Shown in pieces: positions 1 to 64,000 of a DNA stretch of 64,000 bases. How positions within the stretch are numbered: position 1 is the stretch's first letter; every line of letters starts with the position of its first letter. Under the pieces are notes generated by a model. The model was not told the DNA's origin and made no database searches. It saw nothing but the letters and a program-made list of their open reading frames with translations. The stretch covers positions 23,252,001 through 23,316,000 of the forward strand of contig OZ076409.1 in assembly GCA_964187785.1 (NCBI GenBank), read 5' to 3'. Origin of the DNA: Amphiscolops sp. MND2022. Its lineage: Eukaryota. Both the position numbers and the translations under genes were made by a program.

Positions 1-88
1 AACACAGGTTTAGACCGTTGTTTCGGGTTTACCGTTTTTCCGGCATTGTGAGACTTCCTGATTTTTTTTGATGTCGCCAAAGGGTCCC

Positions 89-1712
89 TATCACAGTCCG
101 CGCCCGGACTGGATTGAAATAAAAGCAAACTAAAACTAATTTACGTCACCGCTTCGCCAATACGATTGAATCAGCCTCGTCTACGCATACCAGAAAATCA
201 TTCCGATTATCCGCCTATACTAATAGCTTACTAGAAGTCATTCCAATTTTCCGCCAATGTGACGTCACAGCGCTGGCAGCTAACTAGCTAAAGTTTAATT
301 CTAAATACTCGTCAGCATCACGTCAAACTAGTCAAAATCTCATTTCTGCCAAGAAAACTCGTCAACATGACGTTGACAAGTTTATGAAGCTTAAATTCTG
401 CCAAGAAAACGCGTCAACATGACGTTGACAAGTTTATGAAATTAGACGTAATTGAGTATTTTCCATCAAAATAGCTGTTTCAATCCATTCAAAATACCAA
501 ATTTACGTCCACTATAATGGCGGACTAAGTCTAATAAAAAGTTACGTCCACACTACGTCCCAAAGTTATGAAATTAGGCGTTTTAGTCAGTATTGAATTT
601 GAAAGAAGCCTTAGTTTAATACGGTAAAACTAATCGAAGCTAGAATATGAATCAACGTCAACACTACGTCGCAATTCAACTAACCAAGCCAAATTTTGAA
701 TCTACGTCAACGCTACGTCAACTAATATACTAGAGTTGAGAAAATACATTTCTACGTCAGTATTGCGTCGACTAAGATTGAATTCGAACGGAATATGGTA
801 TTTAGGCCAGGATTTTTCAGACTAACTAAAAATAAAAGTGTTTTAACAATATTTAAATTGGAGAGTAACAGTTCATTTTCAATTTGTGTTAATAAAGTGC
901 AGTCTAAGCAGGCTTTTAAAATGTATGATTTGATTACCTAATTTATTAAATTCATTGACTGTTTGACGTTGTCACGTCGTCTTCTATTGTTGCTCAAAGG
1001 TGTTGCTCTTAACTTTAATCAGATAAATAATTATCAATTGTTGATAGATTTAATTGTTTAGCCTCATGTAAATCAGTCACTCTCTTAGCATCACCAAATT
1101 GTCTAAATCAAGAAAATTAGTCATAATTTTCTTCAAGTGAAAATTCAAAAATCAGGTATTAGTTGTTCACGTCAGCGTCATCTCCTCGTCGGTTTCTTAC
1201 GAACCAAAGCAGTAAAACGGGGAAATATTTCCGGTTTGGCAGACTGAAGTAATATCTACTTCCTGCTTGGGAGGAACAAAAAGACGCCGGAATGAAATGA
1301 TATGATCATGGTTGATGACTAATACTAGATTAGAATTGCCGTGTCTTAAAAATTGACGAAATGCTAACGCAGATAAAACTTTTTCCGCAAAATTACTGGA
1401 AGTGACTAATATCTCGAAGGAAATTAAAGTACCCGAGTATGAACAGATGATGCTAGGAGGGTAAATATACCTTCTACCTGTAAAATTATTCATTCAATTT
1501 GTTATTCAACCTGCGTTTCAGTTTTGTTCCCAATTTTGATTGAATATCTACCTTTGTAAAACTCAAGACTCAAAATTTACATTTCAAATACATTGTTCAA
1601 AACAATCATATCTTCATCAAGATGTCAACTAGAGGTCGGAAAACAGTCCAGCAGGAGATTAGCAAAAAACACCCAAAATAGCCAAAGTAGCGATTGAACA
1701 TAGTTCGTAACA
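89..1712 (+). repeat. 5' LTR of the 5.2-kb element (TATCACAG...GTAACA)
   Basis: Near-identical to 3658-5305 apart from scattered substitutions and a 24-bp indel; ends in CA; rich in ACGTCA motifs. Confidence 0.85.
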
Positions 1713-1724
1713 TGGTGACACGAG
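1713..1724 (+). promoter_or_regulatory. Putative primer-binding site TGGTGACACGAG
   Basis: TGG (complement of tRNA CCA) immediately 3' of the LTR-terminal CA; cognate tRNA not identified. Confidence 0.55.
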
Positions 1725-1829
1725 TTTTGGACCTTTTAACAAATGTACCCAAGAACACCTCAGCATAAACTACCGTCCAAACATCGTCCCTCCACATTGT
1801 GGATGCTTTTCTCCCCGGAAATGAAAACA

Positions 1830-2240
1830 AACCTACACCAACCCAACGCCAAACTGTCAAAGAAACTTCGCGAACTCGTCAACCGTGAGAATCTTGACCC
1901 AAGACGCAGCTCCACCAAAAAACGATATTGGAATCACGAACAACATTTTCAAAGTGAAATTAACCCTTAAGAACGACAGCTTCGTCTACATACAAAGACT
2001 CGCCAGAACCCATCAATCTCATAGCAGACCTCACAGACGCACTTGCACCTATGCAGAAATACACGATAACTACGACCCTCCCATTCTTCAAACCCGCAAA
2101 CCCAATAATTGAGCAACGCAACCCAAACGGCAAATGGCGACTTGTTGACCTACTGATGATAAACGAGTTGAAATTCGACGACTGCAACAACAACAACTAT
2201 ACCGTCAGTACATCGTCTGATGCAGTCCAACACTTGTCGA
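1830..2240 (+). pseudogene. Frameshifted N-terminal fragment of a Gypsy reverse transcriptase
   Basis: Pieces in different frames: 'DIGITNNIFKVKLTLKND' and 'KYTITTTLPFFKPANPIIEQRNPNGKWRLVDL...INELKFDD...VSTSSDAVQHL' match the Gypsy RT start pattern (ASP..V.K..GK.RL.VD.R.IN); no YxDD follows. Confidence 0.7.
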
Positions 2241-2640
2241 GATCATCGATTACCACAGCACGTGGTTCCAAAAGCTGGCAACATGCTCTCTGGGTAATAC
2301 CAGAGACAGGTAAATTATTTCACATCCGTAAGTTTAAAAAAGTAGAATCTTCCTGATGCTGAGTTGTGCGTTAGAAAGATGACAATGGCATAGTCGCTGA
2401 AGCACACATTCCCGATGAGACGCGTCAGAAAATCTAAGCTGTGGAAATACTGATAGAATAGGCCACTATGTCAAAAGTATTAAACACAAAAGCTCAATGG
2501 AACGGGAAATGTAACAAACCTAAGGATCGTTGAATAACCAGCGCGCCGGCGTCACTAATACGCACATCTCCCTCAGAGCACAAAAATGAGCCTTATTATC
2601 ACTTTGCACAACATGGTCTTTTAAGACCAAATTGATCTGA

Positions 2641-2880
2641 AAATGACCGGGTTATAACAGCCCATATACAAAGACGACGCAAGATTGACGTCGCAAATTA
2701 CCGGGTTATAACAGCCCATTTACAAGGACGACGCAGGATTGACGTCGCAAATGACCGGGTTATAACAGCCCATTTACAAAGACGATGCAAGATTGACGTC
2801 GCAAATGACCGGGTTATAACAACACAATATAAAGAAAGACGCAAGATTGACGTCATAAATGACCAGGGTTAAAACAGCCC
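2641..2880. repeat. Minisatellite, ~55-bp unit x ~4.5 (AAATGACCGGGTTATAACAGCCCATTTACAAAGACGACGCAAGATTGACGTCGC)
   Basis: Directly visible tandem copies inside the 5.2-kb element. Confidence 0.9.
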
Positions 2881-3657
2881 AATACTGATACGACGTCATT
2901 ATGACGTCGACAGTGATCAAAAATAATAATAATAATAATAAAAAAAATAACAAATAAAATTCAAGTTGACTAATAGCTAACGAAATTGACGTGCGCAAAA
3001 CGTTGACAACTTTGGTCAAACGAATTAGTTTAATTCGTGGCCAATAAAAACGTGACGTTGGCAAAACGTCAACACCTTGGACTACAAAGGAATTGAAAGA
3101 CAGCTTCTACCTTCTCCAAAAACAGTGCTATACCGAACTACAGAGTGGTCCGGAAATGTCACATTCCTCTAGGAAAGCATACAACCAAAACAATCCTCTC
3201 TTCAGTTTCGACAACCCCACGAGATATCTTCGTCCCAGGAGAGTGGCCCTGTCACAGTCCGCGCCCGGCCTGGATTGTGGTTGCCAAGAGGCGCAGTTTG
3301 GCCGTGATCATGGATGCATTATGAAAACAGTTAGACTATATTATTAAACTGAAGTAAACTGTGACAAGTTAAAATCATCAAAATCTAAAGTATGAATGAA
3401 TTCATAACTTAATAAATTCCGAAATTATATCATACATTTCCTGTCAAACGTAGTGATGACGGTAGACTTTTAATCATTTTGCTGCGAAATACAACCGTGA
3501 CATATCATTGCCGCAAAAAGAATGAAACTACGTCAACATTTGGGGCTAAAGGAAACAAAAACAATTTGATAATCAATTAATTGACGGGAAAAACTTCCCC
3601 AACATCCTCTCTTATTTTATCAAGCCCCGAGTACCATTCGTCCTATGACAGTGGCCC

Positions 3658-5305
3658 TATCACAGTCCGCGCCCGGACTGGATTGAAATAAAAGCAAACT
3701 AAAACTAATTTACGTCACCGCTTCGCCAATACGATTGAATTTGCGTCGCGACTACGCTACGTCACAGCCTCGTCTACGCATACCAGAAAATCATTCCGAT
3801 TATCCGCCTATACTAATAGCTTACTAGAAATCATTCCAATTTTCCGCCAATGTGACGTCACAGCGCTGGCAGCTAACTAGCTAAAGTTTAATTCTAAATA
3901 CTCGTCAGCATCACGTCAAACTAGTCAAAATCTCATTTCTGCCAAGAAAACTCGTCAACATGACGTTGACAAGTTTATGAAGCTTAAATTCTGCCAAGAA
4001 AACGCGTCAACATGACGTTGACAAGTTTATGAAATTAGACGTAATTGAGTATTTTCCATCAAAATAGCTGTTTCATTCCATTCAAAATACCAAATTTACG
4101 TCCACTATAATGGCGGACTAAGTCTAATAAAAAGTTACGTCCACACTACGTCCCAAAGTTATGAAATTAGGCGTTTTAGTCAGTATTGAAATTAAAAGAA
4201 GCCTTAGTTTAATACGGTAAAACTAATCGAAGCTAGAATATGAATCAACGTCAACACTACGTCGCAATTCAACTAACCAAGCCAAATTTTGAATCTACGT
4301 CAACGCTACGTCAACTAATATACTAGAGTTGAGAAAACACATTTCTACGTCAGTATTGCGTCGACTAAGATTGAATTCGAACGGAACATGGTATTTAGGC
4401 CAGGATTTTTCAGACTAACTAAAAATAAGAGTGTTTTAACACTATTTAAATTGGAGAGTAACAGTTCATTTTCAATTTGTGTTAATAAAGTGCAGTCTCA
4501 GCAGGCTTTTTAAATGTATGATTTGATTACCTAATTTAATAATTTCATTGACTGTTTGACGTTGTCACGTCGTCTTCTATTGTTGCTCAAAGGTGTTGCT
4601 CTTAACTTTAATCAGATAAATAATTATCAATTGTTGATAGATTTAATTGTTTAGCCTCATGTAAATCAGTCACTCTCTTAGCATCACCAAATTGTCTAAA
4701 TCAAGAAAATTAGTCATAATTTTCTTCAAGTGAAAATTCAAAAATCAGGTATTAGTTGTTCACGTCAGCGTCATCTCCGCGTCGGTTTCTTACGAACCAA
4801 AGCAGTAAAACGGGGAAATATTTCCGGTTTGGCAGACTGAAGTAATATCTACTTCCTGCTTGGGAGGACACAAAAGGACGCCGGAATGAAATGATATGAT
4901 CATGGTTGATGACTAATACTAGATTAGAATTGCCATGTCTTAAAAATTGAGGAAATGCTATCGCAGATAAAATTTTTGCCGCAAAATTACTGGAAGTGAC
5001 TAATATCTCGATGGAAATTAAAGTACGCGAGTATAAACAGATGATGCTAGGAGGGTATATATACCTTGTACCTGTAAAATTATTCATTCAATTTGTTATT
5101 CAACCTGCGTTTCAGTTTTGTTCCCGATTTCGATTGAATATCTACCTTTGTAAAACTCAAAACTCAAAATTTACATTTCAAATACATTGTTCAAAACAGT
5201 TATATCTTCACCAAGATGTCAACTAGAGGTCGGAAAACAGTCCAGCAGGAGATTAGCAAAAACACCCAAAATAGCCAAAGTAGCGATCGAACATAGTTCG
5301 TAACA
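3658..5305 (+). repeat. 3' LTR of the 5.2-kb element
   Basis: Copy of 89-1712 with 24 extra bp at ~3741-3764; followed by TSD GTCCC. Confidence 0.85.
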
Positions 5306-5660
5306 GTCCCCTGTTTGGTTATGTTGATTTTCTGCAGCCAACTGTATAATTAAAAAAGCCCAAACAGTCCCCTCTTTTGCGTTTTTCGGCACTGAGACTT
5401 TCAAAATTCTCTTTTGTCAGAAATTAGACTTTCTCAAAACACATCCACCTATACATTCTCAATACAATCTAAATTTTTTTGTTATTACTGATGTAAGTTG
5501 CGTTTCGCTAAAGATGAGGACGAGGTTCGAAAATGTTGCTTTATATCAGAATTTGTGATGCTATATCAGAGCTATGTTGTGTTTTACTAAGGAGGAGGCG
5601 GGCTTTTGCTCTTTTGAACCTTGAGCGGGGCGCCGATTTCGGCCGTTCCCGGCTTGTTGA
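5306..5660 (-). mobile_element. Degenerate copy of the interspersed HINE-like family (with 1-88), split by the 5.2-kb LTR element
   Basis: Ends GGCGCCGATTTCGGCCGTTCCCGGCTTGTT, nearly the reverse complement of the 9227 terminus; shares the 'TTTTCGGCAC..GAGACT' and 'AAAGGGTCCC' motifs with 1-88. Confidence 0.55.
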
Positions 5661-6279
5661 AACTTGAGCGGTCACCGTCTCAGGCCGGTCCCCTCTTGTA
5701 ATTCAACGCATTCGTTAACGAAAATGAGTCTTACAGACTAGCTAGTTTTCTTTCTGCAAACTACAAATGTGAATAGTCCGCTTTTTACCCATGTTGGCAT
5801 AGTTTTGATTATGCTCTGACCAATTATTGGAGTAAAATAAAATTACCGATTTTACTAGGTCCTAAAATCGGTAAATTACGGTATCAAGTCTCGACGACTG
5901 AAGTGTACGGTATTTTTGAGGTATTGACAGTCGTGATAGTTCAATTTGTTGAAACTTTTTTGCCCAATTTTTCAAAAAGTATATGTTTGTGCTCGGCTGA
6001 AATCCCGAGGATCAATTTCAGCCGGGCACAAGTAGATTTTGTTACGTCGGGATCTGTTTTTGCAGCATCAACTCAATTTGAGAAATTAATAGTGCAATAA
6101 TTGGAGTTATTGTTCGAAATAAGTTTTTCAGGTTTATATTTCTTCTCCGCTACTTCTGCTCCTTCGTCAATTGTGGCTCCTTTCAGGAAGCTGCTGATTT
6201 TATTAGGAATTAGTGACTTCATAGGCAATTAGGGTTCTTTTCTGTCCCAAACCGCCCCCCCCCCAAATCTTGAAACAAA

Positions 6280-6723
6280 ATATCTCAAATACAAACCACA
6301 AAGCTTCAAATTTACATTTATTAATAGTGTGACAATTGAAAATTCAGATACAAACTTTGTTCACACTTTTTCAATATGTAGTCACGCATTTTTGATGAAG
6401 AAATCAACAGCTTCCTGTTTTAAGTCATCAATAAACACTTAATACGAGCATAAGTATAGTCAAAATGTGTGAACAATTGTTCACATTAATGTTTTGTTCA
6501 AGCAAAAAACTTCTAATAGACGTTAACTTCCCGTTATGGAAGATGGTTTTACTTTTAATTAGGCTAGTCTGAAATTTTCAGGGAAATTTACTTTCAAAAA
6601 TTTTGGTGGTGGTGGGGGTGGGGAACAGAAAAGTGTGAACAAAGTTTGTAGTTCAATTCTAAACTGTCACACAGGCAATAAATTTAAAATTGAAAGTTTT
6701 TTGTACAAATAAGATGGAGATAT
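6280..6723. mobile_element. Foldback/MITE-like element with long imperfect inverted repeats
   Basis: Perfect 22-bp IR TACAAACTTTGTTCACACTTTT (6349-6370) / AAAAGTGTGAACAAAGTTTGTA (6629-6650), extended outward by GTGTGACA/TGTCACAC and further imperfect matches. Confidence 0.55.
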
Positions 6724-7774
6724 CGCTGAGAGCAGAGGGTGCAATTTCATGGGTGTTCACTAAGAATTGTAGAATCTGAATTTGGTTCATCCATTCTTGA
6801 GGAATTGGAAAAATTTTCCCAAGTGATTGAATCGCAAAAAAAAACAAACATGCACTGCTGACAAAGAATATGTCTATGGTCTATCAAAACTCAGATTTTT
6901 GGAATCATTTGACAGAATTCAAACACTTTTTCCAACATTAACTTTTTTGTCCTTTTTTGTTCTTTTGGTTATATTTGAGATTTTCTTTGATGTCAGAACG
7001 AAATTTTTTCTCGCTTTCAATTGACTTTTTTGAATTTTGAGTGAATTGTGATCATGACTCCTCGAAACTTTATCGAGATTTGTTCTGAAAAGTCAAAAGT
7101 GTGACTCATCTATGAGCACAAACAGCTCAAATTTCAACCGTGCACAAATACAGAAACGGCCAGCCCACTTAAATTTGTGCTTTTTCAAACGGACCGCTAG
7201 CTGAGAAAATTCAACTTTCGGCAAAATTATTCTTCAAACAGCTCCAAGCAACAATGGACTCGATGGTAAAAAGTCATCGATGTGTGAAATATTAATGACG
7301 TCATTCAGGTTGTCATTGAAGTGAAATTATTTTTACTCATTTTCTCAAATTGGATTTGACGAACGATCGCAGTCTCAGAATACACACCCAAAACCCTTAT
7401 TGAAAGGTTGGCGTTTTTTATCTACTTCTATTTATCTACTTTGACTCAATTTCTTCGCAACTCTTGACTGCTACCAGAAAATCTATCCTTCGTTAGAGAA
7501 ACTATTTTCATAGGTTTGTTTGGGAGTTTTTTGAAAATTAGATTCATGTTCTGAGAACTCACAAATTTCCATTCTGCAACCCCCGCACCGTCGAAATTTG
7601 TTATGGTAAAATTCCAAAAAGTTAAATTAAAAGTGGTCCAATTAAAAGTGAAATTTATTCCATAACCGGAAAACCTTTTGAAAGAGTTTTTCGTTTGTAT
7701 TATGATGTGTCATACGGTTCATCCGATCAAAATGACCTTTACCGAAACTCGGTCGCAGTCTACCTGCTTGTGTA

Positions 7775-8600
7775 GGTCAACAAAAACTATAGATATGAAA
7801 CTGTTGAATGGAAAAGACGTTACGGTGAACGGATGGACAGGAAAAGAACAGGCTATACAATAAAATTTTATATGGGGAGTGAGACCCGAAGCCCTGTACC
7901 AAATAACTAGAGCCGAATATAAAACAAAACCGGATAGTATAAAAATGAAAGACCTGATACGGTTGTTCACCGAATACTTCTTAAGGCAATACTTACCACA
8001 ACCGAGATTTCTTTTGGGCTAAACAAGCCGAAGATGAGACACCGGAAGAATTTTGGCGAAGACTAATCGAAATCGAAAAAGATTGCAATTTCAACACAAT
8101 CTCCGCCGAAGAACTGCTGATATCAAAATATATGACAGCAATCACCGACAAGAAATTACTAACAAGATAATGAAAGAAAAAGCCCTGGAATTGAAGCAGA
8201 CTATCGAATTGATTAAACAAAACACGTATGAGACGAAGAACAAAACGAAACATAATACCGAAAGCACTAATTACGATAAAGGAACGGCAGACAATGAAAG
8301 GCGAACCGACACAAAGAATGGAAACATTCGGGGCGAGACGAAAAAGCAGATATACCGGAAATAACGAAAACACCGGAAACTGACCATGTAGATACTGCAA
8401 TGCACCAAACTGGAGTCCCATACACAAATGTTCTGCACAGTAATCCGATTGTAACGAATGCGGTAAGAAAGGACACCATGCAAGAGCGTGTAGACAAAGA
8501 ATGAATAACAGCCGAACACTGAGAAATCTAACCGAGAACGAAGAAACGAGTGAGTGAATCGAACGAATCAATGAGGGAATCGGATGAGAGTATAAACTGT
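7775..8600 (+). pseudogene. Degenerate gag remnant of another LTR retrotransposon
   Basis: Frameshifted reading 'PEALYQITRAEY...DLIRLFTEYF / DFFWAKQAEDETPEEFWRRLIEIEKDCNF' (capsid MHR-like) and CCHC knuckle CNECGKKGHHARAC at 8450-8491. Confidence 0.75.
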
Positions 8601-9226
8601 TTGGAAAGACTCAAACCGTTCGAGAGTATAAACAAAAATTTGAAAGACTCAAAAAAGGAAATTAATTTCCTAATCAAAAATGCGTGACTTTATAGAGAAA
8701 AATAGCGTGAACACAGTTTGTCTCTGGATCCTAAACTGCCACCCTGAGAATATTCAAATTCAAAGGTTTCTTCTTTGTTTTTACGTTTTCAAGTCAATTT
8801 AAAAAAAATAAATCCATGATGGTGGAAAAACAGAAAAAGAACCTTTTTTTTCTTTGCTTAAGAAAAAATGTTGCGAAATCTCTAGAAAAAATATAAGTCG
8901 CAACTTTGTCCTTCTGCTAATGATGGATGAGAATTGGCCCATCAATTTCCCTAACATACTTTGTTTCTACCCAAACCTAATGTAGCCACACTTTATCATG
9001 AGTGGTTAGACCTTTACCACAGTGAACTATTAATTGCTCCAGAAAATTATTGTCTTAACAGTGAAAAAATTTGGGCTCTTTTTTATTCCCAAACCCGCCC
9101 CCTTGAGAATTTATGCATCAAAGTAACCCTCAAAGAAAAAAATACTATTTGATGAAAACACATTTTCATATTTAGCAAACTTTGTCGAAAGTTGCTTTCA
9201 GGAAAATAGTACACCTTTTAAATAGG

Positions 9227-9754
9227 AACAAGCCGGGAACGGCCCAAGTCGGCGCCATATCTAAGGCTCAAAAAGACGAAAACCACTTTTTCTACAACTG
9301 GAGACAACAAAAGCTCTCGAAAAACTAAAAATTGAGAAAAAAAATTTTCTGAATTTTTTTCGGAATTTTTTCGAAGTTTTCGGTAAGTCGCATAGTGCCG
9401 AAAAATGTAAAAGGGGGACGCTTTGGGATTTTTTGAACATCCATTCTGTTGCAAAATAATATCAAAATTGATGGGAGGAACAATTTAAAAAATTTCGGAA
9501 AAAAATCAGTCTCACAGTGCCGAAAAAAGGAGGAAAGTCTCATAGTGTCGAAAAAAGTGGACCCTTCTGCTGTGGAATGGCTTTTTATCTCATGTTAGAG
9601 GCTTTGGATGCGTTGAAAATGAAGTACTAAGTACATATGGTGAAAGTTGGTAAATGTGCATTAATGCACAAAAAGTGGACCTTACACGTTGAACTGACGA
9701 AAAAAAACTAGCCACTGTAGAGTCGGGATTTTCTTCGAAAACGCCGACTAAAAA
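9227..9754 (+). mobile_element. Non-autonomous interspersed element, Helentron-associated (HINE/DINE-1-like) architecture
   Basis: Starts AACAAG; subterminal IR AGTCGGCG (9247-9254) / CGCCGACT (9742-9749); terminal stem-loop AGTCGG...CCGACT then an A-run; related ends at ~5630-5660, ~34337-34365 and ~38800-38831. Confidence 0.55.
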
Positions 9755-9796
9755 CACTTTTGTAGTGTTATAGTTCCAGATTTTTTTGTGATTTAG

Positions 9797-10019
9797 ATGA
9801 GTCAGGTAATGAGACGAAAACTTCTCTCAGTGATACAGTCTGATGACGTCACCGATGGAAGTGGCGGGAAAAGAGACTCAACGAGCAAAAGTGTGCAAGT
9901 GGACTGTGGCACTGTGACCAAAGTGCTCTTCTCCAGAAAGTGGCAGCGTCTCTTTCTTTACATCATCGTGCTGTTTGGTTTTGTCTCCATTCTTGGGCTG
10001 GCAACGATTGCTAACTTGG
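9797..10019 (+). CDS. Putative first coding exon of a host gene (cytoplasmic N-terminus plus signal-anchor)
   Basis: Preceded by ...GATTTAG acceptor; reads MSQVMRRK...RLFLYIIVLFGFVSILGLATIANL (TM helix); phase-1 donor G|GTTGGT at 10019/10020 matches the phase of the exon at 33439. Confidence 0.5.
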
Positions 10020-10699
10020 GTTGGTGACTTTTCATAGGATGATCAAATTACAGTGATAATGATTATGGTCCAAGATTCTTTTACTTTAAGGAGCCTACCC
10101 TACCTTCAGAGAAACACTTGAACTATTTTAAATATTTCTGTTTTAAATCTGTAACGTTTTAGTTACTGTGAATTTTTTCAAGTAAAGAAACCTGGCTTCA
10201 GCTAAGATGCATTTTTTGTTCGAGGTAAAACTATTCACTTCAGGAACAAGCTAACACAGAAAACCGGTTTAAGTGAATCATTGTATAAAAAATTTCTAAC
10301 ACCATTCATATGAAATTCTTTGAGGAATAAATATCGACAAAATGTCTTTATTCGACTTTTCTCATCGAACGACAACTGAAACAGGCTCAAGCGCGAGAGA
10401 AGAATTGTTATTGAGAATTTTAAGCTTTTGATGACGGGCATCTCCTCTGTGTCTTTTTATAATATTCGTCCCATGAATCAGCATTGTCCAGAGTCGCAGA
10501 TACATAACAAAGTAGAGTTGTTTTCATCGAACTGGTTCTTGAAGTACGTCCACATTTTGCTGACACATCTCTCCTTTAGACACGTTGTTTCACGAATCAT
10601 AATAGAATTGTCAATTTGTTCAAAATTTGGTTTACTGCAACTTCTTTTAGTTTGAGGGATTTTCATTTTGCATTTAGTGGGCCTACCTCCGCTGCTACT

Positions 10700-11000
10700 T
10701 GTTCTGGTAGGTGTAAACATTGTGTTTACACTGTCTCTTTTTGGGATTGGCAAGAAAAAGGAAATGTAGTTCATCTGTTCAAACAATGGAAATAATAAAA
10801 AGTTCAGAAGCCTTAAATTTTTGACAGCTCGTCTGATTCTTGCCAATTGTCCAATTTATCGATTTCTTTTGGAGCCTTTGCAGAGCGAGCAGTCATGATT
10901 TTTGACAATTTACCGCAACAAATACTGTCTTCGACACCAGAAAGCACCAGCGACTTGTATAAGCCAACTTTGATGTCTTCTGGCATTGAAGACAACGTGT
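10700..11000 (-). pseudogene. Highly degenerate 3' fragment of a non-LTR (CR1/L2-like) ORF2
   Basis: 'LYKSLVLS' and 'LRLLNFLLFPLFEQMNYISFF' resemble the post-RT region of CR1/L2 proteins; frameshifted. Confidence 0.35.
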
Positions 11001-11239
11001 AGTCTCACAGCGACTAGAACAAGTGTTTTGACTCTTCTGTTGTCATGGATGGACCAATTGAGTTTTTTTGACAATGATGCTCAGGCTTTTTCCTATCTTC
11101 TCGAGCCTCAAAGCTGCTATTACCAATGTCGAAATTAGTTGAAAGCGTGAGAGTATGGTACCACTGACCATTGTTCTACATTTCACTTGACTACAAATCT
11201 TTAAATTGGCAATGATGTTTCAGAAAAAGTATCCGGTCT

Positions 11240-13300
11240 TGAGATCTCGATCTGGTTCGGTTGTCGACTTTGAACAGCGGTCAAGCGACGGAACGTAATC
11301 TCTCAACCAACGGTCTCAAATTCCATCTGAGTACGCTTGCGCTCGTGCGTAGCGTTTCCTGTGGTCTACGTCGGCTCTTTGGTGTGATGGCATTGTAGAA
11401 CCCGCTGTTTCCAACAGAAAGTAGTTTGGAGTCAAGGCGTCCAAATTCGTAGCGTTGGAGCTAACGGGTACCAGTGGACGGGAATTGAGACTCTGTTCTA
11501 CCAGACAGAAGGTAGTTGTTAGTATCTCGTCAGTTAGGCGACGGTTTCCAAGGACTGCGTAAAAGACGTGTTTGAAGCTTCTGACAATTCGTTTCCAGAC
11601 ACCTCCGTGGGGAGGAGCACTGGGAGGATTGAACTTCCAGTGGACCCGTTTTTTAACTGAAGCTTCGGACAGAATTTGTTGGTTCCACGCTGACACGTTT
11701 CGTAGCAACTCTTTTTCACTTGCGATAACCGGGTGGAGAGTTAGAGGTTTGCGGCAAGTGACACATTTGCAAACAAATGATCTGAGGGCGGTTCTAAGTT
11801 GTCGATGGCGAACTGTTGCTGCACCAACGCCCTCAAGTAGTCAACGCCCTGGTGGCAATGTGTTTCGTGGAGCTGTTCCAAGTACAAACGTACGACGCGA
11901 TGATGGCTGTCCAGTACAATTAGGTGTTTTGAATCAAAGCTGGAAACTGCTAGTTGTTTGGGCGCAGGAGGCCTTGAGGCCCAATGAAAGGGGAGAACTG
12001 AGAAAAGTTTTGGACGAGATGCAGCAGGGGGGTTGTTTCAGCAAGCCTTCATTTCGACGCTAAATGATTCTTGTTGGCTGGGATGGAATAGTCTCATTTG
12101 AGCATTTCGCATTTCATTTGGGTCAGTTATTAGGCAAGAGTCGAAGAAGGTACTCTCCGTTATTTGACAGAAGGCCCAAAATGTACGCAACATTGAGCAG
12201 GAGTTTCTGGTACGAGCTGCATTTCTGCTACTCGAAAGTTGTCGCGATGTCGATCACTGTTGCGCTTAGCGCTGACACAAATTCCGAAGTTTTTTGTTCC
12301 GTTTTGGAAGTCTCCGACTATTTTGTTTTCAGTTAGATCTCACTTTCTTTTGGAAGTTTGGACGGCCAGTCATGAGTTCGCAAGAATACAGGAGCTTTAA
12401 GCCAAGGACTGTCACAAAGTGATTTGGCTAAGAGAAAACGCGTTCCTGCATCAGCGGGGTTGTCACTTGATTTGACATAGTTCCATTCATCCACTGTTGT
12501 TAGTTCCAAAATTTCCTCAATACGGTTGGTGACAAACACCGGGTACTTCTCTAATGAATGGAGCCATTCAACTTCCGTCAACGTGAAAGTGTTGTCGATT
12601 CTCACCGTTAGAGCATTTTGAACTTCTTTTCGGGGTCGTGCAGCAACGAGAAATGTAGCTCGACCTTCGTGATTGTAAGGGTTTTCATGGGTGCCACTCT
12701 GGCTCTCCTGAAGACGAAAACTAACTCCGTGGTGTAACTATTCGCAGTGGCAATTTTGCCTCGAAAAAAGGCGACAGCGATGAAGACATCTTGAGAGATA
12801 TCACCGAACCTATGAAGCTCCAAGGATTCAACTTGCTCTTCAAAGTCGCTCCGTTCGATTCGAATTTCGCTCAAAGTTGGCAGCTCCTTGCTCCATTCTA
12901 TGAACTTGGTTACAATTTCGAGTGGCAGATCGTCATCCCACTTTGACCACTTAATCTCCAGATGTCTTCCAATGACAGTCTTGCTTGGACAGTGTACGGA
13001 GCAACAAGTCCAATTGGATCGTCAACAGCTGAAACTAAGCTCAGAAGTACTCGGTGAATAATTTGGTTCGTATCAGGGTTGTTCCCCGACTTACTACGAG
13101 GGTATCAGAGGTATGACTCTATTTAAGTCCCAAGACATGTGAGGACTCGTCCGGTTTCGGAATCACCTTTTCATCGGTCGGTGCTGGTTTACCGCTGTGT
13201 TGCAGTTCGGCTGGAAGGTGGTTGATGTTGGAGACAAACTTGGTTAAATTGAAGCCACTTTTTGGCAGCAGTATGACCAAGTCCTTTGCTTTTTTGTGAC
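11240..13300 (-). pseudogene. BEL/Pao retrotransposon pol remnant (RT C-terminus, RNase H, integrase)
   Basis: 'GFNLTKFVSN', 'LELHRFGDIS...ARVAPMKTLTITKVEL', 'FVTNRIEEI...WNYVKSSDNPADAGTR', 'WKFNPPSAPPHGGVWKRIVRSFK...VEQSLNSRPL...LTPNYFL'; many stops and frameshifts. Confidence 0.92.
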
Positions 13301-13591
13301 ATTCGGAGATCCATCCTTTTTTAAATCTCAATTGTTGTCATATGAAATCAGAATTTTTTTCTTCTCTATCAGATATCATGGATCTTCGTCATCAATCAAG
13401 TTTCCATGTGCAGCATCATGTTGGGGGGAGAAGACACACAGAGAAAGCTGAAATCAGAAAGCTACAATGGTACAAATGAAGAAACTGCAAAAATAACAAA
13501 AGTTGTTTACTAATATCGACAATCAAATTAAATTTTATTAAAGTTTCGAGATGGCAAATTTTTGAAAATAGTATTTTTGTTGAAATCGGTA

Positions 13592-14299
13592 TGTAACGTC
13601 CACCAGTCAATACCAAGTTTTCGTTGAAAAATTCGATCAAGAACCAAAAAAGGTGCGAATCAAAATGGCCGACCTGACAGGTCCTTAAAGCCCATAAAAT
13701 GAAAGAGAGAACGCGTGAACGAGAAGAATGACAGGAGAAGAAAAAGAAGTAGACGACTGACGACATGAAGATCCATGGGATAGAATTCAAAGAACGCTAC
13801 CCGGTGCTATGTCCTCCCTGGGAAAGCAGAGCCATTCCAGAACTACATGATTGGATCCCCGAGAACCTACAAACAGTAACTCTATTTCCACTCGGGGCCT
13901 ATCCCCCTTTATTTTGTTGACCTATGTTAATGTACTTTGCTGTTTTTCCCGTGCCTGACCTTCTAGGTCGGCATTTCATGCCCATAACTGTTGAAATGAC
14001 ATTTTTCGGATAAACACCTTTTTGGACCTCGGAAGTATGTGGGAGATAGCAGGAACACGCTAAAACCTTAGGATACGTTTTTACAGGCTTGTGGGGCGTG
14101 TCCGGACTTTGAGAGTGCCGGCGCGTCGCCTCGGAGCTCTAATTAGAGGAGTCTCCTTAGACGTTAGAAAAGTCCCCCATGGAGACCATTTTGGGATCAA
14201 AAACTAGTGTCTAGGTATGTAGTAAGACAACGGTCTCCTGTTTAAGCATCCTAGGCATTGTCCCTCTTCCTAGATGTGCGCCGCTAGCCGGACGTTACA
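13592..14299 (+). repeat. 5' LTR (708 bp)
   Basis: TGTAACGTCC...GGACGTTACA; no difference from 31665-32372 found on read-through. Confidence 0.97.
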
Positions 14300-14315
14300 T
14301 CTGGAATAGTTTTTA

Positions 14316-14332
14316 TGGCGACCACAGAGGGA
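14316..14332 (+). promoter_or_regulatory. Primer-binding site TGGCGACCACAGAGGGA, probably tRNA-Arg(UCG)-type
   Basis: Complement of a tRNA 3' end (..TCCCTCTGTGGTCG-CCA), resembling animal tRNA-Arg(UCG) ends as recalled; lies 16 nt downstream of the LTR. Confidence 0.7.
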
Positions 14333-16982
14333 TATTTTTCCTTGCCGCGTCCTGCGAGGAGCAACTCCTGCTTTCCGGCCCTGAAAGGTCCGGATCTAGG
14401 AGAAGCTTTTGGGAGAGTCCTAGATTGTTTTTATTGCCTTATTCTAGCCCTTTGGGCCTTGTATTAGTGTTTTTCCTGCGTTTCCTGCATGTTTCCGAGG
14501 TCCCTAGCCTGAAAAAGACAGTTTGAAACAGTGTACCCCCTTGTACCTTATCTGTACTCATTAAAAAAGCTATTCCGGCTTATCCGGAACGTGTTTTAAC
14601 GGGTTTTCCAGCTTCTTTTCAGCTAATTAGCAATGTACAGGGACAGCGAGGACGGTTTGTGAAGACCCGAACTAGCTGAGTGCAGGGCTGCAGGTGCTTC
14701 ACGTCATAGCCTCTTCCTCCCCACCTGGTGCCGATTCACCGAAAATAGCTGGGTTATTTCGTTCCCTTTACGTTTTCTAGCCCCAAATTAGTATTCCCAG
14801 GCCTGTTTTTGCATAAATTAACTGTGAATAATACCCACAGGGTATTTACATCAGTTATTCCAAGGACTTGAGCTCGAAAACGCCAAAAAAGACACTAAAA
14901 ACAGCTCAAATATCGAAATTTCCCGTTTTGAAAGCCAAAATTTTATAGAATTGTTCACGGCCCGTGGGAATACCTGAAAAACGTTCTGTCGGACCTACCA
15001 GGTTGAGAACAAAAAATTCTGTTGGGCTGTTTTTCAAAAAAGCATGAAAATTTCAGCAATTTTTGTTCAAAAATAGGCAAAATTGGCCATTTTGACCAAT
15101 TTTAACGAGGGCGAAGCCTTGGGCGTTTGCTCCCAAGCCTCTTGAAAGGCCCAAAAATTTTGTTGTTGTGCTTGGTAGTACGCAATACTACTACCAAGAC
15201 GGTTTTTGAACACCCCCAATATAAATTGAAGTTTTAACACCACTTTTCTTTCATTTAAATAGACCTGAGTAGAGGACCCCATAGACCTGAGAGCTATAAC
15301 ATCAAAAATAATAATTGAAAGAACCCCACTCCCCTAAATAAAGCAGTTACACCTTCCTACGGTACTGTTAAAACCATCTCTAACCTCTGGGAACCGAAGA
15401 ATAAGAAGTTCCTAGGGACAATACGTGTTTTTCATAGGTGTTCCCAGAGTGTCCAAGGTGTAACCTAAAACCAATTTTGAGAGACCCTAGCTGGAACCTG
15501 CCAGGTTTCGCTCGCTTATTTTCTATTAGTAGAGAGTACTAGATTACCAACGCTGAAAACCGCGAGTGATTCCAACCAGTGGTTGCCGAGAAATAGCCAA
15601 AAACGTATTATTTTTGTGACATTTTCGGAACACTAGAGTAGTGCTTCCAGCACAGGTCGAAATCTCTCCTAGCAGGAGTAGCCCAAAACGGATTGCACCA
15701 TCGTGTAGACCATAAAAAGTTACGTTAGTGGTGTAATTTTCATAGCGCTACCATTACTAGTGATTGAGAAATCTTAGCCGCAGTTTTGCTCAAAAATGAT
15801 CCGAAAATGTCGAAAAAATTGAATTTTAGTTGAGCATAGTGCTACACCTTGCAGGTATCCCAGCACTAAAATTCTTACGTTTTCGTATATACGGCGCTAG
15901 ATCCCGACGATTTGTGCATTTTGAGCAGCTTGCTACTGTCCAACTTGGAGAAATTGACAATTTTGTGAGTTTTAGCCCCTGAAAGTGACATACAGGGTAC
16001 ATCATAGTTTTGTCGACTCGGATTGCGAAATATTGACCTGGGCACCCTGCTAACTTATTTTTCTGTTACGTGGGCATAATTCACGCTCGCATACAAAATT
16101 TCAGATAGCTAGGACGCCTAGAAGGCGAGTTTGACCACTTTTTGCGAAATTCGCGACATAGCCAATTTCTCAGTGAACATTGTTAAGTGGCCGTGACACA
16201 CGCAGAATCTATTTTAACGCAATCGGAAGCTCATTCCCCACGATTCAGCTAGTGTACTAGGCGGTGTAAAATTTTCAGGTCGCTAGCACCACTAGAAGTG
16301 ATTTTCGCCTTCCCCGGAGGTGCTGCTTGATGAGAAAAACGAGATTTTGAGAAAAAATTAATAGAAAACCCGAGCATCCCCAATCATGATACACCCCATT
16401 CAGGGCTGGAGTCATCTGTTTAATGCATTGAGCAAGTCCCACACACCTTGCCGAACCTATAAGATCCATATAAAGTCAGCCCCAAAATCAACGATCTTCC
16501 ACTAAACCCTCTACGAGATCAAAAGACGGTAACTCCAAAAATCGAAATTCGTTTCTTCCCCGCCGTTAAGGTCGCCTAGGTGCAATCTACTCGCCACAAC
16601 CACCTCAACCCTACGCCTCGCATACCCTGAGGGTGCGAGGGTGCGCCTGAGAATATCAAAACAATCACAAACCAGGTTTGCGGAACGCGCAGAGAAACTA
16701 GGACAAGCACAGGGAAGATCACTCACATCATTATAACCCCTTCACCCACGACCCATAAAGCCATAAACCAGGTCATCACTCGATACTCAACCCACACGTT
16801 CCCAATCAAATCCCAGATCATTTCCAGTCCATTGTCCACCCATTGTCCCCGAATCAGCCCACCCATTGTTCTCAGCCTCCTCACAAAAAAAAAAAAAAAT
16901 TTTTTTTGTTACCTTTAATTTTGTCAACTATATAGTGGAAACTTCACACGCAGTGGAAGTTAAAATATTACATTTCGTGGCC

Positions 16983-19900
16983 ATGGAACGACGCGAGACT
17001 AACACCATCATTAGCGACTTCCATGCCACCAACCCTTTCGGAAGAAGAACGGAAACCACAACCGAACAAAACGAATGTAGATTAGATTCAGCCATAGCAG
17101 CCGTAATTTCAGAAGCTATGTCTGACTTCGTACCGAGCCAGGAACAAAACGCGGAGATAGCCGCTGCCAATACCCAGCCTAACTCCTCGCGAGCCTCCCC
17201 CGATAGCACCAATCTACCGGATAATACTGAGAACAACACGCAAAGAGACACATGGCCCCCGCTGGAAGTCACTGACTACAGCTTGGAAAACTGGCCAAAC
17301 TCCAACCAAGGGCCCATCAGTGAGCTCAGCATTGTTGATACCCCCAACGAACAAAATGACACTCCAATGACTCCACGGGCGGACCCAAAGATGGCAGAAG
17401 TCGAAAGGAACCCCCTGGGTTCCCAGGAGATGATCAATAGCGTAGGCGGAAATCCCTTCCGAAGCGGATATGCGCTATCGGAAGCACCGGCCAAAACGTC
17501 GAACGGGCCAGCGGAAAACTCGAAGACGAACATAACAGAGAATCCGTTAAGATATGTTTTTCGAACGCCACCCTCGGTAACATCAAAAATTAACTATGCG
17601 AATGCGAGTCGAACGTCTCACACACCAGACTCTCAAGCTAGCGCCGACACCAATCTCGACTCAACAATAACCAAAGCGAGAAAGGAAATGCAAACGGTTC
17701 GAGAAGACTTTCAGAGTAGTCTGGCACAGTTAGCTCAAGTCCAGACGAGGCTGGCGAGGGAAAACAACGAACATGAGATGCGCGCCGACATGATAATGAG
17801 GGACATGGACGAGCTACGAAAAGGTCTGTTGGAAATGCAAGCGGAAGGGCGACAAAATCAAGGTCGACTGGAAGCGTCAATGGCATCTCTCAATGATCTG
17901 ATTAAACAGAGAGAAACTACAGCGGACGCTCGCATGGCCGAGATGTCTGCAATAATGAGAGAAAGAGACCGCCAAGCAGATGAGCGCATGAAAGCAATGA
18001 CAAACACGATGCAGCGTCGCGACATAGACTCCAATGTCCGCATGGCGGACTTGATGATGGCAATGCAAGATTTAACATTGGGAGTGAAAGCAATCGTGTC
18101 GCAAACCCCCGCGCAGCAAGCACAAACGGCGCCGCGGATTCCCCAAAAATATCAACAGACCGAAATGCCATCTACAAGCGAAGCTCCCCAACCTCATTAT
18201 AGAACGGTGGCACAACACACAGCAGAGCCTCCTAGGCCTCCAAAACTAGTGCCACCCGCAACGTACAGGCGTGACCTGTCTAAAGCTAGCAAGGTGGCTA
18301 AGGTAACCCACACGGAATCACGAGACGCAGGTACGGACCCAATGACTGACCCGCCGTCGTTTGACCAGTACGCTCGCGGAACATCAACCTCCGGCGATTT
18401 TCATTCCGCCGCCGACGAAACGAACACCCGCAGGACCAGCTACTATACGGCCGATTCAAGCGCAGCATTCCGCCCACCTGCGCGGACGCAAACGTTCAGA
18501 GACTTCGTTCCGCGGCCAGTGGCCACCAGTACGCAGCGTAAAATGACAAACAAGCGGAATTTAGAACAAGGCAAAGGCGAACACAGCGACATTGAAGAAA
18601 TGCCCTCAATGGCAGAAGAGACTCCAGACACGCCGAGAACTACCCAACGACAAGCACTAGCGGAAGCAATATCTACGGCCATGTCTAAAGGCTTAGAGCC
18701 GTTGCTCGCCGCCAAGGAATCTAAAAACAAGCCCACGAAATATAGAGGAACCCGAGACGGAAACGCAGATGGATGGATGATGTTAATGAAACGCCATTTG
18801 GAAAAAGCACACCCTAAGGCGACCCCCCTCGATAAGGCGTGGACAATAATTGAGTATCTAGAGCATGAAGCCAGGGATTACATCACGAATAAATCCGAAG
18901 CAGAGAGGGACACTGACGAAAAAGTATTCGCGTTGCTGGCGCGTCGCTTTGGGACAGGTTCCAGCAAAATCCATATCCAACAGCAATTTAGAACCCGCAA
19001 CCAGAATAGCGAGGAGGACTACATGCAATACCTTGACGCCCTCGAAGGCCTGCGTAGTCAAGGTTACCCCAATGAAGAGGTGACAGTTCGTCGATACGAA
19101 ATCATGCAAAGATTCATTGAGGGAGTACGCAACTTCGAACTAAAAAGGAACCTCGCGCTAATGTATGCACCGGAACAATACGTGGAAACCCCACCAACAG
19201 TGGAAGCCCTCCGCTTCACAGTGCAACAATACTTACGCATGCGAGGCTCAACCCGTTCGGACAACTACCCAATGATGCCTCCTCCACAACAACAAGCCAA
19301 TATCCAACAACCAAATCAGTCTCCAGTAGCACCCGCGCCTGCCCAAAAAATGCAACAACAACAGCCTCCTCAACCAGCAGCATACCAACAACAACCCATG
19401 CCACCGGCAGCCTATCGTCCGCAACCCCAAAGAGCGTGCTTCAACTGCGGAGACCCATCGCATTTTGTGGTGGACTGCCCCCTGAAAGACCGTGCACGGA
19501 AGCCAGTACAACAGCAAGTGAACTCCTGTCACACGAACCCGACGGGTAGTTGGATGTGCCCCTCCCAGCCACGTGGCTTAAACTATGATGTATTCCCAGC
19601 ATCCCTACCAACCCAAGGCACAGTTGCCTTCTGCATTAATTGCGGCCGTACTGAGCACTCGGCGTCAGAATGCATGGCCTCGGAGCAGATGAGTCACGAA
19701 GAACAAATCCGTGCAGCTTGGTATGCTCCTTCACCAAGTCAATTCGATAACCTGAGCCAAGACGACCAAGTCCGGGTAATATCAGTAGCGGAAGATGGAG
19801 GTCCCTCCCGACCTGTAGTAGTCACTTGTGGCGAGAAACAAGTACTCACCACACTAGAGGCACCCGCCCCAGATTGTACAGAGACACTTATCTCGATACA

Positions 19901-22900
19901 CTTACTACTCTCGGCCGAACAAAAGACGCGGCCCACGCTGACGCTATCGCAACTAAAGGAGGAATTATGCAGAAACGTGAAGTATACCATCGCAGCGCGA
20001 CCGCTCCCACATTTCGCGAGAGAAGACGAAACGAAACTGGCCCCAATACAGAAAGTTAAAACCGTTTCTCCGGTGCCGGTAGCCATTAACGTAGACGGTG
20101 TAGACATGAAATTTGACGCTATTGTAGTCTTGGAAGGTCACTTCCCTCAGGGATTGTACTTGGGCCGCCAGGAGTTACGATGTTATAACATCGGAGTGCA
20201 AGATGCCCAGGGGGAGGCTCGTATTGACGAACGGGCATCCCTGGTGGTTGCCTTTGGCAACACTATCCAGGAACCAATACCCTTGTACGGGATGATAGAC
20301 ACCGGTTCCGGTGTCTCCATTCTCTCTCTCAAAGCCTATCAAAAAATTGCATCACCCCACGCCCTGAGCCTCCTACCATATGACATCCAACTGTATGCCG
20401 CCAATGGTAAAACCATCAACACCATTGGAATCGCCGAAAATGTTAGCTTCCAGTTGGGCGGATATACCCTCCGAACCAATTTCATAGTCATTGCCGATCA
20501 CCTAGGCGCGGAAGATTTCCTACTTGGCAGAAACTTCTTGCGCACTTACAACGTTCTCGTGGACTTGACGGCCATGAGGGTCACTATACGAGACCCCAAA
20601 GCGCCACGCCACTTCAAACCCGTCCATGAGGTAAGTGATCATGAGCCATCCCTAGTGATATCCACCGAAAAAGTAGTTCTAGGCCCTTATGAGCGTAAGC
20701 TAGTACGAGCCCAAATTATTTCTCAAAAGCACAACGAGTACCTTTTCCGAAACGTAATGATTCGCCCCCAGGGGGTATCTAAACGATCCCCCTTTGTTTC
20801 AGAAGATACATTGACGTCTGTTGGAGATGAAGGCATTGTCTTCATAGCCCTACGAAACACTACCCCCTCTGAAAACGTAACTATTCAAACCAAAACTGTC
20901 CTCGGTAAGGCAGAACTTACAAATTTTGTGTTGCAACCTGTGGCTGCCGACACGGCAACCGAAATTGATAAACCTTTGTTTGAACAAGTTAATAGAGTTT
21001 ATACCGAAGAGTGGTTAAACGAAACGAGTTCAGAATATAGTTCTTTTGCTCAAAACTTCTTGTCCTCTACTGAGATATCTGAAGAAGGATTGTCGGAAAG
21101 CGAGAAACGTGCTCAGACTGACCCACAATTACTAAAACCTATACCAGGTCCAGACCTTTCTTCCGTCCTTTCTTCATGGGGGGAGGGAGCGAGAGATCAA
21201 CTAGCAAGCGTTCTGAGCGAGTACGATGACCTTTTTATGAAACATAAAGCTGACATAGGGAGGTGCAAAATAGCGAAACATCGTATAGAACTAGAGCCGG
21301 AAGCTATCCCGCATAGAGAAGGCGCTCGGCGCATGTCCCCAGATAAGGCAGCAAAGGCTAATCAAGAGGTACGGAATCTACTGGCCCTTGGCCTAATTCA
21401 ACCCTCCTATTCACCGTGGGCAAGCGGAATAGTCATGGTTAAAAAGAAAACAGGCGAACTTCGCTTCTGCTGTGACTTCCGACCGCTCAACGACGTAACG
21501 GTCAAGGACGCGTTCCCATTGCCCAGGATTGATGAAAGTCTATCCCGGATAGGCAATGCGAAAATTTTCACAAGTATTGACCTAGCGTGGGCCTTCTGGC
21601 AGATACCGCTAAAGAAGCGCGATAGAAGGAAAACAGCATTTGCCTGCGAACTGGGATTGTTCGAATGGCGGCGCATGCCCTTTGGGCTATGCAATGCATC
21701 GGCCACATTTCAGCGCTCCATTACACGAGCCCTGCAAAGGATCCAGCAGCGACACGGGAGTGTCGTTATGGCTTACATTGACGACATAGTTATCGCCACG
21801 GAAACCATAGAAGACCACATCGTACGAATCAAGGAAGTATTCGAGTGTCTCCGAGAGGCTGGATTCAAGATGCGCGCCGAGAAGTGTGACTTCATGCGTA
21901 CGGAGACGAAGTACCTGGGGCGAGTAGTATCCTCGGAAGGCATCAGACCAGACCCCGAAGCAATAGTTAAAATCCAAGAATGGATGCCCCCGAGAAACAA
22001 AGAGGAGCTTCAGAGCTTCCTAGGGTTTGCAAACTATTACAGAGACTTTGTACCGTTTCATGCAGCCAAAGTGCAACCCCTGCAAGAGTTGCTCAAGAAA
22101 AGTCAGCATTTCCACTGGGAAATGAAACACCAAGAAGCCTTCGATGCAGTAAAGGAAGCACTAGCAAACGCGACCGCCTTGGCAGCCCCAAATGAAGACG
22201 GACGATTCGTGCTCGATACCGATGCTAGTGCGGTAGCGATAGCGGGAATCCTGCACCAGGAACAGGAACACAATGGGAAGACTATTTTACGGCCAATAGT
22301 CTTCGGGAGCAAATCTCTAACGAAGACACAGCTGAACTATGGAGCACCCAAGTTGGAAATGTACGCAGTATTTTACTTCATAGAGAAGTTCCACTCATAT
22401 CTCGCAGGCCGAGAGTTCACGCTCCGTGTGGACAATCAGGCCCTGTCATGGCTTAAAACGTACTCCATGGACCAAGCCATGATAGGTCGCTGGATAGCCC
22501 GTCTGGATCAATACAACTTCAAGACGATCCACCGACCTCGCACACAGCATCGAAACGTGGACGGCCTCAGCAAACGAACCAACGACTATGTGCACCGGGA
22601 GAAAATCCTCGAGAAGTTACCGGAAGTGAGTGAAGGATTCAACTTCATGACCAAAGAAGACTATGAAGCACTCCCCACCGTGCCATACTTTGACAAACAC
22701 GGACGCCCAATACCAAACCACCCAGAGCTCCCGCCGGAAGCTCGAGCCCAACTCCCACTGCTGTATATCTTGGGAAAAAGACCCAAAACGAGCTTGCAAG
22801 AGCCCCCGGTGAATGGTGCCCCATGGTATCCTCAAATACAGTGGGAGGCGACACCCACCACAGATGAGGATCACCGACCGACTCACATCCTCAGCATCAC

Positions 22901-25900
22901 GACCAAAGTGCCACCGGCACGCCTAGACACTGAAGAACCTGATCCTGTGCTTGAAGAGATGCCACCCGAATGCCAAGCACAAGCCAACGCCCTTAGAACA
23001 GTTGGAACAGAGCTGCATGAACACTTTCTGACCAGACGTGGCCTCAAGGACCTGCACCTAGCACAAAATAGGGACATGCACCTCCTAGCGCTGAAGAAAC
23101 TCATGAACGGCGAACCACTGGAAGAAACAATGTTCCCCGAAGACGTACAAGACTTCGCGCGACGCTACTTCCATCAAAAGAAAGACCTGCTCTTCCTGAA
23201 CCCAGACGATATTCTCTGCGTCAACTACGTTCCGCAACAACGTGCGCTGCACGCGCGACCGTGTATGATAGTCATGCCACAACTATACCAACACGAGATT
23301 CTGTATAGGGCACACGACGAATCGGGACATCAGGGCGTAGGGAAGGTGCTAGCGAGAGTACAAGAACGGCATACCTGGCCGGGCATTAAGCGTGACATAG
23401 TCAATCACATCAAGCACTGCTTGACCTGCCAGCAAACAAAACACCCCGCCGGGAACCCCTGCTACCCCTTGCAGAACATCAACAGCAGCAATTTCAACGA
23501 CCTAGTACAATTCGACCACCTCAAACTATGCAAAACCGAATCGGGAAACACCGGTCTCTTAGTCATGATAGACCACTTCACGAAATTCGCCGAGGCTATT
23601 CCGTGTGCCCACGACGAATATGATGCCCAAACCACAGCTAAAATCATCCTTAATAAATGGTTTGCCAGACACGGCACTCCAGCACGGATGCAATCCGACA
23701 ATGCCACGAATTTCACAGCTGAAATCGCACAGGAGCTAATGAAAGCCTCGCAAGTCACTAAAGTGACATCCACTCCAGCGCATCCTCGAGGAAATGGACT
23801 CGTGGAAAGGCAGAACCGAACGTTACTCGCACTGCTAAGAGTCTACACTTCGCGACGAATGCAGGATTGGGATGAGCATATTGATGGAATCCTCGGTGCG
23901 TACAATTCAACTAGACACGCAACCACTGGATTCTCTCCCTATATGCTCCAACACGGAGCCGAGAAATCCATTCCCCTGTCATTCATCTACCCAGAATTTG
24001 CTGCCCGAGGATTCGATTCCAAAGAAGAATTCGTGGAACATCTTCTAGCCAGACAGCAAGAAATCCATGAACTTGTCAGAAGAAATACACACCAAGCACA
24101 GCTACGGCAAAAGCTGAAGTTTGACCGCCACCTGAAAGCCAAAGCGCACGCTGTAGGCGATGCGGTGTGGGTATTCTGCCATATCATACCCAAGGGTGGC
24201 ACCCGTAAGCTGATTCGCGCTTGGCGCGGACCCCACAAGGTGACCGACGTGTTGCAGGACGGACGATTATATGTACTAGACACTGGCCAAAAGGTCCACT
24301 ACGAAAGATTGAAAAAGCATGTGCCTGCCCCTTGGGACTGGGCCGCACACCAGCCCTTTGGGCCGAATCAAAACGTAGCCATTATTGCTGATCCGTACGT
24401 AGAAGAAAGCAATGAAGAGATAGCGTCCGACATCTCCCAAGACTCTTTCCTACCGGAACAACTTCCGGAAGCATCCTTCGAAATGGAACCGACAGGATCG
24501 ATTCCACCTCGTACCATTCAGACTCGTACCCAAACAGCACTCGAACAAGGAATACCCCGAAGAAGATTCAGCCACTTCGGGTACCCCTCTAACTCAGATT
24601 CCGAAAGAGAGGAAAATGAGCCGCCGATTCAGAGCCCACCACCGCCAGTAGTGTTCCCCGACTTGGACGACCTAGAACCACTGTACTCCGACCAGGAGGA
24701 AATTCAGCCGGCCGTACCTACGAGTCTGATACCATCACCCTCAGGGACCTCAGCCCCCCTACTATCCAATCCGTCCCTAACAGACACCCTGAGTAACTTT
24801 CCCTTGTTTGGCCCCCAATTAGAGAACCCGATCGACCCGATAGAAAATGAACCAAAGTCAGAAACTGAGAATGAAGAAGAGACAACCCATCGCAGTCCAA
24901 GCCATTGCTCAACACAACCCGATACCACGAATCGTAGAGGACGGCCTCGAGGCCGACCACTAGGTCGAGGAAAACCCCGCGCTATACCATCCACTAGAAC
25001 CACAACATCGTCGCGAACCCAAACCGCACGATCCAGAAGAGGCCCTAGGGCAAGAATGAGCACTCGTGCACCCCCTCGAAAACTAGACCGAGCGATGACT
25101 CTACCAGAAATACCCGAAAGCCAACAACCACCAGATGTCCAGGACTCAGAACCAAGACCACTATCGCGAACATCACGATATCAACTGCGAGCTAACAGAA
25201 CACCACGTTACAAGTGTGGAACCTGTGGTTCCCGCAACTGTAGTTGCGTCAAGCATCTGACTCGCCATTCACCGGACAACCGATTGGCCCGGGGAGCGGT
25301 AGTCCCTGCCAGGGATCTCTTTATGGCCAGGACACATTGTCACCCACAACATGAGATCTTAACCGTGCAAGCCCAGCGAGAAAAGGTGGTGGAGACACCC
25401 CCGCTAGTGCACCATTTGATCATCACGGTAGAAAAAACTTTCACTAGTGTGGAACGAGAAGCGATACCACCGCTGGAAGAAACACTCAAAGCAATGCACG
25501 CGACATCTCCCTCCGACTGCCCGACTTACCGATTCAAAGAATGGACACCTCCCCATCGAGGCGGTCTAGAATTCACCCTACATGCCATCATACCGCCTTT
25601 GCCACCCTCGATGACATTCGGCGAGCTAGCAAAAGAGGATAATAGCCCGGAGATGATCCGCTGTATCACTGCACACCAACTGTGGGAGAAATATCACATT
25701 GCCTCCCCGCCGGGAGACATATATCAGCCCACCAATGGATGGTGGCTACTTGTCACCTCTCTAGACGCAACGACATTGGTATCTCCCACAACTTTACTGA
25801 TGTGCTTAGAAAGCTTGCGTACAGTAACCGAACCTGAGAACACGCTTTGTTTCCACATGGCCGATATTTATCGTGGCAAGTTCCTAAGCCAACATTGGCT

Positions 25901-26654
25901 ACAATTAATAGCGGTCGTCTTCTGCCGACAGGCGAAGATACACTTCCTGGATCGACAATTTTATACACCAGAAAAACCCGTCACGGTTAGCGAAGCACTC
26001 TCGATAGTACACGATTGGTCATCTACAAACTTGGGAGATAGACCTCTACGCCGAACCGTCTGGGAAGACCGACAAGCAATCTTGCAGCATTTGACACCCC
26101 GACCCACCGATGATCAGAGCAGAACCACCGGCAAATGGCTCATAACCCAGCCTAAAACCAGACCGAATTACTTACCTTGGATAAGTTATGACAACACAGA
26201 TATCCTGCAGGCACCTGGCACCGTGATACTATGCTGCCCTGCGGATTTGCTCTCTTACTCTGCCACAATCCGTTACGTCATTCGCGAATACGGTCAAGAA
26301 AACATATTTCGTCTAAGACCATCAGTTGGCACCGCAATTCGCTTAACCCGCTCGCCAACTGCACCCTGGAATAACGAAATCTTCCTTCTATGTACCAGAG
26401 CATCGACCAAGCATCCGCTCTTACATGAAGTACTCCATGCGTGTTTGACGAATTTGATAACCCAGCTCCATCGAAACCGCATTACCAGAATCCACTTGCC
26501 CATCTATGATCCTGAGCGATCGATGAACCTCCTTCCAGCCTGGTACGCCACACTACGCGACCACTTTGCAGACCACAACATAACAATAATTTTGCACGAT
26601 CGCGTCTATGTCACGATAGCGTCGATTACCTCTGCCAACTTTGGCGGTAGTTAA
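16983..26654 (+). CDS. gag-pol: Gag-Pol polyprotein, 3223 aa, single frame, with long N- and C-terminal extensions
   Basis: ATG in GCCATGG at 16983; coiled coil ~17670-18090; capsid-like ~18730-19240; CCHC knuckles 19437-19478 and 19632-19673; protease DTG 20298-20306; RT YIDD 21774-21785; RNase H 'DTDAS...ELEM-like KLEMYA...VDNQAL...NVDGLSK' ~22200-22580; integrase HHCC ~23310-23430, core D(QFDH)-D(SDNA)-E(VERQN), 'WRGPHKV' motif ~24222. Confidence 0.97.
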   Translation: MERRETNTIISDFHATNPFGRRTETTTEQNECRLDSAIAAVISEAMSDFVPSQEQNAEIAAANTQPNSSRASPDSTNLPDNTENNTQRDTWPPLEVTDYSLENWPNSNQGPISELSIVDTPNEQNDTPMTPRADPKMAEVERNPLGSQEMINSVGGNPFRSGYALSEAPAKTSNGPAENSKTNITENPLRYVFRTPPSVTSKINYANASRTSHTPDSQASADTNLDSTITKARKEMQTVREDFQSSLAQLAQVQTRLARENNEHEMRADMIMRDMDELRKGLLEMQAEGRQNQGRLEASMASLNDLIKQRETTADARMAEMSAIMRERDRQADERMKAMTNTMQRRDIDSNVRMADLMMAMQDLTLGVKAIVSQTPAQQAQTAPRIPQKYQQTEMPSTSEAPQPHYRTVAQHTAEPPRPPKLVPPATYRRDLSKASKVAKVTHTESRDAGTDPMTDPPSFDQYARGTSTSGDFHSAADETNTRRTSYYTADSSAAFRPPARTQTFRDFVPRPVATSTQRKMTNKRNLEQGKGEHSDIEEMPSMAEETPDTPRTTQRQALAEAISTAMSKGLEPLLAAKESKNKPTKYRGTRDGNADGWMMLMKRHLEKAHPKATPLDKAWTIIEYLEHEARDYITNKSEAERDTDEKVFALLARRFGTGSSKIHIQQQFRTRNQNSEEDYMQYLDALEGLRSQGYPNEEVTVRRYEIMQRFIEGVRNFELKRNLALMYAPEQYVETPPTVEALRFTVQQYLRMRGSTRSDNYPMMPPPQQQANIQQPNQSPVAPAPAQKMQQQQPPQPAAYQQQPMPPAAYRPQPQRACFNCGDPSHFVVDCPLKDRARKPVQQQVNSCHTNPTGSWMCPSQPRGLNYDVFPASLPTQGTVAFCINCGRTEHSASECMASEQMSHEEQIRAAWYAPSPSQFDNLSQDDQVRVISVAEDGGPSRPVVVTCGEKQVLTTLEAPAPDCTETLISIHLLLSAEQKTRPTLTLSQLKEELCRNVKYTIAARPLPHFAREDETKLAPIQKVKTVSPVPVAINVDGVDMKFDAIVVLEGHFPQGLYLGRQELRCYNIGVQDAQGEARIDERASLVVAFGNTIQEPIPLYGMIDTGSGVSILSLKAYQKIASPHALSLLPYDIQLYAANGKTINTIGIAENVSFQLGGYTLRTNFIVIADHLGAEDFLLGRNFLRTYNVLVDLTAMRVTIRDPKAPRHFKPVHEVSDHEPSLVISTEKVVLGPYERKLVRAQIISQKHNEYLFRNVMIRPQGVSKRSPFVSEDTLTSVGDEGIVFIALRNTTPSENVTIQTKTVLGKAELTNFVLQPVAADTATEIDKPLFEQVNRVYTEEWLNETSSEYSSFAQNFLSSTEISEEGLSESEKRAQTDPQLLKPIPGPDLSSVLSSWGEGARDQLASVLSEYDDLFMKHKADIGRCKIAKHRIELEPEAIPHREGARRMSPDKAAKANQEVRNLLALGLIQPSYSPWASGIVMVKKKTGELRFCCDFRPLNDVTVKDAFPLPRIDESLSRIGNAKIFTSIDLAWAFWQIPLKKRDRRKTAFACELGLFEWRRMPFGLCNASATFQRSITRALQRIQQRHGSVVMAYIDDIVIATETIEDHIVRIKEVFECLREAGFKMRAEKCDFMRTETKYLGRVVSSEGIRPDPEAIVKIQEWMPPRNKEELQSFLGFANYYRDFVPFHAAKVQPLQELLKKSQHFHWEMKHQEAFDAVKEALANATALAAPNEDGRFVLDTDASAVAIAGILHQEQEHNGKTILRPIVFGSKSLTKTQLNYGAPKLEMYAVFYFIEKFHSYLAGREFTLRVDNQALSWLKTYSMDQAMIGRWIARLDQYNFKTIHRPRTQHRNVDGLSKRTNDYVHREKILEKLPEVSEGFNFMTKEDYEALPTVPYFDKHGRPIPNHPELPPEARAQLPLLYILGKRPKTSLQEPPVNGAPWYPQIQWEATPTTDEDHRPTHILSITTKVPPARLDTEEPDPVLEEMPPECQAQANALRTVGTELHEHFLTRRGLKDLHLAQNRDMHLLALKKLMNGEPLEETMFPEDVQDFARRYFHQKKDLLFLNPDDILCVNYVPQQRALHARPCMIVMPQLYQHEILYRAHDESGHQGVGKVLARVQERHTWPGIKRDIVNHIKHCLTCQQTKHPAGNPCYPLQNINSSNFNDLVQFDHLKLCKTESGNTGLLVMIDHFTKFAEAIPCAHDEYDAQTTAKIILNKWFARHGTPARMQSDNATNFTAEIAQELMKASQVTKVTSTPAHPRGNGLVERQNRTLLALLRVYTSRRMQDWDEHIDGILGAYNSTRHATTGFSPYMLQHGAEKSIPLSFIYPEFAARGFDSKEEFVEHLLARQQEIHELVRRNTHQAQLRQKLKFDRHLKAKAHAVGDAVWVFCHIIPKGGTRKLIRAWRGPHKVTDVLQDGRLYVLDTGQKVHYERLKKHVPAPWDWAAHQPFGPNQNVAIIADPYVEESNEEIASDISQDSFLPEQLPEASFEMEPTGSIPPRTIQTRTQTALEQGIPRRRFSHFGYPSNSDSEREENEPPIQSPPPPVVFPDLDDLEPLYSDQEEIQPAVPTSLIPSPSGTSAPLLSNPSLTDTLSNFPLFGPQLENPIDPIENEPKSETENEEETTHRSPSHCSTQPDTTNRRGRPRGRPLGRGKPRAIPSTRTTTSSRTQTARSRRGPRARMSTRAPPRKLDRAMTLPEIPESQQPPDVQDSEPRPLSRTSRYQLRANRTPRYKCGTCGSRNCSCVKHLTRHSPDNRLARGAVVPARDLFMARTHCHPQHEILTVQAQREKVVETPPLVHHLIITVEKTFTSVEREAIPPLEETLKAMHATSPSDCPTYRFKEWTPPHRGGLEFTLHAIIPPLPPSMTFGELAKEDNSPEMIRCITAHQLWEKYHIASPPGDIYQPTNGWWLLVTSLDATTLVSPTTLLMCLESLRTVTEPENTLCFHMADIYRGKFLSQHWLQLIAVVFCRQAKIHFLDRQFYTPEKPVTVSEALSIVHDWSSTNLGDRPLRRTVWEDRQAILQHLTPRPTDDQSRTTGKWLITQPKTRPNYLPWISYDNTDILQAPGTVILCCPADLLSYSATIRYVIREYGQENIFRLRPSVGTAIRLTRSPTAPWNNEIFLLCTRASTKHPLLHEVLHACLTNLITQLHRNRITRIHLPIYDPERSMNLLPAWYATLRDHFADHNITIILHDRVYVTIASITSANFGGS

Positions 26655-26984
26655 GAGCACGTCTCGCCCTCTACTTAGCATATCAGGCCACTGGCCTTTT
26701 GCACTGCCTTTAGTTAATTCGAAGCACCTTAAGATTTTAACAAGGCCGCGCCGACAAGCGCAAATTTTAGTACTAACCACTGAAACTTTTTAACCTTATG
26801 TTTGTGTGTTCGTCCTAAAAAGCTTAACTGCCCACCCGTCTATGTGATGTCTTATCTCCAACTGTAACCTGTTTTTCAGTTTTGTCCTGTTGCCTCGCCT
26901 CTGCGCGGCCCCCATACTTATCACGCCAAATCAGTCTTGCCATCACAATCTTCGGTGCTAAACATTCCTTTATCATCGTTTCCA

Positions 26985-29900
26985 ATGGACCCATCTGCGC
27001 GACACCGCCTGCCTGCACCCCAGAACGCTGCGCGTGCCCAACCATCCACAAGGAACGACCCACCCCCAATGATGAGCGAAATAGATGGTCGAGTCGACCA
27101 GCTAGCTCTTGTCCAAGACACCCTACTAAACGGAGCGACACCCACAATGATCACTGGCTTCGCCATGATCATCGCCCAAACCCAAGCTCAAGCAGAGTAC
27201 CCTGATGTTAGCTTCACTATCACCAGCCGAGTCGGCCCGATAGAACGCTCCGCCACTTTTCGCGACGGTACCTGGCAAGGGTATGACTTGACCCACAGCC
27301 TCATAGACCCTCGCTCTCACGTAGTCTATGGAGAACCTACCAGGCCCCCCATGGACCAAGAACGATCACTCCGCATTTCACAGTCAGCACTACAGACGTC
27401 ACAGACACAAACTACGACCCCGTTGCCCTCGCCGCACCCGGTGCAGTTCAGCTGCACGCTGCCAATCATGCCACCCCCAGTACTAACACCACCCATGCCC
27501 CTGGCATCGGAAGGCATTCGCCTACTGACCACCCCATCCTCTACCTTCATGCCTCCATCTACCTTTCAGGGGGGAGGGGTGCAAGTAGACAATACAGCAA
27601 GTGCTACCCTGAGCGAAGAACAGCCCAGGAGAACGGTGACGTTCAAAGATTCATATGAAGAATTAACTCAGACGTCTTCCAGAACCGAATCACAAGTCTC
27701 GGAACCTCCACAAGCCTCAGAACCAGCTAGCCTAGTAGGCTTCCAAATGGACCCACAATTCCGAGAACGTCAGCGAGAACAACAAAAAGCCGAAAGTAAG
27801 GCAGCCAACACTGTGGTAGACCTCCGGGAGAAAATAAAAGCTGGAAAGCGAGCCAGAGAGGCGACCATGCAAAGTAAACAATCGAGCTCGACCAGTGTCC
27901 CGCAACCCTTGTCTGCCTCACCCACGCAACCAGAAACAAGGAGACCGAGAATAACACACGAACTCCTAACACATTCGGAAAAACGGCAGCTGGATATCAC
28001 TGCACGCGACGCACTGCGTCTGCAGCGGGAAATACCAACCACAACGCCACCAGAAGACCCTCTACGACAGAAATTCGAGACCGCAACGGGAACTGGGGAC
28101 TTCGCCACAAGGCAGAAAATAGAAAAAGCCACAGTGGGAGTACTCTACAATCGTCCCGTCAAGAAACCAGTGTTCACTCGAGACGGATGCCCCCCATGGT
28201 TCAATCGCATGCGAGCAGAATTGGAGAGAGTGAACTCGACATACATGCGTATTCCTGACAATTTCATCCGACAGCGCCCTGGCCGCTTCGACGAAGATCG
28301 CTTGCGAACAAAAAACTATGCGAGGGACCCCATTACAATCCTGCCCATGGAAAAGGACCTTTTGCAGAAAACCAGAATAGCCTTCTTCGTCGACTCGACG
28401 ATGAAGTCTTCATTCAACTCCCACAATACCCTCATGGATGTCAGAATAATGAACATGCCCTGTACAACACTGAACGAAATGGCAGAGGTGACCGACAAAG
28501 TATTCACCCAAGCGGGAACAGAGACCATCCCATTACCTCCGTTGCTGGTATATTCAAATGTGATAGATCACCTCGCTCTGCGAGGGACCTTGGAATTTTT
28601 CCGACCAGACCACGAAAGATTTACTGAGGGGTTCGTCACCGACGAAGTGACCAACTACGTGGAGACAATGGCGAATATTGCCCAAACTATGCGCAGAAGG
28701 AAAGCTGTCACTGGAACGGTATTTATGTCACCTCCAGGCTACGTGCACCTTCCTCGGACCCTTCAGCAATTCTTATACCTAGTAATGGAGGCAGCGTACG
28801 CAAGAGATCTGGCTTTTTACATTGTGGCCCCCAATTTACGTATCAGCAATAATAGCTGGCGCCCTTGTGAAGCCTCATACCCAGCCTTCGTTGCTGAAGT
28901 CTCAAAGGCCCTTCAATCATACGTCGGTTACCGCGGAAACTCCCAAATGGTAGTGGATGAAGCAACAGCATTCGACTACGGGATGGAAATGGCTCGCCGA
29001 TCATTGAATGAGCGTGGAGACCGAATCGTAAACGACCCAAATGAAAGTGAGCGCAACAACCTGGTGGATAACCTCTGGTTTGAACGCCGGGACGAATCAA
29101 CAATAGACGAGAAAACACATGAACCCAAGTTTCACAAGGAACTCACGAATCTAATGAAAGAAACCGAGACGATTCAGGGTGATAGAAAGAATTCCTCCAT
29201 CTTCCCCATAGCACAAATATCATTGGATGCTGAACCTGGGCAAAGATCACCCACATTGGCCATGCTGTTGATACTAGCTCAAGACATTGTACAAAGGAAT
29301 GTTCAAGAGCCGACACACACGTACCAAACATGGCACGATCAACTACGAGAACCTTTGGGCCAAGTCGCGGACCGACTGGGCATAACATTTCCCGTATTTC
29401 TCCACAACATCTCTCCCTTCTGGCTTCCTTCCTTAGTACAAGCCGAGTACGGCCTGGATGAGCAGCGAATGCGACTTTACATGGAGGCCATGGAAAGAGC
29501 GACCGTTAGTGAACTACTAGCGTACCTGATGGCCGTGGGGTTGACCATGATGTACAGAGGACCATCGGCCCTCATACAAAAGTTCGTGCTCAACAAGGGA
29601 GGCTCAGCCCTGTTCAGCTTCCTAGTCTTCTCGCAGAATCAAAGAGGTTGGATATCTGCGCTCATTGAAACCCTGGACCCAGCGGGTTCCCTGAAATTAA
29701 AGACGCAGCTGGACTTAAACATTCAAGCACTTCTAGTGTGGATTTATTCCACCTGGGTCAATGTCTCGGGCGTTATGCATCCTCTGGATGAGTGCCCAGC
29801 TATTAACCGAGACCCCAATCAACTTCCTGGGTTCCTGTTCCCTACACAAGTTGCAACATTGATGCTCGTGGAAACAGAGGACCTAATACCCCTCATTGCT

Positions 29901-31079
29901 CCGATAGTCTGGCCTATCTTCGGCGCAGTTATGGCCCTGCGCTATCCAACGCAAGCCCTGCGAGTGGCAGCGGTGAGCCCATCCCTCTCGATTCTACATT
30001 TCGTGACCTCCGATGGGCCCCTTCAGGGTCCCACCTATCAATCAGTGATACACAGCTTTGCCAACTTGCGACCTCCCATGGCGTATACCGTAATCAAAGA
30101 CCGCCAACAAGTGGAACACAACTATCTCACCTTGATCAAGGCGAGAGCACGTAGCTCGCTCCCTTTGCCAATGGAAATCCATCCGGTAGTTTGGCTGCAC
30201 ACCCCCATTGATCCAAATAATGGAGCAGTGGCGACATTTGAAGGGTGGGACGTGCCAGTTGTCCTGCGTATCTTGAGAACAATTATCCAAAGATTGGGTG
30301 GTCGTCGAAAAGGAGAAGAACCTACTAGGTTATTGTATCCCTATGCGTGTGACACTTCCAGAATATATTGTGCGAGAACAGAACCCCGTGAGCATACCGC
30401 CAGAATCTTGAATACCATTACATGTTGGGCCCAGCCGGAGCTCGTGGACCTCGCTATACACCAAACCTTCCAACAGCTGCCAACAACTATTCCGACAGTA
30501 GCAAAGGAACCAAGCAAGAAAGATTTGCCCGTGAACACTGACGTTCCCAGCAACCCGCGTATGGCACTAGAGATATTCGTGCGTCTGCATGGTCTCCAAC
30601 GAGAACGTACTCGAGCCGTGGGCGAAGAATACGCTAGGGGAATACGAACGTTCAGGCAGCTGTTCATCCAATATGGCCATCAAGAATTAGCGGACGGTTT
30701 GCCGAACTTGGAATCAGTCGAAGCTATCCCAGGAATTAGCGATTTGAGCGAAGCTGCCTCTGGCAGCTCTCGCACCGTCTTCCCCACACCCCACGTGAGT
30801 CAAGACTCCAATGAAATATTGGTGGAAAGGGCACAAGATGATGTGCCAGGTGTCATGCCACCATCAGGGGAACCTATGACTGATAATAACTTCACGTTCT
30901 CTGATGCCACTACTCCTGTAAGAGACGAAGTGGAAACCAATATCTCGAACTTGGAGGCAGCGGACATAGAGTCAGAGCTCAATAATCTGCTGACCATAGA
31001 CGAAGAGTATCAGAATACGGTGGATGCCATGGGCAACACCTCAGTCCAAGAAGCCCCACAGGACCAACTGCTGGAATAA
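26985..31079 (+). CDS. ORF2, 1364 aa, unknown function, in the env position; central SGNH/GDSL-like domain
   Basis: 4.1-kb stop-free frame between pol and PPT, ATG in CCAATGG context, base composition like pol; no N-terminal signal peptide; SGNH-like blocks at 28374-28920. Confidence 0.9.
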   Translation: MDPSARHRLPAPQNAARAQPSTRNDPPPMMSEIDGRVDQLALVQDTLLNGATPTMITGFAMIIAQTQAQAEYPDVSFTITSRVGPIERSATFRDGTWQGYDLTHSLIDPRSHVVYGEPTRPPMDQERSLRISQSALQTSQTQTTTPLPSPHPVQFSCTLPIMPPPVLTPPMPLASEGIRLLTTPSSTFMPPSTFQGGGVQVDNTASATLSEEQPRRTVTFKDSYEELTQTSSRTESQVSEPPQASEPASLVGFQMDPQFRERQREQQKAESKAANTVVDLREKIKAGKRAREATMQSKQSSSTSVPQPLSASPTQPETRRPRITHELLTHSEKRQLDITARDALRLQREIPTTTPPEDPLRQKFETATGTGDFATRQKIEKATVGVLYNRPVKKPVFTRDGCPPWFNRMRAELERVNSTYMRIPDNFIRQRPGRFDEDRLRTKNYARDPITILPMEKDLLQKTRIAFFVDSTMKSSFNSHNTLMDVRIMNMPCTTLNEMAEVTDKVFTQAGTETIPLPPLLVYSNVIDHLALRGTLEFFRPDHERFTEGFVTDEVTNYVETMANIAQTMRRRKAVTGTVFMSPPGYVHLPRTLQQFLYLVMEAAYARDLAFYIVAPNLRISNNSWRPCEASYPAFVAEVSKALQSYVGYRGNSQMVVDEATAFDYGMEMARRSLNERGDRIVNDPNESERNNLVDNLWFERRDESTIDEKTHEPKFHKELTNLMKETETIQGDRKNSSIFPIAQISLDAEPGQRSPTLAMLLILAQDIVQRNVQEPTHTYQTWHDQLREPLGQVADRLGITFPVFLHNISPFWLPSLVQAEYGLDEQRMRLYMEAMERATVSELLAYLMAVGLTMMYRGPSALIQKFVLNKGGSALFSFLVFSQNQRGWISALIETLDPAGSLKLKTQLDLNIQALLVWIYSTWVNVSGVMHPLDECPAINRDPNQLPGFLFPTQVATLMLVETEDLIPLIAPIVWPIFGAVMALRYPTQALRVAAVSPSLSILHFVTSDGPLQGPTYQSVIHSFANLRPPMAYTVIKDRQQVEHNYLTLIKARARSSLPLPMEIHPVVWLHTPIDPNNGAVATFEGWDVPVVLRILRTIIQRLGGRRKGEEPTRLLYPYACDTSRIYCARTEPREHTARILNTITCWAQPELVDLAIHQTFQQLPTTIPTVAKEPSKKDLPVNTDVPSNPRMALEIFVRLHGLQRERTRAVGEEYARGIRTFRQLFIQYGHQELADGLPNLESVEAIPGISDLSEAASGSSRTVFPTPHVSQDSNEILVERAQDDVPGVMPPSGEPMTDNNFTFSDATTPVRDEVETNISNLEAADIESELNNLLTIDEEYQNTVDAMGNTSVQEAPQDQLLE

Positions 31080-31656
31080 AGGAGTCCTCTGGACCCTCAA
31101 GACTGTTAGAACACAATTGAGCATAAAGGACCCTATCATCAATGTACTAATGCTAATTCTTGATTTTAGTTGTGCTACACCATCTTGCTGGTGCTGAAAA
31201 CTTTCAGTGCAATAAACCTTAATTCCTGAGTTTTGTTTGATGTATATTATACTTTGCTACCATTGTAACAATGCAATATAGTTACATCCTCTGGGTGGGT
31301 CCCGGTTCGGTGCCCTCCCGTTTTGATTTGAATTGGAAACTTCTACCAAGCCCAAAAGTTGTTGTTACTCACCTGGCCGCGCAGGGGCCCTATTTTAGAA
31401 AAAGAAATTTTAACTTGAACTGAGGAGTTAGTGAAAAAACCTTTTTAAAGAAAAAATCCGACTGTATAGTTTTTAACTTAAAAATCTGTGCTTTTTGAAT
31501 TCGATGGCTTTAAGGTGCTAGACATGCAGTAGTAAGGCGAAAAGAAAAATAATGTGGAATCAACGTAGCTTTGACATAAGACCTTTTCTGTGGACCTCAG
31601 AGTACCCTTTGGGTGCGAGCATCCTCTCGTTTGCCGGGGACGACAAACTACGGCCC

Positions 31657-31664
31657 GGGGAGGA
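31657..31664 (+). promoter_or_regulatory. Polypurine tract GGGGAGGA
   Basis: Purine run immediately 5' of the 3' LTR TG. Confidence 0.8.
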
Positions 31665-32372
31665 TGTAACGTCCACCAGTCAATACCAAGTTTTCGTTGA
31701 AAAATTCGATCAAGAACCAAAAAAGGTGCGAATCAAAATGGCCGACCTGACAGGTCCTTAAAGCCCATAAAATGAAAGAGAGAACGCGTGAACGAGAAGA
31801 ATGACAGGAGAAGAAAAAGAAGTAGACGACTGACGACATGAAGATCCATGGGATAGAATTCAAAGAACGCTACCCGGTGCTATGTCCTCCCTGGGAAAGC
31901 AGAGCCATTCCAGAACTACATGATTGGATCCCCGAGAACCTACAAACAGTAACTCTATTTCCACTCGGGGCCTATCCCCCTTTATTTTGTTGACCTATGT
32001 TAATGTACTTTGCTGTTTTTCCCGTGCCTGACCTTCTAGGTCGGCATTTCATGCCCATAACTGTTGAAATGACATTTTTCGGATAAACACCTTTTTGGAC
32101 CTCGGAAGTATGTGGGAGATAGCAGGAACACGCTAAAACCTTAGGATACGTTTTTACAGGCTTGTGGGGCGTGTCCGGACTTTGAGAGTGCCGGCGCGTC
32201 GCCTCGGAGCTCTAATTAGAGGAGTCTCCTTAGACGTTAGAAAAGTCCCCCATGGAGACCATTTTGGGATCAAAAACTAGTGTCTAGGTATGTAGTAAGA
32301 CAACGGTCTCCTGTTTAAGCATCCTAGGCATTGTCCCTCTTCCTAGATGTGCGCCGCTAGCCGGACGTTACA
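31665..32372 (+). repeat. 3' LTR (708 bp)
   Basis: Same length and sequence as 13592-14299. Confidence 0.97.
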
Positions 32373-32401
32373 GTATTTTAGTGTTTTTATCAAAGAATCT
32401 A

Positions 32402-32470
32402 CCGATTCTGGGAATCGAACTCGATACCTTATGGTTTGAAAGCTAGCGCACTAACCGTTTGCCCAAACTG
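32402..32470 (-). other. tRNA-derived sequence (SINE-head-like or tRNA pseudogene)
   Basis: Minus strand reads GTTTGGGCAAACGGTTAG (A-box-like)...GAGTTCGATTCCC (B-box/T-loop) at tRNA spacing; anticodon and acceptor stems do not pair. Confidence 0.5.
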
Positions 32471-33019
32471 TCTTATTATTAAACTGTCTGAATTTAATCT
32501 TATTCTTATTTGCTTTGCAACACTCAGGGAAATACAAAACAAAAACTCAATACACATACCGGCCACAATACCAGTAGACAGACAGAACTAAATGAAATCA
32601 TAAGCAACGAACTATAATCCAGCAGACATAAAAGATCTGATACTACTGCATAAACTCTAGAACCAATAAATCTGATCTGAATAAGATATAAAACCACTGG
32701 AAAAAGAACTAAAAGCACTGGAATCAGACCCAAAACCACTGGAATAAAATCTGCGGACAAGGGAACAAGATCTGAAAGCACTAGGAATAACTAAAAACAC
32801 TGAATTATGATATAGAGCTGACATTTTATAATACTAAGAGATCAATTTTTGGGTGATCACTATGAGAAGTCCCAGAGCAGTTCCTGGAGGAACCAAATCA
32901 TTTTATAAAGACGAGGGATGAGCAAGCTTGGCTTTGAACGTTATTGCTGCTTTGCATTTAGACTTTGTTTTTCAGACAATATTCATACTCAGCGAGAATA
33001 CCCCCAGATGATGAAAATT

Positions 33020-33300
33020 TCATGCATAGAAGTAACATGGTCCATGCATAGTCCATTTTGATTCCATGCATGGTCATCTAACTTGGCCTTTTCATTTTCT
33101 GCATTTGATGCCCGAGACAGCAACTGAACTGAATTTGGAATGAACTGCCCTTCAATCGAATGTTTGACTTGAGAAAATTTTTTCCTGTTTTAGTTTTTTG
33201 TTTTTTGATATATTTTTTCTCGAAAAACCGATTCCATGCATGGAACATGCATGGCAGGCATGAACTTGGCATGATCATGCATGGAAATGCATGGGACGTC
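33020..33300. repeat. Cluster of CATGCATG palindromic motifs, possible small MITE
   Basis: Repeated (C)CATGCATG(G) at ~33021-33078 and ~33234-33295, partly inverted; ends and TSD unresolved. Confidence 0.35.
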
Positions 33301-33438
33301 AACACGTAAATGTTGATGTGTAGCGAGTGCTGTCGGGGGCTGTTGAAACCGTGTTTCGTCACTTTGAATTTTGCACTGCTGGAAGCATTTACTGAATCAC
33401 TCCTTGATTTGTGAGTGAGTACTCTGTTTGTATTTCAG

Positions 33439-33592
33439 CTGCTACCGACTGGCACGCAGAGTGTTTCGTGGAATACTACTTCGGAGCCCCCTGTTCGTAC
33501 ATCGGGGAGAGGATAGGTGCCCAGTTCATCCTGTGGGACGAGAACTCCAAATGTGGGCCGGGGGTTCGCTGCAACTACCACCTGATATACCA
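33439..33592 (+). CDS. Host gene internal exon; uncharacterised Cys-rich secreted/membrane-anchored protein family
   Basis: Acceptor TGTATTTCAG, donor GTGAGT; reads ATDWHAECFVEYYFGAPC...WDENSKCGPGVRCNYHLIY; GC-richer than its flanks; joins in frame to 34052. Confidence 0.8.
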
Positions 33593-34051
33593 GTGAGTAA
33601 GCATCCATATTCCAAGTTGATCCATCGTCCCAGATGAATTCAAGTGGATGTTCATGAAAAAAAGACAATTTTGTTTTCAACTTTTTAGAAATGGTTGGCA
33701 AAAATAGTGGTTTTGGATTAAATAGTTTTGGATTCTGGACTGTAAAGAAACTTATTTCTTGGAAACCAAATGTTTTAGTGCCTTTTCGGATCAAAACTTC
33801 GAAACTCAAAGTGAGTAGATTACTCATTCGAGTGACTCATTGCATTTTTGCATTATATAGAACAAAATGCTCCAAAAAACCTGTTTTTTCTTTTTTTAAA
33901 GAACTAGGAACTGTATAATTGTTTTAAAAATATTGCAGTTGCTGTAAGTTTGAGATATATTGTATATCACATCAACTGTTAGTTGTTTTCCGCAATGATC
34001 ATTTAGATTTTGAATATTTGAGCGGTGGATAAAATTGGAAACTTTTTTTAG

Positions 34052-34242
34052 GAACAACGACATGATTTTCGGGACGCACTCGAGTGCCAACTTCCGACAC
34101 CAAAAGAACGTCACTTTCTGGTTCGCCCACGACAAGTACGATCGCCATGCTTGCAAGATGTATGGACACTCTCGGAGTAACAACCTCTTCACCATGTACG
34201 ACGCGGGATCCAACTATTGCGGGCTTCACAACATTGTTAAAG
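34052..34242 (+). CDS. Host gene next exon (3' boundary uncertain)
   Basis: Acceptor TTTTTTAG; CA+G completes Gln; reads NNDMIFGTHSS...VTFWF...CKMYGHSRS...YDAGSNYCGLHNIVK. The D.G.NYC.L.N motif matches an uncharacterised family of aquatic-animal proteins as I recall it. Confidence 0.75.
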
Positions 34243-36547
34243 GCAGGAATCATCAGAATATATTCAACCATGCTGTAAAGTTCACTAACAACTACTTCAT
34301 TGATGAAAGCAATTTTGTCAATAGTAATAGGGTACAAATCGGGAAGAAGTTGGCGCCCGCTCGAGTCTCGAAAGGAGCTCAGTTTTTGAATAGCTCAGGC
34401 GTTGATTCAGAGATAGCACTGGGAAATTTCAGAGGCACAAAAATATATAAAAACGAAGCCCTTTAAGATCAGGAAAACAAACTGTTATCAAAATCGGGAC
34501 CCTTTGGTGAATGAGGAAAACTCGAAAAAAGTCAAATATGTACGCAGAAGAGCCAAAGCGTCTCGTCCGGCTTTGTAATGTACGTGAAATTGTGGGAAAA
34601 AGTTCGGTAGAGATCAGTGCAGCTACATCAACTTTAGAAACTTTAGCATGTCATCTCTAAGAGAAAAAATCTGGAAGCAAACGGTATCACATTTTCTGTC
34701 AAGTTCAACTAATAATTTTGAAGAGAATCAAAAGTTTCTAATTGTCTGATATGTTATGTTTTGTTTGAAAAACTGATTTCTGGCCATCTGTGCTTGAAGG
34801 GGCGAAACTGTTAGATGGACACATCTCGTCAGACGAAAGCTCCAGTAACGCTGATTGCTCGTATTATGTCGAGTCAAATTGCGAAAGAGCCGATTTGTAA
34901 GAAGCCGATCTAGGCAACGAAAGAAAGACATTGCGCCCCATGACGAAAGCAAAGGCAGAAACTAAGAATAGATGATAGCAGGAAAAACGAATGCAGAGTG
35001 TGTGGAGGCCTAAAAAGATTACATGATTCGAAGAAAATCTGATTTGCAGTGATTGATGTATATGATACTTTGAACGTCAGCTGAAATTTTATAAATTATG
35101 CAACTAATTTTAATGGAAAATGTTCAATCATCATAATGACTCAAATGGCGATGACTAAATATGATTCTCCGATGTGATCCCAACACGCATGTCCCAAGTA
35201 GTCCTATAGGTTATACTGTTCATTCGAAAGTTTGACCTTTTCCAATTTTAATTATTTAAATTTAACAGTTCTTTAAAGCACTTCGAATTAACTGAGACAC
35301 CTGTTTTTTAGCCTTGTTTCCGTGAAACTTGTAGAACCTTTTTTGGCTACGGGGGTATGTCTGATAATTGCATTGGATGCAATGAATCGCTGATCAGTTT
35401 GTGAACCAATCAACTCATTAGTGCGATTTTTGTCTAGATTTAACATTTCTGCGATGTTTTATTAAAGGCAAATTTTGCTTTCATTGAATACAAATAAAAA
35501 TTGTGTGGCGGACGTTTTGAATAGGAAATAAAATTGTTACTAGTAAAAATTGAACGAGCTGTCATACTTGATGTTTCGAAATATTCATTCGTACTGTCAT
35601 ACTTGTGACCTCAATTTTACTCATAATTTGTTTCAAAATGGTTGTTGGGCCTGCTGCCTAGCTTTATAATCGGAAGAAAGAAGATACGAGTTTCACTGCA
35701 ACTGCATTTCAAAGACAATATGGTGGAAAAGAAACTCGGTTAAACTTGAACAAGATCTGGGTTGTTTACTAACAACTTTTAACTGGTGCTAAACAATTGG
35801 TTCTAAAAGCTTTGGCTCCATCACAATGGGTTCAGTGAAATAATTTACGACGTAACTTTATGATGGATGGCCCATAATGATCAGTAGGTAGAACTTGAAA
35901 TTCATTAGGTGAATGTAGGTAAAAACCAATACTTTGTATCGAGAAGAAAACACGAGATCAATTCACTTCATACTTCGCATCTGAATTGAATGTATTCAAG
36001 TGTTGGAAATGGAAATACAATTGCAACTGTAGGAAGATATTGAAACTCATTGAAAATTGCAACTGAGTAAGACCCCAACACTGAATTATCACGTTTTACC
36101 AGACTTCAACAATTGGGGAAACAATCTGTCCTGTTCAAGAGAGAGGTACTTTTATGGAACAACTTGGTCTCTAACTAAATTTAAAAGGTTTGAATCAAAC
36201 ATCAATCAAACAGTAGATGCAACCCAAATCTAAGAAATGCTGATAAAGTTCATTTTCTGGAGAGCATCATGCAAAGCAACAGTTGACAGGTACTTTAAAC
36301 TAAAATGATCGTTCACAGTACAACTCCGTATAACATTCCCCCCTCGCTGGGTTCTTCGACTTCAATCTTGTTAGGTTCCCCGTTGTGGGGATTGCATCCG
36401 TATCTGTTAGTGTAACAAAGGGTGCCCGACACTTACAAAGGCAAATTTTCTACGTAAGACCACAGACCTCACACTGAGAGGGCCATTTTTTTCAGACTTA
36501 ACGTGTAAGATCTAAAGGGCACCTAAGGAGCCCAATGGGGCTAAAGG

Positions 36548-38392
36548 AGGCATAGCGACAACTCATCAAGCGACAACTCATATCAAGCGACAACTCAAAT
36601 CGAAAAGGCGACAACTCATATCAAGCGACAACTCATATCAAGCGACAACTCATATCAAGCGACAACGCATATCAATTATGAAAAAGCGACAACTCATATC
36701 AATTTTGAATTGAAACAAACGATATCTAATGAAGTAATTAGAAAGAATAAAGGCAGTTTAAACTTCAAAATTGTTCGCTAGACCTTCTAGCAATGAGAGA
36801 ATGCGGTTGTTCTGATAATTGCTCAAGATGGTTTGTATAATTGCACGTGGGGGCTCGAACTAACTTGTGCACGATCTTTGACTTCTTGTTTGACTCTAAA
36901 AAAAGATGAAGACGCATGCTCAGAATAAAAACGCACGGCACTCTTTCGTTCTTTTTGGTACTACGGCATGAGTGTGACTCGTTTTAATGATGTCATCGCT
37001 AGTTTAGTCAGTCAATGCAACACTTTTGCATCCTGCCACATCACATCGCCAAGCATTACAGTGCACAGGCAAGCTATTCTGCTGCTTTTCGTGGAATCCG
37101 GGACACGAAAAGTGGGAAAAGTCGTGGAATCCAGGACAAAATTTCTCTTTGATGTTAAGCGTGTCTTGGATTCCACGACAGTGCTTGTCCTGGATTCCAC
37201 GCCAATACTGCTGCTATAATGACACTTTTGCCGCTGCTCTCTGATTGGTCCGCTGATTTTGAGTAATCATTTTTGGAAAGGTAGAAAAATTTAACATGAT
37301 TCAATTTTATATCAAAGGAAATTGTTTTGATTGACACGAAAAACCCAAGATGTACGAATAGAGATACTCGTGACTGGTACCAAAAATGAAGCATGTCATT
37401 AAAAAATGGCAGATTGTGATGATCTGGCAGTTTGTTCAGAACTGGTACTAAACTTCAAAAAATACGAATAGTTTGTGTGATATTGGTGTGTTTGTCTGTT
37501 TGTCTGAATCATTTTGAATTAATATACGAAAAGTAGTGCATAATATTATGTTTGTTCAGTCTTTCACTTGAATTTAATTAAAGAAGAGTTGCCGCGTATC
37601 GCGTCAAGCATAAAGTCGTGGAATCCAGGAAATTTATGATTTCTGCAATCTGATTGGTTCATTTTGCAAAACTTACGTTTTTGCGGAATCCGGGACACCG
37701 CTGCATGCCGACAGTGCGTACAGCTAAGCATTTTTTACTGGAATCCACGACGAAATCTGTGGAATCCGGGACAAATGACGTAATTTGCCAATTTTGCACG
37801 GTTAAAGGTATGGTCGTGGGATCCGAGATATTGAAAGCACAATGTTGCGCTTTGAGCACATAAGGCTTGCCTGTGCACTCTAATGAGAAGTCACTCCACT
37901 TTTGTTGACTCTATAGTAGTTGTAGTAAAACCCGTCGTGTTCCAGTTTCTCAACTCCGCGTTGAGACAAAACAAAATTCAGTAGCATTTTCAATTTGGAA
38001 TAGAAATTCAGTTCGATAGTTCGCAACGATTACTTTTTGGAAAGATAAAATAGGAATGGCTCCAGAAAAATGGCGCAGGCAATATGTGTACACCTCACTA
38101 ATTTTCTACCTGTTCGCGCAAATACCACTTCCGGATTTTGATACAGTTTGGTTAATTCAACGTTCATTTGGTGTATTAGTGTTAATAGCCACTAATGTGT
38201 GATCAAATTGACTGAGACGCTCTTTGAGCGATGAGTTGATTGATTGCAAATTAGCATCCATTAGCACCTGATATGAGTTTTCCATTTCAATATATGATAT
38301 GAGTTGTCGCTTGGTATGAGTTGTCGTTTTTTCAAATTGATATGAGTTGTCGCCTGATATGAGTTGTCGCTTGATATGAGTTGTCGCCGTAC
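36548..38392. mobile_element. Non-autonomous TIR DNA transposon (Mutator/foldback-like) with tandem-subrepeat arms
   Basis: Left arm ~8x (A)GCGACAACTCATATCA (36555-36701); right arm of inverse TGATATGAGTTGTCGC repeats (~38269-38387); GCTAAAGG on both sides (36540-36547, 38393-38400). Confidence 0.75.
37054..37885. mobile_element. MITE nested within the 36548-38392 element
   Basis: 21-bp TIR CATTACAGTGCACAGGCAAGC / GCTTGCCTGTGCACTCTAATG (1 mismatch); ~9 subterminal GTCGTGGAATCCRGGAC-like motifs; no clear TSD. Confidence 0.7.
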
Positions 38393-39147
38393 GCTAAAGG
38401 GTACTCCATATGAGTTTTTCATAATATTCACTGTGTCGTCGGACCTATTGATATTGTCTCCCCATAGCGACTGTTCCGTCACGGCGTGACTTCGGAAACT
38501 TTTTTATATTGCCATAGATCCCACGTTCCGATTTTGCATGTTTTCCGTTAGTACAATACGTTTCAAGGACGTAAAAGGTCCTTTGTTCAGTTTTGTTGGT
38601 GGTGTGTGACTTTCTTTCGAAATAAATTATCAAAAACAACCACAATTTTAATTTTTTGAGCTTTTCAGTCAGAGGAAAACTTTTTTTTAGCATAAAAGGC
38701 TCCTTCTGATGTTTTCGGTACCCTTATATTTGTGAGATTAAACTTTAAAAACTCAGCAAATTTTAGAAACATTGCGCTTTTTCAGCCCTCAGGCTCACCG
38801 GGGCGCCGACTTGGGACGTTATTGTCTTGTTGATGTCTACCATATCTACTAAACGTTCTTTTGGTATTATTGTCGCCCGAGGTCTTGTATTCGTCGGCCT
38901 ATAGTTGAATCGCGTAGTCGATTTCCGGATTTGTATGTATTAACAAAAACGGATGATTTCTCGGACGTGATGTAGACTTTAGAGGCCGAATCAAAGTTTC
39001 TTATTTTGGACAATTTTGGCTGCAAAAAATTTTAACCGAGTTTTTTATTATCGGAATTTTTCCATCTCCATTTTCTCCTGGGCCTTTATTTTTTCCATTT
39101 ACCATATATTTGGTTATTTCACCCTCGTTGCCGCAACCGACATTAGT

Positions 39148-42100
39148 CGTGGTTTTCAGTCTGTTTTCCGCTAATATATTTGAAAGTTCAGATTTTTTTT
39201 CGTGGTTTTCAGTCTGTTTTCCGCTGATATATTTGAAAATTCACATTTTTTTCGTGGTTTTCAGTCTGTTTTCCGCTGATATATTTGAAAGTTCAGATTT
39301 TTTTGTGATTTTCAGTCTGTTTTCCGCTGATATATTTGAAAGTTCAGATTTTTTTCGTGGTTTTCAGTCTGTTTTCCGCTGATATATATGAAAGTTCAGT
39401 TTTTTTGTGATTTTCAGTCTGTTTTCCTCTGATATATTTGAAAGTTCAGATTTTTTTCGTAGTTTTCAGTTTGTTTTCCGCTGATATATTTGAAAGTTCA
39501 GATTTTTTCGTGGTTTTCGGTCTAATATATTTGAAAATTAAGATTTGTTTTCGTGGTTTTCAGTCTGTTTTCCGCTGATATATTTGAAAGTTCAGATTTT
39601 TTTTGTAGTTTTCGGTCTGTTTTCCGCTGATGAGTTTGAAAGTTCAGATTTGTTTTGTGGTTTTCGGTTTAATATATATTTGAAAGTTCAGATTTGTTTT
39701 CGTGGTTTTCAATCTGTTTTCCGCTGATATATTTGAAAGTTCAGAATTTTTTCGTAGTTTTCAGTCTGTTTTCCGCTGATATATTTGAAAGTTCAGAATT
39801 TTTTTGTGGTTTTCGGTCTAATATATTTGAAACTTCAGATTTGTTTTCGTGGTTTTCAGTCTGTTTTCCGCTGATATATTTGAAAGTTCAGATTTTTTTC
39901 GTAGTTTTCAGTCTGTTTTCCGCTGATATATTTGAAAGTTCAGATTTGTTTTCGTGGTTTTCAGTCTGTTTTCCGCTGATATTTTTGAAAGTTCAGATTT
40001 CTTTCGTAGTTTTCAGTCTGTTTTCCGCTGATATATTTGAAAGTTCAGATTTTTTTTAGTAGTTTTTAGTCTGTTTTCCGCTGATATATTTGAAAGTTCA
40101 GATTTTTTTGTGATTTTCAGTCTGTGTTCCGCTGATGAATTTGAAAGTTCATATTTGTTTTGTGGTTTTCAGTTTGATATATTTGAAAGTTCAGATTTGT
40201 TTTCGTGGTTTTCAATCTGTTTCCGCTGATATATTTGACAGTTCAGATTTTTTTCGTAGTTTTCAGTCTGTTTTCTTCTGATATATTTGAAAGTTCAGAT
40301 TTTTTTGTGGTTTTCGGTCTATTATATTTGAAACTTCAGATTTGTTTTCGTGGTTTTCAGTCTGTTTTCCGCTGATTTATTTGAAAGTTCAGATTTGTTT
40401 TCGTGGTTTTCAGTCTGTTTTCCGCTGATATTTTTGAAAGTTCAGATTTCTTTCGTAGTTTTCAGTCTGTTTTCCGCTGATATATTTGAAAGTTCAGATT
40501 TTTTTTCGTGGTTTTCAGTCTGTTTTCCGCTGATATATTTGAAAATTCACATTTTTTTCGTGGTTTTCAGTCTGTTTTCCGCTGATATATTTGAAAGTTT
40601 AGATTTTTTTGTGATTTTCAGTCTGTTTTCCGCTGATATGTTTGAAAGTTCAGATTTTTTTCGTGGTTTTCAGTCTGTTTTCCGCTGATATATTTGAAAG
40701 TTTAGATTTTTTTGTGATTTTCAGTCTGTTTTCCGCTGATATATTTGAAAGTTCAGATTTTTTTCGTAGTTTTCAGTTTGTTTTCCGCTGATATATTTGA
40801 AAGTTCAGATTTTTTCCGTGGTTTTTGGTCTAATATATTTGAAAATTCAGATTTGTTTTCGTGGTTTTCAGTCTGTTTTCCGCTGATATACTTGAAAGTT
40901 CAGATTTTTTTTGTAGTTTTCAGTCTGTTTTCCGCTGATGAATTTGAAAGTTCAGATTTGTTTTGTGGTTTTCGGTCTAATATATTTGAAAGTTCAGATT
41001 TGTTTTCGTGGTTTTCAATATGTTTTCCGCTGATATATTTGAAAGTTCAGATTTGTTTTCGTGGTTTTCAGTCTGTTTTCCGCTGATATTTTTGAAAGTT
41101 CAGATTTCTTTCGTAGTTTTCAGTCTGTTTTCCGCTGATATATTTGAAAGTTCAGATTTTTTTTAGTAGTTTTTAGTCTGTTTTCCGCTGATATATTTGA
41201 AAGTTCAGATTTTTTTGTGATTTTCAGTCTGTGTTCCGCTGATGAATTTGAAAGTTCATATTTGTTTTGTGGTTTTCAGTTTAATATATTTGAAAGTTCA
41301 GATTTGTTTTCGTGGTTTTCAATCTGTTTCCGCTGATATATTTGACAGTTCAGATTTTTTTCGTAGTTTTCAGTCTGTTTTCTTCTGATATATTTGAAAG
41401 TTCAGATTTTTTTGTGGTTTTCGGTCTATTATATTTGAAACTTCAGATTTGTTTTCGTGGTTTTCAGTCTGTTTTCCGCTGATTTATTTGAAAGTTCAGA
41501 TTTGTTTTCGTGGTTTTCAGTCTGTTTTCCGCTGATATTTTTGAAAGTTCAGATTTCTTTCGTAGTTTTCAGTCTGTTTTCCGCTGATATATTTGAAAGT
41601 TCAGATTTTTTTCGTGGTTTTCAGTCTGTTTTCCGCTGATATATTTGAAAATTCACATTTTTTTTCGTGGTTTTCAGTCTGTTTTCCGCTGATATATTTG
41701 AAAGTTTAGATTTTTTTGTGATTTTCAGTCTGTTTTCCGCTGATATGTTTGAAAGTTCAGATTTTTTTCGTGGTTTTCAGTCTGTTTTCCGCTGATATAT
41801 TTGAAAGTTTAGATTTTTTTGTGATTTTCAGTCTGTTTTCCGCTGATATATTTGAAAGTTCAGATTTTTTTCGTAGTTTTCAGTTTGTTTTCCGCTGATA
41901 TATTTGAAAGTTCAGATTTTTTCCGTGGTTTTTGGTCTAATATATTTGAAAATTCAGATTTGTTTTCGTGGTTTTCAGTCTGTTTTCCGCTGATATACTT
42001 GAAAGTTCAGATTTTTTTTGTAGTTTTCAGTCTGTTTTCCGCTGATGAATTTGAAAGTTCAGATTTGTTTTGTGGTTTTCGGTCTAATATATTTGAAAGT

Positions 42101-45100
42101 TCAGATTTGTTTTCGTGGTTTTCAATATGTTTTCCGCTGATATATTTGAAAGTTCAGATTTTTTTCGTAGTTTTCAGTCTGTTTTCCGCTGATATATTTG
42201 AAAGTTCAGAATTTTTTTGTGGTTTTCGGTCTAATATATTTGAAACCAGATTTGTTTTCGTGGTTTTCAGTCTGTTTTCCGCTGATATATTTGAAAGTTC
42301 AGATTTTTTTCGTAGTTTTCAGTCTGTTTTCCGCTGGTATATTTGAAAGTTCAGATTTGTTTTCGTGGTTTTCAGTCTGTTTTCCGCTGATATTTTTGAA
42401 AGTTCAGTTTTCTTTCGTAGTTTTCAGTCTGTTTTCCGCTGATATATTTGAAAGTTCAGATTTTTTTTAGTAGTTTTTAGTCTGTTTTCCGCTGATATAT
42501 TTGAAAGTTCAGATTTTTTTGTGAATTTCAGTCTGTGTTCCGCTGATGAATTTGAAAGTTCATATTTGTTTTGTGGTTTTCAGTTTAATATATTTGAAAG
42601 TTCAGATTTGTTTTCGTGGTTTTCAATCTGTTTCCGCTGATATATTTGACAGTTCACATTTTTTTCGCAGTTTTCAGTCTGTTTTCCTCTGATATATTTG
42701 AAATTTCAGATTTTTTTTGTGGTTTTCGGTCTATTATTTTTGAAACTTCAGATTTGTTTTCGTGATTTTCAGTCTGTTTTCCGCTGATTTATTTGAAAGT
42801 TCAGATTTGTTTTCGTGGTTTTCAGTCTGTTTTCAGCTGATATTTTTGAAAGTTCAGATTTTTTTCGTAGTTTTCAGTCTGTTTTCCGCTGACATATTTG
42901 AAAGTTCAGATTTGTTTTCGTGGTTTTCAGTCTGTTTTCCGCTGATATATTTGAAAGTTCAGATTTTTTTCGTAGTTTTCAGTCTGTTTTCCGCTGATAT
43001 ATTTGAAAGTTCAGAATTTTTTTGTGGTTTTCGGTCTAATATATTTGAAACCAGATTTGTTTTCGTGGTTTTCAGTCTGTTTTCCGCTGATATATTTGAA
43101 AGTTCAGATTTTTTTCGTAGTTTTCAGTCTGTTTTCCGCTGGTATATTTGAAAGTTCAGATTTGTTTTCGTGGTTTTCAGTCTGTTTTCCGCTGATATTT
43201 TTGAAAGTTCAGTTTTCTTTCGTAGTTTTCAGTCTGTTTTCCGCTGATATATTTGAAAGTTCAGATTTTTTTTAGTAGTTTTTAGTCTGTTTTCCGCTGA
43301 TATATTTGAAAGTTCAGATTTTTTTGTGAATTTCAGTCTGTGTTCCGCTGATGAATTTGAAAGTTCATATTTGTTTTGTGGTTTTCAGTTTAATATATTT
43401 GAAAGTTCAGATTTGTTTTCGTGGTTTTCAATCTGTTTCCGCTGATATATTTGACAGTTCACATTTTTTTCGCAGTTTTCAGTCTGTTTTCCTCTGATAT
43501 ATTTGAAATTTCAGATTTTTTTTTGTGGTTTTCGGTCTATTATTTTTGAAACTTCAGATTTGTTTTCGTGATTTTCAGTCTGTTTTCCGCTGATTTATTT
43601 GAAAGTTCAGATTTGTTTTCGTGGTTTTCAGTCTGTTTTCAGCTGATATTTTTGAAAGTTCAGATTTTTTTCGTAGTTTTCAGTCTGTTTTCCGCTGACA
43701 TATTTGAAAGTTCAGATTTGTTTTCGTGGTTTTCAGTCTGTTTTCCGCTGATATATTTGAAAGTTCAGATTTTTTTTGTAGTTTTCAGTTTGTTTTCCGC
43801 TGATATATTTGAAAGTTCAGAATTTGTTGTGGTTTTCGGTCTAATATATTTGAAAATTCAGATTTGTTTTCGTGGTTTTCAGTCTGTTTTCCGCTGATAT
43901 ATTTGAGTTTAGATTTTTTTCGTAGTTTTCAGTCTGTTTTCTGCTGATATTTTTGAAAGTTCAGATTTGTTTTGTGGTTTTCGGTCTAATATATTTGAAA
44001 GTTCAGATTTGTTTTCGTGGTTATCAATCTGTTTTCCGCTGATATATTTGAAAGTTCAGATTTTTTTCGTAGTTTTCAGTCTGTTTTCCGCTGATATATT
44101 CGAAAGTTCAGAATTTTTTTGTGGTTTTCGGTCTAATATATTTGAAACTTCAGATTTGTTTTCGTGGTTTTCAGTCTGTTTTCCGCTGATATATTTGAAA
44201 GTTCAGATTTTTTTCGTAGTTTTCAGTCTGTTTTCCGCTGGTATATTTGAAAGTTCAGATTTGTTTTCGTGGTTTTCAGTCTGTTTTCCGCTGATATTTT
44301 TGAAAGTTCAGATTTATTTCGTAGTTTTCAGTCTGTTTTCCGCTGATATATTTGAAAGTTCAGATTTTTTTTAGTAGTTTTTAGTCTGTTTTCCGCTGAT
44401 ATATTTGAAAGTTCAGATTTTTTTGTGATTTTCAGTCTGTGTTTCGCTGATGAATTTGAAAGTTCATATTTGTTTTGTGGTTTTCAGTTTAATATATTTG
44501 AAAGTTCAGATTTGTTTTCGTGGTTTTCAATCTGTTTCCGCTGATATATTTGACAGTTCACATTTTTTTCGTAGTTTTCAGTCTGTTTTCCTCTGATATA
44601 TTTGAAATTTCAGTTTTTTTTGTGGTTTTCGGTCTATTATATTTGAAACTTCAGATTTGTTTTCGTGGTTTTCAGTCTGTTTTCCGCTGATTTATTTGAA
44701 AGTTCAGATTTGTTTTCGTGGTTTTCAGTCTGTTTTCAGCTGATATTTTTGAAAGTTCAGATTTCTTTCGTAGTTTTCAGTCTGTTTTCCGCTGATATAT
44801 TTGAATGTTCAGACTTTTTTTTGTGATTTTCAGTCTGTTTTCCGCTGATATATTTGAATGTTCAGATTTTTTTTAGTAGTTTTCAGTCTGTTCTCCGCTG
44901 ACATATTTGAAAGTTCAGATTTGTTTTCGTGGTTTTCAGTCTGTTTTCCGCTGATATATTTGAAAGTTTAGATTTTTTCTGTAGTTTTCAGTTCGTTTTC
45001 CGCTGATATATTTGAAAGTTCAGAATTTTTTGTGGTTTTCGGTCTAATATATTTGAAAATTCAGATTTGTTTTCGTGGTTTTCAGTCTGTTTTCCGCTGA

Positions 45101-48100
45101 TATATTTGAAAGTTCAGATTTTTTTGTGATTTTCAGTCTGTGTTCCGCTGATGAATTTGAAAGTTCATATTTGTTTTGTGGTTTTCAGTTTAATATATTT
45201 GAAAGTTCAGATTTGTTTTCGTGGTTTTCAATCTGTTTCCGCTGATATATTTGACAGTTCACATTTTTTTTGTAGTTTTCAGTCTGTTTTCCTCTGATAT
45301 ATTTGAAATTTCAGATTTTTTTGTGGTTTTCGGTCTATTATATTTGAAACTTCAGATTTGTTTTCGTGGTTTTCAGTCTGTTTTCCGCTGATTTATTTGA
45401 AAGTTCAGATTTGTTTTCGTGGTTTTCAGTCTGTTTTCAGCTGATATTTTCGAAAGTTCAGATTTCTTTCGTAGTTTTCAGTCTGTTTTCCGCTGATATA
45501 TTTGAAAGTTCAGACTTTTTTTGTGATTTTCAGTCTGTTTCCCGCTGATATATTTGAATGTTCAGATTTTTTTTTAGTAGTTTTCAGTCTGTTTTCCGCT
45601 GACATATTTGAAAGTTCAGATTTGTTTTCGTGGTTTTCAGTCTGTTTTCCGCTGATATATTTGAAAGTTCATATTTTTTTTTGTAGTTTTCAGTTCGTTT
45701 TCCGCTGATATATTTGAAAGTTCAGAATTTTTGTGGTTTTCGGTCTAATATATTTGGAAATTCAGATTTGTTTTCGTGGTTTTCAGTCTGTTTTCCGCTG
45801 GTATATTTGAAAGTTCAGATTTGTTTTCGTGGTTTTCAGTCTGTTTTCCGCTGATCTTTTTGAAAGTTCAGATTTATTTCGTAGTTTTCAGTCTGTTTTC
45901 CGCTGATATATTTGAAAGTTCAGATTCTTTTTAGTAGTTGTTAGTCTGTTTTCCGCTGATATATTTGAAAGTTCAGATTTTTTTGTGATTTTCAGTCTGT
46001 GTTCCGCTGATGAATTTGAAAGTTCATATTTGTTTTGTGGTTTTCAGTTTAATATATTTGAAAGTTCAGATTTGTTTTCGTGGTTTTCAATCTGTTTCCG
46101 CTGATATATTTGACAGTTCACATTTTTTTCGTAGTTTTCAGTCTGTTTTCCTCTGATATATTTGAAATTTCAGTTTTTTTTTGTGGTTTTCGGTCTATTA
46201 TATTTGAAACTTCAGATTTGTTTTCGTGGTTTTCAGTCTGTTTTCCGCTGATTTATTTGAAAGTTCAGATTTGTTTTCGTGGTTTTCAGTCTGTTTTCAG
46301 CTGATATTTTTGAAAGTTCAGATTTCTTTCGTAGTTTTCAGTCTGTTTTCCGCTGATATATTTGAATGTTCAGACTTTTTTTGTGATTTTCAGTCTGTTT
46401 TCCGCTGATATATTTGAATGTTCAGATTTTTTTTAGTAGTTTTCAGTCTGTTCTCCGCTGACATATTTGAAAGTTCAGATTTGTTTTCGTGGTTTTCAGT
46501 CTGTTTTCCGCTGATTTATTTGAAAGTTTAGATTTTTTCTGTAGTTTTCAGTTCGTTTTCCGCTGATATATTTGAAAGTTCAGAATTTTTTGTGGTTTTC
46601 GGTCTAATATATTTGAAAATTCAGATTTGTTTTCGTGGTTTTCAGTCTGTTTTCCGCTGATATATTTGAAAGTTCAGATTTTTTTGTGATTTTCAGTCTG
46701 TGTTCCGCTGATGAATTTGAAAGTTCATATTTGTTTTGTGGTTTTCAGTTTAATATATTTGGAAGTTCAGATTTGTTTTCGTGGTTTTCAATCTGTTTCC
46801 GCTAATATATTTGACAGTTCACATTTTTTTCGTAGTTTTCAGTCTGTTTTCCTCTGATATGTTTGAAATTTCAGATTTTTTTTGTGGTTTTCGGTCTATT
46901 ATATTTGAAACTTCAGATTTGTTTTCGTGGTTTTTAGTCTGTTTTCCGCTGATTTATTTGAAAGTTCAGATTTGTTTTCGTGGTTTTCAGTCTGTTTTCA
47001 GCTGATATTTTTGAAAGTTCAGATTTCTTTCGTAGTTTTCAGTCTGTTTTCCGCTGATATATTTGAAAGTTCAGACTTTTTTTTGTGATTTTCAGTCTGT
47101 TTTCCGCTGATATATTTGAATGTTCAGATTTTTTTTTAGTAGTTTTCAGTCTGTTTTCCGCTGACATATTTGAAAGTTCAGATTTGTTTTCGTGGTTTTC
47201 AGTCTGTTTTCCGCTGATATATTTGAAAGTTCATATTTTTTTTGTAGTTTTCAGTTCGTTTTCCGCTGATATATTTGAAAGTTCAGAATTTTTTGTGGTT
47301 TTCGGTCTAATATATTTGGAAATTCAGATTTGTTTTCGTGGTTTTCAGTCTGTTTTCCGCTGATATATTTGAGTTTAGATTTTTTTCGTAGTTTTCAGTC
47401 TGTTTTCCGCTGATATTTTTGAAAGTTCAGATTTTTTTTGTGGTTTTCTGTCTAAAATATTTGAAAATTCAGATTTGTTTTCGTGGTTTTCAGTCTGCTT
47501 TCCGCTGATATATTTGAAAGTTCAGATTTTTTTCGTAGTTTTCAGTCTGTTTCCCGCTGATACTTTTGAAAGTTCAGATTTCTTTCGTAGTTTTCAGTCT
47601 GTTTTCTGCTGATATATTTGAAAGTTCAGATTTTTTTTAGTAGTTTTTAGTCTGTTTTCCGCTGATATATTTGAAAGTTCAGATTTTTTTGTGATTTTCA
47701 GTCTGTGTTCCGCTGATGAATTTGAAAGTTCAGATTTGTTTTGTGGTTTTCAGTTTAATATATTTGAAAGTTCAGATTTGTTTTCGTGGTTTTCAATCTG
47801 TTTCCGCTGATATATTTGACAGTTCAGATTTTTTTCGTAAATTTTAGTCTGTTTTACTCTGATATATTTGAAAGGTAAGATTTTTTTGTGGTTTTCGGTC
47901 TATTATATTTGAAACTTCAGATTTGTTTTCGTGGTTTTCAGTCTGTTTTCCGCTGATTTATTTGAAAGTTCAGATTTGTTTTCGTGGTTTTCAGTCTGTT
48001 TTCCGCTGATATTTTTGAAAGTTCAGATTTCTCTCGTAGTTTTCAGTCTGTTTTCCGCTGATATATTTGAAAGTTCAGACTTTTTTTTGTGATTTTCAGT

Positions 48101-51100
48101 CTGTTTTCCGCTGATATATTTGAAAGTTCAGATATTTTAAAGTAGTTTTCAGTCTGTTTTCCGATGAAATATTTGAAAGTTCAGATTTGTTTTCGTGGTT
48201 TTCAGTCTGTTTTCCGCTGATATATTTGAAAGTTCAGATTTTTTTGTAGTTTTCAGTTTGTTTTCCGCTGATATATTTGAAAGTTCAGAATTTTTTGTGG
48301 TTTTCGGTCTAATATATTTGAAAATTCAGATTTGTTTTCGTGGTTTTCAGTCTGTTTTCCGCTGATATATTTGAAAGTTCAGATTTTTTTCGTAGTTTTC
48401 AGTCTGTTTTCCGCTGATGAATTTGAAAGTTCAGATTTGTTTTGTGGTTTTCGGTCTAAAATATTTGAAAGTTCAGATTTGTTTTCGTGGTTTTCAATCT
48501 GTTTCCGCTGACATATTTGACAGTTCATATTTTTTTTCGTAGTTTTCAGTCTGTTTTCCTCTGATATATTTGAAAGTTCAGATTTTTTTTGTGGTTTTCG
48601 GTCTATTAAATTTGAAACTTCAGATTTGTTTTCGTGGTTTTCAGTCTGTTTTCCGCTGATTTATTTGAAAGTTCAGATTTTTTTTAGTAGTTTTTAGTCT
48701 GTTTTCCGCTGATATATTTGAAAGTTCAGATTTTTTTGTGATTTTCAGTCTGTGTTCCGCTGATGAATTTGAAAGTTCAGATTTGTTTTGTGGTTTTCAG
48801 TTTAATAAATTTGAAAGTTCAGATTTGTTTTCGTGGTTTTCAATCTGTTTCCGCTGATATATTTGACAGTTCAGATTTTTTTCGTAAATTTCAGTCTGTT
48901 TTCCTCTGATATATTTGAAAGGTAAGATTTTTTTGTGGTTTTCGGTCTATTATATTTGAAACTTCAGATTTGTTTTCGTGGTTTTCAGTCTGTTTTCCGC
49001 TGATTTATTTGAAAGTTCAGATTTGTTTTTGTGGTTTTCAGTCTGTTTTCCGCTGATATTTTTGAAAGTTCAGATTTCTCTCGTAGTTTTCAGTCTGTTT
49101 TCCGCTGATATATTTGAAAGTTCAGACTTTTTTTTGTGATTTTCAGTCTGTTTTCCGCTTATATATTTGAAAGTTCAGATTTTTTAAAGTAGTTTTCAGT
49201 CTGTTTTCCGCTGACATATTTGAAAGTTCAGATTTGTTTTCGTGGTTTTCAGTCTGTTTTCCGCTGATATATTTGAAAGTTCAGATTTTTTTTGTAGTTT
49301 TCAGTTTGTTTTCCGCTGATATATTTGAAAGTTCAGAATTTTTTGTGGTTTTCGGTCTAATATATTTGAAAATTCAGATTTGTTTTCGTGGTTTTCAGTC
49401 TGTTTTCCGCTGATATATTTGAAAATTCAGATTTTTTTCGTAGTTTTCAGTCTGTTTTCCGCTGATGAATTTGAAAGTTCAGATTTGTTTTGTGGTTTTC
49501 GGTCTAAAATATTTGAAAGTTCAGATTTGTTTTCGTGGTTTTCAATCTGTTTCCGCTGACATATTTGACAGTTCATATTTTTTTTCGTAGTTTTCAGTCT
49601 GTTTTCCTCTGATATATTTGAAAGTTCAGATTTTTTTGTGGTTTCCGGTCTATTAAATTTGAAACTTCAGATTTGTTTTCGTGGTTTTCAGTCTGTTTTC
49701 CGCTGATATATTTGAAAGTTCAGATTTGTTTTCGTGGTTTTCAGTCTGTTTTCCGCTGATATTTTTGAAAGTTCAGATTTCTTTTGTAGTTTTCAGTCTG
49801 TTTTCCGCTGATATATTTGAAAGTTCAGACTTTTTTGTGGTTTTCAGTCTGTTTTCCGCTGATATACTTGAAAGTTCAGACTTTTTCTGTGATTTCCTGT
49901 CTGTTTTCCGCTGATATATTTGAAAGTTCAGATTTTTTCCGTGGTTTTCAGTCTGTTTTCCACTGATATATATGAAAGTTCAGTTTTTTGTGATTTTCAG
50001 TCTACTTTCCGCTGATATATTTGAAAGTTCAGATTTCTTTTCGTAGTTTTCAGTCTGTTTTCCGCTAATATATTTGAAAGTTCAGATTTTTTGGTGGTTT
50101 TTGGTCTAATATATTCGAAAGTTCAGATTTGTTTTCGTGGTTTTCAGTCTGTTTTCCGCTGATATATTTGGAAGTTCAGATTTTTTTCGTAGTTTTCAGT
50201 CTGTTTTCCGCTAATATATTCGAAAGTTCAGATTTTTTTTGTAGTTTTCAGTTTGTTTTCCGCTGATATATTTGAAAGTTCAGAATTTTTTGTGGTTTTC
50301 GGTCTAATATATTTGAAAATTCAGATTTGTTTTCGTGGTTTTCAGTCTGTTTTCCGCTGATATATTTGAAAATTCAGATTTTTTTTGTAGTTTTCAGTCT
50401 GTTTTCCGCTGATGAATTTGAAAGTTCAGATTTGTTTTGTGGTTTTCGGTCTAAAATATTTGAAAGTTCAGATTTGTTTTCGTGGTTTTCAATCTGTTTC
50501 CGCTGACATATTTGACAGTTCATATTTTTTTTCGTAGTTTTCAGTCTGTTTTCCTCTGATATATTTGAAAGTTCAGATTTTTTTTGTGGTTTCCGGTCTA
50601 TTAAATTTGAAACTTCAGATTTGTTTTCGTGGTTTTCAGTCTGTTTTCCGCTGATATATTTGAAAGTTCAGATTTGTTTTCGTGGTTTTCAGTCTGTTTT
50701 CCGCTGATATTTTTGAAATTTCAGATTTCTTTTGTAGTTTTCAGTCTGTTTTCCGCTGATATATTTGAAAGTTCAGACTTTTTTGTGGTTTTCAGTCTGT
50801 TTTCCGCTGATATACTTGAAAGTTCAGACGTTTTCAGTGATTTCCTGTCTGTTTTCCGCTGATATATTTGAAAGTTCAGATTTTTTCCGTGGTTTTCAGT
50901 CTGTTTTCCACTGATATATATGAAAGTTCAGTTTTTTGTGATTTTCAGTCTACTTTCCGCTGATATATTTGAAAGTTCAGATTTCTTTTCGTAGTTTTCA
51001 GTCTGTTTTCCGCTAATATATTTGAAAGTTCAGATTTTTTGGTGGTTTTTGGTCTAATATATTCGAAAGTTCAGATTTGTTTTCGTGGTTTTCAGTCTGT

Positions 51101-54100
51101 TTTCCGCTGATATATTTGGAAGTTCAGATTTTTTTTCGTAGTTTTCAGTCTGTTTTCCGCTAATATATTCGAAAGTTCAGATTTTTTTCGTACATTTTAG
51201 TCTGTTTTCCGCTGATATATTTGAAAGTTCAGATTTTTTTGTGGTTTTCGGTCTAATATATTTGAAAGTTCAGATTTGTTTTCGTGGTTTTCAGTCTGTT
51301 TTCCGCTGATATATTTGAAAATTCCGATTTTTTTTCGTAGTTTTCAGTCTGTTTTCCGCTGATACATTTGAAAGCTCAGATTTTTTTCGTAGTTTTCAGT
51401 CTGTGTTTCGCTGTTATATTTGAAAGTTCAGATTTGTTTTCGTGGTTTTCAGTCTGTTTTCCGCTCATATTTTCGAAAGTTCAGATTTTTTTCGTAGTTT
51501 TCAGTCTGTTTTCCGCTGATATATTTGAAATATCAGATTTTTTCGTGGTTTTCATTCTGTTTTCCGCTGATAGATTTGAAAGTTCAGATTTTTTTGTGAT
51601 TTTCAGTCTGTTTTCCGCTGAAATATTTGAAAGTTCAGTTTTTTTGTGATTTTCAGTCTGTTTTCCTCTGATATATTTGAAAGTTCAGATTTTTTTTCGT
51701 AGTTTTCAGTTTGTTTTCCGCTGATATATTTGAAAGTTCAGATTTTTTTGTGATTTTCAGTCTGTGTTCTGCTGATGAATTTGAAAGTTCAGATTTGTTT
51801 TGTGGTTTTCAGTTTAATATATTTGAAAGTTCAGATTTGTTTTCGTGGTTTTCAATCTGTTTCCGCTGATATATTTGACAGTTCAGATTTTTTTCGTAGT
51901 TTTCAGTCTGTTTTCCTCTGATATATTTGAAAGTTCAGATTTTTTTGTGGTTTTCGGTCTATTATATTTGAAACTTCAGATTTGTTTTCGTGGTTTTCAG
52001 TCTGTTTTCCGCTGATTTATTTGAAAGTTCAGATTTGTTTTCGTGGTTTTCAGTCTGTTTTCCGCTGATATTCTTGAAAGTTCAGATTTCTCTCGTAGTT
52101 TTCAGTCTGTTTTCCGCTGATATATTTGAAAGTTCAGACTTTTTTTTGTGATTTTCAGTCTGTTTTCCGCTGATATATTTGAAAGTTCAGATTTTTAAAA
52201 GTAGTTTTCAGTCTGTTTTCCGCTGACATATTTGAAAGTTCAGATTTTTTTTGTAGTTTTCAGTTTGTTTTCCGCTGATATATTTGAAAGTTCAGACTTT
52301 TTTGTGGTTTTCGGTCTAATATATTTGAAAATTCAGATTTGTTTTCGTGGTTTTCAGTCTGTTTTCCGGTGATATATTTGAAAGTTCAGATTTTTTTCGT
52401 AGTTTTCAGTCTGTTTTCCGCTGATGAATTTGAAAGTTCAGATTTGTTTTGTGGTTTTCGGTCTAATATATTTGAAAGTTCAGATTTGTTTTCGTGGTTT
52501 TCAATCTGTTTCCGCTGACATATTTGACAGTTCATATTTTTTTTCGTAGTTTTCAGTCTGTTTCCCTCTGATATATTTGAAAGTTCAGATTTTTTTTGTG
52601 GTTTGCGGTCTATTATATTTGAAACTTCAGATTTGTTTTCGTGGTTTTCAGTCTGTTTTCCGCTGATATATTTGAAAGTTCAGATTTGTTTTCGTGGTTT
52701 TCAGTCTGTTTTCCGCTCATATTTTCCAAAGTTCAGATTTTTTTCGTAGTTTTCAGTCTGTTTTCCGCTGATATATTTGAAATATCAGATTTTTTCGTGG
52801 TTTTCATTCTGTTTTCCGCTGATACATTTGAAAGTTCAGATTTTTTTGTGATTTTCAGTCTGTTTTCCGCTGAAATATTTGAAAGTTCAGTTTTGTTTTC
52901 GTGGTTTTCAGTCTGTTTTCCGCTCATATTTTCGAAAGTTCAGATTTTTTTCGTAGTTTTCAGTCTGTTTTCCGCTGATATATTTGAAATATCAGATTTT
53001 TTCGTGGTTTTCATTCTGTTTTCCGCTGATACATTTGAAAGTTCAGTTTTTTTGTGATTTTCAGTCTGTTTTCCTCTGATATATTTGAAAGTTCAGATTT
53101 TTTTTCGTAGTTTTCAGTTTGTTTTCCGCTGATATATTTGAAAGTTCAGATTTTTTTGTGATTTTCAGTCTGTGTTCTGCTGATGAATTTGAAAGTTCAG
53201 ATTTGTTTTGTGGTTTTCAGTTTAATATATTTGAAAGTTCAGATTTGTTTTCGTGGTTTTCAATCTGTTTCCGCTGATATATTTGACAGTTCAGATTTTT
53301 TTCGTAGTTTTCAGTCTGTTTTCCTCTGATATATTTGAAAGTTCAGATTTTTTTGTGGTTTTCGGTCTATTATATTTGAAACTTCAGATTTGTTTTCGTG
53401 GTTTTCAGTCTGTTTTCCGCTGATTTATTTGAAAGTTCAGATTTGTTTTCGTGGTTTTCAGTCTGTTTTCCGCTGATATTCTTGAAAGTTCAGATTTCTC
53501 TCGTAGTTTTCAGTCTGTTTTCCGCTGATATATTTGAAAGTTCAGACTTTTTTTTGTGATTTTCAGTCTGTTTTCCGCTGATATATTTGAAAGTTCAGAT
53601 TTTTAAAAGTAGTTTTCAGTCTGTTTTCCGCTGACATATTTGAAAGTTCAGATTTTTTTTGTAGTTTTCAGTTTGTTTTCCGCTGATATATTTGAAAGTT
53701 CAGAATTTTTTGTGGTTTTCGGTCTAATATATTTGAAAATTCAGATTTGTTTTCGTGGTTTTCAGTCTGTTTTCCGGTGATATATTTGAAAGTTCAGATT
53801 TTTTTCGTAGTTTTCAGTCTGTTTTCCGCTGATGAATTTGAAAGTTCAGATTTGTTTTGTGGTTTTCGGTCTAATATATTTGAAAGTTCAGATTTGTTTT
53901 CGTGGTTTTCAATCTGTTTCCGCTGACATATTTGACAGTTCATATTTTTTTTCGTAGTTTTCAGTCTGTTTCCCTCTGATATATTTGAAAGTTCAGATTT
54001 TTTTTGTGGTTTTCGGTCTATTATATTTGAAACTTCAGATTTGTTTTCGTGGTTTTCAGTCTGTTTTCCGCTGATATATTTGAAAGTTCAGATTTGTTTT

Positions 54101-57100
54101 TGTGGTTTTCAGTCTGTTTTCCGCTCATATTTTCGAAAGTTCAGATTTTTTTCGTAGTTTTCAGTCTGTTTTCCGCTGATATATTTGAAATATCAGATTT
54201 TTTCGTGGTTTTCATTCTGTTTTCCGCTGATACATTTGAAAGTTCAGATTTTTTTGTGATTTTCAGTCTGTTTTCCGCTGATATATTTGAAAGTTCAGAT
54301 TTTTTTGTGGTTTTCGGTCTAATATATTTGAAAGTTCAGATTTGTTTTCGTGGTTTTCAGTCTGTTTTCCGCTGATATATTTGAAAATTCCGATTTTTTT
54401 TTCGTAGTTTTCAGTCTGTTTTCCGCTGATACATTTGAAAGCTCAGATTTTTTTCGTAGTTTTCAGTCTGTGTTTCGCTGTTATATTTGAAAGTTCAGAT
54501 TTGTTTTCGTGGTTTTCAGTCTGTTTTCCGCTCATATTTTCGAAAGTTCAGATTTTTTTCGTAGTTTTCAGTCTGTTTTCCGCTGATATATTTGAAATAT
54601 CAGATTTTTTCGTGGTTTTCATTCTGTTTTCCGCTGATACATTTGAAAGTTCAGATTTTTTGTGATTTTCAGTCTGTTTTCCGCTGAAATATTTGAAAGT
54701 TCAGTTTTTTTGTGATTTTCAGTCTGTTTTCCTCTGATATATTTGAAAGTTCAGATTTTTTTTCGTAGTTTTCAGTTTGTTTTCCGCTGATATATTTGAA
54801 AGTTCAGATTTTTTTGTGATTTTCAGTCTGTGTTCTGCTGATGAATTTGAAAGTTCAGATTTGTTTTGTGGTTTTCAGTTTAATATATTTGAAAGTTCAG
54901 ATTTGTTTTCGTGGTTTTCAGTCTGTTTTCCGCTGATATATTTGAAAATTCCGATTTTTTTTCGTAGTTTTCAGTCTGTTTTCCGCTGATACATTTGAAA
55001 GCTCAGATTTTTTTTCGTAGTTTTCAGTCTGTGTTTCGCTGTTATATTTGAAAGTTCAGATTTGTTTTCGTGGTTTTCAGTCTGTTTTCCGCTCATATTT
55101 TCGAAAGTTCAGATTTTTTTCGTAGTTTTCAGTCTGTTTTCCGCTGATATATTTGAAATATCAGATTTTTTCGTGGTTTTCATTCTGTTTTCCGCTGATA
55201 CATTTGAAAGTTCAGATTTTTTTGTGATTTTCAGTCTGTTTTCCGCTGAAATATTTGAAAGTTCAGTTTTTTTGTGATTTTCAGTCTGTTTTCCTCTGAT
55301 ATATTTGAAAGTTCAGATTTTTTTTCGTAGTTTTCAGTTTGTTTTCCGCTGATATATTTGAAAGTTCAGATTTTTTTGTGATTTTCAGTCTGTGTTCTGC
55401 TGATGAATTTGAAAGTTCAGATTTGTTTTGTGGTTTTCAGTTTAATATATTTGAAAGTTCAGATTTGTTTTCGTGGTTTTCAGTCTGTTTTCCGCTGATA
55501 TATTTGAAAATTCCGATTTTTTTTCGTAGTTTTCAGTCTGTTTTCCGCTGATACATTTGAAAGCTCAGATTTTTTTCGTAGTTTTCAGTCTGTGTTTCGC
55601 TGTTATATTTGAAAGTTCAGATTTGTTTTCGTGGTTTTCAGTCTGTTTTCCGCTCATATTTTCGAAAGTTCAGATTTTTTTCGTAGTTTTCAGTCTGTTT
55701 TCCGCTGATATATTTGAAATATCAGATTTTTTCGTGGTTTTCATTCTGTTTTCCGCTGATACATTTGAAAGTTCAGATTTTTTTGTGATTTTCAGTCTGT
55801 TTTCCGCTGAAATATTTGAAAGTTCAGTTTTTTTGTGATTTTCAGTCTGTTTTCCTCTGATATATTTGAAAGTTCAGATTTTTTTTCGTAGTTTTCAGTT
55901 TGTTTTCCGCTGATATATTTGAAAGTTCAGATTTTTTTGTGATTTTCAGTCTGTGTTCTGCTGATGAATTTGAAAGTTCAGATTTGTTTTGTGGTTTTCA
56001 GTTTAATATATTTGAAAGTTCAGATTTGTTTTCGTGGTTTTCAATCTGTTTCCGCTGATATATTTGACAGTTCAGATTTTTTTCGTGGTTTTCAGTCTGT
56101 TTTCCGCTGATTTATTTGAAAGTTCAGATTTGTTTTCGTGGTTTTCAGTCTGTTTTCCGCTGATATTCTTGAAAGTTCAGATTTCTCTCGTAGTTTTCAG
56201 TCTGTTTTCCGCTGATATATTTGAAAGTTCAGACTTTTTTTGTAGTTTTCAGTTTGTTTTCCGCTGATATATTTGAAAGTTCAGAATTTTTTGTGGTTTT
56301 CGGTCTAATATATTTGAAAATTCAGATTTGTTTTCGTGGTTTTCAGTCTGTTTTCCGGTGATATATTTGAAAGTTCAGATTTTTTTCGTAGTTTTCAGTC
56401 TGTTTTCCGCTGATGAATTTGAAAGTTCAGATTTGTTTTGTGGTTTTCGGTCTAATATATTTGAAAGTTCAGATTTGTTTTCGTGGTTTTCAATCTGTTT
56501 CCGCTGACATATTTGACAGTTCATATTTTTTTTCGTAGTTTTCAGTCTGTTTCCCTCTGATATATTTGAAAGTTCAGATTTTTTTTGTGGTTTTCGGTCT
56601 ATTATATTTGAAACTTCAGATTTGTTTTCGTGGTTTTCAGTCTGTTTTCCGCTGATATATTTGAAAGTTCAGATTTGTTTTCGTGGTTTTCAGTCTGTTT
56701 TCCGCTGATATTTTTGAAAGTTCAGATTTCTTTCGTAGTTTTCAGTCTGTTTTCCGCTGACATATTTGAAAGTTCAGATTTGTTTTCGTGGTTTTCAGTC
56801 TGTTTTCCGCTGATATATTTAAAAGTTCAGATTTTTTTTTGTAGTTTTCAGTTTGTTTTCCGCTGATATATTTGAAAGTTCAGAATTTTTTGTGGTTTTC
56901 GGCCTAATATATTTGAAAATTCAGATTTGTTTTCGTGGTTTTCAATCTGTTTTCCGGTGATATATTTGAAAGTTCAGATTTTTTTCGTAGTTTTCAGTCT
57001 GTTTTCCGCTGATGAATTTGAAAGTTCAGATTTGTTTTGTGGTTTTCGGTCTAATATATTTGAAAGTTCAGATTTGTTTTCGTGGTTTTCAATCTGTTTC

Positions 57101-60100
57101 CGCTGACATATTTGACAGTTCATATTTTTTTTCGTAGTTTTCAGTCTGTTTCCCTCTGATATATTTGAAAGTTCAGATTTTTTTTGTGGTTTTCGGTCTA
57201 ATATATTTGAAACTTCAGATTTGTTTTCGTGGTTTTCAGTCTGTTTTCCGCTGATATATTTGAAAGTTCAGATTTGTTTTCGTGGTTTTCAGTCTGTTTT
57301 CCGCTGATATTTTTGAAAGTTCAGATTTCTTTCGTAGTTTTCAGTCTGTTTTCCGCTGACATATTTGAAAGTTCAGATTTGTTTTCGTGGTTTTCAGTCT
57401 GTTTTCCGCTGATATATTTGAAAGTTCAGATTTTTTTTGTAGTTTTCAGTTTGTTTTCCGCTGATATATTTGAAAGTTCAGAATTTTTTGTGGTTTTCGG
57501 TCTAATATATTTGAAAATTCAGACTTGTTTTCGTGGTTTTCAGTCTGTTTTCCGCTGATATATTTGAAAGTTCAGATTTTTTTCGTAGTTTTCAGTCTGT
57601 TTTCCGCTAATGAATTTGAAAGTTCACATTTGTTTTGTGGTTTTCGGTCTAATATATTTGAAAGTTCAGATTTGTTTTCGTGGTTTTCAATCTGTTTCCG
57701 CTGACATATTTGACAGTTCATATTTTTTTTCGTAGTTTTCAGTCTGTTTTCCTCTGATATATTTGAAAGTTCAGATTTTTTTGTGGTTTTCGGTCTATTA
57801 TATTTGAAACTTCAGATTTGTTTTCGTGGTTTTCAGTCTGTTTTCCGCTGATATATTTGAAAGTTCAGATTTGTTTTCGTGGTTTTCAGTCTGTTTTCCG
57901 CTGATATTTTTGAAAGTTCAGATTTCTTTCGTAGTTTTCAGTCTGTTTTCCGCTGATATATTTGAAAGTTCAGATTTTTTTCGTGGTTTCCAGTCTGTTT
58001 TCCGCTAATATACTCGAAAGTTCAGATTTTTTTGTGATTTTCAGTCTGTTTTCCGCTGATATATTTGAAAGTTCAGATTTTTTCCGTGGTTTTCAGTCTG
58101 TTTTCCACTGATATATATGAAAGTTCAGTTTTTTTGTGATTTTCAGTTTACTTTCCGCTGATATATTTGAAAGTTCAGATTTCTTTTCGTAGTTTTCAGT
58201 CTGTTTTCCGCTGATATATTTGAAAGTTCAGATTTTTTGGTGGTTTTTGGTCTAATATATTCGAAAGTTCAGATTTGTTTTCGTGGTTTTCAGTCTGTTT
58301 TCCGCTGATATATTTGGAAGTTCGGATTTTTTTTTCGTAGTTTTCAGTCTGTTTTCCGCTAATATATTCGAAAGTTCAGATTTTTTTCGTAATTTTTAGT
58401 CTGTTTTCCGCTGATATATTTGAAAGTTCAGTTTTTTTGTGGTTTTCGGTCTAATATATTTGAAAGTTCAGATTTGTTTTCGTGGTTTTCAGTCTGTTTT
58501 CCGCTGATATATTTGAAAGTTCCGATTTTTTTTTCGTTGTTTTCAGTCTGTTTTCCGCTGATACATTTGAAAGCTCAGATTTTTTTTCGTAGTTTTCAGT
58601 CTGTGTTTCGCTGTTATATTTGAAAGTTCAGATTTGTTTTCGTGGTTTTCACTCTGTTTTCCGCTCATATTTTCGAAAGTTCAGATTTTTTACGTAGTTT
58701 TCAGTCTGTTTTCCGCTGATATATTTGAAATATCAGATTTTTTCGTGGTTTTCATTCTGTTTTCCGCTGATACATTTGAAAGTTCAGTTTTTTGTGATTT
58801 TCAGTCTGTTTTCCTCTGATATATTTGAAAGTTCAGATTTTTTTTCGTAGTTTTCAGTTTGTTTTCCGCTGATATATTTGAAAGTTCAGATTTTTTTTTG
58901 TGGTTTTCGGTCTAATATATTTGAAAATTCAGGTTTGTTTTCGTGGTTTTCAGTCTGTTTTCCGCTGATATATTTGAAAGTTCAGATATTTTTTGTAGTT
59001 TTCAGTCTGTTTTCCACTGATATATATGAAAGTTCAGTTTTTTTGTGATTTTCAGTCTACTTTCCGCTGATATATTTGAAAGTTCAGATTTCTTTTCGTA
59101 GTTTTCAGTCTGTTTTCCGCTGATATATTTGAAAGTTCAGATTTTTTGGTGGTTTTTGGTCTAATATATTCGAAAGTTCAGATTTGTTTTCGTGGTTTTC
59201 AGTCTGTTTTCCGCTAATATATTCGAAAGTTCAGATTTTTTTCGTAATTTTTAGTCTGTTTTCCGCTGATATATTTGAAAGTTCAGTTTTTTTGTGGTTT
59301 TCGGTCTAATATATTTGAAAGTTCAGATTTGTTTTCGTGGTTTTCAGTCTGTTTTCCGCTGATATATTTGAAAGTTCCGATTTTTTTTCGTAGTTTTCAG
59401 TCTGTTTTCCGCTGATACATTTGAAAGCTCAGATTTTTTTTCGTAGTTTTCAGTCTGTGTTTCGCTGTTATATTTGAAAGTTCAGATTTGTTTTCGTGGT
59501 TTTCACTCTGTTTTCCGCTCATATTTTCGAAAGTTCAGATTTTTTACGTAGTTTTCAGTCTGTTTTCCGCTGATATATTTGAAATATCAGATTTTTTCGT
59601 GGTTTTCATTCTGTTTTCCGCTGATACATTTGAAAGTTCAGTTTTTTTGTGATTTTCAGTCTGTTTTCCTCTGATATATTTGAAAGTTCAGATTTTTTTT
59701 CGTAGTTTTCAGTTTGTTTTCCGCTGATATATTTGAAAGTTCAGATTTTTTTTGTGGTTTTCGGTCTAATATATTTGAAAATTCAGGTTTGTTTTCGTGG
59801 TTTTCAGTCTGTTTTCCGCTGATATATTTGAAAATTCAGATACTTTTTGTAGTTTTCAGTCTGTTTTTCGCTGATGAATTTGAAAGTTCAAATTTGTTTT
59901 GTGGTTTTGGGTCAAATATATTTGAAAGTTCAGATTTGATTTCGTGGTTTTCATTCTGTTTTCCGCTGATATATTTGAAAGTTCAGATTTTTTTCGTAGT
60001 TTTCATTCTGTTTTCCGCTGATATATTTGAAAGTTCAGATTTTTTTTGTCGTTTTCGGTCTAATATATTTGAAACTTCAGATTTGTTTTCGTGGTTTTCA

Positions 60101-63100
60101 GTCTGTTTTCCACTGATATATATGAAAGTTCAGATTTGATTTCGTGGTTTTCAATCTGTTTTCCGCTGATATATTTGAAAGTTCAGATTTTTTTCGTAGT
60201 TTTCATTCTGTTTTCCGCTGATATATTTGAAAGTTCAGATTTTTTTTGTCGTTTTCGGTCTAATATATTTGAAACTTCAGATTTGTTTTCGTGGTTTTCA
60301 GTCTGTTTTGCACTGATATATATGAAAGTTCAGTTTTTTTGTGTTTTTCAGTCTGTTTTCCGCTGATATATTTGAAAGTTCAGATTTTTTGGTGGTTTTC
60401 GGTCTAATATATTCGAAAGTTCAGATTTGTTTTCGTGGTTTTCAGTCTGTTTTCCGCTGATATATTTGAAAGTTCAGATATTTTTTGTAGTTTTCAGTCT
60501 GTTTTTCGCTGATGAATTTGAAAGTTCAAATTTGTTTTGTGGTTTTGGGTCAAATATATTTGAAAGTTCAGATTTGATTTCGTGGTTTTCATTCTGTTTT
60601 CCGCTGATATATTTGAAAGTTCAGATTTTTTTCGTAGTTTTCATTCTGTTTTCCGCTGATATATTTGAAAGTTCAGATTTTTTTTGTCGTTTTCGGTCTA
60701 ATATATTTGAAACTTCAGATTTGTTTTCGTGGTTTTCAGTCTGTTTTCCACTGATATATATGAAAGTTCAGATTTGATTTCGTGTTTTTCAATCTGTTTT
60801 CCGCTGATATATTTGAAAGTTCAGATTTTTTTCGTAGTTTTCATTCTGTTTTCCGCTGATATATTTGAAAGTTCAGATTTTTTTTGTCGTTTTCGGTCTA
60901 ATATATTTGAAACTTCAGATTTGTTTTCGTGGTTTTCAGTCTGTTTTGCACTGATATATATGAAAGTTCAGTTTTTTTGTGTTTTTCAGTCTGTTTTCCG
61001 CTGATATATTTGAAAGTTCAGATTTTTTGGTGGTTTTCGGTCTAATATATTCGAAAGTTCAGATTTGTTTTCGTGGTTTTCAGTCTGTTTTCCGCTGATA
61101 TATTTGAAATTTCAGATTTTTTTCGTAGTTTTCAGTCTGTTTTCCGCTGATATATTTGAAAGTTCAGATTTTTTTCGTAATTTTTAGTCTGTTTTCCGCT
61201 GATATATTTGAAAGTTCAGATTTTTTTGTGGTTTTTGGTCTAATATATTTGAAAGTTCAGATTTGATTTCGTGGTTTTCATTCTGTTTTCCGCTGATATA
61301 TTTGAAAGTTCAGATTTTTTTCGTAGTTTTCATTCTGTTTTCCGCTGATATATTTGAAAGTTCAGATTTTTTTTGTCGTTTTCGGTCTAATATATTTGAA
61401 ACTTCAGATTTGTTTTCGTGGTTTTCAGTCTGTTTTCCACTGATATATATGAAAGTTCAGATTTGATTTCGTGGTTTTCAATCTGTTTTCCGCTGATATA
61501 TTTGAAAGTTCAGATTTTTTTCGTAGTTTTCATTCTGTTTTCCGCTGATATATTTGAAAGTTCAGATTTTTTTTGTCGTTTTCGGTCTAATATATTTGAA
61601 ACTTCAGATTTGTTTTCGTGGTTTTCAGTCTGTTTTGCACTGATATATATGAAAGTTCAGTTTTTTTGTGTTTTTCAGTCTGTTTTCCGCTGATATATTT
61701 GAAAGTTCAGATTTTTTGGTGGTTTTCGGTCTAATATATTCGAAAGTTCAGATTTGTTTTCGTGGTTTTCAGTCTGTTTTCCGCTGATATATTTGAAATT
61801 TCAGATTTTTTTCGTAGTTTTCAGTCTGTTTTCCGCTGATATATTTGAAAGTTCAGATTTTTTTCGTAATTTTCAGTCTGTTTTCCGCTGATATATTTGA
61901 AAGTTCAGATTTTTTTGTGGTTTTTGGTCTAATATATTTGAAAGTTCAGATTTGTTTTCGTGGTTTTCATTCTGTTTTCCGCTGATATATTTGAAAATTC
62001 CGATTTTTTTTTCGTAGTTTTCAGTCTGTTTTCCGCTGATACATTTGAAAGCTCAGATTTTTTTCGTAGTTTTCAGTCTGTGTTTCGCTGTTATATTTGA
62101 AAGTTCAGATTTGTTTTCGTGGTTTTCACTCTGTTTTCCGCTCATATTTTCGAAAGTTCAAATTTTTTACGTAGTTTTCAGTCTGTTTTCCGCTGATATA
62201 TTTGAAATATCAGATTTTTTCGTGGTTTTCATTCTGTTTTCCGCTGATACATTTGAAAGTTCAGTTTTTTTGTGATTTTCAGTCTGTTTTCCTCTGATAT
62301 ATTTGAAAGTTCAGATTTTTTTCGTAGTTTTCAGTTTGTTTTCCGCTGATATAATTGAAAGTTCAGATTTTTTTTGTGGTTTTCGGTCTAATATATTTGA
62401 AAATTCAGGTTTGTTTTCGTGGTTTTCAGTCTGTTTTCCGCTGAGATATTTGAAAGTTCAGATATTTTTTGTAGTTTTCAGTCTGTTTTTCGCTGATGAA
62501 TTTGAAAGTTCAGATTTGTTTTGTGGTTTTGGGTCAAATATATTTGAAAGTTCAGGTTTGATTTCGTGGTTTTCATTCTGTTTTCCGCTGATATATTTGA
62601 AAGTTCAGATTTTTTTCGTAGTTTTCATTCTGTTTTCCGCTGATATATTTGAAAGTTCAGATTTTTTTGTCGTTTTCGGTCTAATATATTTGAAACTTCA
62701 GATTTGTTTTCGTGGTTTTCAGTCTGTTTTCCACTGATATATATGAAAGTTCAGATTTGATTTCGTGGTTTTCAATCTGTTTTCCGCTGATATATTTGAA
62801 AGTTCAGATTTTTTTCGTAGTTTTCATTCTGTTTTCCGCTGATATATTTGAAAGTTCAGATTTTTTTTGTCGTTTTCGGTCTAATATATTTGAAACTTCA
62901 GATTTGTTTTCGTGGTTTTCAGTCTGTTTTGCACTGATATATATGAAAGTTCAGTTTTTTTGTGATTTTCAGTCTGTTTTCCGCTGATATATTTGAAAGT
63001 TCAGATTTTTTGGTGGTTTTCGGTCTAATATATTCGAAAGTTCAGATTTGTTTTCGTGGTTTTCAGTCTGTTTTCCGCTGATATATTTGAAAGTTCAGAT

Positions 63101-64000
63101 TTTTTTCGTAGTTTTCAGTCTGTTTTCCGCTGATATATTTGAAAGTTCAGATTTTTTTCGTAATTTTCAGTCTGTTTTCCGCTGATATATTTGAAAGTTC
63201 AGATTTTTTTGTGGTTTTTGGTCTAATATATTTGAAAGTTCAGATTTGTTTTCGTGGTTTTCAGTCTGTTTTCCGCTGATATCTTTGAAAGTTCAGATTT
63301 TTTTTCGTAGTTTTTAGACTGTTTTCCGCTGATACATTTGAAAACTCAGATTTTTTTCGTAGTTTTCAGTCTGTGTTCCGCTGTTATATTTGAAAGTTCA
63401 GATTAGTTTTCGTTGTTTTCAGTCTGTTTTCCGCTTATATTTTTGAAAGTTCAGATTTTTTTCGTAGTTTTCAGTCTGTTTTCTGCTGATATATTTGAAA
63501 GTTCAGATTTTTTCGTGGTTTTCAGTCTGTTTTCCGCTGATATATTTGAAATTTCAGATTTATTTTGTGATTTTCAGTCTGTTTTCCTCTGATATATTTG
63601 AAAGTTCAGATTTTTTTTCGTAGTTTTTAGTCTGTTTTCCGCTGATATATTTGAAAGTTCAGATATTTTTGTAGTTTTCAGTCTGTTTTTGGCTGATGAG
63701 TTTGAAAGTTCAGATTTGTTTTGTGGTTTTCGGTAAAATATATTTGAAAGTTCAGATTTGATTTCGTGGTTTTCAATCTGTTTTCCGCTGATATATTTGA
63801 AAGTTCAGATTTTTTTCGTAGTTTTCATTCTGTTTTCCGCTGATATATTTGAAAGTTCAGATTTTTTTTGTCGTTTTCGGTCTAATATATTTGAAACTTC
63901 AGATTTGTTTTCGTGGTTTTCAGTCTGTTTTCCACTGATATATATGAAAGTTCAGTTTTTTTGTGATTTTCAGTCTGTTTTCCGCTGATATATTTGAAAG
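39148..64000. repeat. Satellite DNA array (>24.8 kb, runs off the window); monomer ~52-53 bp GTGGTTTTCAGTCTGTTTTCCGCTGATATATTTGAAAGTTCAGATTTGTTTTC plus a 42-43-bp variant
   Basis: Continuous head-to-tail copies with recurring variant monomers and local higher-order duplications. Confidence 0.98.

Follow-up and report, generated by a model that had tools for sequence, protein, structure and literature searches.

The 64,000-nucleotide stretch of the Amphiscolops sp. MND2022 genome that we analyzed (GCA_964187785.1, contig OZ076409.1, positions 23,252,001 to 23,316,000; hereafter the window) contains an 18.8-kb LTR retrotransposon flanked by a 3-bp target-site duplication. We assign a probability of roughly 80% to the reading that this is an autonomous, recently expanded Ty3/Gypsy element (Metaviridae-type) with a 3-bp integrase stagger independent of that in Troyka. 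Troyka elements are LTR retrotransposons with a 3-bp duplication as their hallmark (Kojima 2025, PMC12440569), and they form the only group for which our literature search turned up such a footprint. The original prediction of a young, intact Ty3/Gypsy element was supported, within a large multi-copy lineage, and the most unusual feature of this lineage, the one by which it stands apart, had been overlooked: the 3-bp duplication.

All features described here lie on the forward strand. The 5' LTR (13592..14299) and 3' LTR (31665..32372) have TG..CA ends with a 10-bp terminal inverted repeat, starting with TGTAAC and ending with GTTACA, and their alignment confirmed the predicted identity at 708 of 708 bases. 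Between them lie 17.4 kb of internal sequence. The primer-binding site (14316..14333) pairs perfectly over 18 nt with the 3' end of host tRNA-Arg(TCG) plus CCA and begins 16 nt past the LTR, while a polypurine tract (31657..31664) adjoins the 3' LTR. The long 5' leader (14334..16982) held no frame of 150 codons and matched no family in an Rfam search. Both predicted open frames were present: the first is stop-free over 16767-26654 and gives ORF1, a single Gag-Pol polyprotein of 3223 aa from its first Met (16983..26654), and the second is stop-free over 26868-31079 and gives an accessory ORF2 of 1364 aa (26985..31079).

Integrase matches revealed at least 150 near-identical copies in the genome, with all 150 scored matches being 98-100% identical. 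A count of full-length copies had been proposed as a check, and by hand count about 60 of the 150 scored matches sit in frames of at least 3200 codons. The same genome harbors six sister families (A-F) that have integrases 67-100% identical, LTRs of 708-723 bp, the same TGTAAC..GTTACA termini, and a primer-binding site offset by 15-16 nt. Family F is 15.1 kb long (13.7 kb internal), with identical LTRs and no ORF2. Silent changes far outnumbered replacement changes in every domain when families were compared, indicating purifying selection. Coding sequence under such selection makes up about three quarters of the excess length, in agreement with the claim that the extra size is maintained coding cargo. 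The relatives P0074, P0076, and P0267 had no match as such in the genome studied here with the queries used. Metagenome contigs contained 34 loci, none with a whole element, and hence gave no duplication length. No RNA run was listed as containing the element, an outcome that bears neither way on its transcription.

Among 50 LTR-bounded elements of the six families, all from this one host genome, 45 were flanked by a 3-bp duplication. This was the case for 24 of 28 elements in family A, 7 of 8 in B, 1 of 1 in each of C and D, 9 of 9 in E, 2 of 2 in F, and one further F-like element (1/1). No element had a 4-bp duplication, one family-B copy (L050/L052) had a lone 5-bp match, and four had none, relative to a chance level of 2.6% for 3-bp flank matches across 1482 mismatched flank pairs. 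The middle base of the duplication was A or T in 40 of 45 cases (P = 9e-5 versus 63% A+T in the flanks). The count excludes L082/L083, a tandem copy bordered on its right by another primer site, as well as L056 and L062, in which the 5' end is disrupted, and three copies for which both ends were not retrieved (L196-L199, L202-L203). Relatives in other assemblies (P0074, P0076, P0375, P0384, and P0078) also fall outside it. In the window, the duplication is GTA (13589..13591 and 32373..32375), and empty paralogous sites carry a single GTA. TTTT directly followed the GTA position at 19 of 19 empty sites and was preceded by an unchanged GGTA at 18 of 19. These junctions were read directly rather than taken from an ungapped 50-base score, which a two-base indel lying further downstream caused to choose an offset of 1 at 15 of 19 sites. 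Applied to an unrelated LTR family of the same genome, the same method was run on 12 pairs, of which 11 had both ends located and 10 of these showed a 4-bp duplication.

The absence of a duplication in 4 of 50 elements, together with a long satellite adjoining the window, could be taken to mean that the 3-bp reading is wrong, with ends lying elsewhere or 4-5 bp combined with trimming, or that the locus is an assembly chimera. We regard this as extremely improbable. The termini are fixed by the inner LTR ends, flanking bases differ freely among copies, empty sites have a single GTA with nothing lost, and the control family yields 4 bp. Nine other copies are colinear with the window element at 96-99.9%, and the existence of at least 150 near-identical copies shows that the element is no chimera.

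The predicted core motifs were all found, in the Gag then PR-RT-RH-IN order of Ty3/Gypsy by Pfam. Gag starts with a low-complexity, helical, and fast-evolving extension (16983..18700; 29-40% identity between families), followed by a capsid-like region that is 86% identical to family B and has a weak, below cut-off match to PNMA (18714..19256; E = 0.014), and by two directly read CX2CX4HX4C zinc knuckles (19437..19673). Next come an aspartic protease with DTG (20262..20588), a reverse transcriptase with YIDD at 21774-21785 (21264..22076), a Ty3/Gypsy-type RNase H with LDTDAS (22116..22514), and an integrase with HHCC, D-D(35)-E, and a GPY/F-type motif, WRGPH, at 24222-24236 (23277..24330). Searched among solved structures, the reverse transcriptase has its best relative in Ty3 RT, and RT-RNase H best matched Ty3 (E = 6e-76). 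The integrase aligned to that of Ty3 (E = 2e-29), including the GPF motif opposite WRGPH. The closest named proteins, from a fish and a pseudoscorpion, were just 38-39% identical over RT-RNase H. RT and integrase ranked relatives in identical order; the tree contained no Troyka, GyDB, or other curated reference, and its deep branches were unresolved. The element shares with Ty3 its TG..CA LTRs, tRNA primer, polypurine tract, knuckle type, and GPY/F-type integrase tail. Unlike Ty3/Gypsy elements, for which 4-6-bp duplications are typical although outside the sequence-based definition, it has a 3-bp duplication, a primer site 15-16 nt off the LTR, a pseudo-protease, two macrodomains, and the 1364-aa ORF2.

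How this footprint relates to Troyka depends on the published account of that group (PMC12440569), which gives 4-6 bp for other LTR retrotransposons according to a Repbase curator in 2025 and uses the 3-bp duplication as one argument for a separate superfamily. By that account, Troyka and our element have in common the 3-bp duplication, a single Gag-Pol frame, and no envelope gene. They differ in termini (CG..CG, as CGCCA / TGGCG, versus TG..CA), LTR length (100-400 bp versus 708-723 bp in our families), internal length (1.5-7.7 kb versus 17.4 kb), knuckle (CX2CX8-10HX4C versus two CX2CX4HX4C), and the GPY/F motif, which Troyka lacks and our integrase has in GPY/F-type form. The same account also places Troyka outside Gypsy. 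Because the element departs from Troyka on these five criteria and combines TG..CA ends and a GPY/F-type integrase with an RT resembling that of Ty3, the 3-bp duplication probably arose a second time, inside Gypsy and separately from Troyka. A single origin, whether as an aberrant Troyka or as a Gypsy element with a Troyka-type integrase, would account for the shared hallmark and is very unlikely considering the same five differences and the congruent ranking of relatives by RT and integrase.

Another reading accepts the same biology and holds that the lineage and its duplication are already catalogued as an ordinary Gypsy in Repbase or Dfam. The wording "3-6 bp" in PMC10045372 makes this conceivable, and so does the presence of hundreds of copies across ENA assemblies and a chromosome-level assembly. 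We nonetheless doubt it, since PMC12440569 allots 4-6 bp to other LTR retrotransposons, our literature search found no Gypsy with a 3-bp duplication, and the element has no named close relative.

In the reading we favor, the integrase cleaves the target DNA with a stagger of 3 bp rather than 4-6 bp, the distance described for retroviral-type integrases (PMC9410886). By analogy with the family, transcription would start from the 5' LTR, one Gag-Pol polyprotein would be made, reverse transcription would be primed by tRNA-Arg(TCG) and the polypurine tract, and integration would proceed with TG..CA ends. A 3-bp stagger may need active sites that lie nearer each other or a target bent more sharply, which fits the preference for A/T at the duplication center and at plus/minus 4. 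A TG..CA, GPY/F-bearing Gypsy element with a fixed 3 bp would imply that spacing is changeable within Gypsy and that Troyka cannot be diagnosed by a 3-bp duplication. The integrase is near enough to that of Ty3 for structural comparison of spacing determinants. LTR finders that require 4-6-bp duplications, a usual default, would miss or mis-bound a family of hundreds of copies. The integrase core has two inserted residues that were common to the 3-bp families and missing in ten other integrases; Ty3 integrase also has one extra residue at this site, making the insertion only a lead.

The additional domains begin with a retropepsin copy without DTG, the pseudo-protease (19821..20225), which bears out the claimed duplicate protease. 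It matched the active protease with a profile-profile probability of 98.8 (E = 1e-16) and is the more conserved of the two, with 87% versus 82% identity to family B at saturated silent sites. A dUTPase-like remnant (20619..20966) is weakly assigned: its best E was 0.049, dUTPases made up 20 of the 22 listed hits, and the catalytic IDAGY motif is not kept. Farther along, the predicted AT-hooks were partly upheld, in that RGRP repeats can be read directly in a disordered linker (24936..24959), putatively acting as AT-hooks, although they are not kept as such across all families.

The predicted macrodomains were recovered behind a conserved four-cysteine motif (25215..25247). Macrodomain 2 (26166..26603) is TARG1/OARD1-like: a profile search matched it to human TARG1 (E = 2e-9), as did a fold comparison (Z = 16.6, rmsd 2.6 over 138 residues), and the degenerate macrodomain 1 (25527..25958) matched macrodomain 2 with a profile probability of 99.3. 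Macrodomains of this type have a catalytic Lys and Asp together with glycine-rich loops. At the position of the Lys, Arg was present in 7 of 7 rows, and the IGCGLD loop was replaced. Macrodomain 2 resembles TARG1/OARD1 and DarG in fold and in the position of an N-terminal ligand-binding aspartate. In contrast to those proteins, the element's macrodomains are in tandem, fused behind integrase, and altered at catalytic and glycine-rich positions.

ORF2 is preceded by a candidate splice acceptor (26872..26879), consisting of a conserved run of T followed by YAG, about 105 nt upstream of its start. Pfam assigned no family to ORF2. A putative SGNH/GDSL hydrolase-like alpha/beta domain (28374..28928) is suggested by a low-confidence model (pLDDT 40), for which about 20 of 50 fold-match rows were esterases or lipases (Z = 5.5-7.0); Foldseek with this model gave no match at E 0.001. 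Mapped with a presumed spacing of the SGNH Ser, Gly, Asn, and His blocks, the DS and NxxDH motifs are conserved, the Ser is kept, and RP stands in place of HP, with Arg replacing the His in 35 of the 37 rows that have a residue there. A profile search gave 636 hits, mostly fragments of the same lineage among the 150 listed. ESM Atlas matches of the whole and part of ORF2 (0.87 and 0.81) were to unrelated helical proteins and were taken as chance, and against the PDB the profile hit designed PPR repeats only, each stretch insignificant. The relative P0073 has an intact GDSL domain (PF13472, above cut-off) and a second domain that matches ORF2. Its true GDSL domain, used as a single-sequence template, failed to match ORF2 (profile probability 0.1).

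The cargo is maintained by purifying selection, yet by its residues it looks catalytically dead. It could instead comprise active enzymes (an ADP-ribose hydrolase, esterase, dUTPase, and second protease) serving a virus-like cell-to-cell cycle, as purifying selection on all cargo domains, the frequency of macrodomains in viruses, the GDSL domain of P0073, and the location of ORF2 at the env position with one hydrophobic stretch near residue 1006 of its frame might suggest. This is unlikely given the first protease without DTG, the substituted TARG1 lysine and lost glycine-rich loop, and the Arg at the SGNH His position. Moreover, Pfam found no envelope match in the element, whereas the env of the control family was detected, and ORF2 is dispensable, being absent from the young family F. 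The label "virus-like accessory cargo" was thus overstated.

Whether dead cargo acts through binding rather than catalysis is, going by sequence, about an even bet. If so, the pseudo-protease might pair with the active protease and time or limit processing of the frameshift-less polyprotein, the two macrodomains on the integrase tail might serve as chromatin or ADP-ribose tethers, and ORF2 might be made from spliced RNA as a factor that interacts with the host and is dispensable in cis. We only tentatively propose an undescribed old Gypsy clade defined by its pseudo-protease/protease tandem, Ty3-type integrase with an independent 3-bp stagger, 16-nt U5 trimming, and macrodomain tether. If true, this clade would be the natural system in which to study the shortest spacing of active sites that a retroviral-type intasome can have, and its dead macrodomains would tether integration to ADP-ribose or chromatin. 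The strongly conserved pseudo-protease would offer a testable answer to processing control in single-frame Gag-Pol elements.

Neither the cargo nor the size is as special as had been thought. The dUTPase-like remnant also occurs in P0079, an ordinary Gypsy outside the clade, and the bdelloid LTR elements Vesta, Juno, and TelKA carry a GDSL/SGNH ORF3 (PMC5408684). Like ORF2, it follows pol and is gained and lost by family. Its SGNH domain, to which ORF2 may bear a weak resemblance, has its catalytic residues intact (PMC5408684), whereas the putative SGNH-like domain of ORF2 is degenerate and embedded in a 1364-aa protein. Planarian Burro (over 30 kb) and plant Ogre (16-25 kb) are larger than 18.8 kb and resemble the element in their long single polyprotein with extra domains and accessory ORFs (PMC6431247). 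None of the domains listed for Burro (BIR, BCL2, MATH, ankyrin, env; PMC6431247) was found in the element by Pfam. An unrelated LTR family of 18 kb also resides in the same genome.

The most surprising trait of the 18.8-kb element is a fixed 3-bp target-site duplication in a Gypsy lineage with TG..CA ends and a GPY/F motif. At the window junctions, a GTA stands on either side of the element. We read the flanks of 50 elements bounded by LTRs, drawn from six sister families of one host genome (families A-F, with the window element in A): the duplication measured 3 bp in 45, 4 bp in none and 5 bp in one, and four had no duplication. Even family E, with an integrase 67% identical, carried 3-bp duplications in 9/9 elements. 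Chance agreement over three bases amounted to 2.6% across 1482 mismatched flank pairs. Misplaced element ends do not account for the count, because the termini are set by the inner ends of the LTRs, and the flanking bases beside TG and CA differ freely between copies. Of 12 pairs examined in an unrelated control family from the same genome, 11 yielded both ends, and 10 of these had a 4-bp duplication.

Empty paralogous sites pointed the same way. In 19/19 of them, TTTT directly followed the GTA position, with an unchanged GGTA in 18, so the empty sites hold one GTA and nothing was lost. The sequence hosting the element (window 13449-13591 and 32376-32517) is another dispersed repeat, which occurs elsewhere in pairs 8-9 kb apart and is likely an LTR that includes a tRNA-like stretch. 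The middle base of the target site was A/T in 40/45 cases (P = 9e-5), as were target positions minus 4 and plus 4 in 36/45 and 38/45. This symmetric preference would fit bent target DNA.

We considered whether the element belongs to Troyka, an LTR retrotransposon group to which PMC12440569 attributes 3-bp duplications, as against 4-6 bp in other LTR retrotransposons. There, Troyka is defined as a branch outside Gypsy whose elements end in CG..CG, have LTRs of 100-400 bp around an internal part of 1.5-7.7 kb, carry a CX2CX8-10HX4C knuckle and lack the GPY/F motif. The element differs in 5/5 features tested: ends, LTR length, internal length, knuckle and GPY/F. The closest solved structure to its RT-RNase H is Ty3 (E = 6e-76), and the Ty3 integrase aligns with its integrase through the GPF motif. 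An RT phylogeny was suggested as a check by the original prediction. In a 28-row RT tree without curated references, where deep forks are open, families A-F join at 100/99 and group with unnamed relatives from other assemblies at 96/99, while the named Gypsy proteins of fish and a pseudoscorpion lie elsewhere. According to PMC9410886, retroviruses make 4-6-bp duplications, and the spacing is linked to target bending. The portions consulted of PMC11673190 and PMC12859917 added nothing on duplication length. In the literature searched, outside Repbase and subscription journals, neither 3-bp duplications nor this architecture came up for any Gypsy lineage.

The anatomy of the element (13592-32372) agreed with what had been read from the sequence. 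Its LTRs, with TGTAAC..GTTACA ends, were identical at 708/708 bases, and the two stop-free frames had the predicted 3223 and 1364 aa when counted from the first Met. Pfam recovered the domain order of Gypsy elements: a zinc knuckle, then an aspartic protease whose match fell below cut-off, followed by RT, RNase H and integrase; ORF2, the accessory frame, had no Pfam match. An 18-nt primer site (14316-14333), perfectly complementary to the 3' end of tRNA-Arg(TCG) from the same genome, starts 16 nt past the LTR (15-16 nt in 6/6 families aligned), and a purine tract adjoins the 3' LTR. Genes for this primer tRNA form a tandem array at G000:C9:57.54-57.6 Mb (L189-L195) with a ~173-bp period; 261 pattern matches occur across the genome, and some units bear anticodon TCA.

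All of the at least 40 LTR candidates scored were 97-100% identical, and all of the at least 150 integrase matches scored were 98-100% identical, about 60 of them (hand count) in frames of at least 3200 codons. Nine other full-length copies were colinear with the window at 96-99.9%, and a tenth was internally deleted. Of 14 LTR pairs compared, seven were identical and the remainder differed at 1-3 places, in keeping with the recent insertion proposed. Given this copy number, the colinear copies and the near-identical LTR pairs, the locus is one young copy within a large family rather than the assembly chimera raised as a possible refutation. The element is real and correctly described, but its size and cargo alone are variations on known themes. 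PMC6431247 and PMC5408684 describe, respectively, larger Gypsy elements and additional GDSL ORFs in bdelloid LTR elements.

Two domains make up the modelled C-terminus of ORF1, the Gag-Pol polyprotein (pLDDT 75). The second of them is a macrodomain of the TARG1 type, which the first matches by profile (probability 99.3). In 7/7 rows, Arg occupies the position aligned with the TARG1 lysine, and other residues stand in place of the IGCGLD loop; we take both positions to be catalytic. In P0078, a distant relative with an integrase 37% identical, a superfamily-1 helicase (AAA_11/AAA_12) ends the 3697-aa polyprotein in place of macrodomains. The protease is preceded by another retropepsin copy, which lacks DTG (profile probability 98.8) and can be recognised in distant relatives too, among them P0074, P0076 and P0384. 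This copy is better conserved than the active protease, at 87% versus 82% identity to family B, with silent sites saturated. The dUTPase-like stretch is a weak match present also in P0079, outside the clade.

Within family A, purifying selection on ORF2 is strong (ratios 0-0.11), yet family F, which has identical LTRs and 3-bp duplications, lacks this frame. A T-run plus YAG is kept ~105 nt upstream of the ORF2 start. Part of ORF2 resembled SGNH hydrolases at Z ≤ 7, a common level for the tool, on a poor model (pLDDT 40), and profile searches gave this likeness no support. The relatives P0073 and P0327 have an intact GDSL/SGNH domain, and a second domain of P0073 is homologous to the ORF2 core.

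From family knowledge, replication would follow the standard Gypsy cycle. The footprint shows that the integrase sets its pair of active sites at a 3-bp spacing, and a two-residue integrase core insertion, found in the 3-bp families, offers a lead to a structural cause. Priming with a full tRNA would leave 16 extra bases on the U5 end for removal. The cargo probably acts by binding. Here the pseudo-protease may pair with the protease or restrain it, in a polyprotein made without a frameshift; the macrodomains may be tethers on the integrase tail, and ORF2 may be an accessory host-interaction protein made from a putative spliced RNA; we give these three roles about even odds.

Other features were also observed. 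The control family (L108-L113; G000:C10:55841023-55859136; C13:558885-576933) is 18.1 kb long with 413-bp TG..CA LTRs, 4-bp duplications and at least 150 copies; besides a frame of 2734 codons and some additional frames, it carries a gene resembling an envelope gene (Pfam Monjiviricetes fusion, E = 4e-20). A frame matching ubiquitin C-terminal hydrolase (L058:2300-3877, E = 2e-12) adjoins a family-C copy. In the window, two 1.65-kb direct repeats (96.5%) at 86-5305 enclose decayed sequence that contains a 54-bp tandem; this is probably an older LTR element that has undergone deletion. A fragment at 11316-11840 (minus strand) has motifs like those of a BEL/Pao integrase. The 1.8-kb segment at 36554-38388, bounded by inverted arms of 17-bp repeats, resembles a MITE or DNA transposon. 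From 39147 to the window end at 64000 runs a satellite array of ~496 units of 52 bp, in which higher-order repeats are also present.

Follow-up and report, generated by a model that had tools for sequence, protein, structure and literature searches.

A conserved, predicted pseudo-macrodomain of the TARG1 type, with a probable duplicate, in the Gag-Pol polyprotein of a Ty3/gypsy retrotransposon

The Gag-Pol polyprotein of an intact Ty3/gypsy LTR retrotransposon in Amphiscolops sp. MND2022 carries two macro-like modules behind the integrase. Structural modeling strongly supports a TARG1 macro fold for the terminal module, M2; for the upstream one, M1, a macro fold is predicted with moderate support. 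Both modules are kept by selection in at least two element families, A and B. The best explanation, to which we assign a probability of roughly 0.5, is that M1 and M2 serve the integration machinery as a ligand-blind docking module that selection has kept, and not as an ADP-ribose eraser.

The element and its C-terminal cassette

The window, i.e., the whole stretch of DNA analyzed, comprises 64,000 nucleotides of contig OZ076409.1, and all positions refer to it. The intact element spans 18.8 kb (13592..32372) and is a recent copy; its 5' and 3' LTRs are identical. Between the TG...CA LTRs, the Ty3/gypsy order protease-RT-RNase H-integrase is present, together with a primer-binding site and a polypurine tract. 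The features are as follows.

13589..13591, + strand: 3-bp target-site duplication (GTA), left copy
13592..14299, + strand: 5' LTR, 708 bp, TG...CA ends, 10-bp inverted termini, identical to the 3' LTR
14316..14333, + strand: primer-binding site that pairs with the 3' end of tRNA-Arg(TCG), separated from the LTR by 16 nt; 18-mer and spacer are the same in families A and B, and the tRNA was found in the genome
16983..26654, + strand: ORF1, Gag-Pol in a single frame, with the first Met as inferred start codon and a length of 3,223 aa, from the ORF list and Pfam
21438..21920, + strand: reverse transcriptase (RVT_1, Pfam E 6e-36)
23277..24320, + strand: integrase with H2C2 zinc finger, DDE core and C-terminal SH3-like part, from Pfam and sequence
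24400..25250, + strand: low-complexity linker, from sequence, ending in a Cys cluster (25215-25247) common to families A and B
25560..25964, + strand: M1, second macro-like module, more eroded than M2, with an N-terminal extension, also folded, that starts near 25413, from HH probability and model
26175..26603, + strand: M2, TARG1-fold pseudo-macrodomain, from AlphaFold2 model, Foldseek, VIA-align and profile-profile comparison
26985..31079, + strand: ORF2, about 1,360 aa, also in family B (28% identity), from the ORF list and comparison
31652..31664, + strand: polypurine tract, from sequence
31665..32372, + strand: 3' LTR, 708 bp, identical to the 5' LTR
32373..32375, + strand: 3-bp target-site duplication (GTA), right copy

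The open frame of ORF1 comprises 3,295 codons (16767-26654), has Pfam matches to protease, RT, RNase H and integrase, and contains CCHC knuckles, these four enzymes and then the C-terminal cassette. About 280 low-complexity residues lie between the integrase and the cassette, so the description of M2 as integrase-fused in an earlier, sequence-only reading holds only in the sense that both belong to the same polyprotein. Pfam identified no chromodomain in ORF1 at E<=10, a search that a vestigial chromodomain could escape. Family searches of ORF2, including Pfam, assigned it to no family.

Fold and pocket of M2 and its upstream neighbor

M2 is the last domain of the 3,223-aa Gag-Pol. The peptides on which the sequence-only reading had based a macrodomain (starting with ISYDNTD at 26181, IRYVIREYG at 26268, VGTAIRL at 26325, EIFLLCTR at 26376, LHACLTN at 26433 and LRDHFADH at 26553) are all in one frame and end 18 residues before the ORF1 stop. 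By sequence alone, no macro fold was found in M2 with Pfam at E<=10 or in PHROGs, and neither phmmer nor a profile matched M2 to PDB sequences; one of 97 alignment members had a Pfam Macro match, at E 0.3. Modeling from the single sequence gave a poor result (pLDDT 49.6) and no Foldseek match at E<=0.001, with TARG1 and DarG at ranks 3-8. An AlphaFold2 model built from the 97-sequence alignment had a mean pLDDT of 87.1, and the best eight listed Foldseek matches to it were all TARG1 (E 1e-8, target TM 0.82-0.85). Superposition of model residues 258-400 (window 26175-26603) on human TARG1 by VIA-align gave Z 18.6 and an rmsd of 2.1 Å over 137 of 141 residues at 18% identity, and profile-profile comparison gave probabilities of 96-97% and scores of 58-70, against at most 19.3 for column-shuffled controls. 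Thus, the structural and profile-profile searches both match the TARG1 type, where the sequence-only searches did not. Of the earlier label TARG1/Poa1p-like, the first half stands; Poa1p (Z 13.3) is more distant than either TARG1 or DarG (Z 15.8).

We judged the pocket from aligned residues in TARG1 numbering, using TARG1 hydrolase features, including the adenine-binding D20, as described in PMC6397177. Residue counts for M2 come from 44 rows, i.e., four seeds together with fragments found within the top 150 of 383 relatives, and all M2 fractions in this section have this scope. Loss of the GAG loop, loss of the GCGLD loop and replacement of the catalytic Lys by Arg, as noted in the sequence-only reading, are all correct for M2. 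At the position of K84, whose change to Ala inactivates TARG1 (PMC8501950), Arg occurs in 40/44 rows and Lys in 1/44. G41-A42-G43 reads x-S-A, with Ala in 32/36 rows and Gly in 0/36 at the G43 position. The GCGLD loop (G121-C-G-L-D125) reads D-P-E-R-S/P: the G121 position has Asp in 31/34 rows and Gly in none, the G123 position Glu in 26/32 and Gly in two, the L124 position Arg in 30/32, and the D125 position Pro or Ser in 25 of 31, with no Asp among the five residues listed. In loop 1, the H32 position is occupied by Cys, Ala or Gly, and the S35 position by Pro (30/34). Intact-type domains (n=124) keep K84 in 120/124, G43 in 117/124, G121 in 117/123, G123 in 120/124 and D125 in 121/124 cases. 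The pattern TKx(30,35)Px[IL]GxGxD, present at 11/20 other TE loci and in 84/120 database proteins, is absent from ORF1. Motif loss therefore supports well the earlier suggestion that M2 is probably non-catalytic.

M2 is similar to human TARG1 (OARD1, C6orf130; PDB 4J5R, 4J5Q, 2L8R) in fold over its whole length and keeps the equivalents of D20 (27/31), C33 (26/33), T83 (34/44), D37 and P118; it differs in the Arg at K84, the replacement of both glycine loops, the loss of H32 and S35, and its place as one of a tandem pair inside a retrotransposon polyprotein. The retained adenine-binding Asp, C33 and T83, with a basic residue at position 84, fit a remodelled nucleotide pocket and count against the docking view. 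They would suit a reader or decoy of ADP-ribose or PAR with a rewired pocket, in which side-chain arginines replace glycine amides, and which would anchor the integration complex at PARP-marked chromatin or shield ADP-ribosylated element proteins. Such a role is also favored by the D37 and P118 equivalents, by the conservation of the two arginines near the pocket (positions 84 and 124), and by the many Gypsy families here that retain intact TARG1 domains, which suggests that ADP-ribose matters to such elements. However, M2 has lost both pyrophosphate glycine loops and has two acidic residues and a proline in the pyrophosphate loop, and M1 is without part of loop 1. In TARG1, according to PMC5928194, G43E and G123E each abolish ADP-ribose binding and catalysis while fold and RNA binding remain, so a single change of the kind seen at G123 in 26/32 relatives stops binding. 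The reader or decoy role put forward in the sequence-only reading is weakened accordingly, and we regard it as unlikely; judging from their residues, M1 and M2 are probably not ADP-ribose readers.

A set of four loop 3 residues, His (28/35), Asp (31/34), Glu (26/32) and Arg (30/32), is conserved in M2 in one loop adjoining the old active site. These residues could act on another nucleotide adduct, making M2 an enzyme with new chemistry, but we consider this quite improbable: among the listed Foldseek and VIA-align matches, no enzyme has such a motif, and M1 has D-x-x-R but no Glu, as would fit a structural role.

M1 (about 25560-25964) is absent from the sequence-only reading. With a long cut, M1 matched intact TE macrodomains at an HH probability of 78-88% and M2 at 88%, and this value depends on boundaries, falling to 15-41% with a short cut, although it stays above shuffles. 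In the AlphaFold2 model, the order of strands and helices is the same as in M2, and M1 appeared in the same Atlas clusters as M2, yet under the score threshold. At the K84 position M1 has Ala or Ser in 49/52 rows, the region of the pyrophosphate loop and D125 reads D-x-Y-R-G-K, and part of loop 1 is lost altogether. M1 and M2 have in common the D-x-x-R motif, a Cys at S99 and a Leu at the Y/N/H80 position, none of which occurs in the intact set, and they group together in the tree (support 97/94) in a clade that joins two long branches. These shared features and the common clade point to duplication, and M1 is probably a duplicate of M2.

Selection on the modules and a possible docking role

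In related elements, both modules are kept under strong purifying selection. For shared variants, pN/pS was 0.066 for M1 and 0.062 for M2 among 29 family A copies, and 0.13 and 0.017, respectively, among 29 family B copies (p<=1e-4 in every case); overall values were 0.02-0.17 across both modules and families. Identity between families A and B is 43-49% in the modules versus 26-29% in linkers, and 70 of 150 family A hits are located in open frames of at least 3,200 aa. A decaying relic without function, which the missing active-site residues and the drift past Pfam detection might suggest, is scarcely credible in view of these data and of the fixation of new motifs; the pN/pS values refute it unless they are an artefact of the copies' shared ancestry.

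Since catalytic and binding residues were replaced and yet the domains were kept by selection, a docking module is likelier than an enzyme. An ancestor element may have captured an intact TARG1-like hydrolase of the type still present in other Gypsy families here; the captured domain would have lost its active site, gained the D-x-x-R loop and then been duplicated. The pair, either joined to integrase or delivered together with it, would now bind DNA or a protein, such as a host chromatin factor, a host repair factor or one of the element's own proteins. Possible cleavage within the long linker, which would release the cassette from integrase, speaks against this reading. The parallel is the vestigial chromodomain of Ty3 integrase, which contacts Brf1 and target DNA (PMC8632968). 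It too derives from a reader fold captured at the C-terminus of integrase, has lost its pocket and makes protein or DNA contacts, but its fold is different, it is directly attached, and it directs insertion to tRNA genes with a duplication of 5 bp, neither of which is seen here.

Binding of RNA could likewise do without the pocket, and the modules might package or protect the 18-kb genomic RNA through the pocket-independent RNA binding of TARG1. The unusual length of the element, the RNA binding that remains in TARG1 G43E and G123E (PMC5928194) and the G-quadruplex RNA binding of SUD macrodomains (PMC2674928) are in favor of this idea. TARG1 is proposed, however, to bind RNA via basic patches, and M1 and M2 are mostly acidic (pI 5.3-6.4 for M1; pI 5.3-8.4 and net charges of +2 to -8 for M2; versus pI 8.8-9.7 in five of six intact TE domains), which makes an RNA-binding role decidedly unlikely.

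Integration footprint and related macrodomains

Ty3/gypsy elements generate target-site duplications of 4-6 bp. A duplication of 3 bp was found in 13/14 family A LTR pairs and in 12/12 scorable family B pairs (25/26 in total), where family E and one pair each of families B and D are outside the counts and one family A pair was unmatched; this is outside the usual range for LTR elements and retroviruses. We rejected the idea that an offset LTR boundary produces the short duplications: the TG/CA ends stand at internal junctions too, the base in the fourth position is variable, and the bias in the flanks is centered symmetrically on three bases. Families with intact macrodomains have duplications of 4-5 bp (four copies), and that of Ty3 is 5 bp (PMC8632968). 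Families A and B also share the tRNA-Arg primer site, with the same 18-mer at 16 nt from the LTR. It is conceivable, but doubtful, that the duplicated dead TARG1 fold is a structural part of the intasome in families A and B, whose integrase would cut with a 3-bp stagger and trim the cDNA end about 16 nt beyond the LTR.

Insertion flanks showed only a weak symmetric YG-NNN-CR bias. No regional targeting was detected for 62 family A copies, which were uniform along five contigs (KS p 0.52), and a tRNA gene occurred within 3 kb at 0/60 LTR loci. M1 and M2 may still form the targeting module suggested in the sequence-only reading, but these analyses showed neither a regional nor a tRNA-linked preference, which counts against the docking explanation.

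In other Gypsy families of the same genome (C-G), intact TARG1-type domains occur at no fewer than three Pol positions, in families C and D after the integrase, like M2. These domains keep K84, GxG and D125 (the strict TARG1 pattern fits the 11/20 loci mentioned above) and are single, unlike M1/M2. Their families belong to remote RT lineages, with 24-35% identity across RT-RNase H. When a database was searched with the macro region of family D, no matches were obtained. Two Gypsy-type Pol proteins, P0208 and P0325, likewise have tandem macrodomains with degenerate extra copies, and the second copy of P0208, like M2, has Arg at K84 and is without GCG; unlike M1/M2, these tandems lie between RNase H and integrase, have an intact first copy and are separate in the full tree.

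Among viral systems, the SARS-unique domain (Mac2/Mac3 of coronavirus nsp3) likewise places a tandem pair of macro folds within a polyprotein, here a viral one; as described in PMC2674928, the pair binds G-quadruplexes and not ADP-ribose. It belongs to another macro class and another virus, and it binds G-quadruplexes via lysines. Fish epsilon-like endogenous retroviruses are a further case of LTR retroelements that captured a macrodomain; these are retroviruses and carry it as additional ORFs (Basta et al. 2009, cited in PMC4977317).

The likely history is one in which an ADP-ribose eraser was captured and became a conserved pair of pseudo-enzymes in a retrotransposon polyprotein, with intact versions in other families of the same genome. 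This series of degenerate and intact domains offers a natural test of the effects of ADP-ribosylation on retroelements and of the reuse of enzyme folds. The 3-bp duplication is well established in two abundant families and offers integrase structural biology a testable case of an unusually tight stagger, regardless of whether the cassette is its cause. If a distinct intasome is indeed responsible, families A and B would break the usual LTR rules, and finders that require 4-6-bp duplications would miss them.

A Ty3/gypsy element and its sister family

The peptides that the sequence-only reading had placed in a TARG1/Poa1p-like macrodomain at the end of Pol all lie in one frame, at 26181-26576, and end 18 residues ahead of the stop of a long open frame. 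The element to which this frame belongs (family A) has a polypurine tract and a primer site matching tRNA-Arg(TCG). Its features, in window positions on the forward strand, are as follows.

13589-13591 and 32373-32375: 3-bp target-site duplication (duplications of other copies read in loci L094-L123 and L131-L160)
13592-32372: family A element, 18,781 bp long; its two 708-bp LTRs are identical
16767-26654: open frame with CCHC knuckles, protease, RT, RNase H and integrase, in Ty3/gypsy order
25560-25964: M1, upstream macro-like module (model residues about 53-187), whose strand and helix order repeats that of M2
26175-26603: M2, last domain of Gag-Pol; M1 and M2 form the C-terminal cassette
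26985-31079: ORF2, about 1,360 aa

Family A is young and abundant, with at least 150 genome matches at 92-100% identity; among the 150 listed, 70 lie in open frames of at least 3,200 aa. Its sister in the same genome, family B, is organized in the same way (101 matches scored; RT-RNase H 74% identical to that of A).

ORF1's first Met is preceded by a non-coding leader of about 2.6 kb (14334-16982), which starts after the primer site. By eye, 19900-20200, ahead of the DTGSG protease, resembles a second, degenerate protease-like unit. A Cys cluster, C-x2-C-x4-C-x-C (25215-25247), stands directly ahead of the cassette, is kept in both families and possibly binds zinc. ORF2, also common to both (in locus L091 at 4372-8805, minus strand), gave no family match. 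Its N-terminus is under purifying selection (shared-variant pN/pS 0.11), and by eye the stretch near 28360-28900 resembles a putative eroded SGNH-hydrolase fold. Elsewhere in the window, 39000-64000 is taken up by a satellite array with a strong strand skew; its units measure about 52 bp, and higher-order periods stand near 105, 147 and 1,100 bp. An element of about 1.8 kb (36548-38388), with a 17-bp unit arrayed in inverted orientation at its two ends, resembles a DNA transposon of the foldback or MITE type. The tRNA-Arg pattern has 359 matches genome-wide; tRNA-Arg genes form a tandem array with about 174-bp spacing at 57.54-57.57 Mb of contig C9 (genome G000, loci L168-L170).

Fold, active site and origin of the macro modules

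Sequence searches missed a macro domain in M2, and searching the genome with Pfam Macro yielded 24 matches, of which 4 are host-type and 20 belong to other element families; families A and B had none. For structural modeling, relatives were collected (56 long proteins; the best 150 of 383 representatives), and the folding alignment combined the copy in the window with one from family B and 95 of these 150. With the model of the last 406 residues (mean pLDDT 87.1, pTM 0.58), Foldseek returned TARG1 in rows 1-8, then DarG. VIA-align superposed model residues 258-400 on TARG1 over 137/141 residues (Z 18.6, rmsd 2.1 Å; Z 15.8 for DarG and 13.3 for Poa1p), and the M2 profile matched intact TARG1-type domains of other elements at 96-97% with a score of 58 (shuffled controls at most 19.3). 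Because profile and structure comparisons both match this fold, the earlier assignment of a macro fold stands; the interpretation attached to it is supported in part. M2 is predicted to have the TARG1 fold but lacks the full residue set that defines TARG1 hydrolases.

TARG1 numbering was transferred by aligning an intact element domain to PDB 4J5R (E 6e-22) and by profile alignments, with defining residues taken from PMC6397177. Residues were counted in 44 M2 rows, with rows under 60% coverage left out and per-column totals varying with gaps. D20 (27/31), C33 (26/33), T83 (34/44) and P118 (23/33) are retained. K84 is replaced by Arg (40/44), S35 by Pro (30/34), G43 by Ala (32/36), G121 by Asp (31/34), C122 by Pro (25/33), G123 by Glu (26/32), L124 by Arg (30/32), and D125 by Pro or Ser, whereas K84, D125 and the same glycines are retained in 117-121 of 124 intact-type domains (120 database proteins). 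TARG1 itself loses ADP-ribose binding and catalysis in the G123E and G43E mutants, which still bind RNA (PMC5928194, in excerpt), and its K84A mutant no longer gives rescue from DNA ADP-ribosylation (PMC8501950, in excerpt). Judged from the aligned residues, these replacements and mutant effects make TARG1-type catalysis by M2 very unlikely, and ADP-ribose binding of the canonical kind unlikely. That the cassette has become a new enzyme seems improbable. It might serve as an RNA-binding module, but M1 and M2 are mostly acidic, and we regard this reading as doubtful.

Against the intact profile, M1 gave 88% and 78% in a long cut and 41% and 15% in a shorter one; against the M2 profile it gave 88% (score 39, with shuffles not above 22.8). 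In Atlas, both halves fell to the same phage macro-like clusters, M1 slightly below thresholds. Common to M1 and M2, and absent from the intact set, are D-x-x-R replacing G-C-G-L, a Cys at the S99 position and a Leu preceding the conserved Leu of the catalytic strand. The two modules form one group in the tree (97/94, with host macrodomains as outgroup; 91 in a quick tree). Each module sits on a long branch, so their origin by duplication of a domain that had already degenerated is no more than likely.

Intact TARG1-type domains occur at 20 loci (L064-L080, L082-L084) of five other families. In C and D the domain follows integrase; in E it sits between RNase H and integrase, in F between protease and RT, and in G after protease at the frame end, with no RT in the fetched stretch. 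RT-RNase H identity to family A is 35% for E and only 24% for C and D; the position after integrase is therefore either very old or was reached twice, the tree favoring neither. Database proteins show the same spread of positions (120 of 480 matches listed). In P0208, a Gypsy-type Pol protein, two degenerate copies come after an intact one; one of the two has Arg at K84 and lacks GCG, an independent case of the decay seen in M1 and M2. In two other database proteins, P0311 and P0319, a TARG1-type macrodomain occurs together with DNA-ligase Pfam domains. Macro-domain ORFs are known from fish endogenous retroviruses (PMC4977317, in excerpt). Among the papers listed by full-text searches of a collection with few subscription journals, none was on a macrodomain in Gypsy Pol, which is weak evidence of absence.

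Target sites and primer spacing

LTR elements generally make target-site duplications of 4-6 bp. The duplication in families A and B is firmly 3 bp: it was found in 13/14 pairs and both solo LTRs of A, and in 12/12 scorable pairs (13 examined) and one solo LTR of B, with a chance of a match of 0.019 per pair. It is 5 bp in one copy of family C and in 2/3 pairs of D (the third unscorable), 4 bp in one copy of F, and 5 bp in Ty3 (PMC8632968, in excerpt). A narrow literature search listed no paper on a 3-bp duplication of an LTR element; by title and opening of the abstract, the papers that it did list (PMC10741241 among them) dealt with DNA transposons, annotation or satellites.

A spacer of exactly 16 nt separates the primer site from the LTR in 27/28 copies (14/14 in A, 13/14 in B; window 14300-14333), whereas the site adjoins the LTR in families C and D. 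Spacer sequences differ despite the constant length. The cDNA end would extend past the terminal CA far beyond the usual two bases. Because the two families are sister groups, finding cassette, 3-bp stagger and long spacer together in both counts as a single co-occurrence and is no independent evidence of a link.

Selection and possible function of the cassette

Selection was measured in 29 copies per family against one reference copy, shared variants being those in at least two copies. In family A, shared-variant pN/pS came to 0.066 for M1 and 0.062 for M2; the corresponding family B values were 0.13 and 0.017 (p<=1e-4 throughout); with all variants counted, values were 0.09-0.17. The low-complexity region upstream of the cassette is likewise constrained (0.17-0.19), so the signal is partly general to the whole frame. 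Between the families, M1 and M2 are 43-49% identical, the inter-module linker 26-29% and RT 82-83%. On these patterns the cassette is functional, with new fixed motifs; that it is a mere relic is hardly credible.

We favor, at a probability of about one half, a ligand-blind docking module, in which M1 and M2 would dock onto a putative partner while delivered with integrase. Analogues are the pocket-less Ty3 chromodomain, which contacts Brf1 and target DNA (PMC8632968, in excerpt), and the SARS SUD pair (PMC2674928, abstract); by this analogy the cassette would resemble a reader fold that was captured and put to new use with its ligand no longer involved. Counted against docking are the lack of a partner and of a targeting pattern, and possible cleavage within the 280-residue linker. 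No tRNA gene stood beside the LTRs within the 3 kb fetched (0 of 60 loci), no regional targeting was seen (62 family A copies uniform along five contigs), and at 28 sites the LTR flanks were weakly and symmetrically biased toward YG-NNN-CR (of 12 symmetric positions, p 0.004 and 0.001). The adenine-side residues retained in M2 also speak against docking and favor a rewired ADP-ribose reader, which we nevertheless consider unlikely. The weight of the finding lies in a tandem pseudo-enzyme under selection, together with a firm 3-bp duplication.

Follow-up and report, generated by a model that had tools for sequence, protein, structure and literature searches.

GDSL ORFs are already known from the env slot of LTR retrotransposons. 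The available extracts of PMC5408684 describe a GDSL/SGNH ORF3 at this position in the Vesta1 elements of bdelloid rotifers, and give the Vesta GDSL ORFs as having S, G, N and H intact, with neither a coiled coil nor a TM domain. The sORF2/FAST-like proteins of the MDG1-group, as excerpted from 10.1101/2025.03.14.642691, are 63-107 aa long and carry a single TM and a myristoylation motif, the criteria for such proteins being 60-210 aa, a single TM and MGxxxS/T. Conserved splicing of the kind described for Ty1/Copia elements was not found in Arabidopsis Gypsy elements, according to the extract consulted of PMC5580714. The present case bears on the role of non-Env ORFs in the env slot and on why unrelated retroelements repeatedly recruit SGNH domains.

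The window analysed here is the whole 64,000-nt stretch of contig OZ076409.1 from Amphiscolops sp. MND2022, and all features given below lie on its + strand. It contains ORF2 (26985..31079, 1364 aa), an open reading frame between gag-pol and the 3′ LTR; the original prediction was right on its position and size, and every motif quoted there was recovered in its place. The surrounding element is an intact Ty3/Gypsy of 18.8 kb with two 100% identical LTRs (708 nt, TG...CA; 13592..14299 and 31665..32372). It displays the hallmarks of Ty3/Gypsy in its TG...CA LTRs, a putative primer-binding site (14316..14332) and a polypurine tract (31657..31664). We take the primer-binding site to be tRNA-Arg-like; its spacing of 16 nt from the LTR end is atypical for Ty3/Gypsy. 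A single gag-pol ORF of 3223 aa (16983..26654) holds a CCHC knuckle (residues 817-833), protease (1101-1194), RT (1486-1646), RNase H (1712-1844) and integrase (2099-2311), and the Pfam domain order PR-RT-RH-IN is that of Ty3/Gypsy. Gag-pol also carries a weak dUTPase-like stretch. Its C-terminal tail was assigned at 0.88 to a Macro cluster of the ESM Atlas, which is no more than a lead towards a macrodomain-like region; the tail had no match in Pfam or PDB, and a search for similarity to the SGNH region of ORF2 found none. ORF2 starts 330 nt past the end of gag-pol and ends 585 nt ahead of the 3′ LTR.

The element is flanked by a 3-bp target duplication, GTA. Of 17 testable sister copies, 16 had a duplication of 3 bp and none one of 4-8 bp, and 3 bp was also found, as judged by eye, in 6/6 elements of other lineages. 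The target duplication of Ty3/Gypsy is usually 4-6 bp, a typical and not a defining trait, from which the element departs. The 2.7-kb non-coding leader (14300..16982) is conserved over its first ~1.9 kb, with 56-94% identity (mostly at least 70%) in comparisons of lineages that are saturated at synonymous sites. Its covariation was slight (-0.75 kcal/mol, 4/142 pairs), and the analysis supported neither a coding leader nor one with clear structure.

The genome harbours hundreds of young copies of this element. With a 300-aa probe, all 131 scored genome matches were 95-100% identical to ORF2, and about 102 of them (hand count) sit in an open frame of at least 1396 aa; the element is a young, high-copy Ty3/Gypsy jumping gene, and these matches, with the dN/dS given next, mark ORF2 as no chance frame. 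ORF2 is under purifying selection, with a dN/dS of 0.11 across 41 copies (core 0.07-0.11; integrase control 0.02). Whether homologues follow Gypsy pol had been posed as a check, and the slot between pol and the 3′ LTR was filled in 46/46 fetched elements of five lineages, that is 40/40 sister copies and 6/6 elements from four other lineages, at identities down to 27%. Three distant proteins had no counterpart in the genome that carries the element at strict E-values (137, 98 and 78 candidates scored), and metagenome and viral scans for the distant homologues P0217 and the P0227-group yielded no confirmed locus. Pfam searches with ORF2 and with 32 aligned members gave no named family, and searches of PDB by sequence or profile returned nothing named for ORF2. 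The top PDB hit, designer PPR proteins, was set aside as weak repeats summed over one stretch, and Mediator Med5 in the ESM Atlas, at 0.89, fell under the lead threshold.

ORF2 begins MDPS, followed by a small conserved N-terminal block (27087..27374, ~residues 35-130, dN/dS 0.08). The Pro/Thr/Gln-rich N-terminus of the original prediction corresponds to residues 101-400, which are rich in P/T/Q/S and include the charged coil motif RERQREQQKAESK at residue 260. In this disordered region are the basic clusters KRAR (288) and RRPR (319) (27846..27950), NLS-like by motif only, and 9/10 ORF2 sequences have a basic cluster at the corresponding position. The tail is acidic as foreseen, with 26 D+E against 3 K+R over residues 1241-1364 (30705..31076). 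The absence of the usual Env features, judged against errantivirus F-like, retroviral and paramyxovirus-like glycoproteins, was borne out as well. Hydropathy gave no signal peptide in the upstream open frame and first 45 residues (best 11-residue window 1.15), the 8 Cys over 1364 aa form no Cys-rich ectodomain, and no C-terminal TM anchor was found, no Kyte-Doolittle (KD) window past residue 990 exceeding 1.24. No fusion-protein fold was among the structural matches listed for models that start after residue 405 and are of low confidence at 930-1240. The outcomes that had been named as refuting a selected accessory protein were looked for: there was no match to a fusion glycoprotein or a recent host gene, and dN/dS was far below 1. 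Together these results support ORF2 as an accessory gene, not Env-like, that a Ty3/Gypsy lineage has conserved.

The middle of ORF2 had been described as globular, and it does contain a folded region, whose identity had been missed. Residues 462-652 (28368..28940), modelled by AlphaFold2 (pLDDT 69-96, mostly 85-96), are predicted from this model and structural searches to fold like a flavodoxin-like SGNH/GDSL esterase. All 50 of the VIA structural matches listed were SGNH-type (best Z 11.3, rmsd 3.5, 185 aligned), with OSK among them (Z 7.6) and PAF acetylhydrolase among the closest folds; no Foldseek E-value reached significance (0.04 at best in PDB, 0.02 in BFVD). The blocks were numbered following the available Table 2 of PMC10792757. 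Ser471 (28395-28397; block I VDSTM) is Ser in 38/40 homologues and coincides, from aligned range ends, with the nucleophile of five structures; the preceding Asp470 was found in 36/40. The block II Gly is missing in most homologues, which have MPC, MPL or MPH, and is present only in P0217 and P0221. Block III retains Asn525 (58/60) and Asp528 (58/62) in the spacing N-x-x-D, not G-x-N-D. Arg626 (28860-28862; Arg in 67/76) appears to hold the catalytic His position, coinciding with His157 of TesA and His195 of PAF-AH in a register taken from aligned range ends and assuming that these are ungapped. Five other structures shift this register 1-3 residues later, where there is no His either, and His replaces Arg626 in 3 fragments otherwise resembling lineages C/D. 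In block V, position 623 is variable and no Asp is conserved. The modelled domain has likely lost its His-Asp pair, and with Arg626 apparently in place of the catalytic His, ORF2 is probably a pseudo-esterase like the OSK domain of Oskar.

Downstream of the SGNH domain, a compact all-helical domain (29235..29744, ~residues 751-920, pLDDT 73-97) was modelled. The C-terminal model had no fold match (best Z 4.1; BFVD best E 0.75), which does not in itself prove a new fold. The original prediction listed three hydrophobic helices, and these do begin where it placed them, at residues 843, 913 and 967 (nt 29511, 29721 and 29883). As a membrane module they are weak: the first two, with KD values of 1.37 and 1.28, are housed in the high-confidence helical domain, one of them broken into 11+5 residues, and only one 19-residue window, residues 967-985 (29883..29939; KD 2.2, low model confidence), exceeds 1.6. 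At most one of the three may touch a membrane.

The original reading had omitted a set of conserved splice signals. A predicted donor (20628..20636) lies past gag-pol codon 1216 in phase 0, just behind the protease, and it tops the 62 GT positions common to five lineages with a score of 6.26, the next being 3.62, under a simple weighting devised for the present analysis. Its conservation has a p of 3.7e-7 given residues and codon usage, and it was retained in 39/39 and 19/19 further aligned copies. A predicted near acceptor (20788..20802) would define a 172-nt intron whose removal changes the frame and brings a stop after 3 codons, giving a Gag-PR mRNA. A predicted far acceptor (26865..26879) lies 105 nt ahead of the ORF2 ATG, and the open 35-codon linker between them (26880..26984) shows low variability among copies. 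This acceptor was in frame and stop-free in 7/7 elements, at three distances to the ATG (105, 93 and 12 nt), and in two lineages its AG is part of an in-frame TAG. The signals are shown by sequence comparison to be conserved, and we infer that a single donor after the protease would be shared by both acceptors. Conservation of the donor is explained by the near acceptor alone, so the pairing with the far acceptor is a matter of frame arguments only, and the first idea of a donor serving ORF2 only is weakened. A retro-copied spliced form was absent among the 277 genome matches listed (longest open frame 1483 aa) and among 8 long database hits.

The likely replacement of the catalytic His by Arg in a predicted SGNH core makes ORF2 likely to be an intracellular binding scaffold, made from a spliced RNA, and not an envelope. 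Its original description as a selected accessory protein holds, with a dN/dS of 0.11 and no Env features. Among the roles then proposed an RNP scaffold fits best, peripheral membrane binding is possible and FAST-like spread is unlikely. We tentatively favour, as something short of probable, the reading that ORF2, with its predicted SGNH core and likely lost His-Asp pair, is an intracellular scaffold that binds the RNA of the element and is produced through splicing as a Gag-protease-ORF2 polyprotein. Use of the near acceptor would yield Gag-PR and set the Gag:Pol ratio, and use of the far acceptor would replace pol by ORF2 to give Gag-PR-ORF2. In the place of pol, ORF2 would be carried into particles on Gag and might then be freed by the protease. 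A Ser/Arg anion pocket, the basic NLS-like patch and the helical domain could together chaperone the RNA/cDNA complex between cytoplasm and nucleus. RNA binding is here an analogy only, since K+R and D+E balance in the SGNH domain (18 of each), leaving it without net charge.

If ORF2 were instead produced as a separate protein from a subgenomic RNA of the env type, the pseudo-SGNH protein might act as a nuclear, Rev/CERV-like exporter of intron-containing genomic RNA. Genome RNA must retain the strong splice sites, so a need for export would arise, which the NLS-like clusters would suit; the Cer1 CERV, made from a spliced mRNA (available extracts of PMC10309623), is a precedent, and the long conserved non-coding leader could be a response element, although its covariation is slight. 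The ORF2 Met is retained in all lineages and a fair LTR donor (score 5.7) is present in lineages A and C, which would suit a usual env-like mRNA. On the side of the Gag fusion, a purine at -3 of the ATG occurs in 1/5 lineages and no leader donor was conserved above a score of 4.25; no leader or LTR donor was conserved across lineages. A stand-alone mRNA also leaves the in-frame, stop-free linker of 7/7 elements unexplained, and we hold this reading to be rather unlikely. A similarly doubtful prospect is a role like the one proposed for the ZfL2-1 esterase, with anionic phospholipids as the ligand of the SGNH fold and residues 967-985 helping it to tether particles to membranes during assembly, transport or Env-free transfer. 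That esterase binds liposomes even when its active site is mutated (PMC3905857, in extract), and the place of PAF acetylhydrolase among the closest folds points the same way. Segment 967-985 has a KD of at least 1.8 in 15/17 aligned homologues, but it contains three prolines and has Glu in three distant homologues; moreover, the SGNH domain is not basic, the basic clusters lying in the disordered region instead, and ORF2 has no signal peptide.

It appears improbable that ORF2 is active as a hydrolase or acyltransferase of a non-canonical kind, in which Ser471 would work with a different base (His529 or Arg626, for example). The near invariance of Asp470-Ser471, Asn525 and Asp528, and a dN/dS of 0.07 in the SGNH region, among the lowest in ORF2, would fit an enzyme, but block V has neither His nor a conserved Asp, His529 becomes Asp or Tyr in distant homologues, and most homologues have Cys or Leu in place of the block II Gly. 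That ORF2 is an envelope or fusogen which has gone unrecognised is very improbable: its position in the env slot and one hydrophobic segment are set against the absent signal peptide, the 8 Cys, an acidic C-terminus without an anchor, and confident domains that comprise an SGNH fold plus a small bundle of helices.

Taken further, the scaffold reading would describe a previously undescribed and very successful giant Gypsy lineage, in which one donor gives Gag-Pol, Gag-PR and Gag-PR-ORF2, particles contain, in place of an envelope, a pseudo-enzyme of Oskar-like SGNH type joined to a new helical fold and serving as a structural RNA chaperone, and integration proceeds with a 3-bp stagger; the complete picture is possible, though doubtful. 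The findings suggest that an SGNH fold can stay under strong selection once catalysis is lost, in parallel to Oskar, and binding, not chemistry, would therefore be the selected trait. With its conserved intron, 3-bp target duplication and displaced primer site, this Gypsy lineage follows rules of its own, and standard LTR finders set to 4-6-bp duplications are expected to overlook it. In the literature searched, which lay outside Repbase and subscription journals, nothing was found on the ORF2 protein or a large, non-catalytic GDSL form, on such Gypsy splicing or on 3-bp LTR duplications.

Compared by published features, as far as extracts of PMC5408684 give them, Vesta1 shares with the element an SGNH-fold ORF in the env slot, separate and past pol, and a dUTPase or dUTPase-like domain between protease and RT, and Vesta1b likewise has no gag-pol frameshift. 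ORF2 differs from the Vesta ORFs in its length of 1364 aa and its several domains, among them an additional helical one, and in the Arg that apparently occupies the His position. Oskar OSK (5A4A; PMC10792757, in extract) is alike in having an SGNH fold without the catalytic triad joined to a disordered region; OSK has lost the Ser, whereas ORF2 keeps Ser471, and OSK is a host germ-plasm protein, whereas RNA binding by ORF2 is putative. The ZfL2-1 ORF1p esterase of CR1/L2/RTEX LINEs (4C1B; extracts of PMC3905857), a weak Foldseek match to ORF2 (E 0.2), is also a retroelement SGNH domain behind a coiled coil, but it is active, with its triad intact, and belongs to ORF1 of non-LTR elements. The Ty1/Copia elements EVD and Drosophila copia (PMC5580714, part consulted) likewise combine a single gag-pol ORF with a conserved stop-creating intron near the protease and a Gag excess by splicing; the element here is a Gypsy, its predicted intron lies past the protease, and the second, far acceptor would append ORF2. 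The sORF2/FAST-like proteins are also non-Env accessory ORFs of LTR elements, but ORF2, with 1364 aa and its start MDPS, has none of the features by which they are defined in the excerpted source. CERV of C. elegans Cer1, as covered by the extracts of PMC10309623, is similarly an accessory, non-Env protein that is encoded by a Gypsy element and linked to splicing, and differs in that its function is shown, whereas that of ORF2 is predicted.

The Gypsy element occupies positions 13592-32372 (+), with two identical 708-nt LTRs at its ends and a 3-bp target-site duplication (13589-13591 and 32373-32375) in its flanks. A single 3223-aa gag-pol ORF carries its domains in the Gypsy order (CCHC, protease, RT, RNase H, integrase), and downstream of it, in the env slot, lies the 1364-aa ORF2 (26985-31079, +), present as originally described. 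The 3-bp duplication was found in 16 of 17 testable copies (20 taken, loci L073-L092 paired with L034-L072; 3 not parsable), and 6 elements from other lineages had it too. The two LTRs of a pair were 99.6-100% identical, and the family is therefore very young. In all lineages seen, the putative primer-binding site (within 14300-14332) is located 15-16 nt from the LTR end. The leader without coding role (14000-16300) is mostly 70-94% identical between lineages, with synonymous sites saturated; codon periodicity was absent and covariation little, and its conservation may reflect constraint or recombination between lineages. A 417-aa tail after the integrase (25401-26651) is conserved as well (40% identity in the farthest lineage, dN/dS 0.12) and is macrodomain-like, as a lead only (Atlas 0.88). 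Between protease and RT a stretch (20650-20900) resembles dUTPases, which made up 8 of 10 weak PDB rows (best E 0.6).

Just left of the insertion is a decayed BEL/Pao element (11300-13050, minus strand; Peptidase_A17, E 7e-15). To the right, an element of about 1.8 kb with inverted ends made of 17-nt subterminal repeats (36548-38388) is probably a non-autonomous DNA transposon, and positions 39000-64000 hold a satellite whose units of 52-53 nt show a higher-order spacing of close to 1.1 kb and are strongly skewed between strands. At one other locus (L051, G000:C7:29813171-29823071) the 3' LTR runs on into the start of the element's own leader, and a second ORF2 copy lies 15 kb further along; this is likely a tandem array with a shared LTR.

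A 300-aa ORF2 probe gave 131 scored genome matches (3131 candidates) with 95-100% identity, of which about 102, by hand count, had open frames of at least 1396 aa. Forty were fetched from plus-strand rows so as to cover the identity range, some of them with short frames. The gag-pol end lay directly upstream of ORF2 in all 40, and ORF2 was at least 1357 aa long in 30. Further lineages in the same genome, with about 60%, 47% and 27-30% identity to ORF2, carried it between pol and the 3' LTR in 6/6 elements. Pairwise dN/dS over 41 copies was 0.11 for ORF2, 0.07-0.11 for its core, 0.18-0.19 for the disordered parts and 0.02 for the integrase, where residues 435-735 are biased as the copy-finding probe and residues 721-1100 (0.11) are largely free of bias. 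The protein is under selection, as had been proposed. Database homologues reached down to 23-30% identity. Three distant ones, for which no close match was found in this genome, probably come from other hosts, and the bacterial MAG label of one, on an 816-nt contig, is likely contamination. In the database protein P0003 the C-terminal half of ORF2 is present twice in tandem.

Sequence searches with ORF2 (Pfam; PDB by sequence or profile) gave no named match. An AlphaFold2 model of residues 406-1240 built on 140 sequences (mean pLDDT 67, pTM 0.54) contained one confident alpha/beta domain, corresponding to the globular middle of the original prediction. SGNH-type proteins filled 50/50 listed rows of a wide structural search, the best being PAF acetylhydrolase (Z 11.3, rmsd 3.5, 185 aligned), with GDSL lipases and the OSK domain of Oskar (Z 7.6) among the others; Foldseek returned the same kind of matches with E-values that were not significant. 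From this model, an SGNH fold for the core is highly probable. The catalytic register was read from alignment range ends and block numbers (PMC10792757 Table 2), assuming ungapped ends. Ser471 aligned with the nucleophile in five structures and Arg626 with His157 of TesA and with His195 of PAF-AH. In five further structures the His position falls 1-3 residues further on, and there too ORF2 lacks a His. Aligned homologues retained Ser471 in 38/40, Asn525 in 58/60 and Arg626 in 67/76 cases, and had no conserved Asp at position 623. The kept Ser, the Arg at the His position and the lack of a conserved Asp point to an SGNH fold with an incomplete triad and a predicted His-to-Arg replacement, and ORF2 is probably not a classical hydrolase.

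A separate model of residues 741-1245 was confident only at about 751-920, a compact helical bundle holding the first two hydrophobic helices, for which structural search found no fold match (best Z 4.1). The composition described for ORF2 held on recheck; of its several hydrophobic helices, however, only 967-985 exceeded hydropathy 1.6, the other two reaching 1.37 and 1.28. This third segment, hydrophobic in 15/17 homologues, has three prolines, and Glu in three distant homologues, and is more likely buried or re-entrant than a true membrane span. A basic cluster near residue 288 was kept in 9/10 sequences. Env features are absent from ORF2, which is almost certainly not an Env.

Predicted splice signals are conserved. 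A pyrimidine-rich far acceptor (26865-26879) precedes ORF2 in 7/7 elements, at 105, 93 or 12 nt, and leads into it in frame and stop-free in all seven; the 35-codon linker upstream of ORF2 is whole in 40/41 sister copies. The strongest donor of the element (20628-20636) follows gag-pol codon 1216 in phase 0, just behind the protease. GT was common to all five lineages at 62 of 8439 aligned positions, and this donor scored 6.26 against 3.62 for the next-best shared GT (p 3.7e-7, with residues and codon usage taken as fixed and positions as independent); four-fold sites were only 28-37% identical between this lineage and the others. The signal persists through an E-V-S to Q-V-G change and was kept in 39/39 and 19/19 further aligned copies (one of 20 stretches gave no match). 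A near acceptor (20788-20802), the best of 3 shared YAG positions with 5718 examined, is located 172 nt downstream (181 in lineage B) and closes a conserved predicted intron (20631-20802, +; 172 nt, 181 in lineage B) within the dUTPase-like stretch. Its use would shift the frame to a stop after 3 or 14 codons, just past the protease, and the pair would yield Gag-PR; passages of PMC5580714 describe a Gag-PR-type product of splicing in Copia elements.

The near acceptor by itself explains the protease donor, and its conservation weakened a first reading in which that donor exists only for ORF2. The far acceptor still requires a donor. No leader donor was conserved (best 4.25), which together with the in-frame linker favours the protease donor as partner, a pairing with slightly better than even chances. 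A stand-alone mRNA is favoured instead by the conservation of the ORF2 Met and, in two lineages, by a donor in the LTR, as expected if ORF2 were made alone as a CERV-like exporter, but the same linker and leader speak against this rather unlikely alternative. Among 277 listed genome matches there was no spliced retro-copy. Judged from these signals, ORF2 is likely expressed via splicing.

We tentatively propose that ORF2 would enter particles attached to Gag-PR, would then be cut free, and would bind the RNA or cDNA complex of the element via a Ser/Arg anion pocket, while its basic patch may help nuclear traffic; this chain as a whole, from the Gag-PR ride onwards, falls somewhat short of an even chance. 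A lipid-binding anchor, by analogy with the ZfL2-1 esterase as presented in parts of PMC3905857, is about as doubtful as the exporter. An atypical enzyme is improbable, and an Env still more so.

Among known systems, Vesta1 of rotifers has a GDSL ORF3 in the env slot with intact catalytic residues, whereas ORF2 probably lacks a full triad, and Athena-L retroelements have dead GDSL derivatives (both from PMC5408684). Planarians have giant Gypsy elements that carry accessory domains (PMC6431247). A term search found neither esterase nor SGNH in a survey of env-carrying elements (eLife, PMC13524379) or in PMC6338049. No paper on the ORF2 protein was among those listed in the literature searches; Repbase may hold the element unannotated. 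ORF2 is similar in kind to these recruited SGNH and accessory ORFs and appears to fall outside both the active SGNH hydrolases and Env. Real, selected and non-Env, it is, with its predicted fold, a new form in which LTR elements have captured an SGNH domain, and its lineage is also marked by the 3-bp target duplication (16/17) and conserved predicted splicing.
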